Source: Candidatus Woesearchaeota archaeon (GTDB lineage Archaea > Nanobdellota > Nanobdellia > Woesearchaeales > GW2011-AR9). From it: a stretch of DNA of 64,000 nucleotides. The stretch spans positions 1,406,260 through 1,470,259 of the forward strand of contig JBAYIU010000001.1 of the NCBI GenBank assembly GCA_041665465.1, read 5' to 3'. Below the pieces are notes generated by a model. That model was not told the DNA's origin. It made no database searches and saw nothing but the letters and a program-made list of their open reading frames with translations. This document shows, in pieces, positions 1-64,000 of the stretch (position 1 is the stretch's first letter; each line of letters begins with the position of its first letter). The position numbers were made by a program, and so were the translations under genes.

Positions 1-495
1 CATGGGTTAGATCGAGTGGAAGAATTGCATCGGATTGAAATGCTTTTTGTCGGAACCAAGGAACAAGTCATAGATTATTGGCAGAAGATTAGGGAAGCGG
101 TCATCAAATTATACGACCAAACTTTAGAAATGGAAATGCGTGTGGCTCGAGTGACTCCATGGTGGATGGCTCATGCCGGGATCAGAACAGATCAAGGAAC
201 AGCAGAAGTTGGAACTTTTGATTTTGATGTTTATCTTCCTTATCGTGGAAATCGTGAACAAGAATGGTTAGAAGTCGGCAACGTCAGTTCTAATGGAGAT
301 AAATATCCTCTTGCTTGGAACGTCAAAGACAAAGCTCAGCAGATTTTATGGAGCGGATGTGCAGGTAGTTCTTTCGAAAGAATGCTCGTTTCTTTCTTAG
401 CTCAGAAAGGTATCGATCCGAAAAACTGGCCTAAAGAAGTCAGAGAAAGATTCGAGCAGAAGATAAAGGGAGTTAAGCCACTTATTTTCTACTAA
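1..495 (+). CDS. C-terminal part of a class II aminoacyl-tRNA synthetase catalytic core (PheRS-alpha/SepRS-like, class IIc); 5' end lies outside the window
   Basis: In-frame open from nt 1 (the track start at 16 is a GTG). Motif-3-like 'SGCAGSSFERMLV' about 35 aa from the C-terminus. 'FDFDVYLPY...EWLEVGNV' resembles the PheRS-alpha region preceding motif 3. Confidence 0.4.
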   Translation, partial: HGLDRVEELHRIEMLFVGTKEQVIDYWQKIREAVIKLYDQTLEMEMRVARVTPWWMAHAGIRTDQGTAEVGTFDFDVYLPYRGNREQEWLEVGNVSSNGDKYPLAWNVKDKAQQILWSGCAGSSFERMLVSFLAQKGIDPKNWPKEVRERFEQKIKGVKPLIFY

Positions 496-631
496 ATTCT
501 TCTTTTTTAGTTATACCTACATTTTCACGAAAAAGCATAAATTTACGGATTTGTAGGTATAACTTTATCTCGTTTAAACCTTATTCTTCACAATAAAATT
601 TAAGAACTTGGATTAAATCTTTCCCTATAAC

Positions 632-1909
632 ATGCTAGATATCAAATTAATCCGGACCACTCCTGAAGTGGTAAGAAAAGACTTACAGAAGCGTAAAGAT
701 GAAGCTAAACTGGACGTCTTAGAACAAACTATCGCTTATGATAAAGAATGGCTCAAAGCTAAGAAAGAGATTGACGACTTAAGAGCTAAACGTAATACTC
801 TCAGTAAAGAGATTTCTGAAACCAAGAAGAAGAATGGTGATGTTTCTAATTTATTAAGAGAGGCAGCAGATATTCCTAAACATATCTCTTTGAAAGAGGA
901 AAGAATAACTTTCTTAGAAGCAGAAATCAAAAAGAATCTGTATAACTTGCCTAATATCTTACATGAGTCCGTTCCTTATGGAGAAGATGATACTCAGAAT
1001 ACTACTGTTAAGCTCTTCGGTAAGAAACCAGAATTTAAGTTTACTTTGAAGAGTCATGCTGACTTGATTGTAGAATTAGGGATGGCAGATTTAGAACGAG
1101 CAGCTAAAATTTCTGGAGCTAGATTCTGGATTCTTAAAGATGAAGGAGCATTGTTAGACTTAGCACTTCAACGATACGCAGTAGATTTCATGATGAAGAA
1201 AGGATATCACTTAATCCTTCCTCCTTACATGATTAAACGTGAACCGTACGAAGGAGTAACTTCTATGGGTGATTTTGCTGACGTCCTTTACAAGATTGAA
1301 GGAGAAGATGAATATCTGATTGCTACTTCTGAACATCCTCTTACTAGTATGTGGATGAACGAAGTGTTAGATGAAAAAGAGTTGCCCATAAAATTGATTG
1401 GCATTTCTCCCTGTTTTAGAAAAGAAGCTGGTGCTCATGGTAAAGATATGAAAGGAATCTTTCGAGGACATCAGTTCCATAAAATTGAACAGATTATTTT
1501 GTGTAAACCTGAAGATTCATGGAAATACCATGAGGAAATGATCCAAAATTCTATTGAATTGTTTGAATCTTTTGATCTGCACTTTAGACAGATTAACATC
1601 TGTACCGGGGATATCGGGATTGTAGCAGCTAAGAAGTATGATCTAGAAGCTTGGATGCCGGTCCAGAACGCTTTCCGAGAAGTAGTCTCTTGTTCAAATT
1701 GTACTGATTATCAATCTCGAAGACTAGACATCCGTTATCGAACACCTGAAGGAAATAAGTTAGTGCACACCTTAAACAGCACGGTAGTAGCTACTTCTCG
1801 AGCCATTGTGGCTTTAGTAGAAAATTTCCAAACCGAGAAAGGAACTATTAAGATTCCTAAAGTGCTTCAACCATACATGAACGGGTTGAAAGAGATTAAG
1901 AAAAGATAA
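632..1909 (+). CDS. serS: Seryl-tRNA synthetase
   Basis: N-terminal coiled-coil tRNA-binding arm. Class II core 'SGARFWILKDEGALLDLAL', 'FRGHQFHKIEQ', and C-terminal motif 3 'LNSTVVATSRAIVALVENFQ'. Confidence 0.93.
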   Translation: MLDIKLIRTTPEVVRKDLQKRKDEAKLDVLEQTIAYDKEWLKAKKEIDDLRAKRNTLSKEISETKKKNGDVSNLLREAADIPKHISLKEERITFLEAEIKKNLYNLPNILHESVPYGEDDTQNTTVKLFGKKPEFKFTLKSHADLIVELGMADLERAAKISGARFWILKDEGALLDLALQRYAVDFMMKKGYHLILPPYMIKREPYEGVTSMGDFADVLYKIEGEDEYLIATSEHPLTSMWMNEVLDEKELPIKLIGISPCFRKEAGAHGKDMKGIFRGHQFHKIEQIILCKPEDSWKYHEEMIQNSIELFESFDLHFRQINICTGDIGIVAAKKYDLEAWMPVQNAFREVVSCSNCTDYQSRRLDIRYRTPEGNKLVHTLNSTVVATSRAIVALVENFQTEKGTIKIPKVLQPYMNGLKEIKKR

Positions 1910-2081
1910 TTTGTTTTGGATTTTATTATTCTTTTTTAGTTCTAGTTTATTTTCTTTTAACTTTTCACTAGTTTCTCTCGTTAATCCTATTAGAACTTTG
2001 CTCTATAAAAGAGAAACGTTTAAAAAGGCCAGAACTTTCTTTTTGATTAAATAATCGGTAATTGAAAAGAGGCAGGTGTAG

Positions 2082-5000
2082 ATGAAGAAAAAGAAGAAGG
2101 TGGTTCGTAAAGTTCATTCTAAGGTACGTTCTAAAGTTGGTACTCAACCCTCTTCTCCTTTCTTAAGTGTTGGTTTACGTGGACTTGCTACTTTATTGGT
2201 AATTTTTGGGATACTTTTTTCATTACAACTTTACTCTTCAGAATCTTCCCTCCTTAAAGAAGGATGGACCTCTTTAAGTCAAGGATTTAATGGTATGGGG
2301 AACCTTCTTACCGGAGCAGCAGTTGGGGTAGAAGAGATGCAAGTCCAAGCGGGAGATTGTGCTGGAGCTTACACTGGCGGAAATTGGACTATTAATTCTT
2401 CTGTTAGTTGTAGTAATGATGTGATTAGTGTAGATGGTTTTGTGATAATTAGAAATGATTCTATCTCTCCTGAATTAGTGGTAAATAATTTCTCTTTAAC
2501 CACTACTGGGGTTTATGACTTAAGAGGTAATTCTACAAATATTGTTCTAGCTGTTCCAGATTTAGATTCATCTACTCCTTCTGCTTATACTAACGATTGG
2601 GATGCTAATTCTGGAAGAGAATTCCGTATTGCTATGAATGAATCCCAGAATAGAATAATGGTTTATGTTAACAATACTGACAACAGTAGTTTCCTTTATG
2701 AATTTGACTTAGATGATAACCCTAGCACCGGCGGGATTGTGGGTGCGGGGGATGATTTTGGGATAGGATATATTGGCGATTTTGGTGGGCCATTAATTGG
2801 ATGTTATAACTCTTCAGATCCGCAAAATAACCTAATTCTCTTATCTTGTGATAATAGTCCTCTTACCTGTGGAAATGTTGATGGCTACGATGGTACTTTC
2901 ATGGGCAACTTTACTGTTTATTGTAACAATTCCGGAAATGCATATGAAGTTGTGATTGATCTGACTAATGCTAGTGATGGGATATGGGAGACTAAACCTG
3001 TTTATGCTTTAGATCCGACAGATCAATCTTCTCCTTTTTATTACACTACTTTCCGGAATAACTCGGTTCTTGATTCGGGGATAAATGCTAGTGGTAATCT
3101 TGTCTTAAATAACGTTACTTTGAATCTTGAAAATAACTTTACTATCTCTGGAGGTAATCTTGATATCCAAAAATCAAATCTTACCTTTAGGCTTACTTCT
3201 AACGGAAGTGCTAATTTTATGATTAGTTCTGGAACTGCTTTTGCTAATATTAATCACAGTGCTTTTACTTCAAATAATTCTATCCTGAGATGGAAAGCGA
3301 GGATCACTGATGGAGATTACAATCTTACCAATAATGTTTTCTCATATGTGGGTTATGATAATGGAGATGGTATTGGTTATAATTACGAAGTTGGTTTTTA
3401 TTTTGCTTCTCCCTTGGGCGGATTAGTCTATAATAATACTTTCTCTAATTGCGGAACCATCGCGGAAGCTAGTTGTGTTTCTTTAGTTGATGGCGACGGG
3501 AATAGTAGAAATACTGGACTAAATTTCAGTTCCAACACCATTTTTAGTGAATCTGCGGGTCTTGGAACCTTTTATCTGTCTGATTATAGTAATACTTCTT
3601 ATACTAGTGGAGTTTTCATAGGGAATAATACTTTTTATGGTAGATTCTCAGTAGGTGGAAGAAACCACATTATCTCTGGGAACTATATAAATAAATCTCT
3701 CTGGTTATCTTCTGTTGAATATAATAATACTTTCATTAATAACGAAGTTAGAACGGAATTGGGGTTTGCTTCAATTAATGAGCAGAATACCTCTTATGGA
3801 TCTAGTATCATAATCTATTCCAATGGATATGGTAAGATGACCTGGAGCGGTAAAGATAACATTCAGATGGGTTTAGTCAGTGTAGATGAAACCTTTGGAT
3901 TAGGAAATTATTTCTATGTAGGGAACAATCTATTGGGTTTAAATGTTGGGAACGGTGCGGGAATAGATTTCTCTGTACTTAACACCACTGCTTCCTTAGA
4001 ATTTTATAGTTTGCTCTGGAATAATAGTGTCCAGTTATGTGTTAATAATAGTGGAACTTTATCTGGGTGTGTAGATTGTAATTCCGGGAATAATTGTACT
4101 TATAGTAATATTACTGGGATTATGTTAGCTAATGTTACTCATTTCAGTAATTATAGTACTAACGGAAGTATTAGTGTAGCAGAATCTCCTGCAGTGACTT
4201 ATCTAACTAACTTCACAGATACCTTTACCGGAACTACAATAAATGCATCAAGATATACTATTACTCAAAGTGGATTAAACGTTTCTCAGAGTGATAAGAT
4301 TATATTTAATGGTTCATATGAGGGTGCAACCTTTTTCACAAATTCATTTGTTGATACAAATCAATCATTTGTTATATCCATTAATGTAGCTAAATTTGAT
4401 CAGACAGAATATGTTGGTATTTTGGAGGACATTGGGCCTTTGGGTGGTGCTCCGGATGACAATGAAGTTGGAATTAGTATTGAAAATGACACCACTCGAA
4501 TTTTAATGTGTAAATTATTAAAAAATGATACTGGATACTTCATAGAAGCTAACGGTTTTACTCATCCCGCAGAAACAATGCAGGTAAACTATACTGAAGG
4601 CCAACTATTTAGCTTGAACTATTCTAATATTGATGGAAGGTATAGTTGTAATTATGCTGGTGAGATGGTTAGCAACACTAATAGTTCTGCTGCAGGGGCA
4701 GATTTTATTACTTTCGATGCTGAAGCAATTTCTCAAATGAATTTACAATTAGATGATTTAAACTTTTATTATGGGACATTAGTGGAAGAAGCTCCTGGAT
4801 CTTCTTATTGTGGTGGTGCTTACACTGGCGGAAATTGGAATATTAACTCTTCCATCAGTTGCAGTAATGAAGCGATTACTGTTAATGGGACTTTGACTGT
4901 TGCTGACAATTCTGTCTCTGCAAATGATGTGACTAACAATTTCACTTCTAATTCTGCTGCTAATTATAACCTTAGGGATAATTCTACAAATATTGTTCTA

Positions 5001-8000
5001 GCTGTTCCAGATTTAGATTCATCTACTCCTTCTGCTTATACTAACGATTGGGACAGTAATTCTAGTCATGAGTTCCGTATTGCGATGAATGAAACTCAGA
5101 ACCGATTAATCATTTTTACTAATAACACTAACAATCTTGATTTTGCTTATTCCCTTAATTTAGATGAGGGTCTTAGTGGAGGAGTCTTTGGTCCTGAATA
5201 TGGAGATGATTTCTTGGTGGGATACTCTGGTGGGCCTGCGATTGGATGTTATAACTCTAGTCTTTTAGACCTCAATGTCTTACCTTGTGATAGTAGTCCA
5301 GTTACTTGTGGAAATGTTTCTGGGTATGATAGTAATTACGATGGTAACTTTACTGTTTATTGTAACAATTCTGGGAATGCTTACGAGATAGTAATCGATC
5401 TAGCCAATACCGGAAACGGATTGTGGAAGAATAAACCCGTTTATGCTCTTGACTTAAACACCAGTGCTTTTTATTATACCACTTTCAGGAACAGTTCCAT
5501 TCTCCCGGTGGTTGCAGTGGGTAATTTAACCTTAAACAATGTTACTCTCAATCTGCAGAATAATCTTACTCTAAGTGGTGGTTATCTTAACATCTATGAT
5601 TCTAATGTGACGATGATGTTGACTGCTAATAATAGTGCAAATATGGATATAAGATCTTCTAATGTGAACTTAAGTGGGACGACTTTCTCTGCTAACAATA
5701 CTAATTTTAAATATATAATAGCAATACAGAACGGAAGTTACGCCAATAATGATTTTTCAGATTTGGCATTGTGGGTTTATCCTGGAACCGGCGGGGTATT
5801 CTCAAATAATGTGGTTTCCAATTGTGGTGGGACTCCAGCGTGTATCATGGCAGCCATAGGTTATAGCAACGGATTTAATTTTACGGGAAATAACATTACT
5901 GCCACTAGTGGTACTGCTTGGGCCACTATGGTTGCGGGAAACAATTACACTTTCAGTAATAATAATATTTATGGTAGCGCTTCACTCTTTTATGGGAATG
6001 TTAGCGTAAGTAATAATTTATTTAATCGTAGTTTATCATCAACAAAGGAGTATGGAATTGATATGATTATCTTTACCAATAATATTATCTTCCCCGGTAT
6101 TAATAGCCAATTGATGGGAGATTGGAACGATACCCTTCCTGACACCTTTATCTATTCAAATAACTATGGCAAGATCACTTGGAACCTTTCTAATTATACT
6201 ACTCCTGAACCTAATCCCAGTTCTTTTGGTTTGGGATATAATTTATACTTAAATAATAACATCGTTGGGGTAAATGCACAATTATCGCTTATTAACTTTA
6301 ATACCACTGCTTCAATTGAGTTTTATGGATTGCCTTGGAATAACAGTGTACAATTATGTAACAACATTAGTGGAACTTTATCTGGGTGTGTAGATTGTAA
6401 TTCCGGGAATAATTGTACTTATAGTAATATTACTGGAATAATGCTAGCTAATGTCACTCATTTCAGCAATTATAGTACTAATGGAAGTACTGGTGTAGCA
6501 GAAGTCGGAGTTAGTTATTGTAGCGGTGCTTACACTGGTGGAAATTGGAATGTTAGTTCTTCTATCAATTGTAGTAATGAGGTTATTCCCGTGAACGGAA
6601 TTATTACTGTTCAAGATCTTTCTGAAACTGCTGTGACCCAATTTGGGGCTTCTACTGGTGGAATTTATGATTTAAGAAATAACTCTACTGGTGTTTTTGA
6701 TACGGATTTAAGTTCTTCTACTCCTTCAGCTTATACTACTGATTGGGATTCTGATTCTAATCGAGTATTTAAGATTGCTATGAATGAATCTTCAGACACG
6801 ATTCAGGTATATGGAAGTTTACCTAACGTTACTGCTTTGTATAGTTTTGATTTAGATAATAATGCTGCTACTGGTACTTCTGTCGGTGGTTCTGGATCAT
6901 CAGGGATGGATCTTACTTTTGGATATCATGCTGATGCTGGTGGAGTGTTGATGGCTTGTTACAACTCTTCTGTGCCTGGTATGTACTTAACTTGGTTTGC
7001 CGCTAGTGGAAGCATTGTTTGTGGTCAAACCATGGATGTCGGGTATGATCGTAATTATACTATCACTTTTAATTCAACTGCCTCTGGAGGAGGGAACACT
7101 TTTGAGTTTATCATTAATTCTACGGGAAGTTGGACCGATAAGAGAGTGGAATTGATGGATGGGGGTAACGCCTATTATTATTATACTAAATTCAAAACAT
7201 CTGGAGCAGTGGCCGGAGGAAGGGGGAATTTAACTCTTAACAATGTTACCTTAACCTTATCTGGAAATCTTACTATTAATGGTATATTAAACGTTAATCG
7301 TTCTTTCTTATACTTTGGAAGTAATAATACTCTTTTCACTTCAAATATCGGAGCTAGCATATTAATCAATAATTCTAATGTTACTTCTAATGGTTCTATC
7401 CGTTATGGAATACGTTCCTTAGGGTCCGACTTTACTTTAGAGAACAGCTACTTGAATGATTTGGGAGCAGTTGTTTCCTCGATGACTTATCCCTTAAAGA
7501 TGGAAGGAACAGGAGGTATGATCAAAAATCTTTCTCTTGGAGCTAACCAAAAGATGTACGGGGTTCAGATTGCTGGATCAGGAATATCTGTCCTTAATAG
7601 TACCTTTTCTGGATCTGCTAACACCATTAATTTATTAGCGGGTAGTTATAATAATATTATCCGGGGGAATAATCTTTCTACTGGGATCAGTTATCTGAAT
7701 GGTGGAAGTTCTTATAACAATCTTATCGCTGAGAATACTATTGCCGGAGTGGGGAATATCTTGATTGGTCAAACTTCTCCAGCTCATTTACCTTATAACA
7801 ACACCTATCTGAATAATAATATTCAGCAGGTTATCACTACTTATGTTGTGAACTATACCAACTATTTCATCTACAATAATTCTTATGGGCAAATAAAATG
7901 GACCAAGAATAATTTCAGTTCTTCTTTTGGAGGAAATGCAGTATTGGTGTTGGACCAGACTGTGTTTGTTAGGTCGAACTTGTTAGGAGTAACCCCCAAT

Positions 8001-11000
8001 ATGTATATGGGGAACTTCAACACTACGGCGGAATTGACTTTTAGAAATCTTCTTTGGAACAATAGTGTACAGTTATGTGAGAATGTTAGTGGAACTTTAT
8101 CTGGATGTGTGGATTGTAACTCTAGTAATAGTTGTACTTATAGTAATATTACTGGGATTATGCTAGCTAATGTTACTCACTTCAGCAATTATAGTACTAA
8201 TGGAAGTATCAGTGTGGCAGGGGGTTTGATTAATAATATCTCTGTAGTGAAATATGCGGTTAATAGTACGGTTAATTGCGATTCAAATGTAACCAGTTAT
8301 GCCCTCTTTATTATTAACGTAACCAATAACAACGCTTACAACCTTACCAACATTATTGTTAATGACACTCCCTTATGTACAAATGGGTTATCCCTTCAAC
8401 AGTCTTTGCCGATATATACTAATTTCTCCTCTTGCAATTATGCTTCTTGGACCATTGCTAATCTTGGACCGGGTGAAACTTATAATATCACTCTAAATTT
8501 TAGTGTCAGCAGTTCTGGCAATTTAACTAACACTGTGCAGGTATGGAATGCAACCAGTCAGTTAGTGAACACTACCGGTAATATCACTGTTACTGGTAGT
8601 TGTGGTGGAGAAAGTCCGGGGTCAAATTTCCTTTCCAACTTTGTAGATACTTTTGATGGAGCGACTATTAATACCAGCGTATATAATGTAACCACTGTTG
8701 GAAACATCAGTATTTCTCAGAATAATAAATTGGTGATTAACGGTTCTAGTGGATATTCATTCGCTGCAACAAATAGCTACGTGAATGTAAGTAATAACTT
8801 TAGTGTTTCAGTAAAAGTAAGTAAGTTTGATAACACTACTTATGGCATTCTAGCAGGAGATCCTTATTCTAACTTTGGTGTGTTTATCAGTAGCTTTTCT
8901 GGCTCGTCTATCTCCTCTAACTTTGTTAGATGTAACATTGCTATGAATTCAAGTGGTTATTTCTTGAATGTTCCTAACCCTGGAAATACTGTTCCTGTAT
9001 CTTATGTTGAAAATGCTACTTTAACTCTGAATTATCATGCCAACAATTATACTTGTGATTGTACTTATGGTGGACAAACTATTTCCTGTGGTAATGAGAG
9101 TCTTCCTTCTACCGACTATTCTATCCTATTGTTCGGTGGCCTCATCTCTGTATCAAATTTACAATTTGATGATCTTAATTTGACGTATAATCCCGTGGCA
9201 GCAGCAGAAACTCCTGCAGGTCCAGGATTAACCATTTATAATAATGGTTTCTTTGAGAACTTTACTTCTTTGAATTCCACATTTTATAACAACACTCTCA
9301 TGATCTTTAGTAATCCTTCTATCATTAATGGGCAGTTGATGATGAATAAAACCACTTTTGAGGGTACTGGTCAAGATTACTTCTACACTACTGTAGATAA
9401 TGTTTCAACCAATAGTTCTTGGAACATTTCTGTTTGGATAAATTTAACTAACACTACTACTAATGCACAAGGAAGTTATTTGATAGAGGCAGGAATCTTG
9501 ATTTATAATAGAACTACCTACAGTAGTTCTTTAGCCTGTGAAGTAGGATATGGTAATGGTATTGGTTTAATATTAGCAAATTATAACAATACTCACAGTT
9601 CAGCACCAACGTATACCTCGGTCTCAAGGAGTTATGGTAACTTAACTTACAGTTACAACAACGCTACTGGAATTTTTAATTGTTCTTTAGATGATGGCAC
9701 TTCTGTTGCTGGATCAACTGGTTCTTTCGGTCCGGGTATGGGTATGGGTGTTGTTTCTCAATTGTCACAAATCGGGGCAGTTGCGCCCAACGGTTCTGTA
9801 ACTGCTTACTTTGATAATTTTAATTATACTTATGCGGTAGCAGCAACTCCTGCTGTGACTTACCTATCCAACTTCACGGATGATTTTGCCGGGACTACTC
9901 TCAATACCTCGAGATACACTCTAGATGTAGGGGGAACTTTGGGAATTGCTCAAAATGAGACCGTGATTGTCAATGGAACCGACACCGGTGCAGACAGTTT
10001 TGCGGGGACTTATACTAATTTGGGGGTTAACACTTCACGTTCATTCTATGTTTCTGTAGGGGTCCTAAACCTTACTAACACCAGCGCTATTACCAGTCCG
10101 AATGGTTACGCAGACGTTAGTCTTTCCTTGACTGATGTTGGTCTTGATTTTCTGAATTTTGCTGTCTGTAAGGTTAGGGTTAAACCGACAGGAATCTATT
10201 TGGAAGATGATAATGTTCAAAGTGTGCCCATATCTGCTACCAACGGTACTTTAGTGCTTTCTTTCAACGCTTCCAACCTGAATTATACCTGTGCTTTTGC
10301 TGGAGATAGTTTAACTAGTGCCAATCTCTCTGGTTTAGGTGGAAATAATAGTTTGGATCTTGTTGCCGAAGCACTTAATACTTCTGTCTGGGCAGAGATA
10401 GATAATCTAGAATTTGCTTATGGGGTTTATTCTGCTCCCGTAGAAACTCCTGCTGTGACTTACCTTTCTAACTTCACTGATAGTTTTACTGGAGTTACTA
10501 TCAACACTAGCAGATATATCTTAGATGAAGGCGGAAACTTATCTATGGCTCAGAATGGTACTTTGGTGGTCAATGGTACTGATAGTGGTTTTGATAGTTG
10601 GGAAGGAGTGTATACTAATTTAGGAGTTAACACTTCAGATTCTTTTTACATTTCAGTTGATGTTAATCTTACTAATACTAGTGCGATTACCAATGCGAGT
10701 GGTGCCACTCGTGCTTATATCTCACTCGCTGATGTGGCAACTGAACTGGATTTTGCGATGTGTGTAATTTACATAAGTCCAGCGGAGGTTGCTTTACAGG
10801 ATGGTGAGGGCGGTGGTCATGCTATGCCTCTATCTATAACCAATGGTACGCTGGTTATGGCTTTCAACGTTTCAAGTATGAATTATAGCTGTCAGTTTGC
10901 TGGACAAAATCTAACTCATGCTAATCTCTCTAGTCCAAGTGGTAATTATAGTTTGTTCTTAGAGTCTGATGCTTTGTATACCTCGACGTGGGCAGAGATG

Positions 11001-14000
11001 GATAACTTAGAGTTTGCCTATGGAGTTTATTCTGCTCCCGTAGCAGAAACTCCTGCTGTGACTTACCTATCCAACTTCAACGATACTTTTGATGGAGCGA
11101 CTATTAATACCAGTAGGTATACTGTTATTTCTGATGGGAATACTACCCTGTCTCAGAATAATAAAGTTATCATTAATGGTACTTCCGGTAGACCCATGAT
11201 GGGGATGAATAGCGCGGTAAACATCAGTAATAATTTCAGTGTTTCAGTCAAAGTAAGTAAATTTGACAATACCACTTATAGTATTATGGGAGCAGATCCT
11301 TATTCTTCTTTTGGGTTGTATATCGGTAACTTTTCTAATTCCAGTTATGATAAAGGCTTTGTTCGATGTAAACTTGCCATGAATTCTAGTGGTTATTTCT
11401 TGAATCATCCTAATTCCGGAAACACTGTTCCTGTCTCTTATGTAGAGAATGGAACTCTTACCTTGACATATTATGCTAATAATTATTCCAATAGTTGTAA
11501 TTATGATGGGAAAAATGTTTCTGGCATTAATGAGAGTTCTTCTTCTGGAGTATATTCTATCATTATGAATGCACAACCCCTTTCTTTAATCAACTTACAA
11601 TTTGATGACCTTAATTTGACGTATAATCCTGTAGCAGCAACTCCTGCTTCTGATAACTCTCCTAATGTTACTCTAGCCAATCCTGAAAATAATTATGTCA
11701 ACGATTCTGCGTCGAGAATTAATATCACTTTTGAATGTGATGCTACTGATGATTATCAACTAGTTAATGTCTCTTTATATTTAACTAATCCTGCTAATGC
11801 TTCTTTTGCTCTGAATCAAACCACCAATGTTGGTGGCACATCTAATTCAACTAGTTGGTTAGTAGAATTAGGTAATGGAAATTATACTTGGGGTTGTCTA
11901 GCATTCGATAATGCTTCTCAGTCCAGTTTCTCTACCCTCAATCACAGTATTCTAATAAACCATACTGTCTCGATATCTGATACCACTTATCCTACTGTAA
12001 CCCTAATCTCTCCTGCAAGCAGTTCTTACACAAACGCTAACAATAGTACCTTACCTTTTGTGTTCGGATACCAAGACAGTAATGATGCTACTGCTAACTG
12101 TACCTTATACCTGAACGGAGTAGCTAGAGGGAATAACGCTAGCACTAGAAACAACACTAACACTAATCTGTATTCTAGTACTACCTTCTCTGAAGGAAGT
12201 AATTCTTGGTACGTTAACTGTACTGATGCCGCTGGAAATACTAACGGAACTTCTACTTGGACTTTCATTGCTGATACTATTAATCCAACTGCTTCAATTA
12301 ATTCCATTAATACTCAGTATAGTGGTCAATGGACCAATACTCAAACTTTAAGTATTAATGCTACTGCTAGCGATGTTAACATTAATTATTGGAACCTTTC
12401 TGTATACAACAGTAATAGTTTAATTACTTCCAATCAGACTTCTGGAAGCAACCTTAATAATCTCGTTACTCTAAGTGTTTCTGCTGATGGAAATTATACT
12501 GTGAATTTAACCGTAACGGATCAAGTTAATAATTCCAACACTTCCACTTTCAATCTTCTAGTTGATACCTTTGCTCCTACTGTTAATTTGACTACTCCTC
12601 CTACAAATGTCTTAGTGTCCTTGGCATCAATAACTTCCACTTTCAATTTCACTGATGCTAGTTCTTCTAGCGCTAATTGCACTTTGTATGTGGGGGGGAT
12701 AGTTAAAGCAACTAACTCCTCTGTACTTAATTACACTAATACTGTGCTTACTGGTAGTTCTCTCTCTGAAGGGAACAATTCTTGGTATGTTAATTGTACT
12801 GATTTAGCAAGCAATACTGGAATCTCTGAAGTAAGAGTTATTCGAGTAGACACTACCACTCCCAGTGTCAGTGGTGCTAGTGTAAACGTAAGTCGAGCTA
12901 AATCTTCTACTTTGGTTGGAATCAATGTTACTGTAACCGATACCAATTTAGCCTGGGTTAAGGCTAATGGGATAAACATGAGTGCCAGTGGAAGCGACAT
13001 GTACAATCTTAGTGCAACTGCCTCTACTTTAGGATGTAGCGAAGGTACTTGTACTATTACTATAATTGCCAATGATTCTGCTAGAAATGCTAATAGTAGC
13101 GTTACTACCAGTTATGTGGTAGATGATACTGCTCCTGCACTGTTCTCTAACTCCACTTCTATCGCTACTGGATCAGTATACAATGCTTCATCTACTTATT
13201 ACTTCAATGTTACTTGGAATGAAACCGGAACCATTTCTAGTCCCTTATTAGAATTTAACAGTGCAAATTATACTATGACTACGGTTGGAAGCGGTGTTTA
13301 TTATTATACTTTTACCGATTTAGCAACTAGTACTTATTCTTACAAATTCATTGCTATAGATGATTCTGGGAATAGTAATGAGACTGCTAGTTATACTTAC
13401 GTTGTAGCTCAGGCAACTCCCTCTATCACCGCTTTACTTAATGGTACAGCTGCTAACCTAAGTGTCGCTTATCCCAATACCGTTAATGCTTCGGGAAGTA
13501 CCGACGCTGGAACCTTAGCTATTTATCGTAACGGGACATCTGTAACTAATGGGGCTGCATCTCTTTTAACTGTTGGATCTTATAGATATGATTTTAACGT
13601 TACTGGAAATCAGAATTATACTAACGCTTCTGCTACCTTGTATGCTACTGTGACTAAAGGTACTCCTGTCCTAACTTATTACTTAAATGGAAATACCACA
13701 AACTTAAGTGTTGTTTATCCTAATACCGTTAATGCTACTGCATCAACTACTGCAGGAACCTTAACCATTTACAGAAATGAAACTAATGTTACTAGTGAGA
13801 ATGGTGCAGCAACTTCTTTAGCTGTTGGATATTATCAATATGATTTCAATATAAGTGGTGGAGAGAATTATACTGATACTTCTACTACTTTGTATGCTAA
13901 TGTAACAATTGGAACTCCAACCTTGTCCCTGTACTTAAACGGAGCAGAAAACAATATGTCTGTAAACTACGGAACTAAAGTAAATGTTACTGGAACAGGT

Positions 14001-15179
14001 TCTGCATCTCAATTAAGTTATACCCTCTATCGTAACAATGTATCTACCCCTAACCCTGAAATTCTTTCCAATCTGTCTTACGGGACCAATTACACTTACC
14101 TCTTTAACACCAGCGGAAATGCCAATTACAGTGCTTCCTCGGTGTCTTACCAATTAGAAGTATTGTTGGGAGCGACTCAAGAATTAACCAATTCAACTGA
14201 TATTACTGTTACTAATACTACTACCGAAATTGTAATTCAGAATTCTAGTTTATCTCAAGTACGACTAAATTCTAGTATCGCTAGTACTACTCAAGTAAAT
14301 CTTTCTTTAGGTTTACTGATGGATCAGTCTACTGGAACTTTCAGTCTAGGAGAAAATAACTTCACCATGACTAGGGAAGTCTCTGGAGTGAACTATACTG
14401 TAGATATCCCGGCTAATACTAACTTGACTGGTGGAAGTGCTTGGGATGGTAAGTTTACTTTGCCCACTTTACCTGCTACTAGCGGATTTACTGCACCTTC
14501 TGGCAGTGTTAATTTAGTGATTGAAGTTGGTTCTACGGTGGAGATTAATCTCTCCGCTCCGGCAAAAATCGTTTTAAATGGAATGTCTGGAAAATCTGCA
14601 GGATGGTCCAGAAGTGGTACTATCACTGAGATAACCACTGTTTGTGATAATGCTACCTTGCCTACCAACATTAATACTACTAGTCCTAGAATCTGTTCTG
14701 TTGATAGTGGTAGTGATCTAATCGTTTGGACTTATCATTTCACTAACTTTGCTGCTTACACTCCCAGCGACGGATCTTCTAGTAGTTCTAGTAGCGGTGG
14801 AGGAAGTAGTAGTAGCAGCAGCACTCCCTCTTCTGCCCCAACAGAATACGCTACCGAGAACCCTGCTCCTAAATTGCCTTCAGTAACTAAAGCACCAACA
14901 GTGACTGCTCCGGTTGAAGTGCCAGTGGAAAATCCCGTTACGACTGTTCCTGAGACTGTTCCGGTTGAAGAGAATAAAGCTTTAGCGGGAATGGCTATCT
15001 CTGATCAACTTCGTTCAATCTTAACCGATTGGAGTAATTTATGGATTGGGTTAGTGGTGGTGGCTTTAATCGTTCTATCTCTATATCCTGTATTTAAGAG
15101 AGTTAAAAATAATCGTAACCGGGAAGAGATGCGAGAAGAATTAAGACAACAAGCGGCTAAGAAAATCAAACAGAAATAA
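2082..15179 (+). CDS. Giant (4365 aa) modular cell-surface protein: N-terminal signal/anchor helix, beta-helix-like Asn-rich repeats, lectin/LamG-like and Ig-like repeat modules, Ser/Thr/Pro-rich stalk, C-terminal TM helix with a basic cytoplasmic tail; saturated with N-x-S/T sequons (putative heavily N-glycosylated S-layer/adhesin-like protein)
   Basis: Single 13,098-nt ORF in AT-rich DNA (stop codons would be frequent by chance). AGGTG RBS 4 nt upstream. N-terminal 'LATLLVIFGILFSLQLY' helix. C-terminal 'SSSSSSSGGGSSSSSS...PTVTAPVEVPVENPVTTVPETVPV' stalk, then 'LWIGLVVVALIVLSLYPVF' and 'KRVKNNRNREEMREELRQQAAKKIKQK'. Modules recur 3-6 times. Confidence 0.88.
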   Translation: MKKKKKVVRKVHSKVRSKVGTQPSSPFLSVGLRGLATLLVIFGILFSLQLYSSESSLLKEGWTSLSQGFNGMGNLLTGAAVGVEEMQVQAGDCAGAYTGGNWTINSSVSCSNDVISVDGFVIIRNDSISPELVVNNFSLTTTGVYDLRGNSTNIVLAVPDLDSSTPSAYTNDWDANSGREFRIAMNESQNRIMVYVNNTDNSSFLYEFDLDDNPSTGGIVGAGDDFGIGYIGDFGGPLIGCYNSSDPQNNLILLSCDNSPLTCGNVDGYDGTFMGNFTVYCNNSGNAYEVVIDLTNASDGIWETKPVYALDPTDQSSPFYYTTFRNNSVLDSGINASGNLVLNNVTLNLENNFTISGGNLDIQKSNLTFRLTSNGSANFMISSGTAFANINHSAFTSNNSILRWKARITDGDYNLTNNVFSYVGYDNGDGIGYNYEVGFYFASPLGGLVYNNTFSNCGTIAEASCVSLVDGDGNSRNTGLNFSSNTIFSESAGLGTFYLSDYSNTSYTSGVFIGNNTFYGRFSVGGRNHIISGNYINKSLWLSSVEYNNTFINNEVRTELGFASINEQNTSYGSSIIIYSNGYGKMTWSGKDNIQMGLVSVDETFGLGNYFYVGNNLLGLNVGNGAGIDFSVLNTTASLEFYSLLWNNSVQLCVNNSGTLSGCVDCNSGNNCTYSNITGIMLANVTHFSNYSTNGSISVAESPAVTYLTNFTDTFTGTTINASRYTITQSGLNVSQSDKIIFNGSYEGATFFTNSFVDTNQSFVISINVAKFDQTEYVGILEDIGPLGGAPDDNEVGISIENDTTRILMCKLLKNDTGYFIEANGFTHPAETMQVNYTEGQLFSLNYSNIDGRYSCNYAGEMVSNTNSSAAGADFITFDAEAISQMNLQLDDLNFYYGTLVEEAPGSSYCGGAYTGGNWNINSSISCSNEAITVNGTLTVADNSVSANDVTNNFTSNSAANYNLRDNSTNIVLAVPDLDSSTPSAYTNDWDSNSSHEFRIAMNETQNRLIIFTNNTNNLDFAYSLNLDEGLSGGVFGPEYGDDFLVGYSGGPAIGCYNSSLLDLNVLPCDSSPVTCGNVSGYDSNYDGNFTVYCNNSGNAYEIVIDLANTGNGLWKNKPVYALDLNTSAFYYTTFRNSSILPVVAVGNLTLNNVTLNLQNNLTLSGGYLNIYDSNVTMMLTANNSANMDIRSSNVNLSGTTFSANNTNFKYIIAIQNGSYANNDFSDLALWVYPGTGGVFSNNVVSNCGGTPACIMAAIGYSNGFNFTGNNITATSGTAWATMVAGNNYTFSNNNIYGSASLFYGNVSVSNNLFNRSLSSTKEYGIDMIIFTNNIIFPGINSQLMGDWNDTLPDTFIYSNNYGKITWNLSNYTTPEPNPSSFGLGYNLYLNNNIVGVNAQLSLINFNTTASIEFYGLPWNNSVQLCNNISGTLSGCVDCNSGNNCTYSNITGIMLANVTHFSNYSTNGSTGVAEVGVSYCSGAYTGGNWNVSSSINCSNEVIPVNGIITVQDLSETAVTQFGASTGGIYDLRNNSTGVFDTDLSSSTPSAYTTDWDSDSNRVFKIAMNESSDTIQVYGSLPNVTALYSFDLDNNAATGTSVGGSGSSGMDLTFGYHADAGGVLMACYNSSVPGMYLTWFAASGSIVCGQTMDVGYDRNYTITFNSTASGGGNTFEFIINSTGSWTDKRVELMDGGNAYYYYTKFKTSGAVAGGRGNLTLNNVTLTLSGNLTINGILNVNRSFLYFGSNNTLFTSNIGASILINNSNVTSNGSIRYGIRSLGSDFTLENSYLNDLGAVVSSMTYPLKMEGTGGMIKNLSLGANQKMYGVQIAGSGISVLNSTFSGSANTINLLAGSYNNIIRGNNLSTGISYLNGGSSYNNLIAENTIAGVGNILIGQTSPAHLPYNNTYLNNNIQQVITTYVVNYTNYFIYNNSYGQIKWTKNNFSSSFGGNAVLVLDQTVFVRSNLLGVTPNMYMGNFNTTAELTFRNLLWNNSVQLCENVSGTLSGCVDCNSSNSCTYSNITGIMLANVTHFSNYSTNGSISVAGGLINNISVVKYAVNSTVNCDSNVTSYALFIINVTNNNAYNLTNIIVNDTPLCTNGLSLQQSLPIYTNFSSCNYASWTIANLGPGETYNITLNFSVSSSGNLTNTVQVWNATSQLVNTTGNITVTGSCGGESPGSNFLSNFVDTFDGATINTSVYNVTTVGNISISQNNKLVINGSSGYSFAATNSYVNVSNNFSVSVKVSKFDNTTYGILAGDPYSNFGVFISSFSGSSISSNFVRCNIAMNSSGYFLNVPNPGNTVPVSYVENATLTLNYHANNYTCDCTYGGQTISCGNESLPSTDYSILLFGGLISVSNLQFDDLNLTYNPVAAAETPAGPGLTIYNNGFFENFTSLNSTFYNNTLMIFSNPSIINGQLMMNKTTFEGTGQDYFYTTVDNVSTNSSWNISVWINLTNTTTNAQGSYLIEAGILIYNRTTYSSSLACEVGYGNGIGLILANYNNTHSSAPTYTSVSRSYGNLTYSYNNATGIFNCSLDDGTSVAGSTGSFGPGMGMGVVSQLSQIGAVAPNGSVTAYFDNFNYTYAVAATPAVTYLSNFTDDFAGTTLNTSRYTLDVGGTLGIAQNETVIVNGTDTGADSFAGTYTNLGVNTSRSFYVSVGVLNLTNTSAITSPNGYADVSLSLTDVGLDFLNFAVCKVRVKPTGIYLEDDNVQSVPISATNGTLVLSFNASNLNYTCAFAGDSLTSANLSGLGGNNSLDLVAEALNTSVWAEIDNLEFAYGVYSAPVETPAVTYLSNFTDSFTGVTINTSRYILDEGGNLSMAQNGTLVVNGTDSGFDSWEGVYTNLGVNTSDSFYISVDVNLTNTSAITNASGATRAYISLADVATELDFAMCVIYISPAEVALQDGEGGGHAMPLSITNGTLVMAFNVSSMNYSCQFAGQNLTHANLSSPSGNYSLFLESDALYTSTWAEMDNLEFAYGVYSAPVAETPAVTYLSNFNDTFDGATINTSRYTVISDGNTTLSQNNKVIINGTSGRPMMGMNSAVNISNNFSVSVKVSKFDNTTYSIMGADPYSSFGLYIGNFSNSSYDKGFVRCKLAMNSSGYFLNHPNSGNTVPVSYVENGTLTLTYYANNYSNSCNYDGKNVSGINESSSSGVYSIIMNAQPLSLINLQFDDLNLTYNPVAATPASDNSPNVTLANPENNYVNDSASRINITFECDATDDYQLVNVSLYLTNPANASFALNQTTNVGGTSNSTSWLVELGNGNYTWGCLAFDNASQSSFSTLNHSILINHTVSISDTTYPTVTLISPASSSYTNANNSTLPFVFGYQDSNDATANCTLYLNGVARGNNASTRNNTNTNLYSSTTFSEGSNSWYVNCTDAAGNTNGTSTWTFIADTINPTASINSINTQYSGQWTNTQTLSINATASDVNINYWNLSVYNSNSLITSNQTSGSNLNNLVTLSVSADGNYTVNLTVTDQVNNSNTSTFNLLVDTFAPTVNLTTPPTNVLVSLASITSTFNFTDASSSSANCTLYVGGIVKATNSSVLNYTNTVLTGSSLSEGNNSWYVNCTDLASNTGISEVRVIRVDTTTPSVSGASVNVSRAKSSTLVGINVTVTDTNLAWVKANGINMSASGSDMYNLSATASTLGCSEGTCTITIIANDSARNANSSVTTSYVVDDTAPALFSNSTSIATGSVYNASSTYYFNVTWNETGTISSPLLEFNSANYTMTTVGSGVYYYTFTDLATSTYSYKFIAIDDSGNSNETASYTYVVAQATPSITALLNGTAANLSVAYPNTVNASGSTDAGTLAIYRNGTSVTNGAASLLTVGSYRYDFNVTGNQNYTNASATLYATVTKGTPVLTYYLNGNTTNLSVVYPNTVNATASTTAGTLTIYRNETNVTSENGAATSLAVGYYQYDFNISGGENYTDTSTTLYANVTIGTPTLSLYLNGAENNMSVNYGTKVNVTGTGSASQLSYTLYRNNVSTPNPEILSNLSYGTNYTYLFNTSGNANYSASSVSYQLEVLLGATQELTNSTDITVTNTTTEIVIQNSSLSQVRLNSSIASTTQVNLSLGLLMDQSTGTFSLGENNFTMTREVSGVNYTVDIPANTNLTGGSAWDGKFTLPTLPATSGFTAPSGSVNLVIEVGSTVEINLSAPAKIVLNGMSGKSAGWSRSGTITEITTVCDNATLPTNINTTSPRICSVDSGSDLIVWTYHFTNFAAYTPSDGSSSSSSSGGGSSSSSSTPSSAPTEYATENPAPKLPSVTKAPTVTAPVEVPVENPVTTVPETVPVEENKALAGMAISDQLRSILTDWSNLWIGLVVVALIVLSLYPVFKRVKNNRNREEMREELRQQAAKKIKQK
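2529..2602 (+). repeat. 74-nt segment of the giant gene identical to 4980..5053 (codes LAVPDLDSSTPSAYTNDWD)
   Basis: Both copies read directly; perfect nucleotide identity. Confidence 0.85.
4015..4169 (+). repeat. About 155-nt near-identical intragenic module (WNNSVQLC..SGTLSGCVDCNSGNNCTYSNITGIMLANVTHFSNYSTNGS), copy 1 of 3; other copies about 6335..6489 and 8055..8216
   Basis: Near-identical nucleotide strings at three positions in the giant ORF. Confidence 0.8.
4980..5053 (+). repeat. Second copy of the 74-nt identical intragenic repeat (see 2529..2602)
   Basis: Direct comparison of the two segments. Confidence 0.85.
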
Positions 15180-15182
15180 TGT

Positions 15183-16910
15183 TTATATCTTTTTAATCAT
15201 GTAAGGTCCTTCTAAGCGATACCCTAACTTTCTGTAATAATTACGAACACCTATTCCGGAAATAATTACCATTCTAGTCTTAGAATATTTTCTAGCTATC
15301 TCTTCTGCTGTTTTCATCAACTTTTTACCCCATCCTCGATGTTGGACGGTTCCTTCTTCTCCGATAGCGGTAGCTGTGCCATACACATGTAATTCTCTGA
15401 TTAATGCAGAATTCTTAGTAATCTCTTTTCTTAACAAAGTTGAAGGGAAACGCATTCTGATAAATCCAATTAGTAAATCATTCTTGATGTCTTCTGCAGA
15501 AATGAAGAACTCTTCTCCTTGAGAGGCATCATATTCATTTACTTTAATCTTAATATCTTTCCACGAAATCTTATGTCCTTTTGGTTCTCGGCAACGGATA
15601 CAACGACAATTTACAGGATAGGTCTGATGCAGATATTGACGTAGATTGGTCATCTTTACTCCCGCTACGATCTGGGTGGAAGGAATGTCTCGCTGGATGC
15701 GCATGATTCTACAATATTCCGGAACGTACTTCTTAAACTTAAAGATCATCTCTGCTGCATCTTCTGCAACTAATGGTTTAAACTTCCCTTGTTGATATTC
15801 CTTATATAATTTGGTTCCTTTAGCTACCATGCATGGATATATCTTCAACATATCAGGACGATAGTTTTGGTCAGAGAATAGTCTAATCATCCCTTTAAGA
15901 TCTTCCTCTTTACTTAATCCAGGAAGTCCAGGCATATAATGTCCTGCAACTTTAAATCCGAGATCTTTCAATATTTGGATAGATTGTTGAGTCTGTAAGG
16001 TGGTATGTCCGCGTTGAATCCGCTGAAGAGTCTTATCATATACACTTTGTATCCCTAACTCTACTCTGGTACAACCCAGACGAAGCATTTCATTGCCTTG
16101 AATTAATAGTCCATAATCCGGGCGAGTCTCAATACATAAAGCCACTGCTTTGATGGTTGAAGTCTCGTTTCTCTTTTGTTCTTTGATCAAAGAAGAACGT
16201 CCTTTCAGAGCTAACATCTTTTTCTTTACTCTTTTAATCCTGGTTGTATCATTAGGCGGTGCAGGAAGTTCAAAGAACTGTTTGAATTTAAGATAATTTA
16301 ATTCTCCTCGATAATAAAATTGTTGAGAGAAATCGTTCATGGCCTTGAATGCAAATTTAATAAACTTTTCTTGATATGGTTTAGGAAAACTTGGAAAGGT
16401 TCCACCCATAACTATCAGTTCTACTTTTTCGCAGTTGTGTCCCAACAAAATGTATTGTTCTAATCGGTTCATCACTTGCAGGTATGGATCATAATCATTA
16501 TGGATTCCGCGCATGGTAGCGGGTTCAGTTCCGGTATAGGATTGAGGAACGTTGCCGAAAGCACTTTTTACTCCTCCTGGACACATGATACATTTTCCGT
16601 GAGGACAAGGGAAAGGTTGGGTCATAATAGCGACGGGAGCTACTCCGGAAAGACTTCTTACTGGTTTACTTAGCAAGAAAGGTCTTAGTTTTACTGCTTC
16701 TTGTTTATTAGCATGTAGAAGAATCTGGATATTAGTGGGCACTTCTTTTAAATTATATTTTCTGGATAGGTCTCTCTTAATCTGATCGAACTCTTTTAGA
16801 GATAGGTTTCTTCTAAGTAGGATCTTAAGTAGTTCGGGGTAAAATTCAGACATGAGTAGTAGAAAAGATAGTTTGAATAAAAGGTTTTCTGTGGTTAGAC
16901 AAAATTTCAT
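15183..16910 (-). CDS. elp3: Elongator Elp3 homolog (radical SAM plus GNAT acetyltransferase; tRNA wobble-uridine modification)
   Basis: 'CPHGKCIMCPGG...SYTGTEPATMRGIHNDYDPY' matches the Elp3 radical-SAM region. C-terminal GNAT 'QHRGWGKKLMKTAEEIA'. True start may be the internal Met (MSEFYPELL, 16853). Converges with the giant gene, stop to stop 3 nt apart. Confidence 0.9.
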   Translation of the reverse strand: MKFCLTTENLLFKLSFLLLMSEFYPELLKILLRRNLSLKEFDQIKRDLSRKYNLKEVPTNIQILLHANKQEAVKLRPFLLSKPVRSLSGVAPVAIMTQPFPCPHGKCIMCPGGVKSAFGNVPQSYTGTEPATMRGIHNDYDPYLQVMNRLEQYILLGHNCEKVELIVMGGTFPSFPKPYQEKFIKFAFKAMNDFSQQFYYRGELNYLKFKQFFELPAPPNDTTRIKRVKKKMLALKGRSSLIKEQKRNETSTIKAVALCIETRPDYGLLIQGNEMLRLGCTRVELGIQSVYDKTLQRIQRGHTTLQTQQSIQILKDLGFKVAGHYMPGLPGLSKEEDLKGMIRLFSDQNYRPDMLKIYPCMVAKGTKLYKEYQQGKFKPLVAEDAAEMIFKFKKYVPEYCRIMRIQRDIPSTQIVAGVKMTNLRQYLHQTYPVNCRCIRCREPKGHKISWKDIKIKVNEYDASQGEEFFISAEDIKNDLLIGFIRMRFPSTLLRKEITKNSALIRELHVYGTATAIGEEGTVQHRGWGKKLMKTAEEIARKYSKTRMVIISGIGVRNYYRKLGYRLEGPYMIKKI

Positions 16911-16939
16911 AAATTTTTATAAAAAAGAGCCTCTTAAAT

Positions 16940-17635
16940 ATGCTTATGGATAAGGTTTATTATATTGAAGATTACTTTATGTCTGGTATTATCTCTTTCT
17001 TAAAGGGACAAGGGTTTGCTAAAATTAATTTTGTTCCTTTGAACATTCCTTCTGATCCAAGAGAAGCTTTCGGGAAGAAAGTCAATTTTGCCATAGAGGA
17101 AGAATCTGCAGTATTGATTTGGGGAGACGGTTCTTTTCATCAGGCTAGTTATTATTTTAGTCCTTCGCAACCGTATTGTAAATCGGTTGATGATGCTCAT
17201 CATGATTTTAAAGAATGTTATGAAAGTATTTCTTGTGCTAGTCATAATTTGGCCTTAATCAGAAATGATCCTCTTTTACAGGAATTAGAATTGTTAGGAG
17301 TAACTGAGGAAGATTCTCAACTTAATTCTTCTTCAAAAGTGAGGATTTGTTCCAGCTTAGGTTCAAACTTTTCTCGCAGATTAGTCCATAAGAGTATAGA
17401 TTTAGATGTGATTTTTGGGTATCCTTGTTCAGAAAGTTATGCTTCAGGAAGGTTTACTTTTCCAGCAGTAATGAGTGCGTTTGAAGAAATTCTTAGAAAT
17501 AATGACCTTAGTCGGTTAGATCTGGGTGGGTTAAGTAAATATGCTAAGGATAGTTTAATTCCTTTAATTCATAAGGGTTATGGGATGAGGGAATATCGAG
17601 ACCTGCTTACCTTATTTTTCGACTATCGTCATTAG
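16940..17635 (+). CDS. Arginase/agmatinase (ureohydrolase)-fold protein, short and with altered metal-binding motifs
   Basis: 'LIWGDGSFHQ' (compare GGDHS), 'SVDDAHHD' (DAHxD), 'SIDLDVIFGYP' (SxDxDxxDP). Only 231 aa. Confidence 0.4.
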   Translation: MLMDKVYYIEDYFMSGIISFLKGQGFAKINFVPLNIPSDPREAFGKKVNFAIEEESAVLIWGDGSFHQASYYFSPSQPYCKSVDDAHHDFKECYESISCASHNLALIRNDPLLQELELLGVTEEDSQLNSSSKVRICSSLGSNFSRRLVHKSIDLDVIFGYPCSESYASGRFTFPAVMSAFEEILRNNDLSRLDLGGLSKYAKDSLIPLIHKGYGMREYRDLLTLFFDYRH

Positions 17636-17694
17636 TGCTGGGTATTCAAACCATACCGTAATATTTATAAATAAACTGTGGAATTAAAGTTAAC

Positions 17695-17988
17695 ATGGCA
17701 AACAGAGTAGGTTCATTTTTAAGAAAGACTAGGCAAAAGATGCGCTTAGGTTACAAGGAAAAGGGAAAAATCTCTTTAAGTAAATACTTCCAAGAATTCA
17801 AAGAAGGCGAAAAAGTTGCTTTAAAGAATCATTCTTGCGTATTAAAAGGACGCTTCTTCCCTCGTTTTCAAGGCATCACTGGAACTATCGCTGAGAAAAG
17901 AGGTAGCTGTTATGCTGTGGTCTTTCATGATCACGATAAACTGAAGAAAGTGTTCGTTCATCCTATTCATCTAAAAAAACAGGAGTAA
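17695..17988 (+). CDS. rpl21e: Ribosomal protein L21e
   Basis: 'RKTRQKMRLGYKEKGKISLSKYFQEFKEGEKVAL...GITGTI' is L21e-like. Sits in the conserved archaeal L21e-RpoF-DUF655 arrangement. Confidence 0.8.
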   Translation: MANRVGSFLRKTRQKMRLGYKEKGKISLSKYFQEFKEGEKVALKNHSCVLKGRFFPRFQGITGTIAEKRGSCYAVVFHDHDKLKKVFVHPIHLKKQE

Positions 17989-17994
17989 ATTCAT

Positions 17995-18345
17995 ATGCCT
18001 AACCCCCAATTAGTAGAACAAAAATCTTTATCTTTAAGTGAGGTAAAAGTAATCTTACAAGATGCTGAGAAAAGGGATGGTCAACTAAATTATCTTTCTA
18101 CTAAATCCAAAGAGTACTTAGAGACTTTTATTCCTTTATCCCCTGCTAAGAGAGAAGACTTGATTAAGAAGTTGGGAGAACTAGGAGTAACTAGGTTAAG
18201 GGACGAGATTGTAGCTAAAATTGCTGATTTCTTACCAAAAACCGCTAATGATCTTAAAGTAGTATTACAGGCTTACACCATGACTCTGTCTAAGAAGGAT
18301 CAGGACAGTATCTTAGAAGTAGTTGCCAAGTTTGTTAAAGAATAA
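17995..18345 (+). CDS. rpoF: RNA polymerase subunit Rpo4/RpoF (Rpb4 homolog)
   Basis: Size, helical profile, 'IADFLPKTANDLKVVL' region and conserved position downstream of rpl21e. Confidence 0.65.
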   Translation: MPNPQLVEQKSLSLSEVKVILQDAEKRDGQLNYLSTKSKEYLETFIPLSPAKREDLIKKLGELGVTRLRDEIVAKIADFLPKTANDLKVVLQAYTMTLSKKDQDSILEVVAKFVKE

Positions 18346-18490
18346 GAAAAATGAAAAAACATTTTTCAATTATAAATAAAGGTAAAATACTTTATTTAAA
18401 ATAAGAAAAAGGGGGAAAAGGTATTCTATAGCTAAATATAGGTTTAGAAAGCGCAATTTTTATTAATCCCAACAGAATACTTATCTATAT

Positions 18491-19051
18491 ATGGACCAAA
18501 ATAAACCGATTGAACGAGAAGAGAAGGCTATTGTGCTTGATTATCTAGAGCATGGATACCCATTTGATGATGGGGCTATGAAGACACCTATAGTACAAGC
18601 TCTTGGTTTAGTTCATCTTACTGTTCTTGAACTTATCCCAAAAAGAGGAATCGCTCTACAGCCGTTGCAGGAAGTGTACATTGGCGAAGGTAGACGGGAT
18701 GAGATTCATCATATTAAAGGCAGAATCGGGGTTGAGAAGCTTACGGGTACAGCCAGAAATGAACTCCCTCATGCCATAGAAGCCGTGATTGATATGGACG
18801 AGAAGCGTTTTGTTGAATTCTTCAATAAAGCTCAGCCCTTAAGTATGAGAATGCACCAACTAGAATTAATTCCCGGATTTGGAAAGAAACATATGTGGGA
18901 AGTATTAGAAGCTAGAAAAGTTAAACCTTTTGAGAGTTTGGAAGACTTGAAAGAAAGGGTTAAACTATTACCTGATCCCAAAGCAGCAGTGGTTAAAAGA
19001 ATCGTTTCTGAGCTAGAGGGTAAAGAGAAGTATCATCTGTTTACTAGTTAG
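18491..19051 (+). CDS. DUF655-family putative RNA/nucleic-acid-binding protein (conserved archaeal partner of L21e/RpoF)
   Basis: 'KAIVLDYLEHGYP...' N-terminal OB-like region and C-terminal HhH-like 'LELIPGFGKKHMWEVLEAR'. Position in the cluster. Confidence 0.65.
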   Translation: MDQNKPIEREEKAIVLDYLEHGYPFDDGAMKTPIVQALGLVHLTVLELIPKRGIALQPLQEVYIGEGRRDEIHHIKGRIGVEKLTGTARNELPHAIEAVIDMDEKRFVEFFNKAQPLSMRMHQLELIPGFGKKHMWEVLEARKVKPFESLEDLKERVKLLPDPKAAVVKRIVSELEGKEKYHLFTS

Positions 19052-19111
19052 TTATTTCTTTTATTATAGAAATGTTTATATCTTTCACTTTTTTAATGTC
19101 TCAATACAGAG

Positions 19112-19297
19112 GTGATTAATATGGTAAGAACAGCATCTGGTGTTGTAAAAAGCGTTTTAACACATGGTTCAGATAATTATATGGTTGTAGTCGAGATAGT
19201 TGGTGGAGGAACGCTTTCAATCGATTGCGACATGGAAGCCTATTCTAAATTAGTAGGGATTAGGAAAGGAACTAAAATTGAAATATTGTTAAGTTAA
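19112..19297 (+). CDS. Small hypothetical protein (61 aa)
   Basis: ORF only. Confidence 0.25.
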   Translation: MINMVRTASGVVKSVLTHGSDNYMVVVEIVGGGTLSIDCDMEAYSKLVGIRKGTKIEILLS

Positions 19298-19396
19298 TCT
19301 TAACGATTATTTTTTCATTTCTTTGCTATTTTCCAGAATGTCTCAAAATACTTCTTAAATGACTTAGTCGCTTCTTCGTTTTCTAACAGAAATAAC

Positions 19397-19795
19397 TTAC
19401 CACCAGAACTGCCACTTCTGATCCTTCTTCTTTTCCTTTACTAGATCATGCATGCCTGCTTTTTCTGCTTCACGCAATAAATGTCGAGCAACTCTTTTAA
19501 TCCTTAGTCCATCAATATCTACATCATTCTGATGGTCTTCATACTGAAACAACAATTTATCCATAAGTTTAGCTTGAGCATCAATATTAATCTGGACCAC
19601 TCCTTGGGTAGCCACTTGACGTTCTCTTTCTAACTCTTCTAAATCTCCCAGTTGTTTCAGAAGTAGTTCTGTATCTTTCTTAGATTGGATTAAAGATTCA
19701 GCAATAGCTTGAATGTCAGTAAGTGCATCCACCTGCTTTTCGTGATGTTCTTTCTTAAACAGCTTCTTCCACCAACTCTTTTCGTACAAAGGCAT
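19397..19795 (-). CDS. Hypothetical coiled-coil protein
   Basis: ORF; charged heptad-like sequence. Confidence 0.3.
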   Translation of the reverse strand: MPLYEKSWWKKLFKKEHHEKQVDALTDIQAIAESLIQSKKDTELLLKQLGDLEELERERQVATQGVVQINIDAQAKLMDKLLFQYEDHQNDVDIDGLRIKRVARHLLREAEKAGMHDLVKEKKKDQKWQFWW

Positions 19796-19862
19796 AATAA
19801 GGAGTAAAATTTACGGGATTATAAAGGTTTTTGTTGATTTCGCGGTTGTTTAACTTAAATCT

Positions 19863-20204
19863 CTAAAACTCTTCTTCACCTAAACTAAGAAGAACATTCT
19901 TTATCTCAGAAATCACTTTCTGTTGGTCTTTCTTCTCAGACATTCTTACAAACTTAATCAACAAGTTTTTGAGTTCTTCAGATTTAAGGAACTTTAATTT
20001 ATACCCATCAGTTATGAAGTAGAATCGGAACTTTTCGTATCTCATTTCTTTAAGGAGAATCTTTCCAACATGGCACAACTCCTTCCCTTTGTAGGGGTTT
20101 TCTTCTAATGTTTCTAACAAATCAAGAATCTTGTTTCCTTCAGCCTCACTAAATTTCTTTTTAATCTCTTCCACAAAATAATCAGTAAAGAGTACCTGAA
20201 CCAT
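19863..20204 (-). CDS. RelE/ParE-like type II toxin
   Basis: About 110 aa, 'KELCHVGKILLKEMRYEKFRFYFITDGYKLKFL' resembles the RelE/ParE core. 2-nt gap to the upstream small gene. Confidence 0.5.
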   Translation of the reverse strand: MVQVLFTDYFVEEIKKKFSEAEGNKILDLLETLEENPYKGKELCHVGKILLKEMRYEKFRFYFITDGYKLKFLKSEELKNLLIKFVRMSEKKDQQKVISEIKNVLLSLGEEEF

Positions 20205-20206
20205 AA

Positions 20207-20407
20207 TTATTTCTTCAACTTGGCTCTGGCCTCTTTTACAGTAAGACAGTTAGTCGTATCCATAAGTAATTCTTGCAGCTGCCTCTCTTTAGCTGAATTA
20301 AGCAGCCTTGAAAGTACTTCATCATAAGTTTCTCCCTTAATCCCAAACTCTTTGATCTGATCTCGAACCTCTTCTGAAATGGCAATGGTGGTAGTCATAA
20401 TTTTCAC
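20207..20407 (-). CDS. Putative antitoxin (small DNA-binding partner of the RelE/ParE-like toxin)
   Basis: 66 aa, 'TIAISEEVRDQIKEF...YDEVLSRLL' resembles RHH/Phd-type antitoxin N-termini. First gene of the bicistron. Confidence 0.45.
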   Translation of the reverse strand: MKIMTTTIAISEEVRDQIKEFGIKGETYDEVLSRLLNSAKERQLQELLMDTTNCLTVKEARAKLKK

Positions 20408-20409
20408 CT

Positions 20410-20447
20410 ATAACGGTTATAATTAGTATAATGACTATAATGGTTAT
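20410..20447. promoter_or_regulatory. Two copies of near-palindrome ATAAC-G-GTTAT (20410..20420, 20437..20447) in the promoter of the toxin-antitoxin operon, overlapping a TATA-like TTTATATAA; candidate antitoxin operator
   Basis: Read directly; located immediately upstream (minus-strand sense) of the antitoxin start. Confidence 0.4.
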
Positions 20448-20553
20448 ATAAATCTTTCTGTGAAAAAGAGTGCAAATTCCAAAGTATCAGTACAAATTGT
20501 ATCCCTCCCATTTTTACTAAACCTTTAAAAAGCACCCGAATAACTTCCGTCTT

Positions 20554-21591
20554 ATGCTTACCCAGGAAGAAGTTAATATATTAAGAGAAGAAGTTCTTAC
20601 TGCTAGAAATCCCCTTTTTATTTATGATGACGATCCGGATGGTTTATGTTCTTTCCTGATCCTATATAGAATGATTCGTGAAGGACACGGAACCATGGTT
20701 AAAACTTCTCCTAAGGTGGATGTTTCTTTCTTAAGAAGAGTAGAAGAATATCAACCGGATAAGATTTTTGTGTTGGATATGCCTTTTATAGATCAAGAGT
20801 TCTTGGACGGAGTTAAAGTTCCGGTATTCTGGATTGATCATCATGATCCTCAACAGATGCATAAAGTTAAGTATTTTAACCCTAAGACCAGAGAACCAAA
20901 TTCTTATTATCCTGTTACCTGGTTAGCCTACCAAATCTCTGGTAATCCTGAAGATTTGTGGCTAGCAACTACCGGGGTATTGTTTGACGCAGCTATGCCC
21001 AACTTTATTGGTGCTGCACAAGAAAAGTACCCTGAATTGATTCCCTCAACTCCAAAAACAGTAGCTGAAGCAGTATACAAAATGCCTATTGGTAAATTAG
21101 TCAGAATATTCTCGTTCTTATTGAAAGGAGCAACTTCTGAAGTTAATCGGTGCATTAAGATTCTTTCCAGAATTAAATCTCCAGAAGAGATTCTTGAACA
21201 AACTACTTCTCAAGGCAAATTTCTTTACACTCATTATGATAAGATGGTTCATGCTTATGATAATATGTTAGAAAGAGCTAAGGAAAAAGTCACTCGAAGT
21301 AAATTGCTTCTATTTTATTATACCGAGCAAAAATGGTCTTTTACTTCTGATTTAGCTAATGAACTATTTTCGTTGTATCCTCAGAAAGTAATTCTCATCG
21401 CTAGAAACAAAAGTGGAGAGATGAAATGTAGTTTACGTAGTGATGCTCCTATTACTAAAGCTTTAGAGAACGCTTTAATCGGTGTAGAAGGATATGGTGG
21501 TGGACATCCCAAAGCTTGTGGTGTAGTAGTTAAAGAGAAAGACTGGGAACAATTCTTGAAGAACCTTAAAAGAGAAATTAAGAAGATTTAA
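20554..21591 (+). CDS. DHH/DHHA1 phosphoesterase (NrnA/RecJ-like nuclease family)
   Basis: 'DDDPDGLCS' (motif I/II), 'WIDHHDP' (DHH), C-terminal 'GYGGGHPKACG' (DHHA1 GGGH). Confidence 0.8.
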   Translation: MLTQEEVNILREEVLTARNPLFIYDDDPDGLCSFLILYRMIREGHGTMVKTSPKVDVSFLRRVEEYQPDKIFVLDMPFIDQEFLDGVKVPVFWIDHHDPQQMHKVKYFNPKTREPNSYYPVTWLAYQISGNPEDLWLATTGVLFDAAMPNFIGAAQEKYPELIPSTPKTVAEAVYKMPIGKLVRIFSFLLKGATSEVNRCIKILSRIKSPEEILEQTTSQGKFLYTHYDKMVHAYDNMLERAKEKVTRSKLLLFYYTEQKWSFTSDLANELFSLYPQKVILIARNKSGEMKCSLRSDAPITKALENALIGVEGYGGGHPKACGVVVKEKDWEQFLKNLKREIKKI

Positions 21592-21620
21592 ATATCTCTT
21601 CTTTTTCTCCTCTGACTGAA

Positions 21621-22013
21621 ATGTCTCTCTTTTCAAACTTGCTAATGCTGTTAATAGGATATAGCGGTATTCTGTTTGGGATTATCTTAAGCTATATTGC
21701 TCCGGAAGAATTATCCTCCGGAAAGAGGTATTTTATGTTGTTAAGAATGATTCTTTATCTACTCTTTAACCTAATTGTAATCTATTTTTCTTGGTCTATG
21801 AATGATTTGTTTGGAATATTAATCTTGTTGATATTAATCATTGGATCAATATTCGTCTATAAGTTCCCTCAAAAATCTTATTCCTGGTGGGGATTATATG
21901 TGGTGTTTACTTTGTGCTACTTTTTAATCCCTGTATCAAATTTTCAAACTTTAGCTACAGTGTTAACTTTCCTATATGGGTTACCCTTAGGAACCTTACT
22001 AAGAACTCCATGA
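21621..22013 (+). CDS. Small polytopic membrane protein
   Basis: Four hydrophobic helices; overlaps the next start by ATGA. Confidence 0.4.
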   Translation: MSLFSNLLMLLIGYSGILFGIILSYIAPEELSSGKRYFMLLRMILYLLFNLIVIYFSWSMNDLFGILILLILIIGSIFVYKFPQKSYSWWGLYVVFTLCYFLIPVSNFQTLATVLTFLYGLPLGTLLRTP

Positions 22014-22660
22014 AGACCAAAGAAAAACAAGATTTGGAAGATGCTTTGAAAGAGAAAGTATCGCCTCTATTAGAAGAGACTATGGAAAAAAATTGGGGTA
22101 TCACCATCCCTAAATTAGGGTCAGATATCACCGATAATCTCAAGAACCCACAATTGAACATTTATATTCCTCCTGATTTAAACTTTGATCAAGCTAAAAA
22201 ACATTTTAAAGGGGAGTTTGTTAAACGAGAATTACGCCTTAACAAGGGAAATATTTCTCAACTGGCTAAATTACTTGGTGTGAATAGAAGAAGTATTCAT
22301 CGAGTGATAAAAGATCTTTCTATCGATAAGAAAAAAGAAACGTTATTATCTAAAGAAGATTATCAACAAGATGTGATTGATAAAACTCTACGTAGTACTT
22401 TAGATCAGTATAAAGCCATCATTCATCCTCAGCAAATGGAAAAGATGTATCAAGAAGTGTCTACTCTTTCTCGAAATATCGCCAAATTTATCCCTTTTGA
22501 AGAACTCTCTTGGAAAGAAGCAGAACGAGAATTTGAAAGACAGTTTTTACAACAAGCTCTTCGTGAGCAGGATAACAATATTTCTAAAACTGCTCAGAAG
22601 ATTGATATTCGTATCGAAACTTTGTACCGGAAGATTAAGAAACTGGGGTTGAAAGGATAG
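22010..22660 (+). CDS. DNA-binding protein with two Fis-type HTH motifs
   Basis: 'GNISQLAKLLGVNRRSIHRVIKDL' and C-terminal 'NISKTAQKIDIRIETLYRKIKKLG'. Start chosen at MKTKEKQ (the track ORF starts earlier, inside the previous gene). Confidence 0.45.
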   Translation: MKTKEKQDLEDALKEKVSPLLEETMEKNWGITIPKLGSDITDNLKNPQLNIYIPPDLNFDQAKKHFKGEFVKRELRLNKGNISQLAKLLGVNRRSIHRVIKDLSIDKKKETLLSKEDYQQDVIDKTLRSTLDQYKAIIHPQQMEKMYQEVSTLSRNIAKFIPFEELSWKEAEREFERQFLQQALREQDNNISKTAQKIDIRIETLYRKIKKLGLKG

Positions 22661-22722
22661 TTGTCTCTTTTCAGTAGTAAGGTTTATAAATGGTCGTTCT
22701 TTTTTGATACTTGGTGATTTAA

Positions 22723-23232
22723 ATGAGATACATATCAAATATTGTTATGGCTTTAGCTTTTCCTATAATGGTTGGATGTTATGGTCCTCAAACCGTAGAA
22801 GAACGTTCTCCTGTTTTACATGAAAATGGAAGAGTAACTCAACTTACTTATGTTCCTGCTACTCGGAGTAGTAGAATTAGTCCGACTCTTGATTCAAACT
22901 TGAACGTGGGGATTGGTTTTACTGCTATTGGTGGCAGTGGGCTTAGTCCAGCTATTGATTCATCCTCAAACGTAGGGGTTGGTTCTTCTTCTGAGAATGG
23001 AGCTGTTTATGGTGTAACCTTCGAATCTCCAAAGGGAAGATTTGTTTCTCAAGGAACTGATCAGCGTCATCAGGATTTGTGGAAAAGAATGAAAAAAGAT
23101 GTTCCGGTAGAGGTTACCTATCAAGAGGTATATTCTGTTACCTATCAAGATACCGATGGGGATAGGAAAAAAGAACAAGTTGGTCCTAGAAGATTTGTTC
23201 GGTTTGACTTTCTTGATGCTCAACTAAAATAA
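22723..23232 (+). CDS. Secreted/lipoprotein-like hypothetical protein
   Basis: 'MALAFPIMVGCYGP' signal plus Cys, Gly/Ser-rich middle. Confidence 0.4.
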   Translation: MRYISNIVMALAFPIMVGCYGPQTVEERSPVLHENGRVTQLTYVPATRSSRISPTLDSNLNVGIGFTAIGGSGLSPAIDSSSNVGVGSSSENGAVYGVTFESPKGRFVSQGTDQRHQDLWKRMKKDVPVEVTYQEVYSVTYQDTDGDRKKEQVGPRRFVRFDFLDAQLK

Positions 23233-23237
23233 TTTTC

Positions 23238-23453
23238 TTATTTCATTAATCTTTCATATTGTTCTGTAGATAATATTCCTTCTATTCTTAATCTGTCATA
23301 AATTTCTTTACGAAAAAGAGGTTCAGGAATAGTCCTAAGATGTTTCTCCCAAAGATCTAAAGGAATTCCGCTGTTTTGATAATATTCTCTCTCTATAGTG
23401 TAAACTCTAGTCAGAGCTTTAATCAACCGTTCTTGATTCGTTTCTGGAAGCAT
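23238..23453 (-). CDS. Small hypothetical protein (71 aa)
   Basis: ORF only. Confidence 0.25.
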   Translation of the reverse strand: MLPETNQERLIKALTRVYTIEREYYQNSGIPLDLWEKHLRTIPEPLFRKEIYDRLRIEGILSTEQYERLMK

Positions 23454-23587
23454 AATTTGATTTTTAAAGGAAGAATTATAAAACTTTTGTCTTAAAGCCG
23501 AGATTTAAACCTAATCTCTCCACTCCACCACCAAAAACTTTAAGAAGCCCACCGATACCCTTTAGCTATCCAAAAGAGGGATAACTA

Positions 23588-24226
23588 ATGGTAAAAGAAT
23601 TTTTTATGAACTTGCTGAAAAGGCTATCGTTTAATCCTTTTGCTAAAAAGAGCCATATTAAGCTCGGTTTATACGGTCCGCCTAATGGTGGAAAGTCTAC
23701 TTTAGCTAACCGTATTTGTGAAGATTGGTTAGGAGAAAGTATGTCTAGCGTATCTCATATTCCTCATGAAACTCGAGAAATTGTGATCAAAGAGCAAGTT
23801 ACCATTAAGAATGGTAAAGGTAAAGAGTTAACTTTCTCTTTGGTCGATACTCCCGGAATCGCTACTAAAATTGATTATGAAGACTTTCTAAAAAAGGGAC
23901 TGAACAAAGAAGAATCTAAAAGACGAGCTAAAGAAGCGACTAAAGGGGTTATTGACTCCATTAAATGGTTAGATAAGATGGAATCGGTAATCGTAGTATT
24001 AGATGCTACCCAGGATCCTTATTCACAAGTTAACGTTACTATCTTGGGAAACTTACAAGCTCGAGACATTCCCGTATTGATTGTAGCAAATAAGGTTGAT
24101 CTAAAGAAGTCTAGTATTGACTCTATTCAATCAGCTTTTCCCCAGTACAAAGTTATCGGAATTTCCGCTAAATATGGTAAGAATATAGAAGACTTTTATG
24201 AGGAATTGTTCAAGTTTGCTAAGTAA
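23588..24226 (+). CDS. Small P-loop GTPase
   Basis: G1 'GPPNGGKST', G3 'DTPG', G4 'NKVD', G5 'SAK'. Confidence 0.8.
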   Translation: MVKEFFMNLLKRLSFNPFAKKSHIKLGLYGPPNGGKSTLANRICEDWLGESMSSVSHIPHETREIVIKEQVTIKNGKGKELTFSLVDTPGIATKIDYEDFLKKGLNKEESKRRAKEATKGVIDSIKWLDKMESVIVVLDATQDPYSQVNVTILGNLQARDIPVLIVANKVDLKKSSIDSIQSAFPQYKVIGISAKYGKNIEDFYEELFKFAK

Positions 24227-24314
24227 GATATATATTATAATCCCTATAATAAAAAATAAAGTTTAAAAACTATAGATGTTTCCTATACATAGAAAAGAGG
24301 TTTAGATAGTAAAA

Positions 24315-24692
24315 ATGGTTACGTTTCAATTTGTTCCTTATCAAGATATCGAGAATTTATCCTCCGCTAAACGGATTAATAAGCTCTTAAATATTGTTAA
24401 AGAGAATAAGATTGTTCTGATGGAAGGGCGTTTAAAGAAGGAAGAAGAAGCCGATTTAATTGAAATTACTATGGGCGAGATTACCCAGAAATTCAAAGGA
24501 ATTGAATTAAGTGTGATTTATCCAGATAGAAGTAAACAAGATCTGTTCCAGAAAGTTAAAGGGACCATGACTAGTGTGTTGCTAGGAAATCGTGAAGGCA
24601 TGACTATTATCGGGCCGGCGTCAATCGTTAAAAAGATTGAGAAGAACCCCAATAAGATTGAGTTATTCACGCGAGAAGCGCGTGGAGATTAA
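24315..24692 (+). CDS. Uncharacterised archaeal protein (DUF2073-like, usually encoded next to this GTPase)
   Basis: Conserved-neighbourhood recollection (GTPase, DUF2073, Zn-ribbon); no catalytic motif. Confidence 0.5.
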   Translation: MVTFQFVPYQDIENLSSAKRINKLLNIVKENKIVLMEGRLKKEEEADLIEITMGEITQKFKGIELSVIYPDRSKQDLFQKVKGTMTSVLLGNREGMTIIGPASIVKKIEKNPNKIELFTREARGD

Positions 24693-24748
24693 AACCTATA
24701 TAATCGTAAAGAGAAAAGGTTAAAAAGCCGTTGGGCTGATAAATATAT

Positions 24749-25147
24749 ATGCCACACCAATGCGTCCGATGTAATACCCTTTATCCGGAAGGGGCAGAAG
24801 AAATTCTTAAAGGATGTAAATGCGGAGCTCGATTATTTTTTTATATCAAACAGCAACACATTGATGAAGGTAAGAAACTTATCAGCAATTTAACTGCAGA
24901 AGATAAGAAAGCAATAGAAGAGGATGTTACCGAGATCTTAACCTTAAAATCCACTCCTGATGCTCCGGTAGTGTTAGATATCGAAGCAATTAGAATCTTA
25001 AAACCGGGGAAGTATGAATTAGACTTAGTACATTTGTTCAAGAAAGATCCACTGATAATTAAATTAGAAGAAGGAAAGTATGTGATTGATTTACCTCATT
25101 TGTTTAAAGAATCTTCTTTAGATAAGGATGAAGACAGTTCTCTTTAG
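24749..25147 (+). CDS. Zn-ribbon protein (DUF2072-like)
   Basis: N-terminal 'CVRCNTLY...CKCGARLF' C4 ribbon; third member of the conserved triad. Confidence 0.5.
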   Translation: MPHQCVRCNTLYPEGAEEILKGCKCGARLFFYIKQQHIDEGKKLISNLTAEDKKAIEEDVTEILTLKSTPDAPVVLDIEAIRILKPGKYELDLVHLFKKDPLIIKLEEGKYVIDLPHLFKESSLDKDEDSSL

Positions 25148-25215
25148 TTTTTAGATTAACTTACGAGTGTTCTAGTCTAGAAATACTTATAAATTTAGGA
25201 CTACTGTAATTAAAT

Positions 25216-26022
25216 ATGGGTTATGATACGAAATTAGTTATTGATGATCAAGGAGCACTTAAAATTGATAGCTTAACTGCTTTAACTTCTGAAGATTGGG
25301 GAGATTGGATCAGAGATCAACTTCAAGAGAGGATGGTGGTAATGATTAGTGGAGAGCATGAAGATGATTCTACTTCTGTGTTTTCAAGACATGTTCCTTA
25401 TTTGGATCCTTCTGAAAGAATTAAAGCCTATGAAGGCATAACTCAATGTCTGGACGGAGCTTATCAAGAAAGAAAGGACGATTCAAAAAGATCTCAGTGG
25501 AATGATCATTTCTTAGATAGCTTACTTTTCTTAACCGGAGATATAGAATCCCGATCTGAAAGAGATGGGTTCAATCACCAAGATGATTATTTTGCTCAAA
25601 GAAGTGAGTTAATTACTAGATTTTTAGAAATACTAGAGGCAAAACCTAGTTTAAGCAGTTCTAGAAAAAAGATTGATCTTTATGGAAGAACATTGCAGGC
25701 TCTTTGTGGTACTCAGTCAAAATTACCTTTAGAATTCTGGAATAAACAACTTGAACTTTCTCCTTCCGTTTATGGGTCAGTTTGTTTTAGCGGAGCCTCA
25801 TATAATTCTCCTTATGATGGAATAGCTATTATTTCTCAAGTTGATTGGTCTGAAAGAACGAAATGGACCATGCACGGCTCTTTATTGTACTTTTATCATA
25901 AACATTATGGAGATAAGGAAGTAATAGAAGCAATTGAAAGAAAGAAGTTGGAACTTCCAGCAAGAGCACATGAAGTGTTTGATTTAGCAAAGAGTGGTGC
26001 TGATCGTCTTGTAAAAGGATAA
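25216..26022 (+). CDS. Hypothetical protein
   Basis: ORF. Confidence 0.35.
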   Translation: MGYDTKLVIDDQGALKIDSLTALTSEDWGDWIRDQLQERMVVMISGEHEDDSTSVFSRHVPYLDPSERIKAYEGITQCLDGAYQERKDDSKRSQWNDHFLDSLLFLTGDIESRSERDGFNHQDDYFAQRSELITRFLEILEAKPSLSSSRKKIDLYGRTLQALCGTQSKLPLEFWNKQLELSPSVYGSVCFSGASYNSPYDGIAIISQVDWSERTKWTMHGSLLYFYHKHYGDKEVIEAIERKKLELPARAHEVFDLAKSGADRLVKG

Positions 26023-26028
26023 GTTAAT

Positions 26029-26697
26029 TTAATCCTTTACAACTTCTGGTGCTAGCTGTAAAACCTTTTTCTTTCGAGAAAATTTATCTCGTATCGCTTT
26101 TAAAACTCCTTTCTGAGTAGTGGGGGGAACATAAACCTGTTCTAAGAAATATTCTGCACCAAATCCTCCTTCTACTGCTAATAATGCTCCAGCTGCTGCT
26201 GATTTAACTAAGAATGATAATTGAGGACATAATTCTGGATGATTTTCACATGCGGGCATGGGGGTGTTAGTAACCAAAGAATAAATTCCTGCCATTACAA
26301 ATGATAAAGGTACATATATATTCTTGAATGCTCTCCATCCAGAAAATTTGGGTTGAGATGGGCATCCGGTTTCTGTGATTAATTCTAGTTCTCTGTCTTC
26401 TGCTTTCTGGTATCTTTCATTTATCCCCGCTAGACTTCTTGCTTCAACTGCAGTTACTCCTCCTACAAATCCTAAAGAGATTAAATAATGTGCGGGAGTG
26501 GAATAATTTCCTTGTAAAATAGTCGCAAGACCAAAATAGGCAGCCATTCCAAATAAACTAACCCGACCAGCAACTTCTGCTCTTTTTGCTAAATCATATT
26601 TGCTATATCCAAAATGATCTTGACAGTAAGTGGTTGCTTTCTCAAAGCCATTCCAGATAGCCATGTCCGCTTTAAGGAAAAGATCTTCTAATCCCAT
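26029..26697 (-). CDS. Hypothetical integral membrane protein
   Basis: Multiple hydrophobic segments. Confidence 0.4.
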   Translation of the reverse strand: MGLEDLFLKADMAIWNGFEKATTYCQDHFGYSKYDLAKRAEVAGRVSLFGMAAYFGLATILQGNYSTPAHYLISLGFVGGVTAVEARSLAGINERYQKAEDRELELITETGCPSQPKFSGWRAFKNIYVPLSFVMAGIYSLVTNTPMPACENHPELCPQLSFLVKSAAAGALLAVEGGFGAEYFLEQVYVPPTTQKGVLKAIRDKFSRKKKVLQLAPEVVKD

Positions 26698-26836
26698 ATG
26701 GTAAAAATCCTCGTTAGTTTATTGAGAAGGGGATTATTTATAAAACTTTTGTATTTAATCTACTGAGGAGTAGTAATTTTACCAAAGGCCATTTTATTCT
26801 TCCAACTATCTTTTAAAAATAATCCCTAAAATATTT

Positions 26837-27349
26837 TTACAACTTACTCTTTACTGCTTTATCCGAGATAATCGCAGAATGGCCAGAAGGATCTTCAATA
26901 ATAATCTTTAACTTTTCTCTGCCTACTAAAGCTTTACCTAATTTCTTAACCAAATTTCTGCCTTTGTTCTTGGCATCTTCGTCTTCTTCTCCTTCAACAG
27001 AAGACTCAATCATTTTCTTGATTTTTTCTAATAATCCTTCTACATTAGTGATGAACCCTTCAGAAGCTACTCCTGGTTCCATAGTTATTACATGAGGAAT
27101 CTTTACTGTAGCTTCTCCGGACTTAACGATTCTGACGTTTAAGTCTTCTTCGCTTTCTACTTCAAAAGTATACTTAGCTGGTTCTTTCTCTTCTGCCGGC
27201 TCGATATCGGACTTACGGAAACCGCATCCTTCACATTCCATCGATAGAACATAAACTTTACCAAAGTAAGGTATATCTAATTCTTCCTCTTTCAAGGTTA
27301 ACTTCTTTTCTCCACATAAGTGGCATGGTTGTCCTTTAAGTTCTGACAT
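26837..27349 (-). CDS. ZPR1-type zinc-finger protein (COG1779-like)
   Basis: 'CHLCGEKK...' and 'MECEGCGFRK' paired CxxC, followed by ZPR1-like beta-rich domain. Confidence 0.65.
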   Translation of the reverse strand: MSELKGQPCHLCGEKKLTLKEEELDIPYFGKVYVLSMECEGCGFRKSDIEPAEEKEPAKYTFEVESEEDLNVRIVKSGEATVKIPHVITMEPGVASEGFITNVEGLLEKIKKMIESSVEGEEDEDAKNKGRNLVKKLGKALVGREKLKIIIEDPSGHSAIISDKAVKSKL

Positions 27350-27431
27350 AAGCTTAGCATAGATTTGGCATTTAAAAAGATTTCTATGAGGAAAGCTTAA
27401 GATTCAAATATCTTCTTTTAGATGAAGTAAG

Positions 27432-27440
27432 TTTTATAAA
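27432..27440 (+). promoter_or_regulatory. TATA box (TTTTATAAA) about 30 nt upstream of the tRNA
   Basis: Position and sequence. Confidence 0.5.
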
Positions 27441-27465
27441 TAGCATTTAAATTTATTCTCTTAAT

Positions 27466-27567
27466 GCACCGATGATATAACGGTTAGTATTACAGCCTTC
27501 CAAGCTGTCTATCGGGGTTCGAATGCAAGCAAGTCTAATTTGCTGCGAGAAAGTCCCCGTCGGTGCA
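27466..27567 (+). tRNA. tRNA-Gly (anticodon UCC) with a 30-nt non-canonical intron (27525..27554) between the T-loop and the 3' T-stem; no encoded CCA
   Basis: Acceptor GCACCGA/TCGGTGC. D-arm ATAT-AACGGTTA-GTAT. Anticodon stem ACAGC/GCTGT with loop CTTCCAA. T-stem CGGGG, loop TTCGAAT, then the 30-nt insert before CCCCG. T-tract follows. Confidence 0.7.
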
Positions 27568-27569
27568 GT

Positions 27570-27580
27570 TCTTTTTCCTT
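27570..27580 (+). terminator. T-rich tract after the tRNA (archaeal-type terminator)
   Basis: 'ctttttcctt' immediately 3' of the discriminator. Confidence 0.4.
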
Positions 27581-27654
27581 AATTTGTTTAATTCAGCATG
27601 TAGTTACTTCATTCTAATAATATTTATATAGCTCTTTCCCGCCCAGAGCTTAAA

Positions 27655-28674
27655 ATGGCAACTTTATATGGAATCCTATATGCTGGCAACCAGCTGAGAT
27701 ATATGGATCTCACTGAAACAAAAGATACCTTCATGGTTAACAATCCCTTTTTAGGAAAATCAGGTATTCGTGGAATTGAGAGCCTTACTTTATTCAACGA
27801 TGACGTGGTTTTCTCTGGAAGGACTTATGATGTTCGAGGAGGTTATGATACTGGCGAATATATCTTCCATCTCTTTTCTGATGCTAAGCCGGTAATTCGC
27901 CGATCTTCTTCTTTCGACTTTGCCGTTCACAACGGAAAACTGATTGATGCCGGTTTTGAGCATTTAAGTTTAGCAGATAGAGATCCAAATCGTAGTGCCC
28001 TTCCCTTTTTGATCTCCGAGGAAGAGATGAGAAGTGCAGGATTAAGTGGTTTCATAGGGTTAGGGGTTGATGCAGAAGAAAGGTTGTATGCTTGGGCTTG
28101 GAAAGAAGGAAGAAATCCCAATACTCGCAGTCCGGAAACAGTAGCTACGGTTCTAGTAAATCTAGATTGCTGTAATAATTATTATAATGTTGGCAAAACA
28201 GTTCTTACTTACAATAAAAGAGGTGGAGATTGTACTCGTGGAATTCTTCTTCCCGGAGGAGAACTTAGAGGAGAGGATGGTCAGGATTATCCCTTCTCGG
28301 CTCTAAGCACTTCTTTTGGAGATTACTTAGACCTAAACGGAAAAAAAGTTGAAGGTTCTGAAGCAGGTAAATCTAATTGGTGGCGAGATGTTAGAACTAT
28401 TTCTCTGGAAGGAAGTCAACTAGAAGTATTATGTTCAGATTATGTTGGAAGAGTTTTTACTGCCCTGAATATCGACCTTTCTAGTCCAAAAGTTGTTGAA
28501 CGTCGTTCTATCGGATCGATTCGGAAAGAAATGGATCACACTATTAATAGAGCTCTACCCATTACTGATGAAAAATGGCATACTCAGTTAATGGAAAGAG
28601 GCCGGCAGATGAGAAGTAGGGGTATAAAAGAATTTGTCCCTAACATTCCCTCTGGTGGTAGGGGGTGTTGTTAG
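27655..28674 (+). CDS. Hypothetical protein (339 aa), somewhat higher GC than neighbours
   Basis: ORF; no motif recognised; ends GGRGCC. Confidence 0.4.
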   Translation: MATLYGILYAGNQLRYMDLTETKDTFMVNNPFLGKSGIRGIESLTLFNDDVVFSGRTYDVRGGYDTGEYIFHLFSDAKPVIRRSSSFDFAVHNGKLIDAGFEHLSLADRDPNRSALPFLISEEEMRSAGLSGFIGLGVDAEERLYAWAWKEGRNPNTRSPETVATVLVNLDCCNNYYNVGKTVLTYNKRGGDCTRGILLPGGELRGEDGQDYPFSALSTSFGDYLDLNGKKVEGSEAGKSNWWRDVRTISLEGSQLEVLCSDYVGRVFTALNIDLSSPKVVERRSIGSIRKEMDHTINRALPITDEKWHTQLMERGRQMRSRGIKEFVPNIPSGGRGCC

Positions 28675-28687
28675 AATTATATTTTTT

Positions 28688-29611
28688 CTAACTTCTCCAT
28701 TCTACTTCCAACTCTTCAAAATGACCTAAATGATGAGCTTTAAGGAAAGCGTCTATTACTAATCTAATCTTATCTTCTTTATATTTGGGTCTTAACTTAC
28801 GAACGATTAAATATAATGTTCTTTGATCTTCTATCATAGTATCCATCTTTAATGCGGCATCTCCAATATCCTCATCTTCGGTTAAACTGGCTTTGGCTCT
28901 TTCTATCAAAGCCAGAAAGATGTCCTCTCCCAAATCTCGATATCTTCCTGATTTTCCATAAGCCATCTTGGCTACCATTGCCTTAACAAAGAGGTCTTCT
29001 TCAGTTTCTATCTCCTCTTCCAACTCTTGTTCTAGTAATACTGAACGAGCTAGTTTCACAATTGCAGCATGTTCAGAAATACTCCCTTGGGAATAGCTCT
29101 CTGCCCTAAACGCTTTATACAAAGCTGCTTCGTTGAAGAAGATTAAACGAAACAATCTTTCTAATAATTCTTTAGAAGGCTTTCTTAAAACTAATTTAAT
29201 CAAATGGTGTTCTAAAATTAAAGTATCATGGATCTCTTTAAAGATGATTAAAAGAGCTGCTTGTTTTTTCTTTTCTTGAACTAATTCTCTGGCTATACTT
29301 CCAATATTCAGATCATTCCTTAATTTATCTAAATCTCTAAGAAGAATTTCTTCTTCTTTCTCTTCTTCCTCTAATGTGATTAATTCTGGAGGGATTAACG
29401 CTTCTATCTGTTGTAATACTCTGCGTGTTTCATCAAAGTTGATTAGCGCTTGCTCGATATATTGTCCAAATCTGAAATGCTTGGCTAAGGCTTCTCTTTG
29501 CGGAAAATTGTTCAAATGAGCATCCCATAGAACTAATCTCTTTTCCTCGTCTAGTTCTAATCTCTTAGCAGCTTTCTTATTATCTCCAAAAAGATGATTA
29601 AGTAAACCCAT
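28688..29611 (-). CDS. Hypothetical Glu/Lys-rich helical protein
   Basis: ORF. Confidence 0.35.
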   Translation of the reverse strand: MGLLNHLFGDNKKAAKRLELDEEKRLVLWDAHLNNFPQREALAKHFRFGQYIEQALINFDETRRVLQQIEALIPPELITLEEEEKEEEILLRDLDKLRNDLNIGSIARELVQEKKKQAALLIIFKEIHDTLILEHHLIKLVLRKPSKELLERLFRLIFFNEAALYKAFRAESYSQGSISEHAAIVKLARSVLLEQELEEEIETEEDLFVKAMVAKMAYGKSGRYRDLGEDIFLALIERAKASLTEDEDIGDAALKMDTMIEDQRTLYLIVRKLRPKYKEDKIRLVIDAFLKAHHLGHFEELEVEWRS

Positions 29612-29707
29612 AATATTTAGAAAATGAGGATATTAATAAATGATTTGTTTGTTAAACTAAAGCTCTCCTCCGCAAATAATATAAACCCTTAAATTCCCAT
29701 TTTATCT

Positions 29708-30694
29708 ATGGATATCATTAAAATTACTAACTTAACTAAGAAATTTGGCGAGTTTACTGCTGTAAATAGCATCAATTTTGAAGTAAAGCAAGGTGAAATA
29801 TTTGGTTTTCTCGGGCCGAACGGTGCTGGAAAAACCACTACTATTTCTATGCTAGCTACAATCCTTAAGGCCACTTCTGGTGAAGCTACAGTTAATGGTT
29901 ATGATATCACTACTCAGCAAGACGAAGTAAGGACTTCTATTGGTATTGTGTTCCAAGATCAGAGTTTAGATGAAGAACTTACTGCTTATGAAAATATGGA
30001 CTTTCATGGCAGATTATATCATGTTCCTAAAGAAGTGCGTAAAGATAAGATCCTCAAATTGTTAAGATTGGTAGAATTAGAAGATAGAAAGAATGATTTG
30101 GTAAAGACTTTTTCTGGTGGAATGCGTCGACGTTTAGAAATTGCTCGAGGATTATTACATGAACCAAAAGTATTGTTCTTAGATGAGCCTACTTTAGGAT
30201 TAGATCCGCAAACCCGTAATCATTTATGGGATTATATTCGAAAACTTAACCAAGAACAACACATTACTATTATTTTAACTACTCATTACATGGAAGAAGC
30301 AGATCGATTATGTAATACTATTGCTATCATCGATCAAGGAAAGATTGTTACTTCTGGAACGCCTTCTTTTTTAAAAGATGCAATTGGTGGAGATATCATC
30401 ACTTTAGAATCCTCAGACAATCAAAAATTATTATCTTCTTTGGTTAAGTTTAAGTGGGTAAATAAAGCCCAGACTCATAATGGTTCTTTGACCATAAATT
30501 TAAAACAGTCGGAGAAACATGTGGTAGATATTGTTAGCTTAGCAAACAAAGAGAAGATAAATATCAGTACTCTCACCGTTCACAAACCCACTTTAGAAGA
30601 TGTGTTCTTACACTTTACTGGAAAAACCATTAGAGAAGAAGAAGCAGGACCTAAAGATGCGATGCGTATGCAGCATAAGATGTGGAGGCGTTAA
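29708..30694 (+). CDS. ABC transporter ATP-binding protein (ABC-2/CcmA-NosF type)
   Basis: Walker A 'GPNGAGKTT', signature 'SGGMRRRLEIA', Walker B 'LFLDEPT'. Confidence 0.9.
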   Translation: MDIIKITNLTKKFGEFTAVNSINFEVKQGEIFGFLGPNGAGKTTTISMLATILKATSGEATVNGYDITTQQDEVRTSIGIVFQDQSLDEELTAYENMDFHGRLYHVPKEVRKDKILKLLRLVELEDRKNDLVKTFSGGMRRRLEIARGLLHEPKVLFLDEPTLGLDPQTRNHLWDYIRKLNQEQHITIILTTHYMEEADRLCNTIAIIDQGKIVTSGTPSFLKDAIGGDIITLESSDNQKLLSSLVKFKWVNKAQTHNGSLTINLKQSEKHVVDIVSLANKEKINISTLTVHKPTLEDVFLHFTGKTIREEEAGPKDAMRMQHKMWRR

Positions 30695-30695
30695 G

Positions 30696-31448
30696 ATGAT
30701 GGAAGCGACTTACACTATCTGGCTGCGTAACATGAAACGATATCTTCGTTCTAAAAGCAGAATTATTGGAAGTTTAGGTATGCCCTTGTTCTTCTTGTTA
30801 ATATTGGGGTTTGGATTGAACTCAATCGTTAGTGTTCCGGGAACTGGGAAAGGATATGTGGGATTTATTGTTCCAGGAATTGTAGCTATGAGCGTTCTGT
30901 TCACTTCCGTTTTCTCAGGAATACAAATCATCTGGGATAAACAGTTTGGTTTTCTCAAAGAAACTCTGGTTGCACCTGTATCTCGGTTAGAGATTATGCT
31001 TGGTCAGACTCTAGGTGGGGCTTCGACTTCATTCATTCAAGGAGCGGTTATCTTATTGGTATCTTTAGTTTTAGGAATAATTTCAGTTAAATGGTGGGGT
31101 TTCCTGATTGCTTTTGGATTTATGTTGTTGATTGGAATCGCTTTTACTGCTTTAGGTATTGCTATCGCTTCTAAGATGGAAGATATGCACGGCTTTCAGT
31201 TAATCATGAACTTTCTGATTTTTCCAATCTTCGGCCTATCTGGGGCAATATTTCCAATCAGCAGTCTTCCTTCTTGGTTGAAGTATATTACTTACATTGA
31301 CCCATTAACTTATGGTGTAGAAGGGATTAGGTATGGGTTATTAGGAGTATCGCAAATATCGCCCTTATTATGTTTTGGAATATTGGGTGGATTTACTCTC
31401 CTTATGGTTGGTTTGGGGGCGTATCTGTTTAGAAAGATTCAAGTTTGA
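30696..31448 (+). CDS. ABC-2 type permease
   Basis: Six hydrophobic helices. Start MMEATYTIWLRN 2 nt after the ATPase stop (track ORF begins earlier in an overlapping frame). Confidence 0.8.
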   Translation: MMEATYTIWLRNMKRYLRSKSRIIGSLGMPLFFLLILGFGLNSIVSVPGTGKGYVGFIVPGIVAMSVLFTSVFSGIQIIWDKQFGFLKETLVAPVSRLEIMLGQTLGGASTSFIQGAVILLVSLVLGIISVKWWGFLIAFGFMLLIGIAFTALGIAIASKMEDMHGFQLIMNFLIFPIFGLSGAIFPISSLPSWLKYITYIDPLTYGVEGIRYGLLGVSQISPLLCFGILGGFTLLMVGLGAYLFRKIQV

Positions 31449-31511
31449 ATATTCTAACTTTCCTAAATATTTATATATCCATTAATTCTTCTCTGTTCAA
31501 GTGATAGATAC

Positions 31512-31793
31512 ATGAAGATAACCATAGATACTAAGGAAGACTCTCCCGAAGAGATTCGTAAAGCTATTACCTTTCTTCATAGTTTGAGTAATTCTGGCGG
31601 AGGAGCGTACATTCCCGAAGCTAATACTCCTGCTGCAGACACAACTAATCTGATGAGTATGTTTGGAGATGCTCCTAGCACTCCTGCTGCAAGTGAGACC
31701 GCTCCTAATTTTGGATCTTTCTTGAATTTAGTTGATCAGAAGAAAGAAGCTTCTAAAAGATATCTGGACGAACCAAAGTTAGAATTCTATTAA
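31512..31793 (+). CDS. Small hypothetical protein
   Basis: ORF. Confidence 0.3.
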   Translation: MKITIDTKEDSPEEIRKAITFLHSLSNSGGGAYIPEANTPAADTTNLMSMFGDAPSTPAASETAPNFGSFLNLVDQKKEASKRYLDEPKLEFY

Positions 31794-31809
31794 TACTTCC
31801 CTTCTTCTC

Positions 31810-33054
31810 TTACAACAGAAATATCAACGCTAGTCCCAACGCAAATAATATCACGTAGAACCAAATAATAATCTTAGCAAATTGTTTCCCGCCAAAGAAG
31901 TATGCTATCCCTCCTTTGGTACAAATGTTAGTCAATACTGCTAAAATTATCCCTTGAGCAGCGATATCACCACTTAGGGTGGTTTTAGCTAGTTCTGAAA
32001 GAGAAATAACTATTGCATCGACATCGGCAAATCCGGAGATGATACTTACTACATACACTCCTTTATTTGAGAAGAAAACATTAGCCAGTTTTGCTAAAGC
32101 TAACATTACTGCAAATACGGCTCCAAACTTTAAAGCCGGAGTAAGAGTAAAAGGAGAATGCAGTTCTACTTTACTTTCAATATTCTGGGTTTTCCGCCAT
32201 AAGAAATATGAGAACAAGGCTGTTAGCAATATTAATATGGTCAACGGAAGAAGAACTTTAGAAGAAAGTGGCTGGTTGACCACGAAGACCAATACAAACA
32301 CCCTTATCATCATCACTCCATTGGCTAGGATTACTCCTAGGGCTAGGGCTCGATAAATCTTAAGCTCACGTTTACTTCGTTGAGAGAAACTCATCGTTAA
32401 AGCGGTACTGCTAGCTAATCCTCCTAATAATCCGGCTAGAGCAATCCCTTTGTCTCCTAACCATTTCAAGGCAACATAACCAACAAAGCTTATTCCAGAT
32501 ACTAATACTACCATTAGCCAGATGATGTAAGGGTTAAATATCTCATACGGTCCGTAACCTTGATTGGGAAGAAGAGGAAGAATAACAAAAGCAATCACTG
32601 CAAATTTAAGAGTGTCAGCCATTTCTTCAGTACTTATCTTCTGAGCAAAACGATGTAATACTGAACGTGCGTAAAGAATGATGGTGATTACTATGGCTAG
32701 GATTACTGCTAAAGTAATCTCATTATTGTAACAAAGCATACCAATAAAGAAAGCCAAAAATCCGGCTACTTCTGAGGTGGCTCCAACGTATTGTTTAGAA
32801 TGGCCTGAGAAGGTAAAGTAGGCCACGATGATTAAAATTCCCATCAAAGCTATACTTATAAATAATACCCATTCAGAAATAGTTTGTCCAAGGTAAGTGG
32901 CTAGAGCTCCGAACAAGGCAATTAAAGGAAAAGTACGAATCCCTGCAAAAGAATGACCTCGGTTTTTATACGTTGCATATTCTCGTTCTAACCCTATTAG
33001 TGCACCTAGAGCTAGAGCCGCTAAGAATCTTTCTAATATGCTTAGTTCAAACAT
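31810..33054 (-). CDS. MgtC/SapB-family membrane protein with DUF4010-like C-terminal half
   Basis: N-terminal 'LGALIGLEREYATYKNRGHSFAGIRTFPLIALFGA' is the MgtC signature; polytopic. Confidence 0.55.
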   Translation of the reverse strand: MFELSILERFLAALALGALIGLEREYATYKNRGHSFAGIRTFPLIALFGALATYLGQTISEWVLFISIALMGILIIVAYFTFSGHSKQYVGATSEVAGFLAFFIGMLCYNNEITLAVILAIVITIILYARSVLHRFAQKISTEEMADTLKFAVIAFVILPLLPNQGYGPYEIFNPYIIWLMVVLVSGISFVGYVALKWLGDKGIALAGLLGGLASSTALTMSFSQRSKRELKIYRALALGVILANGVMMIRVFVLVFVVNQPLSSKVLLPLTILILLTALFSYFLWRKTQNIESKVELHSPFTLTPALKFGAVFAVMLALAKLANVFFSNKGVYVVSIISGFADVDAIVISLSELAKTTLSGDIAAQGIILAVLTNICTKGGIAYFFGGKQFAKIIIWFYVILFALGLALIFLL

Positions 33055-33107
33055 CTATTGCACCAATAGTAAGAAGAATGTTTCGCTTTATATAGTTTAC
33101 TGAGGTG

Positions 33108-34583
33108 TTAACTCTTCACTTCAGGCGTAACTTCCTTCTCAGCATTTTTCTTCGCTCTTTCTGCTCTTCGTAGATCTCTTTCTTGCTTCTTTATCTCGTT
33201 AGCTTGTTTCTTAGCTTCTTTAGCTGCTTCTTTTTCTTCTTCTTCTTTATTATGAAGATGGTCTTTCCATCGAAGTAAGGTGTAATTAACCGGGTTTTTG
33301 ATATGGGCACATAAGCTGTCTGGCTTACACACTCCAAACGATTTATAGTAACCTTCATTGTTACAGTTAGGTGGAAGTTTCTCTCCCGGTTTGAAATAAC
33401 GTAACTGTGATTCGATATAATTGTCCCTAAGAGGATTAGCTTTATTTTTGTCATGGTTCCATTCTAACAAAAATCCTTCTAATTCTTTTTTGCTCCATCC
33501 AATCTTGCCTAAGAAATTACTCCAACAGAATACTGCCCGTTTCTTTCCATCTTCCATTCCGTTCAATAACCCTTTCATACAGGGAGGAAAGAAATCCTCT
33601 CTAATCGGAGAAGTAACCATCGTTTCTTCGTTCTTATTTTGGTTCTCAATCTTGATTCTATCTCGAACTTCTTTTTCTACTACTGTTTTAGTTTGGAAGT
33701 CTAATGCTGAGGTAAGCAAGTTTCTGGCACTTGGTCCAGAAACGTTTCGGTCCATAAACTTAAACATAGGGGTAAGAATCTTGTCCGGATCAGCCATAGA
33801 TCGCTCAAATTCCATCACTCGTTCTGGATCGATGGGCAAACTAACTAATCCCGATTTCTCATGCAAAGAATAAGGCATACGATACAAATGACGTGGGGCG
33901 ATCAGGATAGTATCAATCTCTAAGAACTTATCCACGTTTAGTTTAGCAACCTTATCACCATACTGGTTCTTTTCATAACCCGTTATATCTTCCGGTGGCA
34001 GTTCTACTTTATCTTTGATCTTACTGAAATCGTTGTTTTCAAAAGCAAGAATTCTTTTTCCTAACTCTTCTTTGATGTTCTCTTTGATATAAGCAGCAAT
34101 CTTTCTGGCTGCTTCCGGAAAGAGAGTTTTAATCTGGATAGATCCTACTTGGCTGGGAAATGCTTCAAAAGGTACTCCAATATGAAAACCTTTATTGCCC
34201 GAAAATTTTATGGAATAATCTTTTACTTCACATCTCTTAAGAAATTTGATAATCAAATCCGCACTAATCTTGCTGTAATCGATAAATTTACAATCTATAT
34301 CTAGTACTAAGTCCCATCCTCGGCGAAGTTCTTCCATCTCTTTCTTATTTGAAGTGCTGCTTAAACTTAAGGGATTATCCCATATTTCTTCGCTACAGTG
34401 AAACGAAGTTACTCCTTTAAGAGCTAATTCTAAAATCTCTTTAGGATATGTCAAGATATCTGGGCGTTTACCAAAGCTTTCTCCATATCTGACACTGAAT
34501 TCTTTATTCTGAGCATGTTCTACTATCTCTTGCTGAATGTCCTTTCTTTTGTAGAAGCGTAGGCATGTGCCTTTGTCTATCAT
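33108..34583 (-). CDS. priS: Single-chain DNA primase: PriS catalytic domain fused to a PriL C-terminal Fe-S-type domain
   Basis: PriS motifs 'WDLVLDIDCK' (DxD) and 'FSGNKGFHIGV' (SGxRGxH). C-terminal region 'FFPPCMKGLL...FLGKIGWSKKELEGFLLEW...PNCNNEGYYKSFGVCKPDSLC' parallels p58C/PriL-CTD (FPPCM...FLKGIGL..FW...C...C). Lys/Glu-rich tail. Confidence 0.75.
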   Translation of the reverse strand: MIDKGTCLRFYKRKDIQQEIVEHAQNKEFSVRYGESFGKRPDILTYPKEILELALKGVTSFHCSEEIWDNPLSLSSTSNKKEMEELRRGWDLVLDIDCKFIDYSKISADLIIKFLKRCEVKDYSIKFSGNKGFHIGVPFEAFPSQVGSIQIKTLFPEAARKIAAYIKENIKEELGKRILAFENNDFSKIKDKVELPPEDITGYEKNQYGDKVAKLNVDKFLEIDTILIAPRHLYRMPYSLHEKSGLVSLPIDPERVMEFERSMADPDKILTPMFKFMDRNVSGPSARNLLTSALDFQTKTVVEKEVRDRIKIENQNKNEETMVTSPIREDFFPPCMKGLLNGMEDGKKRAVFCWSNFLGKIGWSKKELEGFLLEWNHDKNKANPLRDNYIESQLRYFKPGEKLPPNCNNEGYYKSFGVCKPDSLCAHIKNPVNYTLLRWKDHLHNKEEEEKEAAKEAKKQANEIKKQERDLRRAERAKKNAEKEVTPEVKS

Positions 34584-34640
34584 TAAAATTCAATTTAAAT
34601 TAGAAGTATAAAATACTTTCTTTAGTAGAATAGATAATAC

Positions 34641-34910
34641 TTACAATCCACTTGCTTCTTTCTGGAACTCTTTAGCTTTCTTCTTCAGATTAGTTAAAGC
34701 TTCCTTTAAGGATTTTCTGGGCTCAATTCCTTTAGTTTCTAACAGGAAATGAGGTACTCCCGTTAAAGGATGGTCAATCTTATAAGTGGCAGTGTCTACA
34801 CCTTTAACTTGCTGTAATTCATGCTTTAGAGCGTTACAGAAGGTGTGCGTTTCTCCTTTCAGCTCAAAAATGAGCTTAGTCTTAGATTCTTCAATGACTT
34901 TGAATTCCAT
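34641..34910 (-). CDS. rpoL: RNA polymerase subunit Rpo11/RpoL (Rpb11 homolog)
   Basis: 'GETHTFCNALKHELQQVKGVDTATYKIDHPLTGVPHFLLETKG' matches the RpoL pattern (DHTLGNLL...HPL). Start set at MEFKV. Confidence 0.7.
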   Translation of the reverse strand: MEFKVIEESKTKLIFELKGETHTFCNALKHELQQVKGVDTATYKIDHPLTGVPHFLLETKGIEPRKSLKEALTNLKKKAKEFQKEASGL

Positions 34911-35009
34911 AGTGGAGAAAATTAAGGACTTCATTTATAAACGTTTCGATGGTATTTTTACTACAGCACAGAGAAAGTATTTAAATCTCGGGGTATTCCT
35001 TAATAACTA

Positions 35010-36203
35010 ATGCCCATTCTTAGGAAAGATACTCCCGAACATCAGATTTACAAAGTCTTAGAACATTGGCAGCCAACTGATGAAATTATGATGGTTAAAG
35101 AGCTAACTAACCCTAAGAAAAAATTATCTATCCTCTTTGCTTATCTCTATGATCTGGTTAAGAAAGAGTATAAATCCTTTCCCACTCGTAAAAATGGAAA
35201 AAATCCTTTTGTTCATCCTCTTAACATAGTATGGGATCTAAGGAAAGCCAAAGTTAAAAATGAAGTAACGATTTGTGCAGCGTTAATCCATGACTTAATT
35301 GAGGAGAAGGTAGATCTTTATAAAAGACTGAAACATCTTTCTGAAACACCGGATGGAGTAAAAAAGTTAGATAAGTATGAGGATAAGTTGTGGGTAAAAT
35401 TTGAGAAAGATCTTAAAGAATTCAGTGAAGATGCTCAGTATCATTCTTCTGTTAAACAGATTTTAGAGGTAGTTTTTCTTTTAACTCGACACAAAAGACA
35501 TTTCTATTATCGTTCCATTTCTTCTCTTTTTAATCGAGAGGATGACGATACCAAAGAAATGGCCATCCAAGTTAAACTAGCGGACAGGATTCATAATCTT
35601 CAATCTTTAGACTGCTTTACTGAAGAGGATAGGATGTACCAATGTTTCAAAACTTTATTTATTCTTAATAACACTAAAGCTTATCTTAAGAAAAAATACG
35701 GGCAAAATAGTAATCCAGATAAAGCAGTCCATCCTACTGAAAAATTGTTTAAAAAATGTTGTAAGGCAACGTATGATGCTTTTCTGATGATTGAGAGAAT
35801 GTCTCTGGCTAAAGGGATTACTCCCATCGAATCGATGCTACAATTGGCGTTTATGAAGTATGCTTGGGAAAGATCTGGGCTGGACCAAGTTACTTCTACT
35901 AATCTTAAAGAAACTCATCCTATGCGTTTGTATCAGGGAATCATTAGGAAATATGATTCTCGATTACACCAAGAATGGAGCCAATTTAAACAGATGAAAC
36001 GGTTAGAATCAGAATATTGTCAAAAGTTCTTTGCTGATTACAATTTTACTTCTGAACAAATAGAGGCTTTGATTAATTATAAAGATGCTTATGCTCTTAA
36101 AGAAGTGGTCGCTTTATTGTTGTATGATCCGGATTATGTCGTGAAAGGATTTGGGTGTGCGGGATTGTGTCGTAGAGGATTTGTGTGTATGAAGAAAAAG
36201 TAA
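35010..36203 (+). CDS. RelA/SpoT-family HD-domain protein ((p)ppGpp hydrolase-like) with an uncharacterised C-terminal extension
   Basis: 'RKNGKNPFVHPLNIVWDL...ICAALIHDLIEE' and 'KLADRIHNLQSL' mirror SpoT 'RKSGEPYI.HP...AALLHDVIEDT' and 'KLADRTHNMRTL'. No synthetase domain seen. Confidence 0.65.
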   Translation: MPILRKDTPEHQIYKVLEHWQPTDEIMMVKELTNPKKKLSILFAYLYDLVKKEYKSFPTRKNGKNPFVHPLNIVWDLRKAKVKNEVTICAALIHDLIEEKVDLYKRLKHLSETPDGVKKLDKYEDKLWVKFEKDLKEFSEDAQYHSSVKQILEVVFLLTRHKRHFYYRSISSLFNREDDDTKEMAIQVKLADRIHNLQSLDCFTEEDRMYQCFKTLFILNNTKAYLKKKYGQNSNPDKAVHPTEKLFKKCCKATYDAFLMIERMSLAKGITPIESMLQLAFMKYAWERSGLDQVTSTNLKETHPMRLYQGIIRKYDSRLHQEWSQFKQMKRLESEYCQKFFADYNFTSEQIEALINYKDAYALKEVVALLLYDPDYVVKGFGCAGLCRRGFVCMKKK

Positions 36204-36349
36204 GATTTTTCCAGAGGATTTATAAATCAGCTCTGTTTCTAATATAAAATACACAAATATAAGAAACGTAAACCGTTTTAAAATATGGGGAATCCCGACT
36301 GGGCTTTCCGTGCTCAAGAATAATTTTCTTAGCACCTGTGCAGAAAATC

Positions 36350-36389
36350 ACCTCTAAACCGATGTGGTTTTCTAAATATATTTAGAGGT
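36350..36389 (+). promoter_or_regulatory. 9-bp perfect inverted repeat ACCTCTAAA...TTTAGAGGT bracketing an AAATATATTT TATA-like element about 26 nt upstream of the DEAD-box helicase ATG
   Basis: Read directly; 196-bp intergenic region. Confidence 0.4.
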
Positions 36390-36399
36390 AAAAATAAAT

Positions 36400-37845
36400 A
36401 TGAACTTTGAAGAACTAAACTTGGCTCCGCAGTTATTAAAAGCGGTGCAATATCAGGGGTATACTGAACCTACTGACATTCAACAAAAGACTATCCCTTT
36501 AATCCTAGACGGAAAAGATATAGTCGGACAATCAGCTACCGGTAGTGGAAAAACTGCTGCCTTTGGGTTACCTATATTAGGAAAGATTAAACCTGGTCAG
36601 GGATTACAATTCATTGTGTTGACTCCTACCAGAGAATTATGTGTGCAAGTAGCAGAAACTCTTACTGCTCTAAGTAAATTCATGCCCATGAACATCGTTA
36701 AGATTTATGGTGGAGTAGGAATGGGTCCACAGGTTGATGCAGCTAGATATGCAGATATCGTGGTTGGTACTCCTGGAAGAACTTTAGATCACTTGAATCA
36801 TAATACTTTAAATTTAAGCAAGGTAAAATTCTTAGTTATCGATGAAGCTGATAAGATGTTTGAGATGGGTTTTATTGAAGATGTAGAACAGATTCTTAGT
36901 TATATACCTTCTCCGCGTCAAACCTTATTGTTTAGCGCTACCATGTCTGATGTGGTTTTGAAGTTGGTAGAGCGTCATTTGAACCATCCGGTAAACATTC
37001 GTACTGTGATGCATGTTGATAGAAGCCTATTGAAGCAGGTTTATTACAATGTTGACCAAAGAGAAAAGTTTTCTTTGTTGTTACACTGTCTTAAAAATAA
37101 GACCCCTGGACTAGCGTTAGTGTTCTGTGCTACTCGACAAGAAGTTGATCTGTTAAACCGGAATCTGAAGATGCAGGGAATTAAAGTCATGGCTATTCAT
37201 GGTGGATTAACTCAAAATAAGCGTGAATATGCTTTGAAACAACTTCGTGATGAAAATATTGACGTACTTGTAGCTACTGATGTTGCTGCTCGTGGATTAG
37301 ACATTAAGAATGTTTCTAACGTCTATAACTACGATGCTCCTAAGACTTCTGAAGAATACGTGCATCGTATTGGAAGAACTGCTCGTGCCGGTGAAAAAGG
37401 TGAAGCAGTTACTTTACTTAGTCAGAGGGACTTTGACAATTTTAGAAGAATTGAAAGTGATCGCACTTTACAAATTAAAGAAGAATCCTTGCCCGAATAT
37501 GAGAAAGTTCGTTTCGTAAGAGAAGTAGAACGTCGTGGTGGACGGTTTGGTGGCGGAGATCATTTTGGTAACCGTGGACCTCAACATGGAGGAGTAGCTA
37601 CTAGTGCTTATGGTTCTCGTAGTAATCAAGGACCTCGAGAAGGCGGCTTTAATCGCGGTTCTCGTTCTGAAGAAGGAGCTTCTCGTGGAGGAGCTGGCGG
37701 ATTCCATCGTGGACCAAGACCAGAAGGCAGTGGTGGGTTCCATAGAGGTCCTAGACCCGAGGGTAGTGGCGGGTTTAATCGTGGTCCTCGATCTGAAAGT
37801 GGAGCTAGACCTGAACGAAGAAGTCGAGAAATGACTCGACGTTAG
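36400..37845 (+). CDS. DEAD-box ATP-dependent RNA helicase with Gly/Arg-rich (RGG-like) C-terminal repeats
   Basis: Q motif, 'GSGKTAAF', 'DEAD' (VIDEADKM), 'SAT', 'HRIGRTAR'. C-terminal 3x 'GGFHRGPRPEGSG'. Confidence 0.95.
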   Translation: MNFEELNLAPQLLKAVQYQGYTEPTDIQQKTIPLILDGKDIVGQSATGSGKTAAFGLPILGKIKPGQGLQFIVLTPTRELCVQVAETLTALSKFMPMNIVKIYGGVGMGPQVDAARYADIVVGTPGRTLDHLNHNTLNLSKVKFLVIDEADKMFEMGFIEDVEQILSYIPSPRQTLLFSATMSDVVLKLVERHLNHPVNIRTVMHVDRSLLKQVYYNVDQREKFSLLLHCLKNKTPGLALVFCATRQEVDLLNRNLKMQGIKVMAIHGGLTQNKREYALKQLRDENIDVLVATDVAARGLDIKNVSNVYNYDAPKTSEEYVHRIGRTARAGEKGEAVTLLSQRDFDNFRRIESDRTLQIKEESLPEYEKVRFVREVERRGGRFGGGDHFGNRGPQHGGVATSAYGSRSNQGPREGGFNRGSRSEEGASRGGAGGFHRGPRPEGSGGFHRGPRPEGSGGFNRGPRSESGARPERRSREMTRR

Positions 37846-37846
37846 G

Positions 37847-38800
37847 TTATTTTTGTTCTTTTACTTTTTCTTTAGAGGGAAATTCTTTAATTTCGTAATC
37901 CTTTGAGATAGATCTTTCGACATTCACTCCCGATTCTCTTAGAATAATAGCTAGATGCATTGTAATTGATTTTAAGTACACTCTGGGTAATTTCTGAATA
38001 ATAGAAATTATCTCTTGCCAATTCTCATTATTCCTGTTTAATGGAATATCCAAAAACAACTCTTTTGATTGGTCATATCTCTTAAGTTCATCTAAAGAAC
38101 GAGCGAAATAGAAATCTTTAACCTCTACCCCCAGGGAGATTGGTCCTAACTTTCTTATATCTTGTATAGCTGTAAAATTTATGTCTTCTAAGCTTTCACA
38201 ATAAGCATCACATAGAATTGGGTCGTGTATTTTCCGCATTTTATTAAAGAACTCTTTTCTAAAAGAAATACTTCTTGCAAGATTAATTAAGAATTCTTCT
38301 TTAAACGGTTCAGCCGAGTATTTCTCCCCTTCAATATTCTCGACCAATCTATTTCTTAGATATCTTGCAATTACAATTTTCTTATCAATTTTAATTATAT
38401 CTGGGTTTTCATTAAAGATGTTCTTCTTTGAAGCACCTATCCCGGGCCATACCTCAAGAATCATCTCTTCCCCATTATAATAAAGATTGAATACAAATTT
38501 TGTCTTAACTAAACTATGAACAAATGGCACGTAATCTTTACGTTCTCTCTCAATTATTTTCGCAATATCCTTAATAGTAAATTTACCTAAGAAGAAAGGT
38601 AGATTCATATTATCTCCCTTAGAGAAGCGGATCGCTACTTCATCATTATCCTTGAATCCATTCTTGGCTAATTTATCGATTATTTGCTGTTGATTATCCT
38701 CTTCTGAAAATATCACAAAAGAACGATGAAACAAGTTATTCTGTGAGAAATAGTATAATCCAAAAAGCTTCCACCCTAATCTATCAGGAGAATATTCCAT
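37847..38800 (-). CDS. Hypothetical protein (317 aa)
   Basis: ORF. Confidence 0.4.
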   Translation of the reverse strand: MEYSPDRLGWKLFGLYYFSQNNLFHRSFVIFSEEDNQQQIIDKLAKNGFKDNDEVAIRFSKGDNMNLPFFLGKFTIKDIAKIIERERKDYVPFVHSLVKTKFVFNLYYNGEEMILEVWPGIGASKKNIFNENPDIIKIDKKIVIARYLRNRLVENIEGEKYSAEPFKEEFLINLARSISFRKEFFNKMRKIHDPILCDAYCESLEDINFTAIQDIRKLGPISLGVEVKDFYFARSLDELKRYDQSKELFLDIPLNRNNENWQEIISIIQKLPRVYLKSITMHLAIILRESGVNVERSISKDYEIKEFPSKEKVKEQK

Positions 38801-38860
38801 TAACTAATAATAACCTTAGATAACTTAAAAAACTTATCTCTGTTTATCTTAATAAAAGAG

Positions 38861-39793
38861 TTACTTCCGATTTAATATCCATTTAATTCTTTCTTCTAAT
38901 TCTTCAGGACCAAACCTGCTTCCAGTAAATCTAGGAGAACCACCAATTGTATTAGAACCATTCCAACGATTAGTCTTTGTAATTCTGTCTCCTTCTAATT
39001 TGTTTAATCCGCGGTATAACTTAGGGATATCATACTTCACCCACACTGATTTTCTTCCCAAGACATAACGATGACCACTTCCATTTTGTGAGCCTAACCA
39101 GGCTGCAAAAGCGTTAATCCCATCGTTGTACATAGCCATACGAGAAGCAGGACCGGTTTCATGGACCATGGTCCATCCCTCTCCACCACCAATTTTCTCA
39201 TACTGGCCTACTAAGGGTAATTTTTCTCCTCCGTTGATTACATGAGCAGAAATTCTACTGAATACTGCTTCCATAATGGTTTTCATTCCGGCTTCGCTCA
39301 TTCCAGAAAGCCTATTCTCAAATCGGGCTTGATTATATGGTTCAAAGATCCAAGCCATTCTTTGTCTCATCTCTGTTTCTCCAAAAGGATAGGCTCCGGC
39401 AGTAGAGTCTAACCTGTCTTCACAATAAACTAAACGATTTATAGGGGGAGAAGCATGGCCAATGACCATGTCATGGTTCATTAATAACCATGCTGCTAAG
39501 CAAGTATCTTCATCACAATCATTCACATAAATCCTAGCCGTAGGAATTCCTCCTTGTTTGAAGGTGTCAAAAAGGTCCATGTTAATCTCTAAATGTACTT
39601 GATCAGAAGTAGATCGGGTAGCAAACCGGTCTACTCCGGTATGATGATCAAAATTAGCGTAAGGTCCGCGAGGGTCTTTATGGGTGGGAGCAGATACAAA
39701 TCCGTCTAAGGCAATAGAATATGGAGGTTTCTGGCTCTTAAATTCATTCCATTTATAGGTCTTTCCCGGCTCAATGTATAGTTCTATTGTCAT
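38861..39793 (-). CDS. Hypothetical protein (310 aa), compositionally GC-richer than neighbours
   Basis: ORF. Contains 'NFDHHTG', 'NDCDEDTC', 'IGGGEGW' but no confident family. Confidence 0.4.
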   Translation of the reverse strand: MTIELYIEPGKTYKWNEFKSQKPPYSIALDGFVSAPTHKDPRGPYANFDHHTGVDRFATRSTSDQVHLEINMDLFDTFKQGGIPTARIYVNDCDEDTCLAAWLLMNHDMVIGHASPPINRLVYCEDRLDSTAGAYPFGETEMRQRMAWIFEPYNQARFENRLSGMSEAGMKTIMEAVFSRISAHVINGGEKLPLVGQYEKIGGGEGWTMVHETGPASRMAMYNDGINAFAAWLGSQNGSGHRYVLGRKSVWVKYDIPKLYRGLNKLEGDRITKTNRWNGSNTIGGSPRFTGSRFGPEELEERIKWILNRK

Positions 39794-39865
39794 GACCCAA
39801 TCTAGGGGATTCTACTCTTTTTAAGGATTTAGGGTGTATAGAATAAACGTTTTAATTCGGTTAGG

Positions 39866-40597
39866 TTATTTTATACTTTTCCACAGATATTCAAAATACT
39901 TTCGATAGTTATCCGCTAGTTTCTTATGCTTAGTTACAAAAGCCAACGGTTTTTCCAACCATAGGATATTAGCGACATAATCTCCGTAAATATAGATGAC
40001 GTTCAACCCACTAAGAATCTTAGGCAGAACTTTGTATTGATAATATTTTGATTGAGTAATTGATTTGTTTTTGGCTTCATGAACTAAGAGTAATCTCCAT
40101 TTGCACTTTAATTTCTCTCTTTTCTTGTTGTATTGTGGCCAGAAGTATGGTAAGCGATTCTCTACATCTCCTGTTGCCCCAATGAATAAGACTTCTTTAT
40201 AATTCAAGCATTCTTTTAATATGGTCTTAATCCCTTCTGTGCCTCGATAAATTTCTGATTCAATTTCGGCAGGAGCTTTTCCAGGATATGAATTCATCTC
40301 AGAGATGATCTTTTTAACCTCTTGTCTTTGTTCTTCAATCTTCGCCTTTTTCTCATCTAAATATTTCTCTAAGTTTTCTGGTTTCTTGGCTTGAAAAAAT
40401 TTGATTTTGTTCTCTATAACATAACTCACCAGTCCTTTTTCAATCAATCGATTCAAGGCATCGTAAAGATTCTTCCTATACACTCCGGTGTCATCGACAA
40501 TCTTTCTTGCAGAAGTTGCTCCTAAATTTAATAATGAGAGATAAATCTTAATCTCGGTTTCGGTTAATCCAATCTCTTTTAAGAGTTTTGTATTCAT
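39866..40597 (-). CDS. TrmB-family transcriptional regulator
   Basis: N-terminal wHTH 'LTETEIKIYLSLLNLGATSARKIVDDTGVYRKNLYDALNRLIEKGLV'. Confidence 0.7.
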   Translation of the reverse strand: MNTKLLKEIGLTETEIKIYLSLLNLGATSARKIVDDTGVYRKNLYDALNRLIEKGLVSYVIENKIKFFQAKKPENLEKYLDEKKAKIEEQRQEVKKIISEMNSYPGKAPAEIESEIYRGTEGIKTILKECLNYKEVLFIGATGDVENRLPYFWPQYNKKREKLKCKWRLLLVHEAKNKSITQSKYYQYKVLPKILSGLNVIYIYGDYVANILWLEKPLAFVTKHKKLADNYRKYFEYLWKSIK

Positions 40598-40665
40598 TAT
40601 CTCTATTTTTGCTTTATTTAATATAAACCTTGTGGTAGTATTAAGATACTACAATAATTAAAATA

Positions 40666-41328
40666 ATGTTGGTTAGCTTCTCTCAAGTGATTAAAATGCT
40701 TGAAATCTATAATTCATCCTGTAAGTCTATTGCTTTAACTGCTTTAATGGGGGCATTAGTATTAATTGAACCTGTTTCTGCACAAGAGTTATCTCCTAAA
40801 GTGGGAGTTGAACAAAGAATTGGAGAAGTAGACCAAGAGCTGAACAGACTTGGAAAGGAAAAGGATTATCTTCAACATAAAAGAGACTTTGATCTTCATT
40901 TAAATAATGCAGAACGATATCTTGAAGCTTTTGTCTCTGATAATTCTCTTACCTTAGAAGAACAAAGAATGATTAGCTCTGAGTTAAAATGGGCACTCTA
41001 CCTCCAATCAAATAATCCTGAATATCAAAATGTGCCCGAGATATGGAAAACTCGATATGATCAAATGAAAGAAAATGCTGATGGGCTAAAGTTAAATCCT
41101 TTTAGATCTGAAGAAGCGGGCTTAGAGCAAGAATTAAGAAATCACGGTTATCCTGAAATTAAAGTAGGATATAATGGGTTATGGAATAACTTTGCTTTGG
41201 AAATTGGAGAAACATTTCTTGCTGCCTTTCGAGTGGCTTATTGGGGTGTTGCTTTTCTGTCGATAAGGTGGGTATACCGAAAAATGAATCGCAAAAAGTT
41301 ACAAAACAACGAAAAACCAGAGGTTTGA
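40666..41328 (+). CDS. Secreted/membrane-anchored hypothetical protein
   Basis: Signal-like 'IALTALMGALVLIEPVSAQ', C-terminal hydrophobic helix. Confidence 0.4.
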   Translation: MLVSFSQVIKMLEIYNSSCKSIALTALMGALVLIEPVSAQELSPKVGVEQRIGEVDQELNRLGKEKDYLQHKRDFDLHLNNAERYLEAFVSDNSLTLEEQRMISSELKWALYLQSNNPEYQNVPEIWKTRYDQMKENADGLKLNPFRSEEAGLEQELRNHGYPEIKVGYNGLWNNFALEIGETFLAAFRVAYWGVAFLSIRWVYRKMNRKKLQNNEKPEV

Positions 41329-41330
41329 AA

Positions 41331-41636
41331 ATGGGAAGTCTAAGCGATAGTATCGTTCAAATCTGGGGAGAACGCAGTCCTGAAGATATTCTATCCCCCT
41401 TTTGTTTTAGGGTAGACCAAAGTTATGTTGGTTTAATCAGTAAATTTGAAGAGAAAGAACTATGGCTCGATATTTATGATTCTAAATCTGGACAGTTAAC
41501 TCCCAATTCTATGAGCGTTTCATATGTTCATTTTTTTAATGGCCGTTTTAGGTCCCGCTCTAAAAAAGAAGTTCTGTCTGAAATACCACGAGAAAGTGCA
41601 CTAGCCGAAAGAATCTTACTGTACTTGTATGCTTAA
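41331..41636 (+). CDS. Hypothetical protein (operon with flanking genes)
   Basis: ATG 2 nt after the upstream stop. Confidence 0.3.
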   Translation: MGSLSDSIVQIWGERSPEDILSPFCFRVDQSYVGLISKFEEKELWLDIYDSKSGQLTPNSMSVSYVHFFNGRFRSRSKKEVLSEIPRESALAERILLYLYA

Positions 41637-42381
41637 AATGACACTTGAAAGACAATTAGCTTTACACAAAGTAGAAGAAGGTAAGATTGTGGTTATACAT
41701 AATGGCGACCAACTGGAATTTATTAAATATGATGGGAAACTACTCCAAAAAGCAGAGTGTATTTGGGATATCCCTACCTTCTCCGAATTAATCTCGTTGA
41801 TAACTACTGCTCGTAAAAGTTGCGGGGGGAATGGTGAGAATGTTCTGCGTTTATTTAATGGATATAATAATTCTGATCGAATCATTCCATCTGGTCTTCA
41901 TGATATAAAATGGGGAACAGCTACTTCTCTGGCAATCATTCCTGAACAAGATATTCACATTAATGAAAGAAATACTCTAAGGAAGATGGACTATTCTCAA
42001 ATAATAATGCCTTCAAATGATTTACGTGGACGGATCTCTACTAGAACGTTTTTGCGATGGGGGTTGGTTCAGAAACTATGCGATTCAGATGAAACACTAG
42101 AAAAACTTGCTGATCTTGTAGATTCTTATCTTGTTGCTCCCTTAGTCTCTGGACCGGAGAGTTATTGTTTTTCGGTTTGGTTGTCACATTTAGGTTCGGA
42201 AAAAAGAAACGTTTCAGCACAAGTCACCTTGGGAGTAGGGTATAATTATCCTCATTTTCCTTATGCCGAATCTAGATGTGGTGATTCAGCCCTTTATACT
42301 AAAATTGGGTCTTTAGAGCTTTCATTCAATAGTGCAATCAGCAATGGACCTTACGTAATCCTCAAGAAATCGAAATTTTAA
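41629..42381 (+). CDS. Hypothetical protein (250 aa)
   Basis: ORF overlapping the previous stop by 8 nt. Confidence 0.4.
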   Translation: MLKMTLERQLALHKVEEGKIVVIHNGDQLEFIKYDGKLLQKAECIWDIPTFSELISLITTARKSCGGNGENVLRLFNGYNNSDRIIPSGLHDIKWGTATSLAIIPEQDIHINERNTLRKMDYSQIIMPSNDLRGRISTRTFLRWGLVQKLCDSDETLEKLADLVDSYLVAPLVSGPESYCFSVWLSHLGSEKRNVSAQVTLGVGYNYPHFPYAESRCGDSALYTKIGSLELSFNSAISNGPYVILKKSKF

Positions 42382-42437
42382 AAATCAAAACAAAAATAAA
42401 AAAAATCTAATATGAATATAATTGTGATTATATCTGA

Positions 42438-42596
42438 TTAGAACTTCTTGTGCTTCTGGTAACAGTTTCTACAATAAACTGGTTTTCCTGGAGTGGGCTT
42501 AAAAGGTACTTCGCACTCTTGGTTACAGTCTGCACAAACAGCTTTGTGTCTCTCTCGGGGTCCGTCAAAACTTCTTTGGTTTCCAAAATTTCCCAT
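42438..42596 (-). CDS. Small (52 aa) CxxC...CxxC zinc-ribbon protein, absent from the ORF track
   Basis: My translation of the minus strand: MGNFGNQRSFDGPRERHKAVCADCNQECEVPFKPTPGKPVYCRNCYQKHKKF. 'CxxC-x17-CxxC' with 'EVPF.P....PVYC' resembles zf-trcl-like ribbons. Confidence 0.5.
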   Translation of the reverse strand: MGNFGNQRSFDGPRERHKAVCADCNQECEVPFKPTPGKPVYCRNCYQKHKKF

Positions 42597-42758
42597 GTTA
42601 TATATTTCACCTATGTGTGTATTTCTTACACAGAAATAGTGTCCAAGATCCTCTTTTGGATTATGTCTGTTATTACTTCTAAACCTATGGCTGTTTATAA
42701 ATGTATGTCCTGGAAAAGATAAATTAATATATCTACTCCTCTAAAAATCCTCTTAATT

Positions 42759-43364
42759 ATGGCCATTACTACTTACCTTTTTGATCTGGACGATACTTTG
42801 ATTGATGCTCAAATCTATGCTAAAATTTATCCCTTTATTATCTCTGGGATTAAATCCAAGTTCAAGCTTACTGATAAATTGCTGGATGAGGAGATGCAGC
42901 AACTTGGATTGAAGAAGAATAAGTATAATCGCTGGGATACTGGGGATATCTGCCGTGCTTTGGGAATGTTAGACTTTTATTATCAAGAACTAGAGAAGGC
43001 TATTCAGGTTAATTCTTGGGTTAACCTAGATGCTCAAGCTCTGTTTTCTACTTTGAAACAACGAGGTAAGAAGATTGGAATAGTTTCTAATTCTATGTCC
43101 AGAACCATTTATGCTTATCTGCATAAATATGGGTTAAGTGAAATGGTTGATTTTATTGTTTCTGCAGTAGAATTGAACAAAAGGAAAAGTGATGAAGTAT
43201 TCTGGCGCGATCTTATCAGTAGTCATAAACTGATCCCTAAAGAAACCGTTGTTATAGGAGATGATCTGCAGGAAGACGTTAATCTGCCTAAAAAGTTTGG
43301 ATTTCAGACTTTTCATATGGTTAGAGCAGAAGACTTGAAAAGGATAGCTGGACTGTTTCCTTAA
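42759..43364 (+). CDS. HAD-superfamily hydrolase
   Basis: Motif I 'FDLDDTLID', motif II 'GIVSNS', motif IV 'VIGDDLQEDV'. Confidence 0.75.
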   Translation: MAITTYLFDLDDTLIDAQIYAKIYPFIISGIKSKFKLTDKLLDEEMQQLGLKKNKYNRWDTGDICRALGMLDFYYQELEKAIQVNSWVNLDAQALFSTLKQRGKKIGIVSNSMSRTIYAYLHKYGLSEMVDFIVSAVELNKRKSDEVFWRDLISSHKLIPKETVVIGDDLQEDVNLPKKFGFQTFHMVRAEDLKRIAGLFP

Positions 43365-43437
43365 GGATAACCTGAAAGGGATAGAATAAATTGGCGTAAT
43401 CTTTATTCTTCTTTGTTTCTGTATTCTTGTTTATAAT

Positions 43438-44913
43438 CTAGGTATCCTTGGGAATTAATCGGTTTAACTCTTCCCTATAGTTCGGTAAATTTTCTAGAGT
43501 TAAGACTTTAGAAATATTCGGAGCATAGTTCTTAACAATCTCTCTAAATAACTTAAATGATCTTTCAGTCATCAATTCATGTCCATTGGTTTCCATTAGA
43601 GGCACAGTTAAAAAACTTTGAACTCTGTCCAACTGATGAGCATCATAACTCATTCTTATTGCATAATCATTAACTAGTTTTCTTTCTTCCTGGTTTGGAT
43701 GGGAAATGACATTGGCCAACGTCTCAAATCCAAGATTGGCAAAAAAAGTTGGATTATCTAGAAGCTTTTGATAAGCCTTTGATTGTTTCCACTCCGGTCT
43801 TCTCCAATTTCTATTCCCGGGAATGAAATTCTTAGCAGGGAAGCCGCGATAAATAGAACTGTTGAATGAACTTAACAATCCGTTACATACCTCTCTTGTT
43901 TCTCTGAGGGTCTCTTTAGTATCCTCTTCAATCCCAAAAACATATAGGATCTCGGGGATAAAACCATTCTTCTCTGCGTGAATAAAAGACTCTAATAATC
44001 TTGATTCTAAGTCTAAATCTCCTTTGCCCATGGCTTTAAGCAGTTTAACATTAGCTGCACCATCGGCACCAAAACCAAATTGATAAAAACCAGCTTCCTT
44101 AACTAACTGCATTAACTCTTCATCTTTAGATGCTTGAAGATAGGAATCAGCTCGAGTTAAGGCTCTTAATCTTAAACTTATTCCATATTCCTCTTGAAGA
44201 CTGACTATAACTTGCAATTCCCGCTTTAACTTCCCCTTATCTCCGCCATTCAAAGCCTGTTGAAAAAAATCAAGTGAAGTGACATAAGCACTTAATTGAG
44301 AGATTCCCAGTTCTCTTGCTTGGCCCAAATAAGTTCTTAAGTTATCCTTGATATCATAAAATTGTTCTCTACTCCCTGTTTGTGCTCCACAAAATGAACA
44401 GTTATACTTGCACCCTTGACTAAATAAAAGAGTAATCTCGTTGTTGAGATAAACTCTCAAATCCTCTTCAGAAATTCGTTCTAACTGTTTTCTAATAGAG
44501 ATATTCCAATAATTATCTTCCATTAATGCTTCTCTTCCAACTTGGTTCGCTTTAGGAAATATTCTTCCAAATTCCTCGGGCTCTAATTTTTCAATTCCTT
44601 GGCCTCCGAAGTAAATCCTTTCAGGAATAATCTCTCTATCTAGCAAGTTAAGATAGATTTGATGAGCAGGAGCAATGTTTTGTGCACCCATAACGTGAAT
44701 CCCGATGGAATCAAAATCACTTATATCTCGTTCATCTAAGTTATGTAATTGACAATCATGATATTGAATTGCTGCATTTTGTGTTTCTTCTAAGATCTGT
44801 CCTGCATAAAGCAGTCCTAACGGTAAAAATGGGGTTTCATCCTTAACAAACTCTTTTGAGTAATGCACATATGGTGGGTGGACCATTAACACCTTGCCTG
44901 AGGGAAGATTCAT
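43438..44913 (-). CDS. B12-binding-domain radical SAM protein
   Basis: 'CKYNCSFC' CxxxCxxC cluster after an N-terminal Rossmann-like B12-binding region. Confidence 0.75.
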   Translation of the reverse strand: MNLPSGKVLMVHPPYVHYSKEFVKDETPFLPLGLLYAGQILEETQNAAIQYHDCQLHNLDERDISDFDSIGIHVMGAQNIAPAHQIYLNLLDREIIPERIYFGGQGIEKLEPEEFGRIFPKANQVGREALMEDNYWNISIRKQLERISEEDLRVYLNNEITLLFSQGCKYNCSFCGAQTGSREQFYDIKDNLRTYLGQARELGISQLSAYVTSLDFFQQALNGGDKGKLKRELQVIVSLQEEYGISLRLRALTRADSYLQASKDEELMQLVKEAGFYQFGFGADGAANVKLLKAMGKGDLDLESRLLESFIHAEKNGFIPEILYVFGIEEDTKETLRETREVCNGLLSSFNSSIYRGFPAKNFIPGNRNWRRPEWKQSKAYQKLLDNPTFFANLGFETLANVISHPNQEERKLVNDYAIRMSYDAHQLDRVQSFLTVPLMETNGHELMTERSFKLFREIVKNYAPNISKVLTLENLPNYREELNRLIPKDT

Positions 44914-44916
44914 TGC

Positions 44917-45438
44917 TCACTGCTCCACTTCTGGGTCTTTGTATTTCTCTAAGAATGGTTCTAGCTTATCCGCTATGGCATCTATTTCTTTTCTGCTTTC
45001 TTCTAGATTTGTTAGATCTTTTCTTAAAAATGTATCAATCGTTAACTCTACCCTCTTAAGATAGATGACAACTGCCCCCCCAAAATTATCTACTGTAGGA
45101 AAGTCTCCATTTGATATTCCTGGCAGGCCATAATGATAAGCATTATAATCTAGAGTTACAGTTACTTCATCGGCTTTCGCACTTGATTTAAAAGAGTACT
45201 CTAAGCTAACTTCGGAATTAAGACCTTCACTCACATCAAAGAAAGCTCCTTTTTTCAAGATTCTTTTTTCTGGAACAATTCCTTCTATTCCTGTTTCTAA
45301 GAATCCAATCAATTCTTCTATCCCTTGCAGATCTTGGAACTTTTCATCATGGAATGGAACCTCAACTTTTACTTGTTGATACTGATGTTGATTATTGTTC
45401 CATCCCCCTTTCTTAACTAAATTATATTCTCGGACCAT
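44917..45438 (-). CDS. Hypothetical protein co-transcribed with the radical SAM enzyme
   Basis: ORF; 3-nt gap to the downstream gene. Confidence 0.4.
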   Translation of the reverse strand: MVREYNLVKKGGWNNNQHQYQQVKVEVPFHDEKFQDLQGIEELIGFLETGIEGIVPEKRILKKGAFFDVSEGLNSEVSLEYSFKSSAKADEVTVTLDYNAYHYGLPGISNGDFPTVDNFGGAVVIYLKRVELTIDTFLRKDLTNLEESRKEIDAIADKLEPFLEKYKDPEVEQ

Positions 45439-45561
45439 GTTAATTCCTCCTTTTGATTACTTATCTGTAGCAACTACTACTTATAATAAATATACGATTA
45501 ATTATTTTGTCAAAAAGGAAATATTTATATATAAAAGTAAATTATATCTTAAATGGGCTAA

Positions 45562-46512
45562 ATGGTAGATAATACGGACTTGCGTTTATTGTACGAGTTG
45601 AATTGGAACTGCCGACAGACTCACACCTCTTTAGGTAAGAAGCTGCGTATTTCTAAACAGGTGGTAAGTTATAGAATTGCTCAGTTAGAGAAAAACCAGA
45701 TAATTCAAAGTTATCATGCTTTGATTGATTGGAGAAAGTTAGGATATAATTCTATTCGTGTTTACATCAAGTGGCATCGTATCTCTCCGGAAGAAGAAAA
45801 AAAGATATACGACGAGATTAAAAAAAACCCTTTCTTTATGTGGACAGTTAAGTTTGAAGGAGAGTTTGACTTGGGTCTTTACATGTGGGTAAAGGAAGTG
45901 CCAGAATTTTCTCAGAAATGGTTTTCCTTTCTAGCTAAGTACAAAAAGTTTATCTTAAGATATGAGATTTACGAATCGGTCAATATGGTCCATTATCCCA
46001 TGAAAGTGTTAGTTGAGAATTCTAAAAATGATGAGAAAATACTTGGCGAAGGAAATAAAGTAGAATATGATTCCATCGATGATGAGATTATGAAAGTTCT
46101 TACCGAGAATGCTTCAACTTCACTCGTAGAATTAGCTAAAAGAATTAAATTAACGCCAAAAGCAGCTCTTTATCGTCTACGTAAATTAGAGAAAAACAAG
46201 ATAATTCTCGGTTATAATGCCTTAATTGATACTGATAAGTTAGGTTATCGTTTTTATAAGATTGATTTTTATCTCAATGACTTTAGCCGAATTAAGGAAA
46301 TGAATGAGTTCGCTAAGCAGCATAAGAATATTGTTTATCGCATGAGAACTATTGGTGGTCCAGATTTTGAGATTGAGGTTATGGTTAAAGATGTTACGGA
46401 AATGAATCAATTAGTTGCAGAGATCAGGAGAAGGTTTTCTGAATGTATAGAATATTCCCGTTTCCACCGTTTTGAGTATACAATTAAACAGGTGTATCTA
46501 CCGGGAGAGTAA
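45562..46512 (+). CDS. Tandem-duplicated Lrp/AsnC-type transcriptional regulator (two HTH plus RAM-like units in one chain)
   Basis: 'TDLRLLYELNWNCRQTHTSLGKKLRISKQVVSYRIAQLEKNQII' and 'DDEIMKVLTENASTSLVELAKRIKLTPKAALYRLRKLEKNKII' each followed by a 'YHALID/YNALID' RAM-like segment. Confidence 0.7.
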   Translation: MVDNTDLRLLYELNWNCRQTHTSLGKKLRISKQVVSYRIAQLEKNQIIQSYHALIDWRKLGYNSIRVYIKWHRISPEEEKKIYDEIKKNPFFMWTVKFEGEFDLGLYMWVKEVPEFSQKWFSFLAKYKKFILRYEIYESVNMVHYPMKVLVENSKNDEKILGEGNKVEYDSIDDEIMKVLTENASTSLVELAKRIKLTPKAALYRLRKLEKNKIILGYNALIDTDKLGYRFYKIDFYLNDFSRIKEMNEFAKQHKNIVYRMRTIGGPDFEIEVMVKDVTEMNQLVAEIRRRFSECIEYSRFHRFEYTIKQVYLPGE

Positions 46513-46557
46513 TTCTCCACGGAAATATTTATTAACAAACTAAAGTTATAACTCTTT

Positions 46558-47925
46558 ATGGTTGAACTGATATCCACTAATCCCGCTAAAAACTATGAAG
46601 TTCTCGGTAAGGTCGAGGTTTCTTCTTCTGAAAAAATTCTTGAGAAAGTTAAATTGGCTAATAAAGTTAAACTCCTTTGGAAAGAAACTTCAATTAAAGA
46701 GAGGATAGCTTTACTTAAACCCATTTATGAAGATTTTAACTCTAGAAAAGAAGAATTAGCTCTTTTGATTACTCGAGAGATGGGTAAGCCCATAACCGAT
46801 AGCAGAGGAGAAGTGAGTGGTTTTCTAACTGAATGGAATTGGTTTTTTGAAAATGCAGAAAAAGCTTTAGCTGAAGAAATCACTTTTGAAGGTAATAATT
46901 CTAAACATAAGATTGTTTACGAACCTCTTGGCACGACTGCAGTGATCACTCCTTGGAATTATCCCTTTGGTATGTTTGTGTGGGGAGTAGTTCCTAATTT
47001 ATTAGCCGGTAACCCGGTAGTCTTTAAGATCTCTGAAGAATGTCCGTTAACTGGTAAACTGATTGAGCAAGTGATGACTGCTCATGATCTTCCTAGTGGT
47101 GTATTCTCGGAAGTTTACGGTGCTGGCGAAGTGGGTCAGAGATTAGCTAATAGTAAAATTGATTTAATCTGGTTTACCGGAAGCACTAAAGTGGGAAAAC
47201 TGTTGTACAAAATCGCCGCAAAGAAGTTTATCCGAGTAGTCTTAGAAATGGGGGGTTCAAACCCTGCTATTGTTTTTGAAAATGTTAACGTTTCTGAAAT
47301 AATTAACACTATCTATTCCGGTCGGTTTGGTAATTGTGGACAGGTTTGTGATGCTTTGAAACGTTTGATAGTTCACGAATCTTTATTTGAAGAGGTAGTT
47401 GAAAAGTTAAAGCAGCGAGTGGAAAGAGTAAAACTGGGGTCTCCGGAGGATCCTAAGACTGAGATGGGAAGTTTAGTCGCAAAAAGACAACTTCTTGTTC
47501 TCCAGGATCAAGTAAAGGATGCTTTAGAGAAGGGTGCGAAGTTGATTACCGGTGGAAAAGCTCTGGATTTGGGCGGTGCTTTCTATGAGCCCACCATCCT
47601 AACCCATCTCACTCCTAAGATGCGGGTGTGGAAAGAAGAAGTTTTCGGTCCGGTTCTGCCTATCGTCGCTTTCAAGACGGAAAAACAAGCCTTAAAGTTA
47701 GCTAATGATACTCCTTACGGATTAGGCAGTCGGGTCTTCTCTAAGGATTTAGAAAGAGCGAGAAGAGTTGCTTCTAAGATTGAGGCGGGAGTGGTCGAGA
47801 TTAATAATGCGGATCACTGGCTTACTTGTAATCCTTTTGGCGGGTATAAAAACTCTGGCATGGGTCGGGAGTTAGGATTAATGGGATTTAAAGAATTATG
47901 TCAAGTTAAGGTTATTTCTGAATAA
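46558..47925 (+). CDS. NAD(P)-dependent aldehyde dehydrogenase
   Basis: 'VLEMGGSNP', catalytic 'FGNCGQVC', 'EEVFGPV'. Confidence 0.9.
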   Translation: MVELISTNPAKNYEVLGKVEVSSSEKILEKVKLANKVKLLWKETSIKERIALLKPIYEDFNSRKEELALLITREMGKPITDSRGEVSGFLTEWNWFFENAEKALAEEITFEGNNSKHKIVYEPLGTTAVITPWNYPFGMFVWGVVPNLLAGNPVVFKISEECPLTGKLIEQVMTAHDLPSGVFSEVYGAGEVGQRLANSKIDLIWFTGSTKVGKLLYKIAAKKFIRVVLEMGGSNPAIVFENVNVSEIINTIYSGRFGNCGQVCDALKRLIVHESLFEEVVEKLKQRVERVKLGSPEDPKTEMGSLVAKRQLLVLQDQVKDALEKGAKLITGGKALDLGGAFYEPTILTHLTPKMRVWKEEVFGPVLPIVAFKTEKQALKLANDTPYGLGSRVFSKDLERARRVASKIEAGVVEINNADHWLTCNPFGGYKNSGMGRELGLMGFKELCQVKVISE

Positions 47926-47992
47926 ACCAATTCGGCTAATCTACTTCTCTTCTCGCGAAAACTTAATATACCCTTATCCTTCTATTAAGACC

Positions 47993-49060
47993 ATGTCCTT
48001 GTTTAAAGATATGTTGAAAGGTGGTGAGACCATTTTTAGAGATAGTGTTGTTCTTGACTATGATTATCAGCCTAAGATGATCAAGTACCGTGAGAATGAA
48101 CAGATGCGTTTCGCTACCGCTATCAGGCCTTTGCTGCAAGGCAATAATGGAAGAAACCTGTTTGTGTATGGTCCGCCAGGGGTGGGTAAAACTACTGCTT
48201 GCAAGCACGTGTTAAGAGAACTACAGGAAGAAACTGATGAAGTTCATACAGTTTACATCAATTGCTGGAAAGAAAATACCACTTTTAAGATTTATATCAA
48301 GATTTGTGAGGATTTAGGATACAAATTCATTCAAAGCAAGAAAACTTCTGAACTGTTTGGGATGATCAAACAGCACTTTAATAAGAAGCCGGTAGTGTTT
48401 GTGTTTGATGAGATCGATAAATTAGAGGATACTGATTTCTTGTACGGGATATTAGAAGATATTTATCGTAAGTCGATTATTGTTTTAACAAATTATCGAG
48501 ATACTTATTCTGAACTGGATGAACGTATCAGAAGCCGTTTCTCTCCAGAATTTCTTCCTTTTAATTCTTATACTGAACAAGAGATTGCTGGAATAATGAA
48601 AGAACGTTGTGAGTATGCTTTCATCCCGGATAGTTGGGACCAGGATGCTTTTATGGAAATTGTAGAAAAGTGTACCGAACTACAGGATGTACGAATTGGA
48701 TTATATATGATGCGAGAAGCAGGGAATCTGGCTGAAGAAAAGAGTTCTCGTAAAGTTACTCTTCCCCATGTAGCGGAAGCACTTAAAAAAGTAGATGAAT
48801 TCCATATCAAACCTAAAGAAGGGTTAGACGAAGAGTTGCAGATGATTCTGGACTTGGTAAGAAGTAATTCTGGAAAAAAGATTGGTGATGTGTATACTGC
48901 TTATGTAGAAAAAGGTGGAGAGATGAGTTATAAAAGTTTCCAGCGTCGCATTCTTAAATTGCAGGAAGGCCGTTTCTTAAACATGGAAAAGTTATCCAGT
49001 AAAGAAGGAAATACTAGTATTGTTAGTGTAAGCGCAGATAAGAAACTTAATGAGTTCTAA
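47993..49060 (+). CDS. orc1: Orc1/Cdc6 replication initiator
   Basis: Walker A 'GPPGVGKTT', Walker B 'VFVFDEID', sensor and winged-helix C-terminus. Confidence 0.85.
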   Translation: MSLFKDMLKGGETIFRDSVVLDYDYQPKMIKYRENEQMRFATAIRPLLQGNNGRNLFVYGPPGVGKTTACKHVLRELQEETDEVHTVYINCWKENTTFKIYIKICEDLGYKFIQSKKTSELFGMIKQHFNKKPVVFVFDEIDKLEDTDFLYGILEDIYRKSIIVLTNYRDTYSELDERIRSRFSPEFLPFNSYTEQEIAGIMKERCEYAFIPDSWDQDAFMEIVEKCTELQDVRIGLYMMREAGNLAEEKSSRKVTLPHVAEALKKVDEFHIKPKEGLDEELQMILDLVRSNSGKKIGDVYTAYVEKGGEMSYKSFQRRILKLQEGRFLNMEKLSSKEGNTSIVSVSADKKLNEF

Positions 49061-49140
49061 GAATAGAACTACTCTAGAATAACAAACCTTATAAATCTTC
49101 TTCCTTCTTTATCTCTAAAGTTTACACTTACGAGGCAAAA

Positions 49141-49851
49141 ATGGCTAAAAATTTAGAATATCAACTTATTTCTGGAGAATATGGTGCAGTTGGAGAATTA
49201 ATCGAAACCGGTTATCGCTTACAAACTGCTCGTGAATTACAGGATGATCGCTGGCAAGACGGTCAAGAAGCATTACAAAAGAAGGGATTTTATGTTGCTA
49301 ATGGTAGTGCTTTATATCGAGATCGTAAGAGTGGTCGTTTAAGTTGGGCTTGTACCGATGGACAACATAACTTAATTCTTAAATCTCCCCGTCGGGCATG
49401 GGATTTAAGAATTTTATCTGAGGATGGTATCTGCCGTCCGGGTAGTGCTAGAACCTCTTGGAATGCTATTAATCATGAGAGTACTCAGAAGTTCTTCTTG
49501 GATGACCTAGAACTGGTCCTAGGTTATGGTAATTCTTCTTTTATGCCAATTAAAACAGATAATTATGGTGCCTTAAACCCAGAGCAAAAAAGAGCTGCAA
49601 GCGCTGTTGGTTATACTGAACAGAATGTTGCTTATATGGCCAAGAAAGGAATTAAGGAAATTCATTTGGGATTGCTAAATTCAGAATACTTAACAAGGGT
49701 CTTTGCAAAAGAAGGAAAAGATCCTATTTGGTTGGTTTCTTCGCTGTGTGATGATGAGACTGTTGATCAAAAAGACTTTTCTTATTTCAACGCGAGAGAA
49801 CGCTACACCGATGGCTCTCTTCTTCTTCGTGGAGTGCGTGAGGTTAAGTAA
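49141..49851 (+). CDS. Hypothetical protein, compositionally GC-richer
   Basis: ORF. Confidence 0.35.
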   Translation: MAKNLEYQLISGEYGAVGELIETGYRLQTARELQDDRWQDGQEALQKKGFYVANGSALYRDRKSGRLSWACTDGQHNLILKSPRRAWDLRILSEDGICRPGSARTSWNAINHESTQKFFLDDLELVLGYGNSSFMPIKTDNYGALNPEQKRAASAVGYTEQNVAYMAKKGIKEIHLGLLNSEYLTRVFAKEGKDPIWLVSSLCDDETVDQKDFSYFNARERYTDGSLLLRGVREVK

Positions 49852-49854
49852 GTT

Positions 49855-50532
49855 CTAAATTATCCTTAACTTCGTTAATTCTTTTTCTAATTCAACAACG
49901 TTCTTAGCTTGGACCAAACAAATCTTCTTTAACCCTTTAGAAACATAAGGGTCCCATCCTGCTAGTATAAAAGGAACATCCAATTCTTTGCAAGCAAAAT
50001 AATCTTCTTCTTCATTGCCAATATACACTTCCGGTTTTCCATGGGTTGAAATAAACCGCTGCAACAATTCTTTCTTGTTTGGTTCTTCGTGTAACGGACT
50101 TAGTTCTTTAAAATCAAATAGGTCTGAACATCCTGCTAATTCTAAGATTGGATTAACGCTCTCTTCAGGAGAAGTGGTAATTAAAGCTAGAGTATACTTC
50201 CTCTTCAATTCCTTGAGTAAGGTAATAATCTCAGAATATCTCAGTTTGTCTCTGAGTTGATGAGCTTTTCCCAGATAACTCATCTGAAACAAGCTGCGAG
50301 CCATTTTCTTAAGCAACAGTTTATTCTCTTCCTTCTTGGCATCTAATCCTGTGTACCTTTCTAGTACCTTATACACTTCAGGAAAATAATCCTTTTTCTT
50401 TGCAAGGGTCTCTACAGACGGGTCATTTAAAGCAGCAGCCATAATTCTAAACCATTCTTGATGTGCTTTTTGTCCTGCTTCTTCACAGATTAAAGTTCCA
50501 GAAAGGTCTACTGCAATTATTTTCTTAGACAT
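49855..50532 (-). CDS. HAD-like hydrolase (divergent motif I)
   Basis: 'IIAVDLSGTLI', 'ALITTSPEE', 'YIGNEEEDYFACKE'. Confidence 0.45.
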   Translation of the reverse strand: MSKKIIAVDLSGTLICEEAGQKAHQEWFRIMAAALNDPSVETLAKKKDYFPEVYKVLERYTGLDAKKEENKLLLKKMARSLFQMSYLGKAHQLRDKLRYSEIITLLKELKRKYTLALITTSPEESVNPILELAGCSDLFDFKELSPLHEEPNKKELLQRFISTHGKPEVYIGNEEEDYFACKELDVPFILAGWDPYVSKGLKKICLVQAKNVVELEKELTKLRII

Positions 50533-50570
50533 ACTTATTCTTTCCTAAAGAAGATTAAAAACTTTTCTGT

Positions 50571-52982
50571 CTAATATCTACTTAATGCTAACTTAAGAAT
50601 CTGGTATACTTTAGGATATTTCTGGATTTTTAACAGATCGGTATGCAATAATTGTGATCCTGAACAACTACCTTCTACATAATAATTTTTCACTCCAGGT
50701 AGTTCTGCTTTTTCTTTCAATACCACTCCATCTCCGTCTACTCCATTAGTTTCACATCCTGTGCCCACAATATTATAAATGGGTATTTCCGGAAGAGGTT
50801 CTCGATTTAGCTTATTCAAGAACAGACTATTTTCACTCATATCTCTACATTCCAATTGTTCTCCGATTACCGGACAATAATCCGCTACGTCTCCCACCAC
50901 TCCATTGTTGGGAGTACCAATCATTACTAGTTGTGAAACACTTTCCGATCCAAATACTTGAATATATCTACGAGCGACTAATCCTCCCATACTATGAGCT
51001 ACGATTATTACTTTAGACCTTCCGGTTTTGTATTTTATCCAGTCAATCATATCCTTTAAACGGATAGCGTAAGTGTCAATATTTTCACTTTTAGTCTGTA
51101 CTAAACTGTACTGGCTAGCTTCTTCGAATAGATCATAATAATAACTTCCTTTGAAAGTAAATGGTGCAGGGATTTGTTTCCAGATCCCTTTAGTATCAGT
51201 TTTAAAACTGTATCCTGAAATTGCTCCTGCATTTAGGTATCCTTCTTCCACTAATTGGTTCTGGATAAAATTAAACGCATCTAAACTGTACTCAGTGGAT
51301 ACATCTTTGTTAAAAGCGTGACCATGGATAAATATAATCGGATATTGTTTAGGGTCATCTTGACAAGTAAGGTTAAGGCAACAGGCTTTTTCTTCTCCAT
51401 ATACTGGACAGGTTTGAGATGGTTCTTCTAAACTTATCTCAAAGGGAGTAATATTTACTGATTCTTGTTCAGAAAAATTTGCTAAAGGTAAATTAATGAG
51501 GTCTAAATCTAGAGGATAGGTTAAGCAACTTGGTTGTTGTCTGATTAATTCTTCTACTAATAGATTGGTAGGAGAAGAATCTATCACTCTAGAAGAATCA
51601 TTAAGGATTAATCCTTGTAATGCTTTTACAATTATTTCTGAACCTCTAGAAAGATTATTCAAATGAGCTTTAGCTTGGGTTGATTGAAGCAGATCAATAT
51701 TAGCTCGAGCGTTTTGTATTAAGGTACTGCTGTTAACATCTCTAGAGCTGCTTGGCAAAGAAGCTTTGGTTTGGGTTAATAACAGTAAAAAGTCTGCCGC
51801 TCTTTGACATGATTGGTTTAAAGAATAGCGATTTTCTGTTCCCATGGACGGGAAAGAATGAGTCACGCACATTCCATTAATCAGGCATAATACTTCTTGG
51901 TCTATAGCCAAAGCCACTTCTAGATTTAATTTCTCAGTTAATATCTCTTCTTGAACTGACTTATTTAAACTAAAGGCATAGTTTTCTAACTCTAAAGCTA
52001 ATTGTTGTTTTTCTCCTAGGGTTCCTTTTTGATTGAACAATTCCTGTTTGTGATTATAAGTGATGACCGTTTGATTTAAGGCTGTGATAAAGCCCGGATT
52101 TAATAGTTTAGATTCTTCCTTAAGATGTTGTACTAATTCTTGAGCACCTTTAACTTGATCTTTGGCTTGGTTTAGTTGTAATAATAATGGTGAAACTGCT
52201 TGATTCCATTGTTCTAGACGCAAACTTATGGCTTGAGAATTAGACTCAATCTTTTTCAATAATTCTTCTACCTTAGAAAAATCTTGAAGTTCCCATTCTC
52301 GGGCAGTTTGATTAAATAATTCTCTATTTTCTCTTAAACTGCGATTGATATCTTTTGCAGGAAAGTCTACTTCTAAGGTCAATACTTCTTTTATTTGATT
52401 GTTTAGTTGTTCAGTTCTCAACGTTTCCTGTTCTAACTCTTCTTGTTGAATCAGTTTCTGATTAAAATTTATCTTAGTACTATCCTTCATATCTAGCTCT
52501 TCTTGACTTAAATCGTGGCTTAAGGTAATTATAATAGAACGAGTAATGTTGTCCTCAGCAGTATGACACCAAGTGGTTTTCTTGCTATAACAGGCGATAT
52601 TAAACTGATACAATTCTTTACCACTTCCTTTATGATACGGTTTTAAAGTATATTCTCGGTAAAATGGCGATCCTGGACGGATGGTAAAGGCCAAGTTATC
52701 TATCTCTCGATTGTGGCTTAGGTCTTGAAACAGTGAATTACATTTCGCTTGACAGAAAGGGTTAGTTTGTACCTTAACCTCAAAAGCTACTTTTTGTTCC
52801 TGGCCGTTGTCTAAGTAAATGTTCTCATTATTGGTACTTAAAGTGATCAAGATATCGTTTCCTAATAAGAAATTCATCCACAACCAGATTTTTGTCCCGA
52901 AAATGAATAATAATATGATTAAGAGTATCCCTGCGGGAATAATATACTTTTTATTCTTATTCCACCACGTTCTTTTAACCAT
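50571..52982 (-). CDS. Membrane-anchored protein with long coiled-coil region and C-terminal alpha/beta-hydrolase (lipase/PGAP1-like) domain
   Basis: N-terminal TM 'YIIPAGILLIILLFIFGTKIWLWM'; Gln/Glu/Leu-rich coiled coil; 'IIFIHGHAFN' and nucleophile elbow 'VAHSMGG'. Confidence 0.6.
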   Translation of the reverse strand: MVKRTWWNKNKKYIIPAGILLIILLFIFGTKIWLWMNFLLGNDILITLSTNNENIYLDNGQEQKVAFEVKVQTNPFCQAKCNSLFQDLSHNREIDNLAFTIRPGSPFYREYTLKPYHKGSGKELYQFNIACYSKKTTWCHTAEDNITRSIIITLSHDLSQEELDMKDSTKINFNQKLIQQEELEQETLRTEQLNNQIKEVLTLEVDFPAKDINRSLRENRELFNQTAREWELQDFSKVEELLKKIESNSQAISLRLEQWNQAVSPLLLQLNQAKDQVKGAQELVQHLKEESKLLNPGFITALNQTVITYNHKQELFNQKGTLGEKQQLALELENYAFSLNKSVQEEILTEKLNLEVALAIDQEVLCLINGMCVTHSFPSMGTENRYSLNQSCQRAADFLLLLTQTKASLPSSSRDVNSSTLIQNARANIDLLQSTQAKAHLNNLSRGSEIIVKALQGLILNDSSRVIDSSPTNLLVEELIRQQPSCLTYPLDLDLINLPLANFSEQESVNITPFEISLEEPSQTCPVYGEEKACCLNLTCQDDPKQYPIIFIHGHAFNKDVSTEYSLDAFNFIQNQLVEEGYLNAGAISGYSFKTDTKGIWKQIPAPFTFKGSYYYDLFEEASQYSLVQTKSENIDTYAIRLKDMIDWIKYKTGRSKVIIVAHSMGGLVARRYIQVFGSESVSQLVMIGTPNNGVVGDVADYCPVIGEQLECRDMSENSLFLNKLNREPLPEIPIYNIVGTGCETNGVDGDGVVLKEKAELPGVKNYYVEGSCSGSQLLHTDLLKIQKYPKVYQILKLALSRY

Positions 52983-53132
52983 AATTCTCTTTAAAACATC
53001 TTTTAATATTTAAAATATACTCTTTTCATAAGTGGAGAATATCGATTGCAAAATGATGGTTGTAATAGTCTAATTGCTAATCCCCAGTAAGAACAAAAAC
53101 TATATAAATATCCTCGTTAAAATGAATTAACT

Positions 53133-53423
53133 ATGGCAAAAGAGATTAATCCAATTGAACGGAAAATCAGTATGGTGGCTGCCGCTTCTGAAGCGTTAGC
53201 TTATAAGAAGAAAAATCCCGCCCATGATAGCGATCGGGTATTACAGTACATTTCTAAAAATGTGGCTATCGGTAAAGATGAGATTACTAAAATGGGAATG
53301 ATTGCTGCAGCTACAGATGCGTTAACTATTGTAGAAAAACAACCCGCACTGAATGAGAAGGACGTGTTAAGGAAAGTTATGGATAACCTTCCCGGGATAA
53401 TTAATAACATTAACGACATTTAA
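53133..53423 (+). CDS. Small hypothetical protein with internal duplication
   Basis: 'MVAAASEALAYKKKNPAHDSDRVLQYISKNV' and 'MIAAATDALTIVEKQPALNEKDVLRKVMDNL'. Confidence 0.3.
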   Translation: MAKEINPIERKISMVAAASEALAYKKKNPAHDSDRVLQYISKNVAIGKDEITKMGMIAAATDALTIVEKQPALNEKDVLRKVMDNLPGIINNINDI

Positions 53424-53533
53424 TTTTTTCTTTTTCATATTTATTTTTCTGAGAGTGTGCTTGTAACTCTACTTCTATCTAAAAGTTTATATAGCTGAAG
53501 TATTGAACCTCTTTAATAAAAAGAGTGTGAAAT

Positions 53534-55459
53534 ATGCAATACAAAAATCTTACTTTAGATCCGTTTCAAGAAGATGCCATTAAAGCTATTGAAGCAAACA
53601 ACTCAGTAGTTGTTTCTGCTCCTACTGGAAGCGGTAAGACCTTAATTGCTGACTTTATCATCGAGAAGCATCGAAATGATGATAAACGAATAATCTATAC
53701 TGCTCCCATCAAGGCTCTTTCTAACCAGAAATATCGAGATTTCTGTAAGGATTATGGTGAGGACAGGATAGGATTAATGACCGGAGATATTGTCATCAAC
53801 CCCAGTGCTAAAGTTTTGATCATGACTACCGAGATCTATCGTAACATGGTAGTTTCTAACGATGAAGAAGTTAAAGATGTAGCTTACGTCATTTTTGATG
53901 AGATTCATTTTATTAATGATATTGAACGAGGATATGTTTGGGAAGAATCAATAATCTATAGTCCTGAAACGGTACGTTTTCTTTGTCTCTCTGCTACTAT
54001 CCCCAATGCTGAAGAATTTGCTCGCTGGATTAAAGCGATTAAACATCATTCCGTAAAAACTGTCGTCTCTGTTACTCGTCCTGTTCCATTACAGATGCAA
54101 TTTTATGATTATGAACAAGGGTTAACCACTTTAGAAAAAGTAAAAGCAGTTTTGGATGATCCAGAATATCGAAGAATGCGCAGTAAGAAGACTAAAAATA
54201 GAGTAAGGGTTCCTGCTCCAGATCATACTGCTTTAATCAAAGAGATAGGTAATGACAAGTTACCTTGCTTGTTCTTTATCTTTTCCAGAAATGAGTGCCA
54301 ACTTAAATCTCAAGAACTAGCTCGTAAAAACCTTTTTCCTAAAGATTTTAACTTACTTCAACGTTTTAATAAACGATTAGAAGATGCTCCTAGCGAGATC
54401 AGTCGTTTAACCTCTACCAAGATTCTTAGAGAAACCTTACCTCAGGGAATAGCGTTTCATCATGCTGGACTTTTACCAATCATAAAAGAAGCATTAGAAG
54501 AGTTCTTTGCAGAAGGAAAGATTAAAGTTCTTTATGCCACAGAAACTTTTGCTGTTGGTATCAACATGCCAGCTAAAACTGTAGCTTTTGATTCTTTACG
54601 CAAGTTTGATGGATACAATTTTAGAAATCTTACTACCAAAGAATTCTTCCAAATGGCCGGAAGAGCAGGTAGAAGAGGAATAGATAAGATTGGTTATGCT
54701 ATTAGTATGATCTTCCGTCCAAGTTTCAGTTATGCTGAAGTTAAACATATCACTTCTAAAGATGTTGAGCCAATTAAATCTCAATTTAAATTGTCTGTAA
54801 ATACTGTTCTTAACTTGATTAACCAACATACCCCAGAACAGATTGAACATATCTTACGTTTGAGTTTCTGGAGTTATCAACAGTTCGGAGAGAATTATGC
54901 TAAAGTTCCAGCTAGAGTATTATTGGCTAGGTATAATAGTATTGTTAGAAAATTAGAGTTGTTTGGATATATCCAAGACGGGACTATTACTCCTAAGGGG
55001 ATGTTCTCAGCTAAGATCTTTGCCGACGAAATATCAATCGGAGAAATATTTGCTACAGAGATTGCTGAGTCTTTGGATGAGTATCAAATTTTGTTAGTCT
55101 TAGCAGGATTAGCTTACGAAACCAGAGATATAGACGAGTTTAAGAACCAACATGTCGATGACCGTTTACGCAAGTTACGTAAAATTTTACATGATCATGA
55201 ATACCTTTCTAAAGAGAAGAAGTTTAAGGAATTAGAGAAAATCTCTGCTTTAGTTTATCCTGTTTTTTCCGGAGAAAGTTTCTTTAAAGTGTTAGAACAA
55301 ACTAATCTTCAGGAAGGAGATTTGATTCGGTTCTTCTTACAGATCCTGGATCGTATTGGTCAGATTAAGAAAGCTACTACAGATTATCGAGTGAAGAATA
55401 AGATGGCTAACTGTGAAGGTATCCTTAAGAAAGCCCTGGAAGGGATATATTTAGTGTAA
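53534..55459 (+). CDS. Ski2-like/Hel308-family DExH helicase
   Basis: 'APTGSGKT', 'DEIH', 'SAT', 'FHHAGL', 'QMAGRAGRRG'. Confidence 0.8.
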   Translation: MQYKNLTLDPFQEDAIKAIEANNSVVVSAPTGSGKTLIADFIIEKHRNDDKRIIYTAPIKALSNQKYRDFCKDYGEDRIGLMTGDIVINPSAKVLIMTTEIYRNMVVSNDEEVKDVAYVIFDEIHFINDIERGYVWEESIIYSPETVRFLCLSATIPNAEEFARWIKAIKHHSVKTVVSVTRPVPLQMQFYDYEQGLTTLEKVKAVLDDPEYRRMRSKKTKNRVRVPAPDHTALIKEIGNDKLPCLFFIFSRNECQLKSQELARKNLFPKDFNLLQRFNKRLEDAPSEISRLTSTKILRETLPQGIAFHHAGLLPIIKEALEEFFAEGKIKVLYATETFAVGINMPAKTVAFDSLRKFDGYNFRNLTTKEFFQMAGRAGRRGIDKIGYAISMIFRPSFSYAEVKHITSKDVEPIKSQFKLSVNTVLNLINQHTPEQIEHILRLSFWSYQQFGENYAKVPARVLLARYNSIVRKLELFGYIQDGTITPKGMFSAKIFADEISIGEIFATEIAESLDEYQILLVLAGLAYETRDIDEFKNQHVDDRLRKLRKILHDHEYLSKEKKFKELEKISALVYPVFSGESFFKVLEQTNLQEGDLIRFFLQILDRIGQIKKATTDYRVKNKMANCEGILKKALEGIYLV

Positions 55460-55493
55460 GTTTGGGAAGATTTTTATAAATAAAAATAAAAAA

Positions 55494-57221
55494 TTACTTT
55501 CTATTATCTCTTTCATCTACTAATTGCTTGATGAAATCTTCTATCTTTACATCAAACTTGACTTCCCCCGATCGAGACCGAATCGCTAGACAGTTCTTCT
55601 CCACTTCTTTATCTCCAATGGTAACCATATAATTTGATTTCTCCATCTGAGCATCGCGTACCTTCTTGCCAATGGTTTCTGAAGAAAGGTCTAACTCTAC
55701 TCTGATCCTTTTATCCATTAATCTTTCAAAGAGATCTTGAGCGAGGAGATTGTTTCGTTCATTAACCGTAAGAATCTTAACTTGTACTGGATTTAACCAT
55801 AGGGGTAGATTTCCATTAGTATGTTCTAATAAGATCCCAATAAATCGCTCTAACGAACCGTAAATAACCCGATGTAACATTACTGGTCGTTTCATTTGGT
55901 TGTTATTATCCACATATTCTAACTCAAACCTCTCTGGCATGGCAAAATCTAATTGGATAGTGGAACATTGCCAGGTTCTTCCCAAACTGTCTCTTACATG
56001 GAAATCTATCTTCGGTCCGTAGAAAGCACCGTCTCCTTCATTTACTTTATACTTCATCTTAGTTTTCTTTAAGACGTCTTCTAAGGCTTTCTCAGCTTTG
56101 TCCCAAACAGAATCATCTCCTATTCTTTTCTCTGGGCGAGTAGACAGTTCTACATGGTCAAATTCTAAATTGAACTTTGAAAAGAATTTCTTGATCAGTT
56201 CAATGATATTATTTATCTCTTGATCTAATTGTTCTTCAGTACAGAAAATATGGGCATCATCTTGAGTAAATTTTATCACTCTAAACAATCCCGCTAGTAC
56301 TCCACTTAATTCTTGTCGATGTACAATCCCCAATTCACCTACTCTTAAGGGTAAGTGACGATAGGTCTTAGGAGTAGATTTGTAAACTAACATTCCTCCT
56401 GGACAGTTCATGGGTTTAACTGCAAATTCTCTTTTTTCATAATCCGTTAAAAAGATATTCTCTTTGTACTTATCCCAATGGCCCGAGATTAACCATAATT
56501 TCTTGTCTAAGATTTGAGGAGTAGAAATTTCTTGATATCCAGCCTTGCGATGTTCCTCTCTCCAGAAATTCACTAATTCATTGTAGATGGTTAATCCTTT
56601 ATCATGATAGAATACCATTCCCGGAGCTACATCTTGGAAAGAAAATAAATCTAATTTCTGTCCAATGATGCGATGATCGTTGTCTTTCAGTTTGCTAGTA
56701 TCTAATCTGGATTTGGAAATCTGTGCTAATAACTTCTTATGGTCAATCACTTCTTCTGTTGGGGCTATCTTAACTTCTTTTCCCACAGAAACTTCTCCTG
56801 CCGGTCCAAAACTTCTACTTAACTCAGAGAGAGGATGTCCTTTACAAGCTACGTTAAATGATTTATACCATCCAAAAGGTGCTCTGGTGATTTGATACTC
56901 TTTCTCTTTGTTTAATATCTTTTCTGCTTCTTTCAAAGCTTCTTCTGCTTTTTTAGGAGCAGCTAAGCTAGAACTTAAATGGGCATAGGGATATAAGACA
57001 ATATTCTTTGCTTTAACTTGTACTGCGATGTCTTTGACTTCTTTAACATAACGTTCTACTACTCCTTTAAGGTCAGATTCGTCAGCTTTCTCAACTGCAG
57101 AAAAGATCACTAAACATTCTTCTACTCTTTGCTTTCCTTCTTTAGCATCTTCGGCATCCTTAATAGCTTTCTTTTTAGCTTCAAACTCAATAAAATCGGC
57201 GTGTATGGCAAGTATTTTCAT
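55494..57221 (-). CDS. thrS: Threonyl-tRNA synthetase with archaeal-type N-terminal editing domain
   Basis: 'DHRIIGQKLDLFSF', class II motifs, C-terminal anticodon-binding region; non-bacterial N-terminus. Confidence 0.88.
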   Translation of the reverse strand: MKILAIHADFIEFEAKKKAIKDAEDAKEGKQRVEECLVIFSAVEKADESDLKGVVERYVKEVKDIAVQVKAKNIVLYPYAHLSSSLAAPKKAEEALKEAEKILNKEKEYQITRAPFGWYKSFNVACKGHPLSELSRSFGPAGEVSVGKEVKIAPTEEVIDHKKLLAQISKSRLDTSKLKDNDHRIIGQKLDLFSFQDVAPGMVFYHDKGLTIYNELVNFWREEHRKAGYQEISTPQILDKKLWLISGHWDKYKENIFLTDYEKREFAVKPMNCPGGMLVYKSTPKTYRHLPLRVGELGIVHRQELSGVLAGLFRVIKFTQDDAHIFCTEEQLDQEINNIIELIKKFFSKFNLEFDHVELSTRPEKRIGDDSVWDKAEKALEDVLKKTKMKYKVNEGDGAFYGPKIDFHVRDSLGRTWQCSTIQLDFAMPERFELEYVDNNNQMKRPVMLHRVIYGSLERFIGILLEHTNGNLPLWLNPVQVKILTVNERNNLLAQDLFERLMDKRIRVELDLSSETIGKKVRDAQMEKSNYMVTIGDKEVEKNCLAIRSRSGEVKFDVKIEDFIKQLVDERDNRK

Positions 57222-57280
57222 TTTTTAATCCTCTTGTTTTATTTTTAGTACTTCATCCTTATTCTTTAAATATTTAACTC

Positions 57281-57691
57281 TCATTTCTGTTTATGTGGTG
57301 TGTTCCAATAGAGGAGACGAGCAGAAAAGTTGGGAGAATCTTTTCTAATGTAACTCTCAATTAGATTTATTCCTTCTCCCGCTTTAACTACTACTTCCTG
57401 ACATCCTTCGAGGGGAAGAGTTCCCATGTAATCTCGCCGGACTAATATCCTTTGTTCTATCCCTTCCTCATAAACAGAACGAGGTAGATCTACTATCAGG
57501 ACTTCGTCACGAGGAAGGTGAAAACGACTGCTCTCTCTAGCTAAACTCTCATTTGGGGTTAAGAAGAAGTCTCTTTCCGAATCTAATCCTCTGGTAAGTA
57601 TTCCTCGCAATTTCCCTTGCTTCCCTCCATGGTACAATGTTATTTTTTCCGGTGCCATTTTTTGATTATAGCACTGCCTGTTCAGAACCAT
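57281..57691 (-). CDS. Hypothetical protein
   Basis: ORF. Confidence 0.3.
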   Translation of the reverse strand: MVLNRQCYNQKMAPEKITLYHGGKQGKLRGILTRGLDSERDFFLTPNESLARESSRFHLPRDEVLIVDLPRSVYEEGIEQRILVRRDYMGTLPLEGCQEVVVKAGEGINLIESYIRKDSPNFSARLLYWNTPHKQK

Positions 57692-57759
57692 TCTTCAGAA
57701 AGAAAAACTAGCCCTGAACTTCCCTTTAGCAGGAAGCAGTAGTGCTAGTAGTAGTAGTT

Positions 57760-57795
57760 CCAACTAGTAAAAACTTCAATAAGTTTTGTAGTTGG
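57760..57795. other. 36-nt near-perfect hairpin/palindrome (CCAACTAGTAAAACTT-caata-AAGTTTTGTAGTTGG) in a divergent promoter region
   Basis: Read directly. Confidence 0.4.
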
Positions 57796-57934
57796 TTTAA
57801 GATCATCTCTTGATGGGAGTTGAGGTAAAGTATTTAAAACTTTTGGAGATTATCTTTGTTCTTACTATTAAGTAATTACAAAGCGAAAGATTTATAAATA
57901 AGTCTTGCTTAAGAATGAAAAAGGTGATTAAAAC

Positions 57935-58678
57935 ATGACAACTACAATTGATTCATTAGACGTTTTATCAAGACATATAGATTCTCTTCCTGCTTTTGAA
58001 CTAGCTAGTAATCCCTTTATCAGATATTATTCAGGGGTTCTAGATGCTTGTGGTGAAGATCCTCGTGTTGAAGGAATAGTTGAAAGATTTAATTCTAAGA
58101 CTAAGGTTCCCGTAGAAATGGTAACTCAGCACCAAGATATTCTGTACGAAGCAACTCTAGCTGTAGCTAAAGATGAACCCTTAGCTGAAGAAGTTGGTTC
58201 TATCATGGATAAGTTTATTCAACCAGAGCATCCTCTTTATGCTTTACTTCAAGTTGCTGCTTCTGGTAATCCGGTTGATTATGATTTAGCAAGAGTACCT
58301 ATCCTTGCTTATCGTAAAGATCGGGCTAATCAACAATTTGATTTAGAGTTTGGGTTAGTCTTTGGTCCTCAAGATGATGATGCAGAGAAAGCTAGAAAAA
58401 GAGAGTTAAGAGCAAACTCTATTGAACAAAGAAGTGATTATGTTGAACAGAGAATGGCCGAAATCCAATCAAAAGATTCTCGTCGATTAGTTTACGAGAC
58501 TTTAAAAGATTCTCTAATAACATTAACTAGTGCTTATTCCATTGTCCTAGAAGAAACTCAGAAGACGTTTGATAGAGCAATTGCTACTTTAGATGGGGCT
58601 TATGAAAAATCTCAATTTATTATTCTTCCATTGCGGGAAGTAATTCCAGATGATGGTAAGATTATGATAAGAGTCTAA
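57935..58678 (+). CDS. Hypothetical protein (247 aa)
   Basis: ORF. Confidence 0.4.
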   Translation: MTTTIDSLDVLSRHIDSLPAFELASNPFIRYYSGVLDACGEDPRVEGIVERFNSKTKVPVEMVTQHQDILYEATLAVAKDEPLAEEVGSIMDKFIQPEHPLYALLQVAASGNPVDYDLARVPILAYRKDRANQQFDLEFGLVFGPQDDDAEKARKRELRANSIEQRSDYVEQRMAEIQSKDSRRLVYETLKDSLITLTSAYSIVLEETQKTFDRAIATLDGAYEKSQFIILPLREVIPDDGKIMIRV

Positions 58679-58756
58679 TTATTTTTCTATTTTTATTGTT
58701 ATTTTACCCTTTACAAACAAAAAGCTTCTTAAATCCCAAATATATCCTTAACTATA

Positions 58757-59410
58757 ATGACTAAAAAAGAAACTATTCTTGTTTTTGGAGCACATTCTGA
58801 CGATTTTGTGTTAGGGGCAGGAGGAACTCTGGCTAAATATAAAAAAGAAGGCAAGACGGTTATCTCAGTTATATTCTCTTTCGGTGAGAAATCTCATCCC
58901 TGGTTAAGGCAAACTATTGTACAACAGATGCGTTCCAAAGAAGCGATTGAGGCAAGTAATATTTTGGGAATGAGTCGTCTAGTTTTTTATGATTTAGAAG
59001 AACTTAAATTCTATGAAGAATATCAATCTAAGAATTTGGCGAAGGAATTGTTGGCTCTTATAGAAACAGAAGCTCCAACTAAGATTTTTACTCATAGTGC
59101 AGAAGATCTTCATCCTGATCATCAGGACGTTTACAAGATTACTATAGAGCTTTGGAAACTTCTACCAAAAACAGTTCGTCCAGAAGTTTATACCTATTCT
59201 ATCTGGAATCCCATATCACTAGATAATAAATACCCTTCATTATATGTTAATATCACCAAATACTTCACTCAGAAGATGAGAGCGCTGAAAACCTTCCGTA
59301 GTCAGAAGGTCTATATCGTTTATCCCATAATCTTACTATTATTCCGTTCATTAAAAGATGGATTAAGAATAAGAACACTTTTTGGGGAGAGGTTCTTTAG
59401 AATAAAATGA
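58757..59410 (+). CDS. PIG-L/LmbE-family N-acetylglucosaminyl deacetylase
   Basis: 'ILVFGAHSDDFVLGAGGTLAKY' (AHPDDE-like), 'HPDHQDV'. 4-nt overlap with the downstream GT4 gene. Confidence 0.75.
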   Translation: MTKKETILVFGAHSDDFVLGAGGTLAKYKKEGKTVISVIFSFGEKSHPWLRQTIVQQMRSKEAIEASNILGMSRLVFYDLEELKFYEEYQSKNLAKELLALIETEAPTKIFTHSAEDLHPDHQDVYKITIELWKLLPKTVRPEVYTYSIWNPISLDNKYPSLYVNITKYFTQKMRALKTFRSQKVYIVYPIILLLFRSLKDGLRIRTLFGERFFRIK

Positions 59411-60549
59411 CTCCTCTTGAACCTAAACTAAAATTATTGGTTGTTGCAGATACTTATTATCCCAAAGTTGATGGCATTCTTAGATTCATGGAAGAGTTTA
59501 TCAAGCGTTCTGAACATGATTTTGATCTCTCTCTGTTGGTTCCCAACCTTGGCTTGAAAAAAGGAAATAAAGTTACTTATTTAGAAACGTCTAAGTTCTT
59601 AAAAGTGTCTGGGTATCCAAGCATTAAATTTTCTAATCACAATAGAAAGATAATCAGAGAATCTGTCCAAAACGCTGATGTAGTATTTGTACAAGGTCCA
59701 GCTCTGGCTAGTTATTTAACCATTAAGTATGCTCATCGTTGTGGTAAACCTGTTGTGTTTTATGCTCATATTATTATTTGGGAATTATTTGAGAAATTTC
59801 TACCAAAAATATTTAATAAATTTATCTCTCGTTTAATCCGTCGTATAAACATAAAACTGTATAATAAATGTGGTGAAATTCTTGTTCCTTATCATGAACT
59901 TAAACATACCTTAGTTCATAATGGGGTAACTGTCCCTATTAGTGTAGCTAAGTTGGGAGTAGATATTGTTCGTTTTTCTCCTGTTCAAGATAAAAAACCT
60001 TGGAAGATAAAATTTGGAATTGATCCGGAAAAAACGGTTATTGGTTACGTGGGTAGAATATCTAAAGAAAAAAACGTGCCAGTATTATTAGAAGCATTTA
60101 ATAAATTACGTAATCGTCGTAATAATTTCTTATTAATGGTGGGAGATGGCCCGGATGAACAAGTGCAACCCTTTAAAGAAAATTCTCAATGTTTAGTTAC
60201 TGGATTTGTAGATAATGTTGAAGATTATCTTAAGGCCATGGATGTGTTTGTTATGCCCAGTTTGACTGAAACAACTTCTCTTGCAACTTTGGAAGCAATG
60301 TCTTCTGGATTGCCGGTAGTGGTTACTAAAGTAGGGTTTCAGAAACAGTATGTAGTTAAAGATTACAATGGGTTATTCTTCCCTAAGAATAGTCCTTCTT
60401 TGCTAGCTTTAAAGATCGAAAGAATCTTACGTCATTCTGAACTTAAATCGAGGCTTTCTCAGAATGCTCGTAAGACTATCTCTTATTCCTTCTCTTGGGA
60501 AAGGTCTATCAATCATATTAAACGTCTGCTGAAGAAACATAAAGAATGA
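59407..60549 (+). CDS. GT4-family glycosyltransferase (PIG-A/MshA/BshA-like)
   Basis: GT-B fold; C-terminal 'EAMSSGLPVVVT' E-x7-E region; 'GRISKEKN'. Confidence 0.85.
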   Translation: MTPLEPKLKLLVVADTYYPKVDGILRFMEEFIKRSEHDFDLSLLVPNLGLKKGNKVTYLETSKFLKVSGYPSIKFSNHNRKIIRESVQNADVVFVQGPALASYLTIKYAHRCGKPVVFYAHIIIWELFEKFLPKIFNKFISRLIRRINIKLYNKCGEILVPYHELKHTLVHNGVTVPISVAKLGVDIVRFSPVQDKKPWKIKFGIDPEKTVIGYVGRISKEKNVPVLLEAFNKLRNRRNNFLLMVGDGPDEQVQPFKENSQCLVTGFVDNVEDYLKAMDVFVMPSLTETTSLATLEAMSSGLPVVVTKVGFQKQYVVKDYNGLFFPKNSPSLLALKIERILRHSELKSRLSQNARKTISYSFSWERSINHIKRLLKKHKE

Positions 60550-60606
60550 TTTATATTGTGTATATGCAAAAAGTTTAAAAAAGCACGCTTAAAAGGGTGA
60601 TTAATC

Positions 60607-60864
60607 ATGAAAAACTACGTATTTGAAGAAGGAGAAGCACCAGCTGAAGAAGTATTGGAAGACGAAGATGCTACCGAAGAAGACGGCTTTAAGGAAGGAT
60701 TTGAAGATGATGAAACCGAAGCCCCAGAATGTTGCGAATGTGGTACGGCGGTAACCGCTGAAAAGAAAGTCACTCGCGAGATAGAAGGTGAGCAATATAT
60801 CTTCTGTTCCAAAGAATGTGCTGATGAATTCGAAGAAAGCCTAGGCGAACCGGAAGAAGGATAG
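60607..60864 (+). CDS. Acidic small protein with C-terminal TRASH/YHS-type metal-binding motif
   Basis: 'CxxC-x21-CxxxC' (CCECG...FCSKEC); Glu/Asp-rich N-terminus. Confidence 0.45.
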   Translation: MKNYVFEEGEAPAEEVLEDEDATEEDGFKEGFEDDETEAPECCECGTAVTAEKKVTREIEGEQYIFCSKECADEFEESLGEPEEG

Positions 60865-60892
60865 ACTTATTCCTTTTGTAATATTTTATCTA

Positions 60893-62602
60893 TTATTTTT
60901 CTAAACTCTTCTCGATCTTTTTAAGGTCCCAACAGTTTAACACATCCTTTTTCTCTGTCCAGCCACGTCGAGCAGATAGTAGTCCTAAAGGATAGTATCC
61001 TAACTGGCTTTTCTGGTGAGCATCGGTGCTGATAACAACCCTACATCCAGCTTGTATGGCTGATTTAACTTGCAGCCCATTTAAGTCCATTCTTTCGGGA
61101 GAAGAGTTGATTTCTAAAAAGACGTTCTTTTGTTTAGCTGCTTCAAATACTCTCTCTAGGTTTATATTTATCTCTGGACGATGTCCATGCTCAATCCCAG
61201 TAGGATGACCCAAAATATTTATTGGGTAATTATTTAAACATTTTATTATTCGAGCAGTCATCTCTTTCTCTGGCATTTGTAATGAAGTATGCACTGCTGC
61301 TATCACCACATCTAACTCTTTAAGTTTAGATTTGGGCAGAGTTAGAGTGCCGTCTTTCTGAATGTCAATCTCTATTCCCGAAAAGACTCTGATTCCTACT
61401 TTCTTTCTAACCTTCTCGATTTCTTTTAAGTATTGAATTAAGCGTTTTTCAGTTAGGGGATTAACTATCCCTAATCTGCTGTAATGGTCATTGAAAGAAA
61501 TGAATTTCATCCCTATTCTTTCTGCTTGCTGAGCCATTTTTAATATTGAGTTTTCTCCATCGGACCAGGTAGAATGGTTGTGAAACAATCCTTTAATGTC
61601 CTTCAAAGTGATTAGTTTAGGAAGTTTATGTTGTAAAGCTGCTTCTATTTCTCCAGTATTCTCTCTCAATTCTGGTTCGATAAAGTTCATCCCTAATTTA
61701 TCATAAATCTCTTTCTCTGTGGTTCCAGCCACCCATACTTTATCTTTTAATCTGAACAATCCATATTCGCTGAGAGTATATCCTTTGGAGAGAGCTAGTT
61801 TTCTTAGCTGAATGTTGTGTTCCTTACTCCCGATGAAATAATTCATGGCTGAACCGAATTCTTTTTCTTTGACTACTCGTAAATCTACTTGCAATCCGTT
61901 GCTTAGACGAATGGAACTCTTAGTAGTTCCTTTATTGAGAATCTCTTTTACTTCCGGAAGTTTAGTAAATAAGTCAATTACTTTTTCTGGCTGAGTGGAA
62001 GTGGCTAAGAAATCTAAATCTCCAACTGTTTCTTTACCTCGGCGGAAAGATCCGGCAACTTCTATCTTTTTGGCAAAAGGTTGAGCTTTGAAATAAGCTA
62101 GAATCTCATTCACGATCGGAAGAGCCTGAGCATACAAGAAACGTTGAGGATTAGTCTTCAAGTAGTTGATTCCTTGCAAGAAATGTTTCTCTGTTTCTGC
62201 TCCAAACCCTGGAACGGTTCTTAACTTTCCAGTTTTGATCGCTTTCTCTAAGTCATCGACATTACTGATCTTCAATTTCTGATGAAGGATCTTAACTCTC
62301 TTTGGCCCCAATCCGGGGATTTGTAATAATTGTTCTAAATCAAACCCTACTTCTTTCTTCAGTTTGGTGTAATAATCTAATTTTCCGGTTTCTAGATATT
62401 GCTCTATTTTTAGAGCGATATGTTCTCCTATTCCGGGAATCTTCTGTAATTCTCCTCTTTGATGGATGGCTTCGATGTCTTCAGAAAGTGATTCGATAGA
62501 GCGAGCGGCATTTCGGTATGCCTGTGGTTTGAATTTAATTTCTTGCAGTTCTAGCAAGTCAGCGATTTCGTACAAGATTTTAGCTATTTCTAAGTTTTTC
62601 AT
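60893..62602 (-). CDS. Family X DNA polymerase with C-terminal PHP domain
   Basis: HhH motifs; 'GSFRRGKETVGDLDFL'; PHP 'HNHSTWSDG'. Start taken at MKNLEIAKIL (track extension to 62689 covers a GC-rich palindromic element). Confidence 0.88.
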   Translation of the reverse strand: MKNLEIAKILYEIADLLELQEIKFKPQAYRNAARSIESLSEDIEAIHQRGELQKIPGIGEHIALKIEQYLETGKLDYYTKLKKEVGFDLEQLLQIPGLGPKRVKILHQKLKISNVDDLEKAIKTGKLRTVPGFGAETEKHFLQGINYLKTNPQRFLYAQALPIVNEILAYFKAQPFAKKIEVAGSFRRGKETVGDLDFLATSTQPEKVIDLFTKLPEVKEILNKGTTKSSIRLSNGLQVDLRVVKEKEFGSAMNYFIGSKEHNIQLRKLALSKGYTLSEYGLFRLKDKVWVAGTTEKEIYDKLGMNFIEPELRENTGEIEAALQHKLPKLITLKDIKGLFHNHSTWSDGENSILKMAQQAERIGMKFISFNDHYSRLGIVNPLTEKRLIQYLKEIEKVRKKVGIRVFSGIEIDIQKDGTLTLPKSKLKELDVVIAAVHTSLQMPEKEMTARIIKCLNNYPINILGHPTGIEHGHRPEININLERVFEAAKQKNVFLEINSSPERMDLNGLQVKSAIQAGCRVVISTDAHQKSQLGYYPLGLLSARRGWTEKKDVLNCWDLKKIEKSLEK

Positions 62603-62799
62603 GTATTCCTCTTTTTGGGGAGAAGTAGTTGTTTTAAGTTTATAAAAATTTGGAAAAGCCACTGAACAGAGTGGTTTGTCCAGTGGCACTAACCTTCCAA
62701 ACCCTAAATCTTTTGGGAATCAGCCGTTCTAGAGAAGCCACTCCCGCACTGGACAACCTCAGCTAGAATATATAAAGGGGTTCTGCTCTTAGGTTTATT

Positions 62800-63642
62800 A
62801 TGGAAACGCACAATGCTTTGGTGGTCTTTGAGGGTAAGAATCTCCGTAGAACTTGGCACAACGAACAATGGTATTTTTCGGTGGTGGATATTGTGGCAGT
62901 TTTAACCGAGAGTGTAGATTCTAAGGATTATTGGTATAGATTGAAGCAAAGAGAACTTGAATCAAGCGGAATTGAGTTATCGACATTTTGTCGACAACTG
63001 AAATTACTTTCAGCAGATGGTAAATATTATGAGACGGATTGTGCTAATACTGAATCATTATTTCGTATCATTCAATCCGTTCCCTCAAAAAAAGCAGAAC
63101 CGTTCAAGCTGTGGTTAGCTAAGGTGGGTTATGAACGTATCCAAGAAATAGAGAACCCAGAACTCGCTCAGAAACGGATGAGAGAAATATACAAAGCTAA
63201 AGGTTATTCAGATGAGTGGATTGAGAAACGGGTCAGAGGTATCACAGTAAGAGATGAATTGACTAGTGAATGGGATAAACGGGGAATAAAGAAAGAAAAA
63301 GAATTTGCTATTTTAACTGCGGAGATCTCTAAAGCTACGTTTGATATGGCTCCCCATGAATATTCTAAATTCAAGGGGCTAAAGAAAGAACCTTTACGAG
63401 ATCATATGAATGATTTAGAACTAATTTTTACTATGTTAGGAGAAGCTTCTACTACCAGAATAGCTAGAAACAAGGACGCTCAAGGTTTTCCTGAAAACCA
63501 ATCTGCGGCGAAGAAAGGCGGACAGATTGCTGGTGATGCTAGAAAGAGTCTAGAGGTAGAATCAGGAGAAGCAGTAGTTACTTCTGAGAATTATCTTCAA
63601 GAACCAGAAAAAAAGAAAAGGAAGCAGTTAAGAGGTAAATAA
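62800..63642 (+). CDS. Bro-N-like DNA-binding-domain protein (phage antirepressor/DinD-like), compositionally atypical
   Basis: N-terminal 'FEGKNLRRTWHNEQWYFSVVDIVAVL' Bro-N-like pattern; higher GC; TATA (ATATATAAAG) 22-31 nt upstream. Confidence 0.4.
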   Translation: METHNALVVFEGKNLRRTWHNEQWYFSVVDIVAVLTESVDSKDYWYRLKQRELESSGIELSTFCRQLKLLSADGKYYETDCANTESLFRIIQSVPSKKAEPFKLWLAKVGYERIQEIENPELAQKRMREIYKAKGYSDEWIEKRVRGITVRDELTSEWDKRGIKKEKEFAILTAEISKATFDMAPHEYSKFKGLKKEPLRDHMNDLELIFTMLGEASTTRIARNKDAQGFPENQSAAKKGGQIAGDARKSLEVESGEAVVTSENYLQEPEKKKRKQLRGK

Positions 63643-63666
63643 GTTTCTTTATCTCCCTTCATTTCA

Positions 63667-63830
63667 CCCATAATCACAGAAAACTTCGTTTTCTTGGTTA
63701 GGGTAAAATCCTTCGAGTTTGCCCATAACCACAGAAAATCTTATTTTCTTAGTTTTGTGTTCTGCCACAAAACCACAGAAAACTCCGTTTTCTTAGTTAG
63801 GGTAAAATCCTTCGGGTTTACCCATAACCT
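63667..63830. repeat. Array of about 2.5 direct repeats (44-55-bp period) each containing CCACAGAAAAC, a palindrome AGAAAAC-N3/4-GTTTTCT, and a GGGTAAA...TTT(A/G)CCC inverted repeat; immediately upstream of the leuS BRE/TATA
   Basis: Copies centred at 63675, 63730, 63774; read directly. Confidence 0.6.
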
Positions 63831-63861
63831 TTAAAAACCACCCTTCACTCCCTTCCTCGAT

Positions 63862-64000
63862 ATGGTTTTAGAATGGAACTCTCTGCAAGATAAATGGCAG
63901 AAAGCGTGGCAGGAAGCACAATTAGGTAAAGCTAGCGTCAAAAAGAACAAAGATAAGTTCATGATGATCTTTGCCTATCCGGGTGTTTCTGGTTACTTAC
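63862..64000 (+). CDS. leuS: Leucyl-tRNA synthetase, N-terminal fragment (continues beyond window)
   Basis: 'DKWQKAWQEAQL...KFMMIFAYPGVSGYL' parallels archaeal LeuRS 'EKWQKRWLEAKIF...KFYITVAFPYLSGHLH'. Confidence 0.55.
   Translation, partial: MVLEWNSLQDKWQKAWQEAQLGKASVKKNKDKFMMIFAYPGVSGYL

Follow-up and report, generated by a model that had tools for sequence, protein, structure and literature searches.

A 4365-residue, sequon-rich modular protein of a woesearchaeote, a probable membrane-anchored surface adhesin

The 64-kb stretch of DNA analysed here (the window) has one fifth of its length filled by a ~13-kb gene. It is in all likelihood a genuine single gene, and we propose that its product is probably a membrane-anchored, heavily N-glycosylated, multivalent glycan-binding adhesin of the cell surface. 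In the mechanism that we favor, the K/R-rich, hydrophobic N-terminus would direct Sec-dependent export of an acidic ectodomain of 4,200 residues. On the emerging chain, the archaeal oligosaccharyltransferase AglB would glycosylate many of the 277 N-x-S/T sites, giving a glycan coat, and the C-terminal transmembrane (TM) helix and its basic tail would retain the protein in the membrane. A long spacer, composed of the Ser/Gly/Pro/Thr stalk, the membrane-proximal domain and nine Ig-like modules, would then hold six L-type-lectin-like and three beta-helix modules outward, towards glycans of a substrate or of another cell, be it partner or host. The topology, the binding of ligands and the role in host attachment are predicted from the sequence.

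DPANN archaea are attached to, or dependent on, other cells. For Woesearchaeota, to our knowledge, neither hosts nor attachment molecules have been described. The family of proteins considered below would therefore provide concrete candidates for an attachment apparatus, and the ligands of its lectin-like and beta-helix modules could point to the host. It should be kept in mind that some Woesearchaeota may be free-living, which counts against a reading in terms of host attachment.

Gene and module organization

The gene is a single unbroken ORF with an ATG start and no internal stop codon, encoding a 464-kDa protein with a pI of 4.2. Its neighbours in the window are ELP3, DUF655, Orc1/Cdc6, PolX and SerRS. 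The best named matches of the SerRS belong to Candidatus Woesearchaeota and, from the neighbouring genes, the SerRS and the taxonomy of the homologues, the source lineage is assigned to Woesearchaeota (DPANN). The GC content of the gene equals that of the remaining window, and recent horizontal acquisition was rejected on this ground. Rfam and tRNA scans of the window gave no match. AglB, which is known to be encoded by DPANN archaea (PMC8993221), is absent from these 64 kb.

About 20 modules can be distinguished: three beta-helix modules (A), six lectin-like modules (L), a DUF11 domain, nine Ig-like modules and a membrane-proximal domain (C-dom), followed by the stalk, the TM helix and the basic tail (Table 1). 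The counts derive from self-BLAST and HMMs, and the boundaries of the Ig-like modules were read from the sequence. The unbroken ORF, this modular composition and the DPANN lineage support the view, put forward in an earlier note, of one ORF specifying a 4365-aa giant modular surface protein of a small-genome archaeon. Its counts of repeated elements (three 'CGGAYTGGNW', three 'WNNSVQLC' and five to six 'PAVTYLSNFTD' modules) also agree with ours: 'C[AGS]GAYTGGNW' starts occur three times, at aa 93, 910 and 1480, 'WNNSVQLC...CVDCNS.N.C...THFSNYSTNG' ends three times, and 'PAVTYLSNF.D' modules as five canonical copies and one divergent copy (aa 2386-2585).

Table 1. Features of the gene, in window coordinates (nt); P0007 and P0010 are the closest relatives.
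Feature	Position	Strand	Basis or remark
Whole gene	2082..15179	+	single unbroken ORF
N-terminal leader: K/R-rich aa 1-33, hydrophobic helix, possible SPase site, spacer, LTGAAVG	2082..2357	+	hydropathy, motif counts
A1: N-cap 'CAGAYTGGNW', ~200-aa acidic insert subdomain, predicted right-handed beta-helix, Cys-containing C-subdomain ending THFSNYSTNG	2358..4181	+	self-BLAST, A-profile HMM, conserved residues
L1, predicted L-type lectin/ConA-like jelly-roll module	4182..4796	+	alignments labelled A3 and A4; fold from model of paralogue L4
A2 module	4797..6506	+	55% identity to A1
A3 module	6507..8231	+	orthologue of the single A module in P0007 (56% identity) and P0010 (44%)
DUF11 Ig-like domain	8232..8591	+	Pfam PF01345, 35 bits vs cutoff 24.6, E 1.9e-8, aa 2054-2165
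L2 lectin-like module	8592..9236	+	self-BLAST/HMM/alignment; 73% identity to P0007 aa 1243-1457
X, divergent lectin-like module	9237..9836	+	full-length L-module HMM match; invariant F, C, C, D, Y columns kept
L3, L4, L5 lectin-like modules (aa 2586-2785, 2786-2985, 2986-3192)	9837..11657	+	
Nine tandem Ig-like beta-sandwich modules, ~83-105 aa each (aa 3193-4028)	11658..14165	+	Pfam, internal repeats
Membrane-proximal C-dom (...SAWDGKF...APAKIVL...DLIVWTYHFTNFAAY)	14166..14765	+	70-74% identity in P0007, P0010
Ser/Gly run, then Pro/Thr/Val/Glu-rich stalk (aa 4229-4298), zero sequons	14766..14975	+	composition, sequon map
Juxtamembrane segment with conserved ALAGMA motif (aa 4300-4305)	14976..15038	+	motif statistics
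Predicted C-terminal TM helix (aa ~4320-4338) and basic cytoplasmic tail (aa 4339-4365)	15039..15176	+	hydropathy

In the alignment of the L modules, the residues F, C, C, D and Y are invariant. The model of the paralogue L4 predicts a lectin (L-type/ConA-like) fold for these modules, and its closest fold matches are lectins. The ConA-like fold is also found in glycoside hydrolases and in non-lectin modules, an observation that counts against a glycan-binding reading. The Ig-like modules announced by the earlier note are borne out by DUF11 and by matches to Pfam Big_13 (PF19077), with 44.8 bits against a cutoff of 27 at aa 3320-3399 and two further stretches. Weak Big_7 and PKD matches, as well as internal repeat periods of ~83 and ~204 aa in self-BLAST, were found in the same region. 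Composition and hydropathy likewise agree with the C-terminal features described there, namely a stalk of Ser/Thr/Pro, a TM helix and a basic tail.

The C-dom, which also occurs in a Patescibacteria MAG protein, has no match in Pfam or NCBIfam, TIGR04213 included; NCBIfam gave no match anywhere in the protein. A word-index homologue search with the C-dom was empty despite the ~70% identical P0007 and P0010 domains, which reflects a limit of the index and not an absence. Sequence searches against solved structures returned no significant match, whether the query was the A or the L profiles, the insert subdomain, the C-dom or the Ig region. Neither Pfam nor NCBIfam has a model for the A module or the C-dom, nor for the paired juxtamembrane motifs described below, and all of them could thus serve as the basis of new family definitions.

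Relatives, termini and surface location

The family was defined with the profile of the A2 module (N-cap C..Y..NW, acidic insert, beta-helix, C-subdomain ...FSNY.TNG). Searching public metagenomes with this profile gave 247 representative clusters at E<=1e-3, all of hypothetical proteins, and 33 full-length copies of the module in 27 proteins, three of these copies being in the protein studied here. All named homologues come from Woesearchaeota or Nanoarchaeota MAGs (e.g., PIZ52354.1, MBT7931024.1). The closest relatives, P0007 (GCA_964734485.1) and P0010 (IMG 3300013137), have 2266 and 2476 aa. Both contain the modules that make up the C-terminal two-thirds of the present protein, with some differences in order. 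On the downstream side, the locus of P0007 is in synteny with the window. Thus, the earlier statement that the architecture matches no family does not hold, given ~250 A-module clusters, two close relatives and published DPANN surface proteins of a similar kind (10.1101/794461). Upstream of their gene, the relatives carry a second large surface-protein gene that the window lacks. Its product is Cys-rich, of the PGF-pre-PGF type and devoid of an A module; being of a different type, it led us to reject a fusion of the relatives' two tandem genes as the origin of the present one.

According to hydropathy, the protein has no hydrophobic segments other than two terminal ones (aa ~34-54 and ~4320-4338). 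Each has a positive flank on the side facing the terminus, with 11 K+R in aa 1-33 and 11 K+R among the 27 residues of the C-terminal tail. The protein has the layout of its family, that is, an N-terminal hydrophobic leader and a C-terminal end made of stalk, TM helix and basic tail; a signal peptide followed by this C-terminal arrangement recurs in 44 of 121 homologues. Because of the two terminal segments, their positive flanks, the sequon-free ends and the recurrent layout, a location at the cell surface is predicted. The N-terminal helix may be a membrane anchor, as in the dual anchoring put forward in the earlier note. Just as well, it may be a Sec signal peptide that is removed by cleavage, in view of the possible SPase site (S-E-S, aa 54-56) that follows it.

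Short motifs accompany both ends. LTGAAVG lies at aa 76-82 (nt 2307-2327); [LI]TGA[AV][IV] is present in 33 of 139 N-termini of the family and once in the six frames of the window. A search of the literature for this string returned integrin gene names only. At the other end, of the 44 family members whose C-terminal part holds a TM helix, 14 have a hydrophobic-x-G-x-A motif at a distance of 15-19 aa ahead of this helix, for an expected number of 1.3, and a fifteenth has it 9 aa ahead; in P0145, LTGAAI occupies the position of the C-terminal motif. Tentatively, and with considerable doubt, it may be imagined that this pair of related motifs on either side of the ectodomain ([LI]-T-G-A-[AV]-[IV]-G with an acidic residue, located 3-60 aa past the N-terminal helix; hydrophobic-x-G-x-A before the TM helix) constitutes a hitherto unrecognised DPANN sorting or processing signal, or marks a two-point, hairpin-like anchoring of a glycosylated loop of 4,200 residues. 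If so, a new system for anchoring or maturation of archaeal surface proteins would be at hand, with a role analogous to that of sortase or archaeosortase signals. A PGF-CTERM substrate of archaeosortase A was rejected, as the C-terminal TM helix has no PGF motif; TIGR04213 (PGF-pre-PGF) did not match aa 4030-4365, and the relative P0002 scores 93 bits with it.

Haloarchaeal S-layer glycoproteins have a signal sequence, an N-glycosylated acidic ectodomain, a Ser/Thr-rich stalk, a C-terminal TM helix and a basic tail. This layout is also that of the present protein, which could therefore be a main envelope glycoprotein of the S-layer type, forming a protective canopy and not acting as a binding adhesin. 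Its sequon density, above that of the Sulfolobus S-layer (PMC4287180), would fit such a role, as would the second large surface-protein gene adjoining in the relatives. Methanosarcina surface-layer proteins likewise join beta-helix and PKD/Ig domains (Jing 2002, cited in PMC5498576). We nevertheless regard a structural role as unlikely. Six lectin-like modules suggest ligand binding, and neither Pfam nor NCBIfam gave any match to an S-layer family. The number of modules, together with their order, changes about two-fold from one close relative to another (2266, 2476 and 4365 aa), which is unusual for lattice-forming proteins and argues for an adhesin.

Sequons, beta-helix modules and integrity of the gene

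The protein carries 277 N-x(not P)-S/T sequons, that is, 6.35 per 100 aa or ~1 per 16 residues; the other 45 ORFs of the window have 0.48 per 100 aa. Shuffling its own composition produced 127.7±9.4 sequons, with a maximum of 155 in 1000 shuffles, so that the observed number is 2.17-fold higher (z 16.3). An explanation of the density by the Asn/Ser/Thr content, which the earlier note had named as fatal to its proposal, therefore fails. Control motifs were not enriched (S/T-x-N 0.95-fold; N-x-x-S/T 0.80-fold; D-x-S/T and Q-x-S/T ~1.0-fold), and N-x-T (2.45-fold) exceeds N-x-S (1.93-fold). No sequon occurs in aa 1-92, the stalk, the TM helix or the tail. Orthologues with 58-75% identity retain 80% of the sequons, and 22 alignment columns have a sequon in at least 50% of the 33 A modules. 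In the family, the median is 5.5 sequons per 100 aa and z is above 3 in 97% of the homologues. The density called extraordinary in the earlier note is thus real, directional and conserved, and is typical within the family.

The excess might alternatively be a structural feature of Asn-rich beta folds, arising from Asn ladders or turn motifs. Asn, Ser and Thr make up 36% of the residues, beta-helix repeats like GNLTLNNVTLNL hold N-x-T by construction, and some N-x-T in the turns of the beta-helix could be structural. This explanation is improbable in view of the strict directionality, and of an enrichment that extends to every 200-aa block of the ectodomain and to all fold types. Moreover, the bacterial (CPR) homologue of the C-dom has 2 sequons in 167 aa (z 1.1), against 11 in 200 aa here, and the Ser/Thr at position +2 of the sequons is selectively conserved (155 of 170, against 343 of 505 other Ser/Thr; p 2e-10). 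We favor actual N-glycosylation as the probable reason for this pattern.

The beta-helix modules proposed earlier are supported on weaker evidence. Positions 301-559 of the A profile align with aa 635-942 of the homologue P0018 (E 8e-21) and positions 321-453 with aa 765-948 of P0031; on these same stretches Pfam Beta_helix and NosD score above threshold. In the protein itself, scanned whole and with A3 alone, PF13229 (Beta_helix) and PF05048 (NosD) were not detected, and the A module of the homologue P0012, with 21.6 bits, stays short of the cutoff of 25.9. The structural model of A2 is of low confidence (pLDDT 50.5). These data provide moderate evidence for a beta-helix in the A module. In the 33 A modules, all conserved acidic residues lie within the insert subdomain, which possibly binds Ca2+. 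The acidic cluster considered as a candidate Ca2+ site comprises D69, D81, D/E83, E96, D120, D/E134 and E198, numbered in A1 with aa 92 of the protein as residue 1.

With such a fold, the protein might be a cell-bound enzyme degrading polysaccharides, the beta-helices being lyase, hydrolase or epimerase domains and the lectin-like modules carbohydrate-binding modules. None of the Asp, Glu, Lys, Arg and His residues in the beta-helix part of the 33 A modules reaches 80% conservation, and for this reason an adhesin is preferred over an enzyme. Besides, CAZy-type Pfam matches are absent, the nearest matches of the L modules are lectins and not enzymes, and the A2 model is too uncertain to lend support, making an enzymatic role quite improbable.

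Finally, a misassembly may be considered, in which a conserved A-module end would have served to join two paralogs, leader-A1-L1-A2... and leader-A3...TM. Within the gene, conservation of the DNA is highest where the A modules end (81-88% over 206 nt), P0007 and P0010 have an orthologue of A3 as their single A module, another protein, P0013, has an A module resembling A1 and A2, and a metagenome scan found no independent assembly of the A1-L1-A2 region. Such a chimera is nonetheless highly improbable, since the longest exact repeats (75 and 69 nt) are both shared between A1 and A2 and neither lies at the A2/A3 junction, the frame is maintained over 13 kb in a genome of 36% GC, the GC content is uniform, and multiple or tandem A modules are normal in the family (P0001 has an A directly after an A, P0003 two, P0004 three). 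With a best identity of 88% over 206 nt and no exact repeat beyond 75 nt, the in-gene repeats are divergent and give no sign of the collapse that the earlier note had envisaged. Synteny around the SerRS was discarded as a check of the 5' junction, because a relative with a 92% identical SerRS shares that gene only.

Comparison with known surface proteins

Archaeal S-layer glycoproteins (Haloferax, Sulfolobus SlaA) resemble the putative adhesin by their signal, N-glycosylated acidic ectodomain, Ser/Thr-rich stalk and C-terminal anchor; the present protein lacks a PGF-CTERM signal and has its potential sites spaced more closely, at ~1 per 16 aa, than Sulfolobus, at one per 30-40 aa (PMC4287180). 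In potential N-glycan density, it would surpass the most heavily glycosylated S-layer recorded from archaea about two-fold. Methanosarcina surface proteins share the combination of beta-helix and Ig/PKD domains. The Gram-positive L-lectin adhesins SraP, Aap and YwfG (serine-rich-repeat and related proteins) are bacterial, sortase-anchored and O-glycosylated in the cytoplasm, whereas the woesearchaeal protein has a predicted TM anchor, N-glycosylation sequons and no sequence homology to them.

Nearer in lineage are the SPEARE proteins of Nanohaloarchaeota, which exceed 4000 aa, vary between strains and are thought to interact with the host (Hamm 2019; PMC10266531). They too are DPANN surface proteins of giant size, in which a Sec signal and a membrane anchor accompany tandem Ig-like domains. 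The present protein is half the size, is based on beta-helix and lectin-like modules and has no coiled-coil tip. Membership was rejected, as it has no VirB4/TraG-like ATPase domain and no neighbouring VirB4 gene, the neighbours being SerRS and ELP3.

With P0007, P0010 and the A-module family, the protein shares A, L and Ig modules, the C-dom, the stalk-TM-basic tail end, the N-terminal LTGAAIG motif and the sequon density; it stands apart by its three A modules, an extra L module on the N-terminal side and nearly twice the length. More generally, DPANN archaea possess large surface proteins of the LamG/ConA-like type, rich in N-glycosylation sites, for which a role as adhesins has been proposed (La Cono et al., bioRxiv 10.1101/794461; Golyshina et al. 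2017, PMC5498576). Judged by their description, the points in common are large size, at least one ConA-like/LamG-like domain, many sequons (277 here, z 16) and a predicted surface location, hydrophobic segments being terminal only. Since this kind of protein is already in the literature and relatives are public, the value of the present case is incremental and not conceptual. On its sequence, it is best described as an expanded new member of an already described kind, with relatives already sequenced, and distinguished by its Woesearchaeota lineage, its six L modules and its three A modules, which have an acidic insert and match no Pfam family.

Reading frame, modules and assembly

The giant gene of the earlier note is a single genuine ORF of 4365 codons, with an ATG start and zero internal stops. 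Its GC content (36-39%) is the same as that of the remainder of the window. The product has a computed mass of 464 kDa and an acidic pI of 4.2. Asn, Ser and Thr account for 12.9%, 12.6% and 10.8% of its residues, and only two segments are hydrophobic; the first is preceded by a stretch with 11 Lys/Arg and the second is followed by a tail with 11 Lys/Arg per 27 residues. The order of the modules (see the table) was derived by self-comparison and profile HMMs, by which every motif count of the earlier note proved right.

An assembly chimera may be envisaged. However, the intragenic DNA repeats have diverged (at most 88% identity over 206 nt), and only two exact repeats of at least 40 nt, of 75 and 69 nt, are present in the gene, both between A1 and A2. 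Furthermore, multiple or tandem A modules are usual among independently assembled homologues: in P0001 one A module directly follows another, P0003 has two and P0004 three. A second, independent assembly of the A1-L1-A2 region was not found, so that a chimera is still a small residual possibility. The A2-to-A3 linker, STGVAEVGVSYC, is similar to the end of the leader, LTGAAVGVEEMQVQAGDC. Judging from these sequences, the likeness may date back to an ancestral fusion joining two tandem genes.

Coordinates of the window protein, its modules and motifs, and other genes mentioned in the text
Feature	Amino acids	Nucleotides (strand)
Giant ORF		2082-15179 (+)
Leader	1-92	
N-terminal hydrophobic segment	~34-54	
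[LI]TGA[AV][IV]G copy	76-82	2307-2327
A1 (putative beta-helix module)	93-700	
L1 (lectin-like module)	701-905	
A2	906-1475	
A2-to-A3 linker	~1464-1483	6470-6530
A3	1476-2050	
DUF11	2051-2170	
L2	2171-2385	
X (divergent L module)	2386-2585	
L3, L4, L5	2586-3192	
Nine Ig-like modules	3193-4028	
C-dom (membrane-proximal)	4029-4228	
Stalk, Ser/Gly then Pro/Thr/Val/Glu	4229-4298	
Juxtamembrane segment, then TM helix, then basic tail	C-terminal to stalk	
Juxtamembrane segment with the hydrophobic-x-G-x-A motif	4299-4319	14976-15038
C-terminal hydrophobic segment	~4320-4338	
HTH_8 ORF (257 aa)		21887-22660 (+)
ORF overlapped by HTH_8 ORF		21621-22013
Hydrolase-domain protein (803 aa)		50571-52982 (-)
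PIG-L/GT4 gene pair		58757-60549 (+)
PolX-PHP DNA polymerase		60893-62689 (-)
Bro-N domain protein		62800-63642 (+)
Upstream surface protein, locus L003 (1882 aa)		2215-7863
Upstream surface protein, locus L005 (1760 aa)		2610-7892
CPR protein with C-dom, locus L008 (726 aa)		8951-11131

Sequon enrichment and predicted N-glycosylation

The earlier note had proposed a densely N-glycosylated protein, and the density of sequons (N-x-S/T, x not Pro) indeed exceeds what composition explains: 277 were counted, or 6.35 per 100 aa, vs 127.7±9.4 (maximum 155) in 1000 own-composition shuffles. The excess is confined to the sequon register. The mirror motif S/T-x-N occurs 122 times for 128 expected, the offsets N-S/T and N-x-x-S/T reach 0.92- and 0.80-fold, the controls D-x-S/T and Q-x-S/T about 1.0-fold, and N-x-G and N-x-N are below expectation. 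N-x-T is more enriched than N-x-S (2.45- vs 1.93-fold). Along the ectodomain, 7-20 sequons are present in each 200-aa block; none is found in the leader or in aa 4246-4365, which cover most of the stalk, the TM helix and the tail. In the 45 other ORFs of the window, the rate is 0.48 per 100 aa and 11% of the Asn lie within sequons, as compared to 49% in the giant.

The sequons of the window protein are under selection. With respect to orthologues of 58-75% identity, 80% are retained; the +2 Ser/Thr is kept in 155 of 170 cases and Ser/Thr elsewhere in 343 of 505 (Fisher p 2e-10), the sequon Asn in 141 of 171 and Asn elsewhere in 97 of 136 (p 0.03). The alignment of 33 A modules (27 proteins) has 22 columns in which half or more of the copies, and for some columns up to 94%, show a sequon. 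The entire family is enriched (median 5.5 per 100 aa and z >3 in 97% of the 118 homologues with 600 aa or more), and unrelated surface proteins neighbouring the giants of relatives are likewise enriched. A Patescibacteria protein carrying C-dom provides a natural control: it is unenriched (10 sequons for 7.4 expected), with 2 sequons in C-dom vs 11 in the archaeal giant. Thus, considering the excess over composition, its register specificity, selection and the bacterial control, dense N-glycosylation would be the best reading; a purely structural origin of the excess seems improbable.

The highest site density known in archaea had been ascribed to the S-layer of Sulfolobus, at one per 30-40 residues (PMC4287180). 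For DPANN archaea, genes for AglB have been reported (PMC8993221); none was found within the 64-kb window. Also in the window, the gene of a PIG-L family de-N-acetylase (87 bits) is adjacent to, and overlaps, that of a GT4 glycosyltransferase (126 bits). Both could be part of glycan or lipid-linked oligosaccharide synthesis.

Relatives and module identities

Archaeal genes (ELP3, DUF655, Orc1/Cdc6, PolX) neighbour the giant, and the adjacent SerRS has its top named matches in Candidatus Woesearchaeota, with nameless metagenome matches at 92-95% identity. A word-indexed protein search returned only two relatives of the A module; exhaustive HMMER search returned 247 representative clusters at E<=1e-3, 51 at E<=1e-30. 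Giants of 2-5.2 thousand aa are frequent among these proteins, and all named members come from Woesearchaeota or Nanoarchaeota MAGs and are annotated as hypothetical protein. The C-terminal two-thirds of the window protein are 55-74% identical to P0010 (2266 aa) and P0007 (2476 aa), its closest relatives. C-dom is common to the three proteins, the tail is 68% identical in P0010, and ELP3, L21e, Rpb4 and DUF655 follow in unchanged order at the P0007 locus. The single A module of P0007 and P0010 is the orthologue of A3, and for A1 and A2 the nearest A module is that of another protein, P0013. Consequently, the window protein represents an existing family, in a form expanded at the N-terminus. 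It is unusually long for this family, which is uncharacterised and without a profile model. The exact sequence was absent from the databases searched; the type of architecture, the taxonomic home and the sequon richness are already known, and homologues are public.

Each of the two nearest relatives has another large gene for a surface protein beside PGK, directly upstream of the giant's orthologue, a position taken by SerRS in the window. Its products are rich in Cys, contain Ig-like modules, a PGF-pre-PGF-like domain and one TM helix, and reach a sequon z of 7.5-7.8.

The L module, modelled with AlphaFold2 from a 20-sequence alignment (pLDDT 91.7, pTM 0.88), has a predicted fold resembling that of phage receptor-binding proteins and of lectin modules in three adhesins, SraP, Aap and YwfG; Pfam gave only a weak Lectin_L-type_dom hint. 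The A module had no match in Pfam, NCBIfam or PDB sequences, and its profile aligns to homologue stretches above the Pfam Beta_helix and NosD thresholds. A unit of putative beta-helix and C-subdomain (profile positions ~235-560) recurs alone, up to 7 times, in other giants, and the second A copy of P0001 is without insert; an N-cap and an inserted subdomain therefore make up the first ~235 positions. In the 33 A modules, the conserved charged residues all lie within the insert, as an acidic cluster, and none in the helix, a distribution which argues for binding, possibly Ca2+-dependent, over catalysis. DUF11 and Big_13 exceed Pfam thresholds in the window protein. Assignment of C-dom as a PGF-pre-PGF domain was rejected; the relatives P0002, U3 and U5 have that domain at the same position. 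In the Patescibacteria protein (MAG contig JBAYVE010000001.1), C-dom (...SAWDGKF...APAKIVL...DLVIWTYHFTNFATY) is 38% identical and precedes a linker, to which a TM helix and a basic tail are joined. CPR bacteria and DPANN archaea may share this domain, or one may have received it from the other, unless the contig is mis-binned.

Protein ends and proposed function

The N-terminal helix may act as a signal anchor, as the dual membrane anchors of the earlier note would require, or, since a Ser-Glu-Ser site follows, be a cleaved signal peptide. In 33 of 139 family N-termini, [LI]TGA[AV][IV]G occurs 3-60 aa past this helix. In 14 of 44 members, for 1.3 expected (p ~1e-12, an optimistic value because the motif was defined after inspection), the motif hydrophobic-x-G-x-A stands 15-19 aa ahead of the C-terminal TM helix, and in a fifteenth 9 aa ahead. 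P0145 has LTGAAI at the C-terminal position. These two related, conserved juxtamembrane motifs, noted also among family members P0003-P0148, may be a sorting or processing signal.

Elsewhere in the window, a protein of 803 aa carries a TM helix N-terminally and a lipase-type alpha/beta-hydrolase domain C-terminally; its sequon excess is slight (12 for 7.3 expected), and it is probably another surface-exposed protein. At the window edge, the gene for a PolX-PHP DNA polymerase adjoins one for a protein with Bro-N, a domain that viruses and mobile elements typically carry. A GTG-started ORF overlapping the end of another encodes a Fis-type HTH_8 domain (65 bits, two stretches), a regulator domain of bacterial type, here in archaeal surroundings.

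It is likely that the window protein acts as an adhesin. Exported by Sec, glycosylated by AglB and anchored by its TM helix, it would carry multivalent lectin and beta-helix modules on the Ig-like stalk. A structural protein of the S-layer type is an unlikely alternative to this adhesin. A cell-bound enzyme degrading polysaccharide is hardly to be expected from a beta-helix without conserved charged residue. Large LamG/ConA-like surface proteins with many N-glycosylation sites have been described in DPANN archaea (10.1101/794461), and this description suits the window protein, as does the wider concept of giant proteins by which DPANN archaea would interact with hosts (PMC10266531).

Follow-up and report, generated by a model that had tools for sequence, protein, structure and literature searches.

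The window analysed here is the whole 64,000-nt stretch of DNA from a Candidatus Woesearchaeota archaeon, and all features described below lie on its plus strand. The ORF list includes a giant open reading frame of 4,365 aa (2082-15179), and exact look-ups show that its product is identical to the NCBI entry MFA6462209.1, which is annotated as hypothetical and comes from a Candidatus Woesearchaeota MAG. The encoded protein consists of three large modules (hereinafter A modules), six L-type-lectin modules (L modules), Ig-like repeats and a C-terminal anchor; for the giant ORF, no Pfam family scored above the cutoff and no NCBIfam family was matched. The anchor, read from the translation, is a transmembrane segment, LWIGLVVVALIVLSLYPVF (15039-15095), followed by a basic tail, and the transmembrane segment is kept in the orthologue P0007. 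The protein contains 277 N-X-S/T sequons, i.e., 6.3 per 100 aa, compared with 0.5-0.7 in neighbouring cytoplasmic proteins. We predict that it is an N-glycosylated, C-terminally anchored surface protein and a putative adhesin, that is, a surface protein with which this member of the Woesearchaeota (DPANN) would bind glycans and which belongs to an uncharacterised protein family. In the 90% clustering, the representative of the cluster that contains this protein is a C-terminal fragment (P0152). Relatives carry two giant genes in tandem, but an origin of the giant ORF by fusion of such a pair was rejected, given that the upstream members of the pairs (1,760 and 1,882 aa) come from another family, one that lacks A modules.

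The A modules, ~570-610 aa (1.7-1.8 kb) in size and all situated in the N-terminal half of the protein, were found by self-BLAST of the giant protein split into chunks. A1 (aa 92-702; 2355-4187) is additionally supported by HMM domain hits and an AlphaFold2 model, A2 (aa 909-1475; 4806-6506) is of the same subtype as A1 according to self-BLAST and cross-genome comparison, and A3 (aa 1479-2048; 6516-8225) is, by the identity of its middle segment, orthologous to the one A module that each of the two closest genomes carries. All share a common plan, with an N-terminal beta-sandwich, a beta-helix-like middle and a Cys-rich C-end. The AlphaFold2 model of A1 (pLDDT 78.7) is all-beta, and its best partial Foldseek matches, to tailspikes (4ru4, 4xop), AlgE4 (2pyg) and GH87 (7c7d), are weak (E=0.07-0.16, probability 0.3-0.85, TM 0.2-0.3). 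Among 1.84 billion cluster representatives, 154 contain the A module at E<=1e-3, and a word-based search with A2 retrieved a single partial relative. The A module is a new, undescribed family.

The first lectin-like module, L1 (aa 703-905; 4188-4796), is located between A1 and A2, whereas L2-L6 (aa 2179-3197; 8616-11672; identified by HMM hits and identities) are its diverged paralogues. No lectin family was matched by the L modules in Pfam or NCBIfam. In addition to an HMM hit, L1 yielded an AlphaFold2 model (pLDDT 81, pTM 0.82) for which Foldseek returned 194 PDB matches at E<=1e-3, headed by SraP (4m00, E=5e-7), YwfG, CBM2 of phage J-1 Dit, legume lectins and a Methanocaldococcus jannaschii lectin (7elv). 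Judging from this model, the L modules are predicted to adopt the beta-sandwich jelly-roll of the L-type (legume) lectin or ConA-like fold. L4, L5 and L009_La, a module from another genome, are mutually 62% identical, and L2 shares more of its amino acid sequence with its orthologue (L009_Ld, 77%) than with its paralogue L6 (65%), so that concerted evolution of the L modules was rejected.

Repeats within this gene had been pointed out in an earlier note, and all three sets can be recovered with refined limits. The perfect repeat described there as 74 nt starting at 2529 extends to 75 nt at its true maximum, 2528-2602 in A1 and 4979-5053 in A2, and encodes a conserved loop motif, NSTNIVLAVPDLDSSTPSAYTNDWD; we consider it a candidate gene-conversion tract. 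A second exact repeat spans 69 nt (4049-4117 and 6368-6436), and after these two runs, the longest exact direct repeat in the window measures only 32 nt. The ~155-nt module reported from three places corresponds to a repeat family (D1; 3979-4184, 6298-6503 at 88% and 8017-8222 at 81%) with a 165-nt core located in the C-ends of A1 (4017-4181), A2 (6336-6500) and A3 (8055-8219). Nucleotide identity in the core is 0.90 between A1 and A2, 0.88 between A1 and A3 and 0.87 between A2 and A3. The copies in A1 and A2, delineated by site patterns, hold the 69-nt exact run, and the A3 copy is recognised by its identity to A1 and A2 as compared with the orthologues. The short module placed at about 2353, 4808 and 6520 is a 30-mer at 2358, 4809 and 6519 (2, 0 and 3 mismatches, respectively; matches in 0/100 shuffles) that encodes the module-start motif C-x-G-A-Y-T-G-G-N-W (2358-2387, 4809-4838, 6519-6548). 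Its recurrence appears to reflect mainly protein conservation; the motif is kept in the protein family across genomes. The repeat spacings (2451, 2319, 1719 and 4038 nt) are all multiples of 3.

Overall, the A modules are only 52-63% identical at the nucleotide level. In the middle segment, pS between A modules is 0.68-0.73 (0.68 for A1-A2, the same saturation as between genomes); at identical residues in the diverged parts of the modules, the fraction of shared codons is 0.40-0.55 against an expectation of 0.46, and in the A1-A2 middle segment it is 45/94 (0.48), with 0.46 predicted from codon usage. Because synonymous sites are saturated outside the patches, the A modules are old paralogues, and they fall into two subtypes, with A3 the resident one and A1 and A2 representing another. 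The relationships differ along the module: A1 and A2 share 64% of amino acids in the N-domain, 37% in the middle and 87% in the C-end; the middle segment of A3 is 64-65% identical to L009_A and 44% to L010_A, its counterparts in the closest genomes, but only 22-27% to A1 and A2, whereas the C-end of A3 is closer to A1 (84%) and A2 (80%) than to the orthologues (76-77%). Accordingly, the middle segment and the C-end yield different topologies.

The patches stand apart at synonymous sites. Between A1 and A2, the same codon is used at 73/90 identical residues within the patches and at 114/213 elsewhere (Fisher p=5e-6), and between A1 and A3 at 57/81 and 68/149, respectively (p=3e-4); for A2-A3, the same comparison gives p=0.11. 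The 75-nt tract contains 23 consecutive identical degenerate codons (permutation p=0.001), and its 5' edge is abrupt, the codons immediately before it differing even at synonymous sites. Given the same amino acids and the codon usage of this gene, the probability that all codons are identical is 1.8e-9 for the 75-nt run and 1.1e-8 for the 69-nt run. By way of control, exact repeats within five related multi-module genes reach at most 19-30 nt, exact runs between genomes are at most 29 nt, with the exception of 44 nt shared with the closest orthologue, and runs in the very motifs that make up the patches are only 20-21 nt. The 70-codon C-end taken as a whole is less distinctive, with an A1-A2 pS of 0.39, not far under some values between genomes (0.47-0.54). 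In a GENECONV-like scan of the three sequences, the best A1-A2 fragment was 2908-2932 rather than the 75-nt tract; this approach is poorly suited to the data given that A3 is too diverged and that removal of gapped columns cut part of the tract, and it was replaced by the synonymous-codon run tests and by a test for a breakpoint in site patterns that includes the orthologues.

In the latter test, 6 informative sites in 3978-4016 group A3 with its orthologues and none oppose this, whereas in 4017-4181, 7 sites group A1, A2 and A3 against the orthologues and 2 show the ortholog pattern. The pattern switches between 4005 and 4024 (Fisher p=0.007, resting on 15 informative sites). The same change is seen in nucleotide identity: the A3 tract is 0.88 and 0.87 identical to A1 and A2 and 0.76 to each orthologue, and the 39 nt just upstream are 0.51 and 0.46 identical to A1 and A2 and 0.77 and 0.69 to the orthologues. 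Thus, there is a recombination breakpoint at ~4017, where the phylogenetic signal passes from orthology to paralogy, and within 4017-4181, as under concerted evolution, the paralogues of one genome are more alike than A3 is to its orthologues.

These observations suggest that the repeats probably arose by intragenic gene conversion over short tracts, with conserved motifs of old modules as its starting points, a mechanism we derive from sequence comparison. The A modules are anciently duplicated copies of two subtypes; under this scenario, short, non-reciprocal homologous recombination would have copied tracts of ~70-170 nt between modules at two places. One is the loop motif of the N-domain, where A1 and A2 would have exchanged the perfect 75 nt; the other is the Cys-rich C-end, where 165 nt would have been homogenised in all three modules and, more recently, a 69-nt sub-tract exchanged between A1 and A2. 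We infer more than one conversion event. Conversion would begin where purifying selection on the protein preserves sufficient DNA homology and would then strengthen that homology. Gene conversion as such is an ordinary process, here found in an uncharacterised protein family. Of the two origins offered in the earlier note, recent duplication or homogenisation, the latter fits better, the patches exceeding what drift and chance allow, and the former is at odds with the saturated sites outside them.

The main competing explanation, albeit an unlikely one, is that purifying selection on conserved motifs together with AT-rich codon bias produced the nucleotide identity without any recombination. 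Each patch falls on motifs that are the most strongly conserved ones in the family (invariant D, L, T, P, Y, T, D, W, D in one, and the Cys-rich ...NCTYSN.TG...ANVTHFSNYSTNGS in the other), the orthologues in other genomes are already 72-78% identical at the nucleotide level in the 165-nt tract, and the synonymous-run tests that involve A3 are not significant (p=0.18 for A1-A3 and p=0.51 for A2-A3). Given that background identity, much of the identity in this tract is, also under gene conversion, plain protein conservation, with a modest excess of only ~10 points for A3; the premise that nucleotide identity in this genome must be recent was therefore too strong. Furthermore, in the lineages P0003 and P0004, the C-ends of modules within a protein are alike in amino acids without synonymous identity, so that protein-level co-adaptation could contribute. 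For A1-A2, however, constraint is already disfavoured by the probabilities of ~1e-9 and 1e-8 that codon usage alone gives for the two perfect runs, it leaves the much shorter runs between genomes and within related genes unaccounted for, and it does not predict the flip from orthology to paralogy at 4017. Somewhat less likely still is a recent duplication of A1 and A2 in which the perfect tracts are remnants and the remainder diverged rapidly under diversifying selection. It is in keeping with the fact that A1 and A2 are missing from the two closest genomes and are each other's nearest relatives in the N-domain (64% aa, pS 0.50), but rapid protein evolution does not erase synonymous identity, and the heterogeneity of dS along A1-A2 and the saturated middle segment argue against it; moreover, the 37% amino acid identity of the A1 and A2 middles is no higher than that between A1 and a viral module (37%).

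An assembly artefact, whether repeat-induced chimeras or a collapsed or expanded number of modules, is very improbable. The window agrees with contig k141_218193, which is of the kind that MEGAHIT builds from short reads and whose name implies 141-mers, and a second, independent assembly of this population is broken at 10101, within the L4/L5 repeat region. However, the assembly risk is low because the exact repeats do not exceed 75 nt, below k=141, the modules are only 52-63% identical overall and two contigs, of 352 kb and 1.56 Mb, both carry the identical 4,365-aa product; in addition, the 13-kb ORF is intact, and 10101-18560 is reproduced at 99.988% identity in the independent sample. The concern that copy number could be mis-assembled thus shrinks to a small hazard and, for assembly practice, patches of this size do not endanger a k=141 assembly. 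We assign even less credence to the possibility that the identical tracts are conserved nucleic-acid elements, such as a structured RNA or a regulatory site inside the gene. Although shuffled sequences fold somewhat less well than the antisense strand of 4049-4117 (z=-2.6), folding of the sense strand shows nothing unusual (z=+0.7 to +0.95), Rfam gave no match, many synonymous sites of the same stretch are different in the third copy and in the orthologues, and conservation of nucleotide rather than protein sequence across genomes was not seen.

Gene conversion being the favoured reading, the number of modules can be considered separately. It does differ between related genomes: there are three A modules here vs one in each of the two nearest orthologues, and six lectin modules vs four and two. 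The earlier suggestion of ongoing recombination and surface variation within the population is not supported by this difference; the two nearest genomes are only ~70-80% identical in housekeeping proteins, and the stretch of the window represented in the one independent sample of this population is 10101-18560. Crossovers would alter the number of modules without breaking the ORF because all repeats are in frame, and the predicted in-frame recombinant products, of 3,548 and 3,592 aa, are concrete recombinants for long-read data.

The process has parallels in ectopic and intragenic recombination among adhesin paralogues, the yeast FLO genes (PMC3512402), and in the homogenisation of intragenic repeats in very long structural genes, the spidroins (PMC3933166, PMC3563967). 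As in those genes, repeated coding modules would swap sequence by homologous recombination, resulting in patches of identity and chimeric modules; unlike them, the host here is an archaeon, the modules are very large and old, and only tracts of 70-170 nt are homogenised. The predicted architecture, a long, anchored, modular glycan-binding surface protein, resembles that of SraP (PDB 4m00) and Aap (PDB 8g1l), and the modelled L modules have the legume-lectin-like fold seen in the lectin domains of SraP, YwfG and Aap (Foldseek E 5e-7 to 2e-5). However, sequence homology to these proteins was not detected (Pfam negative), the six lectin modules are diverged and are combined with three beta-helix-like A modules, an archaeal C-terminal transmembrane anchor and many N-glycosylation sequons, and near-identity does not extend over the whole of each repeat. 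For the latter reason, tandem repeats of the Rib/alpha-C or Aap/SasG type, with units more than 90% identical throughout, do not fit as a model. Cassette variation of the vls or pilE/pilS type finds no support either: a six-frame scan of the 64-kb window found no A or L module outside the giant ORF that could serve as a silent donor. With its very large size, its predicted place at the cell surface and its ultrasmall archaeal host, the product is comparable to the giant surface proteins of other DPANN. The nanohaloarchaeal SPEARE giant proteins combine serine-protease, adhesion and restriction-endonuclease domains in one protein; Pfam detected no SPEARE-type protease or nuclease domain in the giant ORF.

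A contig of a tailed virus from the same metagenome carries homologous A and lectin-like modules, including the nearest known relative of A1 and A2, in agreement with published ConA/LamG genes in DPANN viruses (ConA/LamG proteins in DPANN and CPR viruses and giant DPANN surface proteins: PMC11310336, PMC10266531, PMC6142677). In the N-domain (48-51% aa identity) and the middle (30-37%), A1 and A2 fall together with the viral module, which is not the case in the C-end, where they are 48-49% identical to it and 80-84% to A3. No A modules were found in GenBank phages or IMG/VR, and Pfam searches with ten further ORFs of the virus contig were uninformative. We tentatively entertain the possibility, well short of an even chance, that the A and lectin-like modules form a recombining pool shared by the Woesearchaeon adhesin and a structural or surface protein of its tailed virus, such that the A1-L1-A2 block and L5 entered or left by exchange and conversion stitches incoming modules to the resident C-end.

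The locus shows how a giant DPANN surface protein evolves, with old, putatively glycan-binding modules gained, lost and reshuffled between lineages and their ends locally homogenised. It also connects the A-module family with a putative Woesearchaeota virus, a kind of virus with few host links. If the shared pool is real, this gene would be a recombination-driven specificity cassette in the interaction between the virus, the DPANN cell and the partner of that cell.

The giant ORF (2082–15179, forward strand; 13,098 nt, 4,365 aa) lies among archaeal genes encoding seryl-tRNA synthetase, ELP3, a fused PriS-PriL primase, PolX and a Ski2-like helicase; the fused primase is a single 491-aa ORF (33108–34583, reverse strand) with matches to the small as well as the large DNA primase subunit. 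The giant protein is an exact match of MFA6462209.1 (NCBI, Candidatus Woesearchaeota MAG) and is recorded on a 1.56-Mb contig as well as on a 352-kb ENA contig (k141_218193). Pfam showed no family above the cutoff in this protein and NCBIfam none, and its architecture was derived from self-comparison and HMMs. An N-terminal hydrophobic segment is followed by module A1 (aa 92–702), the lectin-like module L1 (703–905), A2 (909–1475), A3 (1479–2048), a small domain, the lectin-like modules L2–L6 (2179–3197), Ig-like repeats, a Ser/Pro/Thr-rich linker and a C-terminal transmembrane helix with a basic tail. The protein contains 277 N-X-S/T sequons, i.e., 6.3 per 100 aa vs 0.5–0.7 in the cytoplasmic neighbors; this density is in keeping with an N-glycosylated surface protein of an archaeon. 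The AlphaFold2 model of L1 (pLDDT 81, pTM 0.82) matches L-type lectin domains, namely SraP (4m00, E=5e-7), YwfG, phage J-1 Dit CBM2, legume lectins and a Methanocaldococcus jannaschii lectin. The A1 model (pLDDT 78.7) is all-beta, and its only suggestive matches, none of them significant, are to right-handed beta-helix proteins (phage tailspikes 4ru4 and 4xop, AlgE4, GH87) and Ig-like sandwiches. Given this architecture, the sequons and the matches of the two models, the most plausible role of the giant protein is that of a modular adhesin that binds glycans.

The three A modules, each consisting of an N-domain, a middle segment and a Cys-rich C-end, are old duplicates. The overall codon-aligned identity is 55% aa/63% nt for A1-A2, 43%/52% for A1-A3 and 41%/54% for A2-A3; in the diverged parts, the fraction of identical residues encoded by the same codon is 0.40–0.55 (codon-usage expectation for the giant gene, 0.45–0.47), and Nei-Gojobori pS for the middle segments is 0.68–0.73. 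An exhaustive profile search collected 154 cluster representatives of the A-module family (E≤1e-3), of which about 30 contain the module in full. The orthologs of the giant gene in the two closest genomes, L009 (GCA_964734485.1, syntenic with the window via ELP3, L21e, Rpb4 and DUF655) and L010 (JGI 3300013137), encode proteins of 2,476 and 2,266 aa, respectively, with one A module each. In the middle segment, the protein-level identity of these single modules is 64% (L009) and 44% (L010) to A3 but only 23–30% to A1 and A2. This makes A3 the resident ortholog and A1-L1-A2 additional material that belongs to another, ancient subtype. In both genomes, a further giant surface gene of another family, Cys-rich and Ig-like, is located immediately upstream of the ortholog (L009 4610–9892, 1,760 aa; L010 4215–9863, 1,882 aa), the spot that seryl-tRNA synthetase occupies in the window.

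Within this AT-rich window (about 36% GC), enumeration of exact repeats across the 64 kb identified a 75-nt pair (2528–2602 and 4979–5053) and a 69-nt pair (4049–4117 and 6368–6436); all the remaining exact direct repeats are ≤32 nt. A repeat finder detected a three-copy family (3979–4184, 6298–6503 and 8017–8222; the second and third copies are 88% and 81% identical to the first) and a 300-nt pair (2356–2655 and 4807–5106; 77%). The 30-mer quoted in the earlier note is located at 4809, with further copies at 2358 (2 mismatches) and 6519 (3 mismatches), and was not matched in any shuffled sequence. The positions reported in that note for the identical stretch, the ~155-nt module and the 30-mer are thus correct within a few bases. 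For the antisense strand of 4049–4117, folding is better than that of shuffled sequences (z=-2.6; equaled in 2 of 200), probably by chance, as this is one of four folds tested.

The 75-nt run shared by the A1 and A2 N-domains starts abruptly, the preceding codons differing even synonymously (TTA/CTT, AGA/AGG). Among the 303 degenerate codons for residues identical between A1 and A2, same-codon runs reach 23 (permutation p=0.001), and the best 25-codon window contains 24 same-codon matches (p=0.005); the probability from codon usage alone is 1.8e-9 for the 75-nt run and 1.1e-8 for the 69-nt run. For the C-end, nucleotide sites informative for grouping were counted in a 68-codon block starting at 3978, 6297 and 8016, the paralog pattern being A1=A2=A3 against L009=L010 and the ortholog pattern A3=L009=L010 against A1=A2. 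Positions 3978–4016 comprise 6 ortholog-pattern and 0 paralog-pattern sites, in contrast to 2 and 7, respectively, at 4017–4181 (Fisher p=0.007). The identities of A3 switch accordingly: just upstream of 4017, they are 51% and 46% to A1 and A2 and 77% and 69% to the orthologs; downstream, 88% and 87% to A1 and A2 and 76% to the orthologs (all nt). The change in site patterns and identities places a recombination breakpoint at about 4017, where the earlier note had placed the start of its 155-nt module. Inside the tract, small clusters of every pairing occur (A1=A2 over 4049–4117; A1=A3 at 4118, 4121 and 4136; A2=A3 at 4125, 4148 and 4163), which suggests, on few sites, that the tract arose by more than one conversion event.

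Protein conservation accounts for much of the C-end identity, given that all ortholog and cross-genome pairs are 72–78% identical in this tract and that the motif ...NCTYSN.TG...ANVTHFSNYSTNGS is retained throughout the A-module family. For the pairs with A3, the synonymous-run tests do not reach significance (p=0.18 and 0.51), and across the whole 70-codon C-end, pS of A1-A2 is 0.39, which overlaps with the lowest values between genomes. In the control genes, exact repeats within a gene reach at most 20 nt (L009), 19 nt (L010), 20 nt (L003, a further lineage), 30 nt (P0003) and 20 nt (P0004); exact runs between genomes are ≤29 nt, except that an orthologous lectin module has a 44-nt run in common between the window and L009. 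The observation of the earlier note is real, and its view of the modules as homogenized is in essence correct where short tracts are concerned. The A-module C-ends within P0003 (L014, 3001–13020) and within P0004 (L015, 3001–18686) are 85% and 73% alike in amino acids, respectively, with near-random codons, which points to older homogenization, or to co-adaptation of module ends at the protein level, as a further process in the family. DUF285 repeats are located between the A modules of P0003. Another case of mosaic identity in the family is a pair of tandem paralogous genes with one A module each (L005, Ga0233431_1004105, 463–4689 and 4900–7464), in which the parts encoding the signal and anchor regions are near-identical, with exact runs of 54 and 34 nt at the 5' ends and of 55 and 34 nt at the 3' ends, and the central parts have diverged.

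Concerted evolution of the lectin-like repeats was rejected, L2 being 77% identical to its ortholog vs 65% to its paralog L6. L2 (8616–9230) and its L009 counterpart (13748–14365) are 80% identical in nucleotides, with 116/155 identical codons and exact runs ≤44 nt, vs synonymous saturation in the housekeeping genes of the same pair (ELP3, 195/386; Fisher p=1.7e-7); this likeness reflects either module exchange between lineages or unusual local constraint.

The A1/A2 subtype has its closest relative in P0013 (1,448 aa; N-domain 48–51%, middle segment 30–37% aa identity), which combines a transmembrane segment at the N terminus with a single A module and a pair of lectin-like modules. It is encoded at 10001–14347 of L012 (contig k141_1704855, 90.7 kb, same metagenome, ENA ERZ27249449), and an identical copy, L013, is found in JGI 3300037810; the near-equal sizes in the two assemblies (90,700 and 90,686 bp) suggest a complete genome. 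From its gene content over L012 1–24347 (large terminase, phrog_38, E=9e-26; a collagen-like tail fiber; a weak portal match; a tape-measure protein), this contig resembles a tailed virus; its terminase is only 25% identical to those of known phages, and searches of GenBank phages and IMG/VR found no A module. The first lectin module of P0013 is the closest known relative of L5 (71% aa, 74% nt), vs 62% aa between L5 and a lectin module of L009 (L009_La); L4-L5 identity is also 62% aa. The C-end of P0013 is only 48–49% identical to those of A1 and A2, which fits a replacement of the A1/A2 C-ends by sequence of the A3 type, the resident one; rapid divergence of the viral gene could also produce such low similarity. 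ConA/LamG genes in DPANN viruses have already been published (PMC11310336), so that module sharing with a virus is a specific new case rather than a new principle.

The number of A modules per protein is 3 in the window, 1 in L009 and L010, 2 in L003, 3 in P0003 and 2 in P0004, and that of L modules is 6 in the window, 4 in L009, 2 in L010 and 3 in L003; the architecture is therefore fluid between lineages, which are only 70–80% identical in housekeeping proteins and saturated at synonymous sites. The repeat spacings are all multiples of 3, and crossover at the 75-nt or the 69-nt repeats is predicted to delete 2,451 or 2,319 nt in frame, leaving an intact ORF of 3,548 or 3,592 aa, so copy-number change is mechanistically possible. 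The concern that copy number had been mis-assembled proved minor: no exact repeat is longer than 75 nt, whereas the name of the contig implies k=141, and the identical protein comes from two contigs of different size. An independent JGI contig of the same population (L011) covers 10101–18560 with 1 mismatch in 8,460 nt (99.988% identical) and ends at 10101, inside L4 (aa ~2674) in the L4/L5 repeat region. This break is fragmentation, not collapse; the L4/L5 repeats appear to break up some short-read assemblies.

The process proposed here is a familiar one, gene conversion of the ectopic or intragenic kind among modules of surface proteins (compare PMC3512402, PMC3933166). The biology around the tracts is of moderate interest, with an undescribed module family, module numbers that differ among relatives, and modules common to the archaeal protein and a virus.

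Follow-up and report, generated by a model that had tools for sequence, protein, structure and literature searches.

Does the segment at positions 27466-27567 of the DNA analysed here represent a working tRNA gene with an interrupted T arm and, if so, where does the interruption lie and how would it be removed? This 102-nt segment reads GCACCGATGATATAACGGTTAGTATTACAGCCTTCCAAGCTGTCTATCGGGGTTCGAA-TGCAAGCAAGTCTAATTTGCTGCGAGAAAG-TCCCCGTCGGTGCA on the forward strand and is part of a stretch of 64,000 nucleotides, hereafter designated as the window. Our analyses point to a functional, independently transcribed tRNA-Gly(UCC) gene, whose T-loop is split between tRNA positions 59 and 60 (59/60) by a 30-nt, protein-spliced intron of the bulge-helix-bulge (BHB) type, in a Woesearchaeota-type DPANN host. 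We give this reading a probability of about 0.88.

Removal of the 30 nt leaves a clean 72-nt cloverleaf with anticodon UCC, which ARAGORN calls as tRNA-Gly(tcc), in agreement with the identity and the intron length initially proposed in a first-pass annotation. In this spliced form, all four stems are intact, with 7 bp in the acceptor, 4 bp in the D, 5 bp in the anticodon and 5 bp in the T stem (CGGGG/CCCCG); the T-loop is TTCGAAT and the discriminator is A. The 5' exon (27466-27523, + strand) corresponds to tRNA positions 1-59 and comprises the 5' strand of the acceptor stem, the D arm, the anticodon arm (anticodon at 27499-27501), a 4-nt variable loop, the 5' strand of the T stem (27513-27517) and T-loop residues U54-A59. 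It was delineated from the ARAGORN cloverleaf and a partial Rfam match (27466-27519), its end being set by orthologous genes. The 3' exon (27554-27567, + strand), assigned from ARAGORN and the sequence, contains U60, the 3' strand of the T stem (CCCCG, 27555-27559), the 3' strand of the acceptor stem (UCGGUGC) and the discriminator A73. CCA is absent from the gene sequence.

The flanking signals noticed in the first-pass annotation, a TATA element of its own and a T-tract, are both present. A TATA-box-like element, TTTTATAAATA, can be read directly at 27432-27442 (+), from -34 to -24 relative to the mature 5' end, and is kept in orthologous genes at the same distance (aagttttataaata or tttaataaa), which is consistent with a putative role as promoter. 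Downstream, a tract of five T residues at 27572-27576 (+) was read from the sequence as a likely archaeal transcription stop, and T-rich trailers also occur in the orthologs. A scan for bacterial-type promoters and terminators revealed nothing on the 3' side of the tRNA, a result that is uninformative because the gene is archaeal.

The archaeal lineage proposed from the sequence is confirmed by the genes surrounding this locus, which include ZPR1, a GTPase, OapB, OapC, archaeal-type ThrRS, SerRS, Elp3, L21e, RpoF, RpoL, primase and Cdc6. The ZPR1 gene (26837-27349, - strand) is divergent from the tRNA. Candidatus Woesearchaeota or Nanoarchaeota is the label borne both by the nearest ZPR1 proteins and by the GTDB genome records with an orthologous tRNA. 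The GC content of the window is 36%. Several other features of this region deserve mention. The genes for the GTPase and the origin-associated proteins OapB and OapC lie 2-4 kb from the tRNA (23588-25147, +). At a distance of 20 kb, there is also a Cdc6/Orc1-like AAA+ gene (47993-49060, +); a replication origin may be located nearby. Elsewhere, a single ORF of 4365 aa fills 13 kb (2082-15179, +).

By decoding GGA and GGG, tRNA-Gly(UCC) would be expected to be heavily used at 36% GC, GGA presumably being a frequent glycine codon. Yet this tRNA is invisible to ARAGORN and Rfam at default thresholds. ARAGORN detected no tRNA anywhere in the raw 64-kb window and nothing in 12 loci submitted unspliced. 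It misses the gene because only introns of the anticodon loop are modelled and the sole intron here is found in the T-loop; the ARAGORN check that had been suggested for this locus was passed by the spliced form and failed by the unspliced gene. Rfam searches of the window at gathering score were equally negative. When the thresholds were relaxed, the Rfam tRNA model matched 27466-27519 at 25.1 bits (cut-off 29); nothing else in the window resembled a tRNA, and the combination of ARAGORN and relaxed Rfam revealed no further hidden tRNA in these 64 kb. Weak Rfam matches to snoRNA and IRES families at 27392-27643 fell far below their cut-offs and were dismissed as chance. With standard predictors, the tRNA sets of DPANN archaea come out incomplete, and hidden disrupted tRNA genes have been suspected in these organisms (PMC5829648).

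Orthologous genes were collected by scanning species-representative genomes with a pattern on the acceptor and D arm (GCACCGRTGRTATAAYGGYTAGTAT), which returned 8 loci, and JGI metagenomes with a looser pattern (GCRCCGRTRRTATAAYGGYTAGTAT), which returned 46. Duplicate removal left 45 distinct full-length genes, L033 being omitted as it was cut off in extraction. These comprise 44 genes with anticodon UCC and one with GCC, and all 45 were called tRNA-Gly once spliced in silico. Introns occupy position 59/60 in 22 of them, 53/54 in nine and the canonical 37/38 in 36, while five have none. Most T-arm introns are accompanied by one at 37/38: only three genes with a 59/60 intron (the window gene, L016 and L029) and one with a 53/54 intron (L051) lack it, and the 14 genes devoid of any T-arm intron include the five that are intron-free. 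Copies of the 30-nt intron itself were found neither elsewhere in the window nor in the 66 fetched loci. A regular-expression search of the fetched loci for 59/60 introns in other tRNAs returned only tRNA-Gly and AT-rich chance matches; this says little about other tRNAs, because the loci were centred on tRNA-Gly.

Relatives whose ZPR1 is 84-91% identical carry the same tRNA-Gly(UCC) divergent from ZPR1, with different sets of introns. One of them (L010) has a 15-nt intron at 37/38 only, another (L004) combines introns of 14 nt at 37/38 and of 29 nt at 53/54, and the third (L007) combines one of 14 nt at 37/38 with one of 22 nt at the T-loop site of the window gene. Likewise, one and the same mature sequence was seen with an intron at 37/38 only, with introns at 37/38 and 53/54 (six variants) and with introns at 37/38 and 59/60. 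Since identical mature tRNAs are associated with differing intron sets, the inserts are dispensable and fast-evolving next to constant exons, which is the behaviour of spliced introns.

Further observations were made in these relatives. A 247-aa ORF resembling LAGLIDADG_3 homing endonucleases occurs in L004 (1547-2290, +) and L005 (51-794, +); it stops exactly where the tRNA-Gly(UCC) gene with two introns has its 3' end (L004, 2291-2405, opposite strand), and it is absent at the matching place in the window, L007 and L010. The tRNA-Gly gene of L031 reaches 170 nt and contains a 49-nt tandem duplication within its 53/54 intron. The duplicated material comes from part of the anticodon loop and from the 37/38 intron, the 5' strand of the T stem and the start of the intron; either a genuine rearrangement or an error of assembly may account for it. 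Five loci (L007, L008, L009, L021 and L066) show a mismatch, A3.C70, in their acceptor stem (GCACCGG...CCGGCGC); it is probably not a sequencing error, because the same sequence is shared by all five, from at least three samples. Finally, the 37/38 introns of L015, L017, L022, L030, L038 and L056 have a common module, GAUAAAGGC-N4-GCCUUUAUGAUGA, forming an 8-bp hairpin between UGA and GAUGA that is reminiscent of a K-turn or C-box element.

The collection of orthologs also bears on the exact position of the junction. The insert had first been placed at 27525-27554, between the T-loop and the T stem, that is, at 60/61. Its non-canonical location in the T arm is corroborated, but the orthologs position it inside the T-loop, at 59/60. 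In the window alone, the junction is ambiguous by one base, because the first intron base (27524) and the base preceding CCCCG (27554) are both U and the product is the same. A junction at 60/61, with U60 contributed by the 5' exon of the same gene, would indeed yield an identical mature tRNA from the window sequence, but it is contradicted by the other genes. Across the 22 orthologous 59/60 genes, the base following UUCGAA is A in nine, U in 11, G in one and C in one, whereas the base preceding the 3' strand of the T stem is always a pyrimidine (U in 21, C in one), like position 60 of the intron-less orthologs, which is always U or C. With 11 of 22 first intron bases differing from U, U60 must come from the 3' exon. 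The 60/61 register also provides no 4-bp central helix and would drop C61 of the T stem into the 3' bulge. We thus consider it very improbable. On this comparison of sequences, the ambiguity is resolved in favour of an intron, UGCAAGCAAGUCUAAUUUGCUGCGAGAAAG, predicted at 27524-27553 (+), one base 5' of the earlier placement, with exon 2 starting at 27554. As alternative BHB registers, a central helix placed on U55-A58 and a 60/61 junction were rejected, since they give wrong products or a broken T stem.

Whether the precursor can adopt a BHB-type fold at these junctions, a check suggested along with the first-pass annotation, was examined by folding. The 102-nt precursor has a free energy of -34.4 kcal/mol (z = -3.1 against dinucleotide shuffles) and keeps the acceptor, anticodon and T stems, with the insert extending the T arm. 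As with other 59/60 introns, the outer helix is the 5-bp T stem. The 5' strand of the central helix is provided by U54, U55, C56 and G57 (27518-27521, +), which face the intron 3' segment AGAA (27548-27551) in three pairs, U54-A, U55-A and C56-G, followed by a G57.A mismatch. The 5' splice site falls in a bulge made of A58, A59 and the first intron base U(i1) (27522-27524, +), with a predicted cut at 27523/27524; in the minimum free energy (MFE) structure, U(i1) is engaged in a U.G pair and the site sits in a 3x1 internal loop. On the 3' side, the bulge A, G and U60 (27552-27554, +) is unpaired in the MFE structure and has a predicted cut at 27553/27554. The remainder of the intron folds into a 10-bp internal hairpin, h' (27524-27547, +). 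The local MFE is -16.6 kcal/mol, and constraining the full BHB gives -16.0 kcal/mol, only 0.6 above it. The window gene does not form a strict hBHBh' motif, with two 3-nt bulges on opposite strands, exactly four Watson-Crick or G.U pairs and flanking helices; it does form a relaxed BHB, having at least one regular bulge and a central helix, and yielding the exact mature product.

These predicted cuts were derived from a simple rule, in which a 3-nt bulge on each strand is separated by a 4-bp helix and cleavage takes place 2 nt 3' of the helix. Cuts after 27523 and 27553 reproduce the 72-nt tRNA. The rule was checked on the 37/38 intron of L010, where C32-C35 pairs with GAAG between bulges CA|U and GC|A, and on the 53/54 intron of L004, where UCGG pairs with CUGA between bulges GG|A and AU|U; in both cases, the mature tRNA was exact.

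Comparison of the 22 introns at 59/60 revealed a conserved 3' end in otherwise unrelated sequences of 18-85 nt, the intron body varying while the motif bases are conserved. The four bases facing the central helix are CGAA in 15 introns, UGAA in two, AGAA in two (those of the window and of L017) and either CGAU or CGAC in three, and the last two intron bases are AG (18/22) or UU (4/22). A (C/U/A)GAA+AG end was counted in 19 of the 22 and a CGA(U/C)+UU end in three. The 5' strand of the central helix is the invariant T-loop itself. All four central-helix pairs are standard in 17 of the 22. In unconstrained local folds, the T stem forms and the three bases of the 3' bulge stay unpaired in every case, and the UUCG central helix (at least three of the four pairs) is seen in 19; forcing the full BHB costs 0-1.8 kcal/mol across the set. 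As read from the sequences, 14 of the 22 also allow a pair between the first intron base and the residue located 5' of the central-helix strand, and one A-U to G-C double change supports this pair, so that the 5' bulge is often effectively 2 nt long. The G57.A variant of the window recurs in the unrelated 85-nt intron of L017, found at four loci, one of them a species-representative genome record, which suggests that it is tolerated. The window motif, as modelled, is a slightly relaxed BHB.

In archaea, tRNA splicing proceeds by EndA cutting both bulges and an RtcB-type ligase joining the exons, and the excised introns are commonly circularised (PMC4090602, PMC6379350). At the present locus, the data above establish the gene, its exact mature product, the BHB-type fold and the conserved site and 3' end of the intron, whereas we infer the cleavage, the ligation, the enzymes and the processing order as follows. 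In the precursor, the T stem would serve as outer helix and U54-G57 would pair with the AGAA of the intron 3' end, the remainder forming the 10-bp hairpin. EndA would cut each strand 2 nt 3' of the central helix, after A59 (27523) and after G27553, and an RtcB-type ligase would join A59 to U60, the junction linking ...GGGGUUCGAA to UCCCCGUCGGUGCA. Once freed by splicing, the T-loop would be able to fold and be modified, and CCA would be added.

Neither EndA nor RtcB was found in the window or the fetched loci; the window search consisted of Pfam analysis of 48 of the 53 non-overlapping ORFs of at least 90 aa and a tblastn search with the Methanocaldococcus jannaschii EndA. Using the alpha-type EndA of Nanoarchaeum equitans as query, many proteins of 161-221 aa were retrieved, some of them named 'tRNA-intron lyase' and assigned to Woesearchaeota or Nanoarchaeota. 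Nine of these were aligned (P0126, P0129, P0193, P0196, P0197, P0208, P0226, P0154 and P0186; 173-214 aa), seven labelled Woesearchaeota and two Nanoarchaeota or Nanoarchaeia. All nine are single-unit enzymes with invariant catalytic Tyr, His and Lys; in seven, the N terminus is extended by a Lys/Glu-rich segment that reaches about 40 aa at most. The lysine-rich insertion that precedes the catalytic His in N. equitans is absent from all nine, and the lineage of these insertion-less EndAs nonetheless holds introns at 53/54 and 59/60. This N. equitans insertion has been linked to broad specificity and the cleavage of relaxed motifs (PMC3239211), and the ability to cleave such motifs is known solely from enzymes that bear a loop (PMC5829648). 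A strict BHB is cleaved irrespective of its location. In most 59/60 introns, the BHB is strict or nearly so, as would be expected with a fairly strict enzyme. The relaxed-specificity endonuclease initially invoked to explain the T-arm position, although plausible, is therefore left unsupported by both the introns and the nine EndAs.

These data have to be weighed against two other readings of the locus, which concern the fate of the insert. The gene might be a decaying, unspliceable copy, a pseudogene whose imperfect BHB remains uncut by a strict endonuclease while another gene supplies tRNA-Gly(UCC). The mismatch in the central helix and the irregular 5' bulge are compatible with such a reading, and the EndAs of relatives do look like plain alpha-type enzymes without known specificity loops; but the exon stems are all intact, the promoter and the T-tract are conserved, and so is the syntenic place beside ZPR1. 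The AGAA variant, moreover, is shared with the independent L017 intron at four loci, and a decaying copy would be at odds with the heavy use of GGA expected in a genome of 36% GC and with the lack of any other tRNA in the 64 kb. Decay is therefore quite unlikely.

Even less credible is an insert that is retained as an enlarged T arm or removed by group I or group II self-splicing. Nothing specific argues for either, apart from the occurrence of group I introns in archaea, Woesearchaeota included. Group I and II introns are defined by a core of hundreds of nucleotides and a covariance-model match, whereas 30 nt are far too short for either and no Rfam family matched the insert even at E <= 10. 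Retention would sequester the conserved U54-G57 residues. Both retention and self-splicing are difficult to reconcile with inserts of anywhere between 18 and 85 nt in genes of identical mature sequence and with copies that are intron-free. A BHB-type intron removed by proteins hence remains the preferred reading.

Position 59/60, as well as 53/54 and 56/57, belongs to the published non-canonical intron sites of archaea (PMC4090602). With the introns described in crenarchaea, in particular Thermoproteales, and in Nanoarchaeota (Yoshihisa 2014, PMC4090602; Fujishima and Kanai 2014, PMC4033280), the window intron shares the site, the small size and a BHB fold at the junctions, and its orthologs similarly pair a T-loop intron with a canonical one at 37/38 and display a fast turnover between close relatives. 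It differs from the crenarchaeal 59/60 introns by its Woesearchaeota-type DPANN host and the G.A mismatch in its central helix, and the single-unit, alpha-like EndA of the lineage differs from that of N. equitans by the lack of a C-terminal lysine-rich insertion. The canonical 37/38 intron, found in 36 of the 45 orthologs and not in the window gene, would depend on the same enzyme, chemistry and cut rule. Split and permuted tRNAs, as known in N. equitans, Caldivirga and Thermofilum (PMC4090602, PMC3978253), also rely on BHB-like junctions and EndA; in contrast, the exons of the window gene are contiguous and collinear, in normal order, and form one transcription unit with one promoter.

Closer to the present host, Kaneta et al. 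(2018) included a Woesearchaeota MAG in their tRNA predictions, noted that disrupted tRNA genes are more numerous in DPANN and associated this disruption with an 'L3' loop (PMC5829648). The window gene belongs to the same superphylum as these disrupted tRNAs and as ARMAN-2 with its epsilon2 EndA (PMC3239211), but the EndAs of the nine relatives have no N. equitans-type insertion at the place of this loop. The literature searched contained no description of this 59/60 intron of tRNA-Gly(UCC) or of the three-site polymorphism. The intron type itself is already documented in archaea, and the present case is a new example, ordinary in kind.

A by-product of the ortholog survey is an unannotated structured RNA of about 65-70 nt in Woesearchaeota, with the core GUUUAGCUUAGAAAAUCC-NNNN-GGUU-hairpin-GUAAAAC. 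This conserved RNA makes up eight of the 59/60 introns of tRNA-Gly(UCC) and also occurs as 13 stand-alone copies outside tRNA genes; it is BHB-flanked in both settings. The stand-alone copies are enclosed by a stem of 9-12 bp together with a 4-bp helix and 3-nt bulges, and most of them lie behind a conserved promoter-like box, GGTAAGAAA...TTATATA. A covariance model built from 10 copies had no match in the window but 21 among the fetched loci; these include L016 2589-2662(+), L060 4773-4846(-), L043 7609-7685(+), L045 372-455(-), L029 797-875(-), L065 3388-3467(+) and L059 8966-9045(+), in addition to 14 more. The proposed pairing is well supported: 96.8% of its cells hold standard pairs, as compared with 28-53% when the partners are slid, 12 of the 17 pairs have changes on both sides (1-5 of 17 when slid), and none of 500 shuffles was as good as the observed alignment.

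The 4-nt hairpin loop of this RNA is always self-complementary (AAUU, AGCU, AUAU or UGCA), and since these four bases cannot pair internally, this points to RNA dimerisation or to a palindrome at the DNA level. The family had no match in Rfam, its core pattern had none in IMG/VR viral contigs, and the literature searched contained no description of it. The possibility of a permuted tRNA was dismissed, as ARAGORN did not call it. The tRNA splicing endonuclease may mature this RNA, whether it is expressed from a gene of its own or travels as the cargo of a tRNA intron; the closest known parallel is the euryarchaeal tRNA-Trp intron, which carries a C/D sRNA. The 30-nt intron of the window has only the GAAAG 3' end in common with the RNA family described here. 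It is tempting, though speculative and in our view rather doubtful, to regard position 59/60 of Woesearchaeal tRNA-Gly(UCC) as a recurrent docking site for BHB-bounded RNAs, with EndA also maturing a new, probably circular, small RNA and the window intron being a cargo-less or degenerate relative born from the same process of gain and loss.

For the window itself, the main value of these results is a correction of its annotation, and the known mechanism of archaeal tRNA splicing is left unchanged. They are of modest interest for the dynamics of introns in DPANN archaea. With three sites (37/38, 53/54 and 59/60) subjected to gain and loss within one DPANN clade, the tRNA-Gly genes of these organisms offer a compact natural data set on intron turnover, which could reveal how strict a BHB has to be for an EndA without the lysine-rich insertion of N. 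equitans.

Follow-up and report, generated by a model that had tools for sequence, protein, structure and literature searches.

At positions 33108-34583 of the window that we analysed (a 64-kb stretch of 64,000 nucleotides from a Candidatus Woesearchaeota contig) lies the gene of a one-piece DNA primase, in which a catalytic PriS domain is joined to the iron-sulfur domain of PriL. We consider it very probable that this gene encodes the single-chain replicative primase of a Woesearchaeota (DPANN Cluster 2) archaeon, i.e., an orthologue of the NEQ395 type. Domain homology, residue conservation, the single-ORF architecture and a clade-wide distribution were all observed directly, and they are laid out below together with the alternative readings of the gene, a proposed mechanism and a comparison with characterised primases.

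The gene and its domain layout

The fused primase gene consists of one uninterrupted ORF on the minus strand, encoding 491 aa, which begins with an ATG and is preceded by an in-frame stop with only 2 sense codons between the two. An NCBI entry from a Candidatus Woesearchaeota MAG (1.56 Mb contig) matches the encoded protein at 100% identity, and identical copies flanked by the same neighbours are found in independent ENA and JGI assemblies. The public record carries the name 'DNA primase small subunit domain-containing protein'; that public annotation names the small-subunit domain only is a consequence of the PriL Pfam score, which falls 1 bit under its cutoff (see below). The sequence motifs on which the original prediction had based its two-domain reading are all in place, namely the PriS motifs VLDIDC (aa 93-98) and FSGNKGFHI (aa 127-135) and the PriL-CTD strings FFPPCM (aa 331-336), FLGKIGW (aa 357-363) and ELEGFLLEW (aa 367-375), followed by C407, C419 and C425.

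The CHARACTERISED enzyme for comparison is N. equitans NEQ395 (AAR39242.1), a primase that Schneider, Bergsch & Lipps (2023, PMC10250227) showed to be active as a monomer and to bind a [4Fe-4S] cluster. The features of the woesearchaeal gene, with window coordinates and with the evidence for each in brackets, are as follows:

33108..34583, minus strand: complete ORF of the fused PriS-PriL(CTD) primase, 491 aa plus stop (ORF calling)
33789..34583, minus strand: PriS (AEP) catalytic domain, aa 1-265 (PF01896, AF2, Foldseek)
34290..34307, minus strand: motif I, VLDIDC, aa 93-98, with the predicted metal-binding residues D95 and D97 (conserved; corresponding to NEQ395 D87/D89)
34179..34205, minus strand: motif II, FSGNKGFHI, aa 127-135, with S128/K131/H134 (invariant; S-x2-K-x2-H spacing as in NEQ395 S119/K122/H125)
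33855..33920, minus strand: motif III region, EIDT...RHLYRMPYSLHEK, aa 222-243, with D224/H232/R235/H241 (conservation)
33594..33788, minus strand: interdomain linker, aa 266-330, partly helical, in place of the PriL N-terminal domain (pLDDT, alignment)
33255..33593, minus strand: PriL C-terminal (Fe-S) domain, aa 331-443 (NCBIfam PriL models, 9f26_B, AF2)
33579..33581, minus strand: Cys335 (FFPPC), predicted first [4Fe-4S] ligand (invariant; corresponding to NEQ395 C289)
33528..33545, minus strand: K347-K348-R349-A-V-F352, predicted site for the initiating NTP and the primer 5' end (offsets from the first Cys; conservation)
33309..33365, minus strand: Cys407/Cys419/Cys425 (PPNC...GVCKPDSLC), predicted remaining [4Fe-4S] ligands (conservation, spacing)
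33108..33254, minus strand: Lys/Glu-rich C-terminal extension, aa 444-491, plus the stop codon (AF2, composition)

The full-length AF2 model, for which an alignment of 34 sequences served as input, had a mean pLDDT of 83.9. It comprises a confident N-terminal alpha/beta domain, a low-confidence stretch at aa 298-325 and a confident helical domain at aa ~331-443; two confident domains separated by a low-confidence linker have likewise been described for NEQ395.

Evidence for the two domains, the linker and the tail

The assignment of the N-terminal half to PriS was borne out by sequence and structure searches alike. Specifically, PF01896 (DNA_primase_S) matched aa 100-252 with an E-value of 2.8e-8 and 34.7 bits, above its Pfam gathering cutoff of 26.8, and a PriS model was matched by 33 of the 34 aligned homologs (NCBIfam/profile search). 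When the modelled structure was compared with known primases, Foldseek searches of the PDB returned eukaryotic and archaeal primase small subunits together with Prim-Pols (E 2e-8 to 1e-5); pLDDT in this domain was mostly about 77-97, with a drop to 59 around aa 221-230. Residues H62, D95, D97, S128, K131, H134, D224, H232 and R235 are invariant in the 34 homologs. Motif I is invariant in 34/34 and takes the form [LIVM]D[LIVM]D in 120/120 close homologs, and in motif III D224, H232, R235, S239 and H241 are invariant in the 34-homolog alignment, with a D-x7-H-x2-R spacing identical to that of NEQ395 D194/H202/R205; the same region aligns with 'PFSVHPKTG' of human PriS. Inspection of this alignment revealed no apparent Zn-knuckle (i.e., a four-ligand Cys/His arrangement) in the PriS domain; apart from the invariant C98 and from C118, which is kept in most but not all homologs, the domain showed no conserved ligands.

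The C-terminal part had been likened to the C-terminal domain of PriL, and profile searches indeed placed a PriL-CTD match at aa ~320-440. Five NCBIfam PriL models matched aa ~290-467 with E-values of 1.4e-9 to 6.4e-7; their alignments start at model positions 179-223 of ~350-400 and cover only the C-terminal ~40% (positions ~180-358 of ~350-360). Since the models are aligned in their C-terminal part only, we conclude that the PriL-CTD is present and the PriL N-terminal domain absent. The scores against these equivalog models (30-38 bits) lie far under the cutoffs of 326-479; together with the single ORF and the missing PriL-NTD, this ruled out a canonical heterodimeric PriS/PriL assignment.

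Pfam model PF04104 (DNA_primase_lrg) matched aa 301-367 with an E-value of 1.7e-4 and 21.4 bits, 1 bit below its gathering cutoff of 22.4. As this match is under the cutoff for the protein itself, we base PriL homology on the NCBIfam E-values. In relatives PF04104 reaches 25-31 bits, which is over the cutoff, and some homologs carry a precomputed PF04104 hit; a PriL model was matched by all of the aligned homologs (34/34, best E 3e-13). Compared with PDB sequences, the single protein matched P. abyssi PriL (9f26_B) through the blocks 'FPPC' and 'PPNC...C...C...NP', and the family profile matched the same chain with an E-value of 9.8e-6.

The predicted four-cysteine Fe-S signature was upheld by conservation and by spacing. 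In the 34-homolog alignment C407 and C425 are invariant, like C335, and C419 is at least 90% conserved, the exceptions having a Cys shifted by 1-2 positions; by inspection, all four cysteines are kept in 120/120 close homologs. The segment containing C407, C419 and C425 aligns with the C-x-C-x-C region of P. abyssi PriL. Within the predicted nucleotide site, K348, R349 and F352 are invariant in the 34-homolog alignment. A model of the isolated domain (aa 322-445; AF2) had a pLDDT of 84.6 and a pTM of 0.79, and in Foldseek searches with it 11 of the 12 best matches were either S. solfataricus PriX or the Fe-S domain (p58C) of the primase large subunit from human or yeast. These matches have a TM of about 0.5 and E-values of 0.23-1.5, and are singly non-significant; the modelled fold thus agrees with the sequence evidence and cannot stand alone.

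The suggested link to Nanoarchaeum-type fused primases was corroborated by residue-level agreement with NEQ395 and by the literature on the fusion (PMC3914693, PMC7414124). The residues mutated in NEQ395 comprise H58, D87, D89, S119, K122, H125, D194, H202 and R205 in the PriS domain, and R301, R303 and F306 along with the cluster ligands C289, C364, C376 and C384 in the PriL domain (PMC10250227). Mapped through published positions and spacing rather than by direct alignment, 16/16 of these (PMC10250227 Table 2) have equally spaced counterparts in the woesearchaeal protein, whose conservation across the 34 homologs is either complete or no lower than 90%.

The two domains are separated by a linker of only about 65 residues, in the place where a PriL N-terminal domain would be expected from heterodimeric enzymes. 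This linker has pLDDT values under 50 at aa 298-307 and aa 309-325 (AF2) and is the most variable and gapped stretch of the 34-homolog alignment, the C-terminal tail excepted. The tail itself forms a long C-terminal helix in the AF2 model (aa 431-484, pLDDT about 80-89), and the last 51 residues (aa 441-491) include 12 Glu and 11 Lys. In homologs it measures 11-79 aa (median 33) and consists of 23% K and 21% E. For this Lys/Glu-rich helix, alone among the parts of the protein, published work offers no explanation.

Genomic context, distribution and alternative readings

The primase gene sits in a context of chromosomal housekeeping. Upstream, 57 bp away and in the same orientation, is the gene for RNA polymerase subunit L/Rpo11 (rpoL), and downstream is a gene for an MgtC/DUF4010 membrane protein; elsewhere the window encodes Orc1/Cdc6, an archaeal-type ThrRS, SerRS, Elp3, a PolX-PHP protein and two DEAD-box helicases. 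GC content is even along the window (0.34-0.39), and neither tRNA genes nor Rfam matches were found in its 64 kb. We also noted an ORF with a Bro-N domain about 28 kb from the primase.

That no separate priL is present in the window, as originally stated, was confirmed by two kinds of search. Pfam was run on 38 of the 54 ORFs with 100 aa or more, every ORF of at least 200 aa among them, and detected no second PriS or PriL in the window, and HMMs built from each half of the family, run against its 432 stop-to-stop segments, found nothing else (next best E 0.28). The window amounts to about 4% of the ~1.56 Mb contig.

Relatives of the primase were found in at least 568 GTDB species-representative genomes. 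Among the 80 loci listed, the match almost always spans both domains and nearly all labels are Woesearchaeota or Nanoarchaeota; synteny with rpoL is partly conserved among orthologues. Some of the GTDB relatives bear the label 'uncultured Methanosarcinales', apparently a default on the submitter's part. Among 1.84 billion cluster representatives, relatives occur in 719 clusters (50% identity), most of them 400-550 aa long with both domains covered.

The fusion itself has a published history. According to Raymann et al. 2014 (PMC3914693), Iyer et al. 2005 were the first to note it, in N. equitans; Raymann et al. themselves extended it to Nanohaloarchaea and Parvarchaeota and proposed it as a shared derived character. 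It has since been described as a synapomorphy of DPANN Cluster 2 and Undinarchaeota, where separate priS and priL genes are absent (Dombrowski 2020, PMC7414124), and a 2026 preprint explicitly places Woesearchaea in the primase tree of the fused-primase clade, named Nanostetteria (bioRxiv 10.64898/2026.06.17.729505). The lineage-diagnostic value attributed to the fusion in the original prediction is thus already on record, Woesearchaea included. It makes the gene a useful phylogenetic marker, one that puts the organism of the window in DPANN Cluster 2 ('Nanostetteria'). The woesearchaeal fused primase is accordingly a known protein, ordinary for its lineage and one more instance of a published trait. 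This instance holds nothing conceptually new and its practical value lies in annotation, where a dedicated profile of the fused family would mend names such as the one in the public record across thousands of MAG proteins.

Three other explanations of the gene were weighed, and even jointly they are improbable. One is that the protein is a mobile-element primase-polymerase (like PolpTN2 of pTN2 or ORF904 of pRN1), which would replicate an element rather than the chromosome. Archaeal plasmids do carry fused PriS-PriL primases (PMC3973330), the preprint mentioned above argues for an ancient mobile-element origin of the DPANN fused primase (bioRxiv 10.64898/2026.06.17.729505), and the Bro-N domain ORF is located on the same stretch of DNA. 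However, the protein had no match in 72,556 plasmids and none in IMG/VR, and phage matches were confined to the AEP core, 16% of the query. The gene has housekeeping neighbours and adjoins neither an integrase nor any other element gene, GC is uniform, and orthologues occur in hundreds of species genomes with rpoL synteny partly conserved; Raymann et al., moreover, report that PolpTN2 and the primases of nanosized archaea are not similar in sequence (PMC3914693). We therefore regard a mobile-element enzyme as very unlikely.

A repair PrimPol or NHEJ-type polymerase (i.e., a LigD-like AEP) in place of a replicative primase appears a little less likely again. It could be invoked from weak matches to PF21686 (LigD_Prim-Pol; E 1.3e-3, 18.8 bits against a cutoff of 27.4) and TIGR02778 (E 8.6e-3, 15.8 bits against a cutoff of 214.7), and from the Prim-PolC and LigD structures among the Foldseek matches. 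Yet these sub-threshold matches reflect the AEP core that is common to the superfamily, and PriS models score better; the protein also contains a PriL Fe-S domain, which LigD-type enzymes lack, and neither a Ku nor a ligase gene is adjacent or was seen among the window ORFs scanned with Pfam. The explanation to which we give the least weight concerns only the C-terminal Cys region, which would be an unrelated Zn-binding module with a chance resemblance to the PriL-CTD. Although the PriL Pfam score just under threshold and the weak fold-search E-values of the isolated domain would suit such a module, five independent PriL profiles (E<1e-6) have alignments that extend as far as the C-terminus of PriL, every one of the 34 homologs matches PriL with E-values down to 3e-13, and relatives score above the Pfam cutoff (25-31 bits). 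PriX or primase Fe-S domains also make up all but one of the 12 top fold matches, and the homologous domain of NEQ395 has been shown experimentally to bind a [4Fe-4S] cluster (PMC10250227).

Proposed mechanism and comparison with known primases

For the gene read as a single-chain replicative primase, we propose that nucleotidyl transfer would be carried out by the N-terminal AEP/PriS domain, in which D95, D97 and D224 are predicted to hold two catalytic metals, and H62, S128, K131, H134, H232 and R235 to bind the elongating NTP. The helical PriL-CTD would carry a [4Fe-4S] cluster on C335, C407, C419 and C425. It would also use K347, R349 and F352 to hold first the initiating NTP and then the primer's 5'-triphosphate end, and such holding may be what makes de novo formation of a dinucleotide possible. 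The flexible linker of ~65 residues would tether the two domains covalently, and in this way would replace the PriL-NTD that bridges the subunits of heterodimeric primases; primer length is probably set in part by the length of this linker, in the manner of a ruler. The cluster may be structural or regulatory and is expected to be dispensable for catalysis in vitro. By analogy with the biochemistry of NEQ395, the protein would be active as a monomer, would make short RNA primers, would need its CTD for initiation and not for elongation, and would bind the cluster. An enzyme of this kind offers a minimal model of initiation by eukaryote-type primases.

Compared with the heterodimeric PriS-PriL primases (P. 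abyssi 9f26, S. solfataricus 1zt2/5of3, human 4rr2), the woesearchaeal primase has a homologous catalytic domain and a homologous Fe-S CTD, and presumably the same division of labour, with catalysis in PriS and binding of the initiation site and 5' end in the PriL-CTD. It differs from them in being one polypeptide and in lacking the PriS-binding N-terminal domain of PriL. The fusion of a PriS-like N-terminus to a PriL-like C-terminus is shared with PolpTN2 of Thermococcus nautilus pTN2 (PMC3973330), which, unlike the woesearchaeal primase, is a plasmid-borne DNA primase/polymerase (PMC3973330); Raymann et al., who detected no similarity between its sequence and those of nanosized-archaea primases, assign it an independent origin (PMC3914693).

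The closest likeness is to NEQ395. Both proteins are single chains with an N-terminal AEP domain that has equivalent catalytic and NTP-binding residues, a flexible and partly helical linker and a C-terminal PriL-CTD, and both lack the PriL-NTD. The spacing of the four cysteines is near-identical (72/12/6 in the woesearchaeal primase vs 75/12/8 in NEQ395), and K347, R349 and F352 stand at +12/+14/+17 from the first Cys, exactly as do R301, R303 and F306 of NEQ395, with a Lys (K347) where NEQ395 has an Arg (R301). The differences lie mainly in length. The woesearchaeal primase has 491 aa and NEQ395 393 aa; the distance from R235 to C335 is 100 residues, whereas the corresponding distance in NEQ395 (R205 to C289) is 84, i.e., about 16 residues less. 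This longer linker matters because changes in linker length altered the primer-length distribution in NEQ395 (PMC10250227). The primers of NEQ395 are about 9 nt long, and among template triplets it prefers those with a central T, ATA in particular. The woesearchaeal protein has in addition a Lys/Glu-rich C-terminal helix of ~48 aa, for which NEQ395, at its length, is too short. The hosts differ as well, being a mesophilic, low-GC Woesearchaeote in one case and a hyperthermophile in the other. It is conceivable, if rather doubtful, that the charged tail and the longer linker are functional adaptations, the tail acting as an arm that tethers the enzyme to DNA or to the replisome and the linker shifting primer length relative to NEQ395. 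Set beside the fused primases of DPANN Cluster 2 and Undinarchaeota as a whole, the woesearchaeal primase is a typical member, with no substantive difference from them.

Primase upstream region and neighbouring genes

We examined the sequence upstream of the fused primase gene together with the genes on that side, which are arranged as follows:

Spacer and genes upstream of the primase
34584-34640: spacer of 57 bp between rpoL and the primase gene
34641-34934 (-): RNA polymerase subunit L/Rpo11 (rpoL), 5' of the primase gene and co-directional with it
35010-36203 (+): 397-aa protein with only marginal HD-domain matches

Among the related loci, 73 have upstream sequence; rpoL directly adjoins the primase in 21 of these, and it lies at most 3 kb away in 51 of 82 loci. 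The gene for the 397-aa protein, which is divergent from the rpoL-primase pair and whose product ends in a Cys-rich tail (GCAGLCRRGFVCMKKK), is also conserved as a neighbour, adjoining the primase in 18 of the 82 related loci. Within the spacer, a TTTTATA sequence is located about 25 nt 5' of the primase ATG (plus-strand 34608-34614). This would fit a candidate archaeal TATA box and a near-leaderless primase mRNA, but the surrounding spacer is rich in AT.

Other genes in the window

Four further genes were noted:

Other genes of the window
2082-15179 (+): single giant ORF of 4365 aa
47993-49060 (+): Orc1/Cdc6-type AAA+ protein (AAA_22 and Cdc6 lid domain)
60893-62689 (-): PolX-family polymerase with a PHP domain
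62800-63642 (+): Bro-N domain protein, adjoining the PolX-PHP gene

The giant ORF had no Pfam match at E<=1e-3 and could belong to the very large proteins that typify DPANN genomes. A replication origin might lie near the Orc1/Cdc6-type gene, which is about 13 kb away from the primase; the cumulative GC skew of the window showed no clear turning point. The Bro-N domain is one that usually points to a virus or mobile element.

Variation among relatives of the fused primase

Many of the listed GTDB genomes with a Woesearchaeota-type primase (loci L009-L014 and others) have third-party annotation (TPA) records titled 'uncultured Methanosarcinales archaeon', which seems to be a wrong or default taxon given at submission rather than real Methanosarcinales.

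Some database homologues of the primase, 883-1019 aa in length, carry inteins with LAGLIDADG, and the insertion points fall precisely within catalytic motifs:

Intein sites in primase relatives
P0121, P0143, P0266: KF|S...HN|SGNKGFH
P0187: DxD motif
P0235: PYS|...HN|SLHEK

Four of these proteins (P0121, P0187, P0235 and P0266) match Pfam Intein_splicing (E-values from 6e-11 to 2e-28), while the call for P0143 comes from reading its sequence only. The window primase has no intein. No description of an intein in a DPANN primase came up in a brief search of the literature.

In several relatives (P0241, P0235 and P0266), the variable loop that separates PriS motifs II and III also holds an insertion that is rich in CxxC and resembles a Zn ribbon. 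The equivalent region of the window primase is:

33939-34031, approximately (-): aa ~185-215

The window primase has no CxxC-rich insert in this loop, and no four-ligand Zn-knuckle motif was apparent in its PriS domain upon inspection of the alignment.

Finally, in P0266, a distant family member, all four Fe-S cysteines are missing (FPPV..., PPNY..., GVASETDG), and a Pfam scan gave no PF04104 match. Its sequence suggests that the cluster may occasionally be lost in the fused-primase family, as in PriX. Such a loss is consistent with the behaviour of NEQ395, the characterised monomeric PriS-PriL(CTD) primase of Nanoarchaeum equitans, whose activity in vitro does not need the [4Fe-4S] cluster (PMC10250227).
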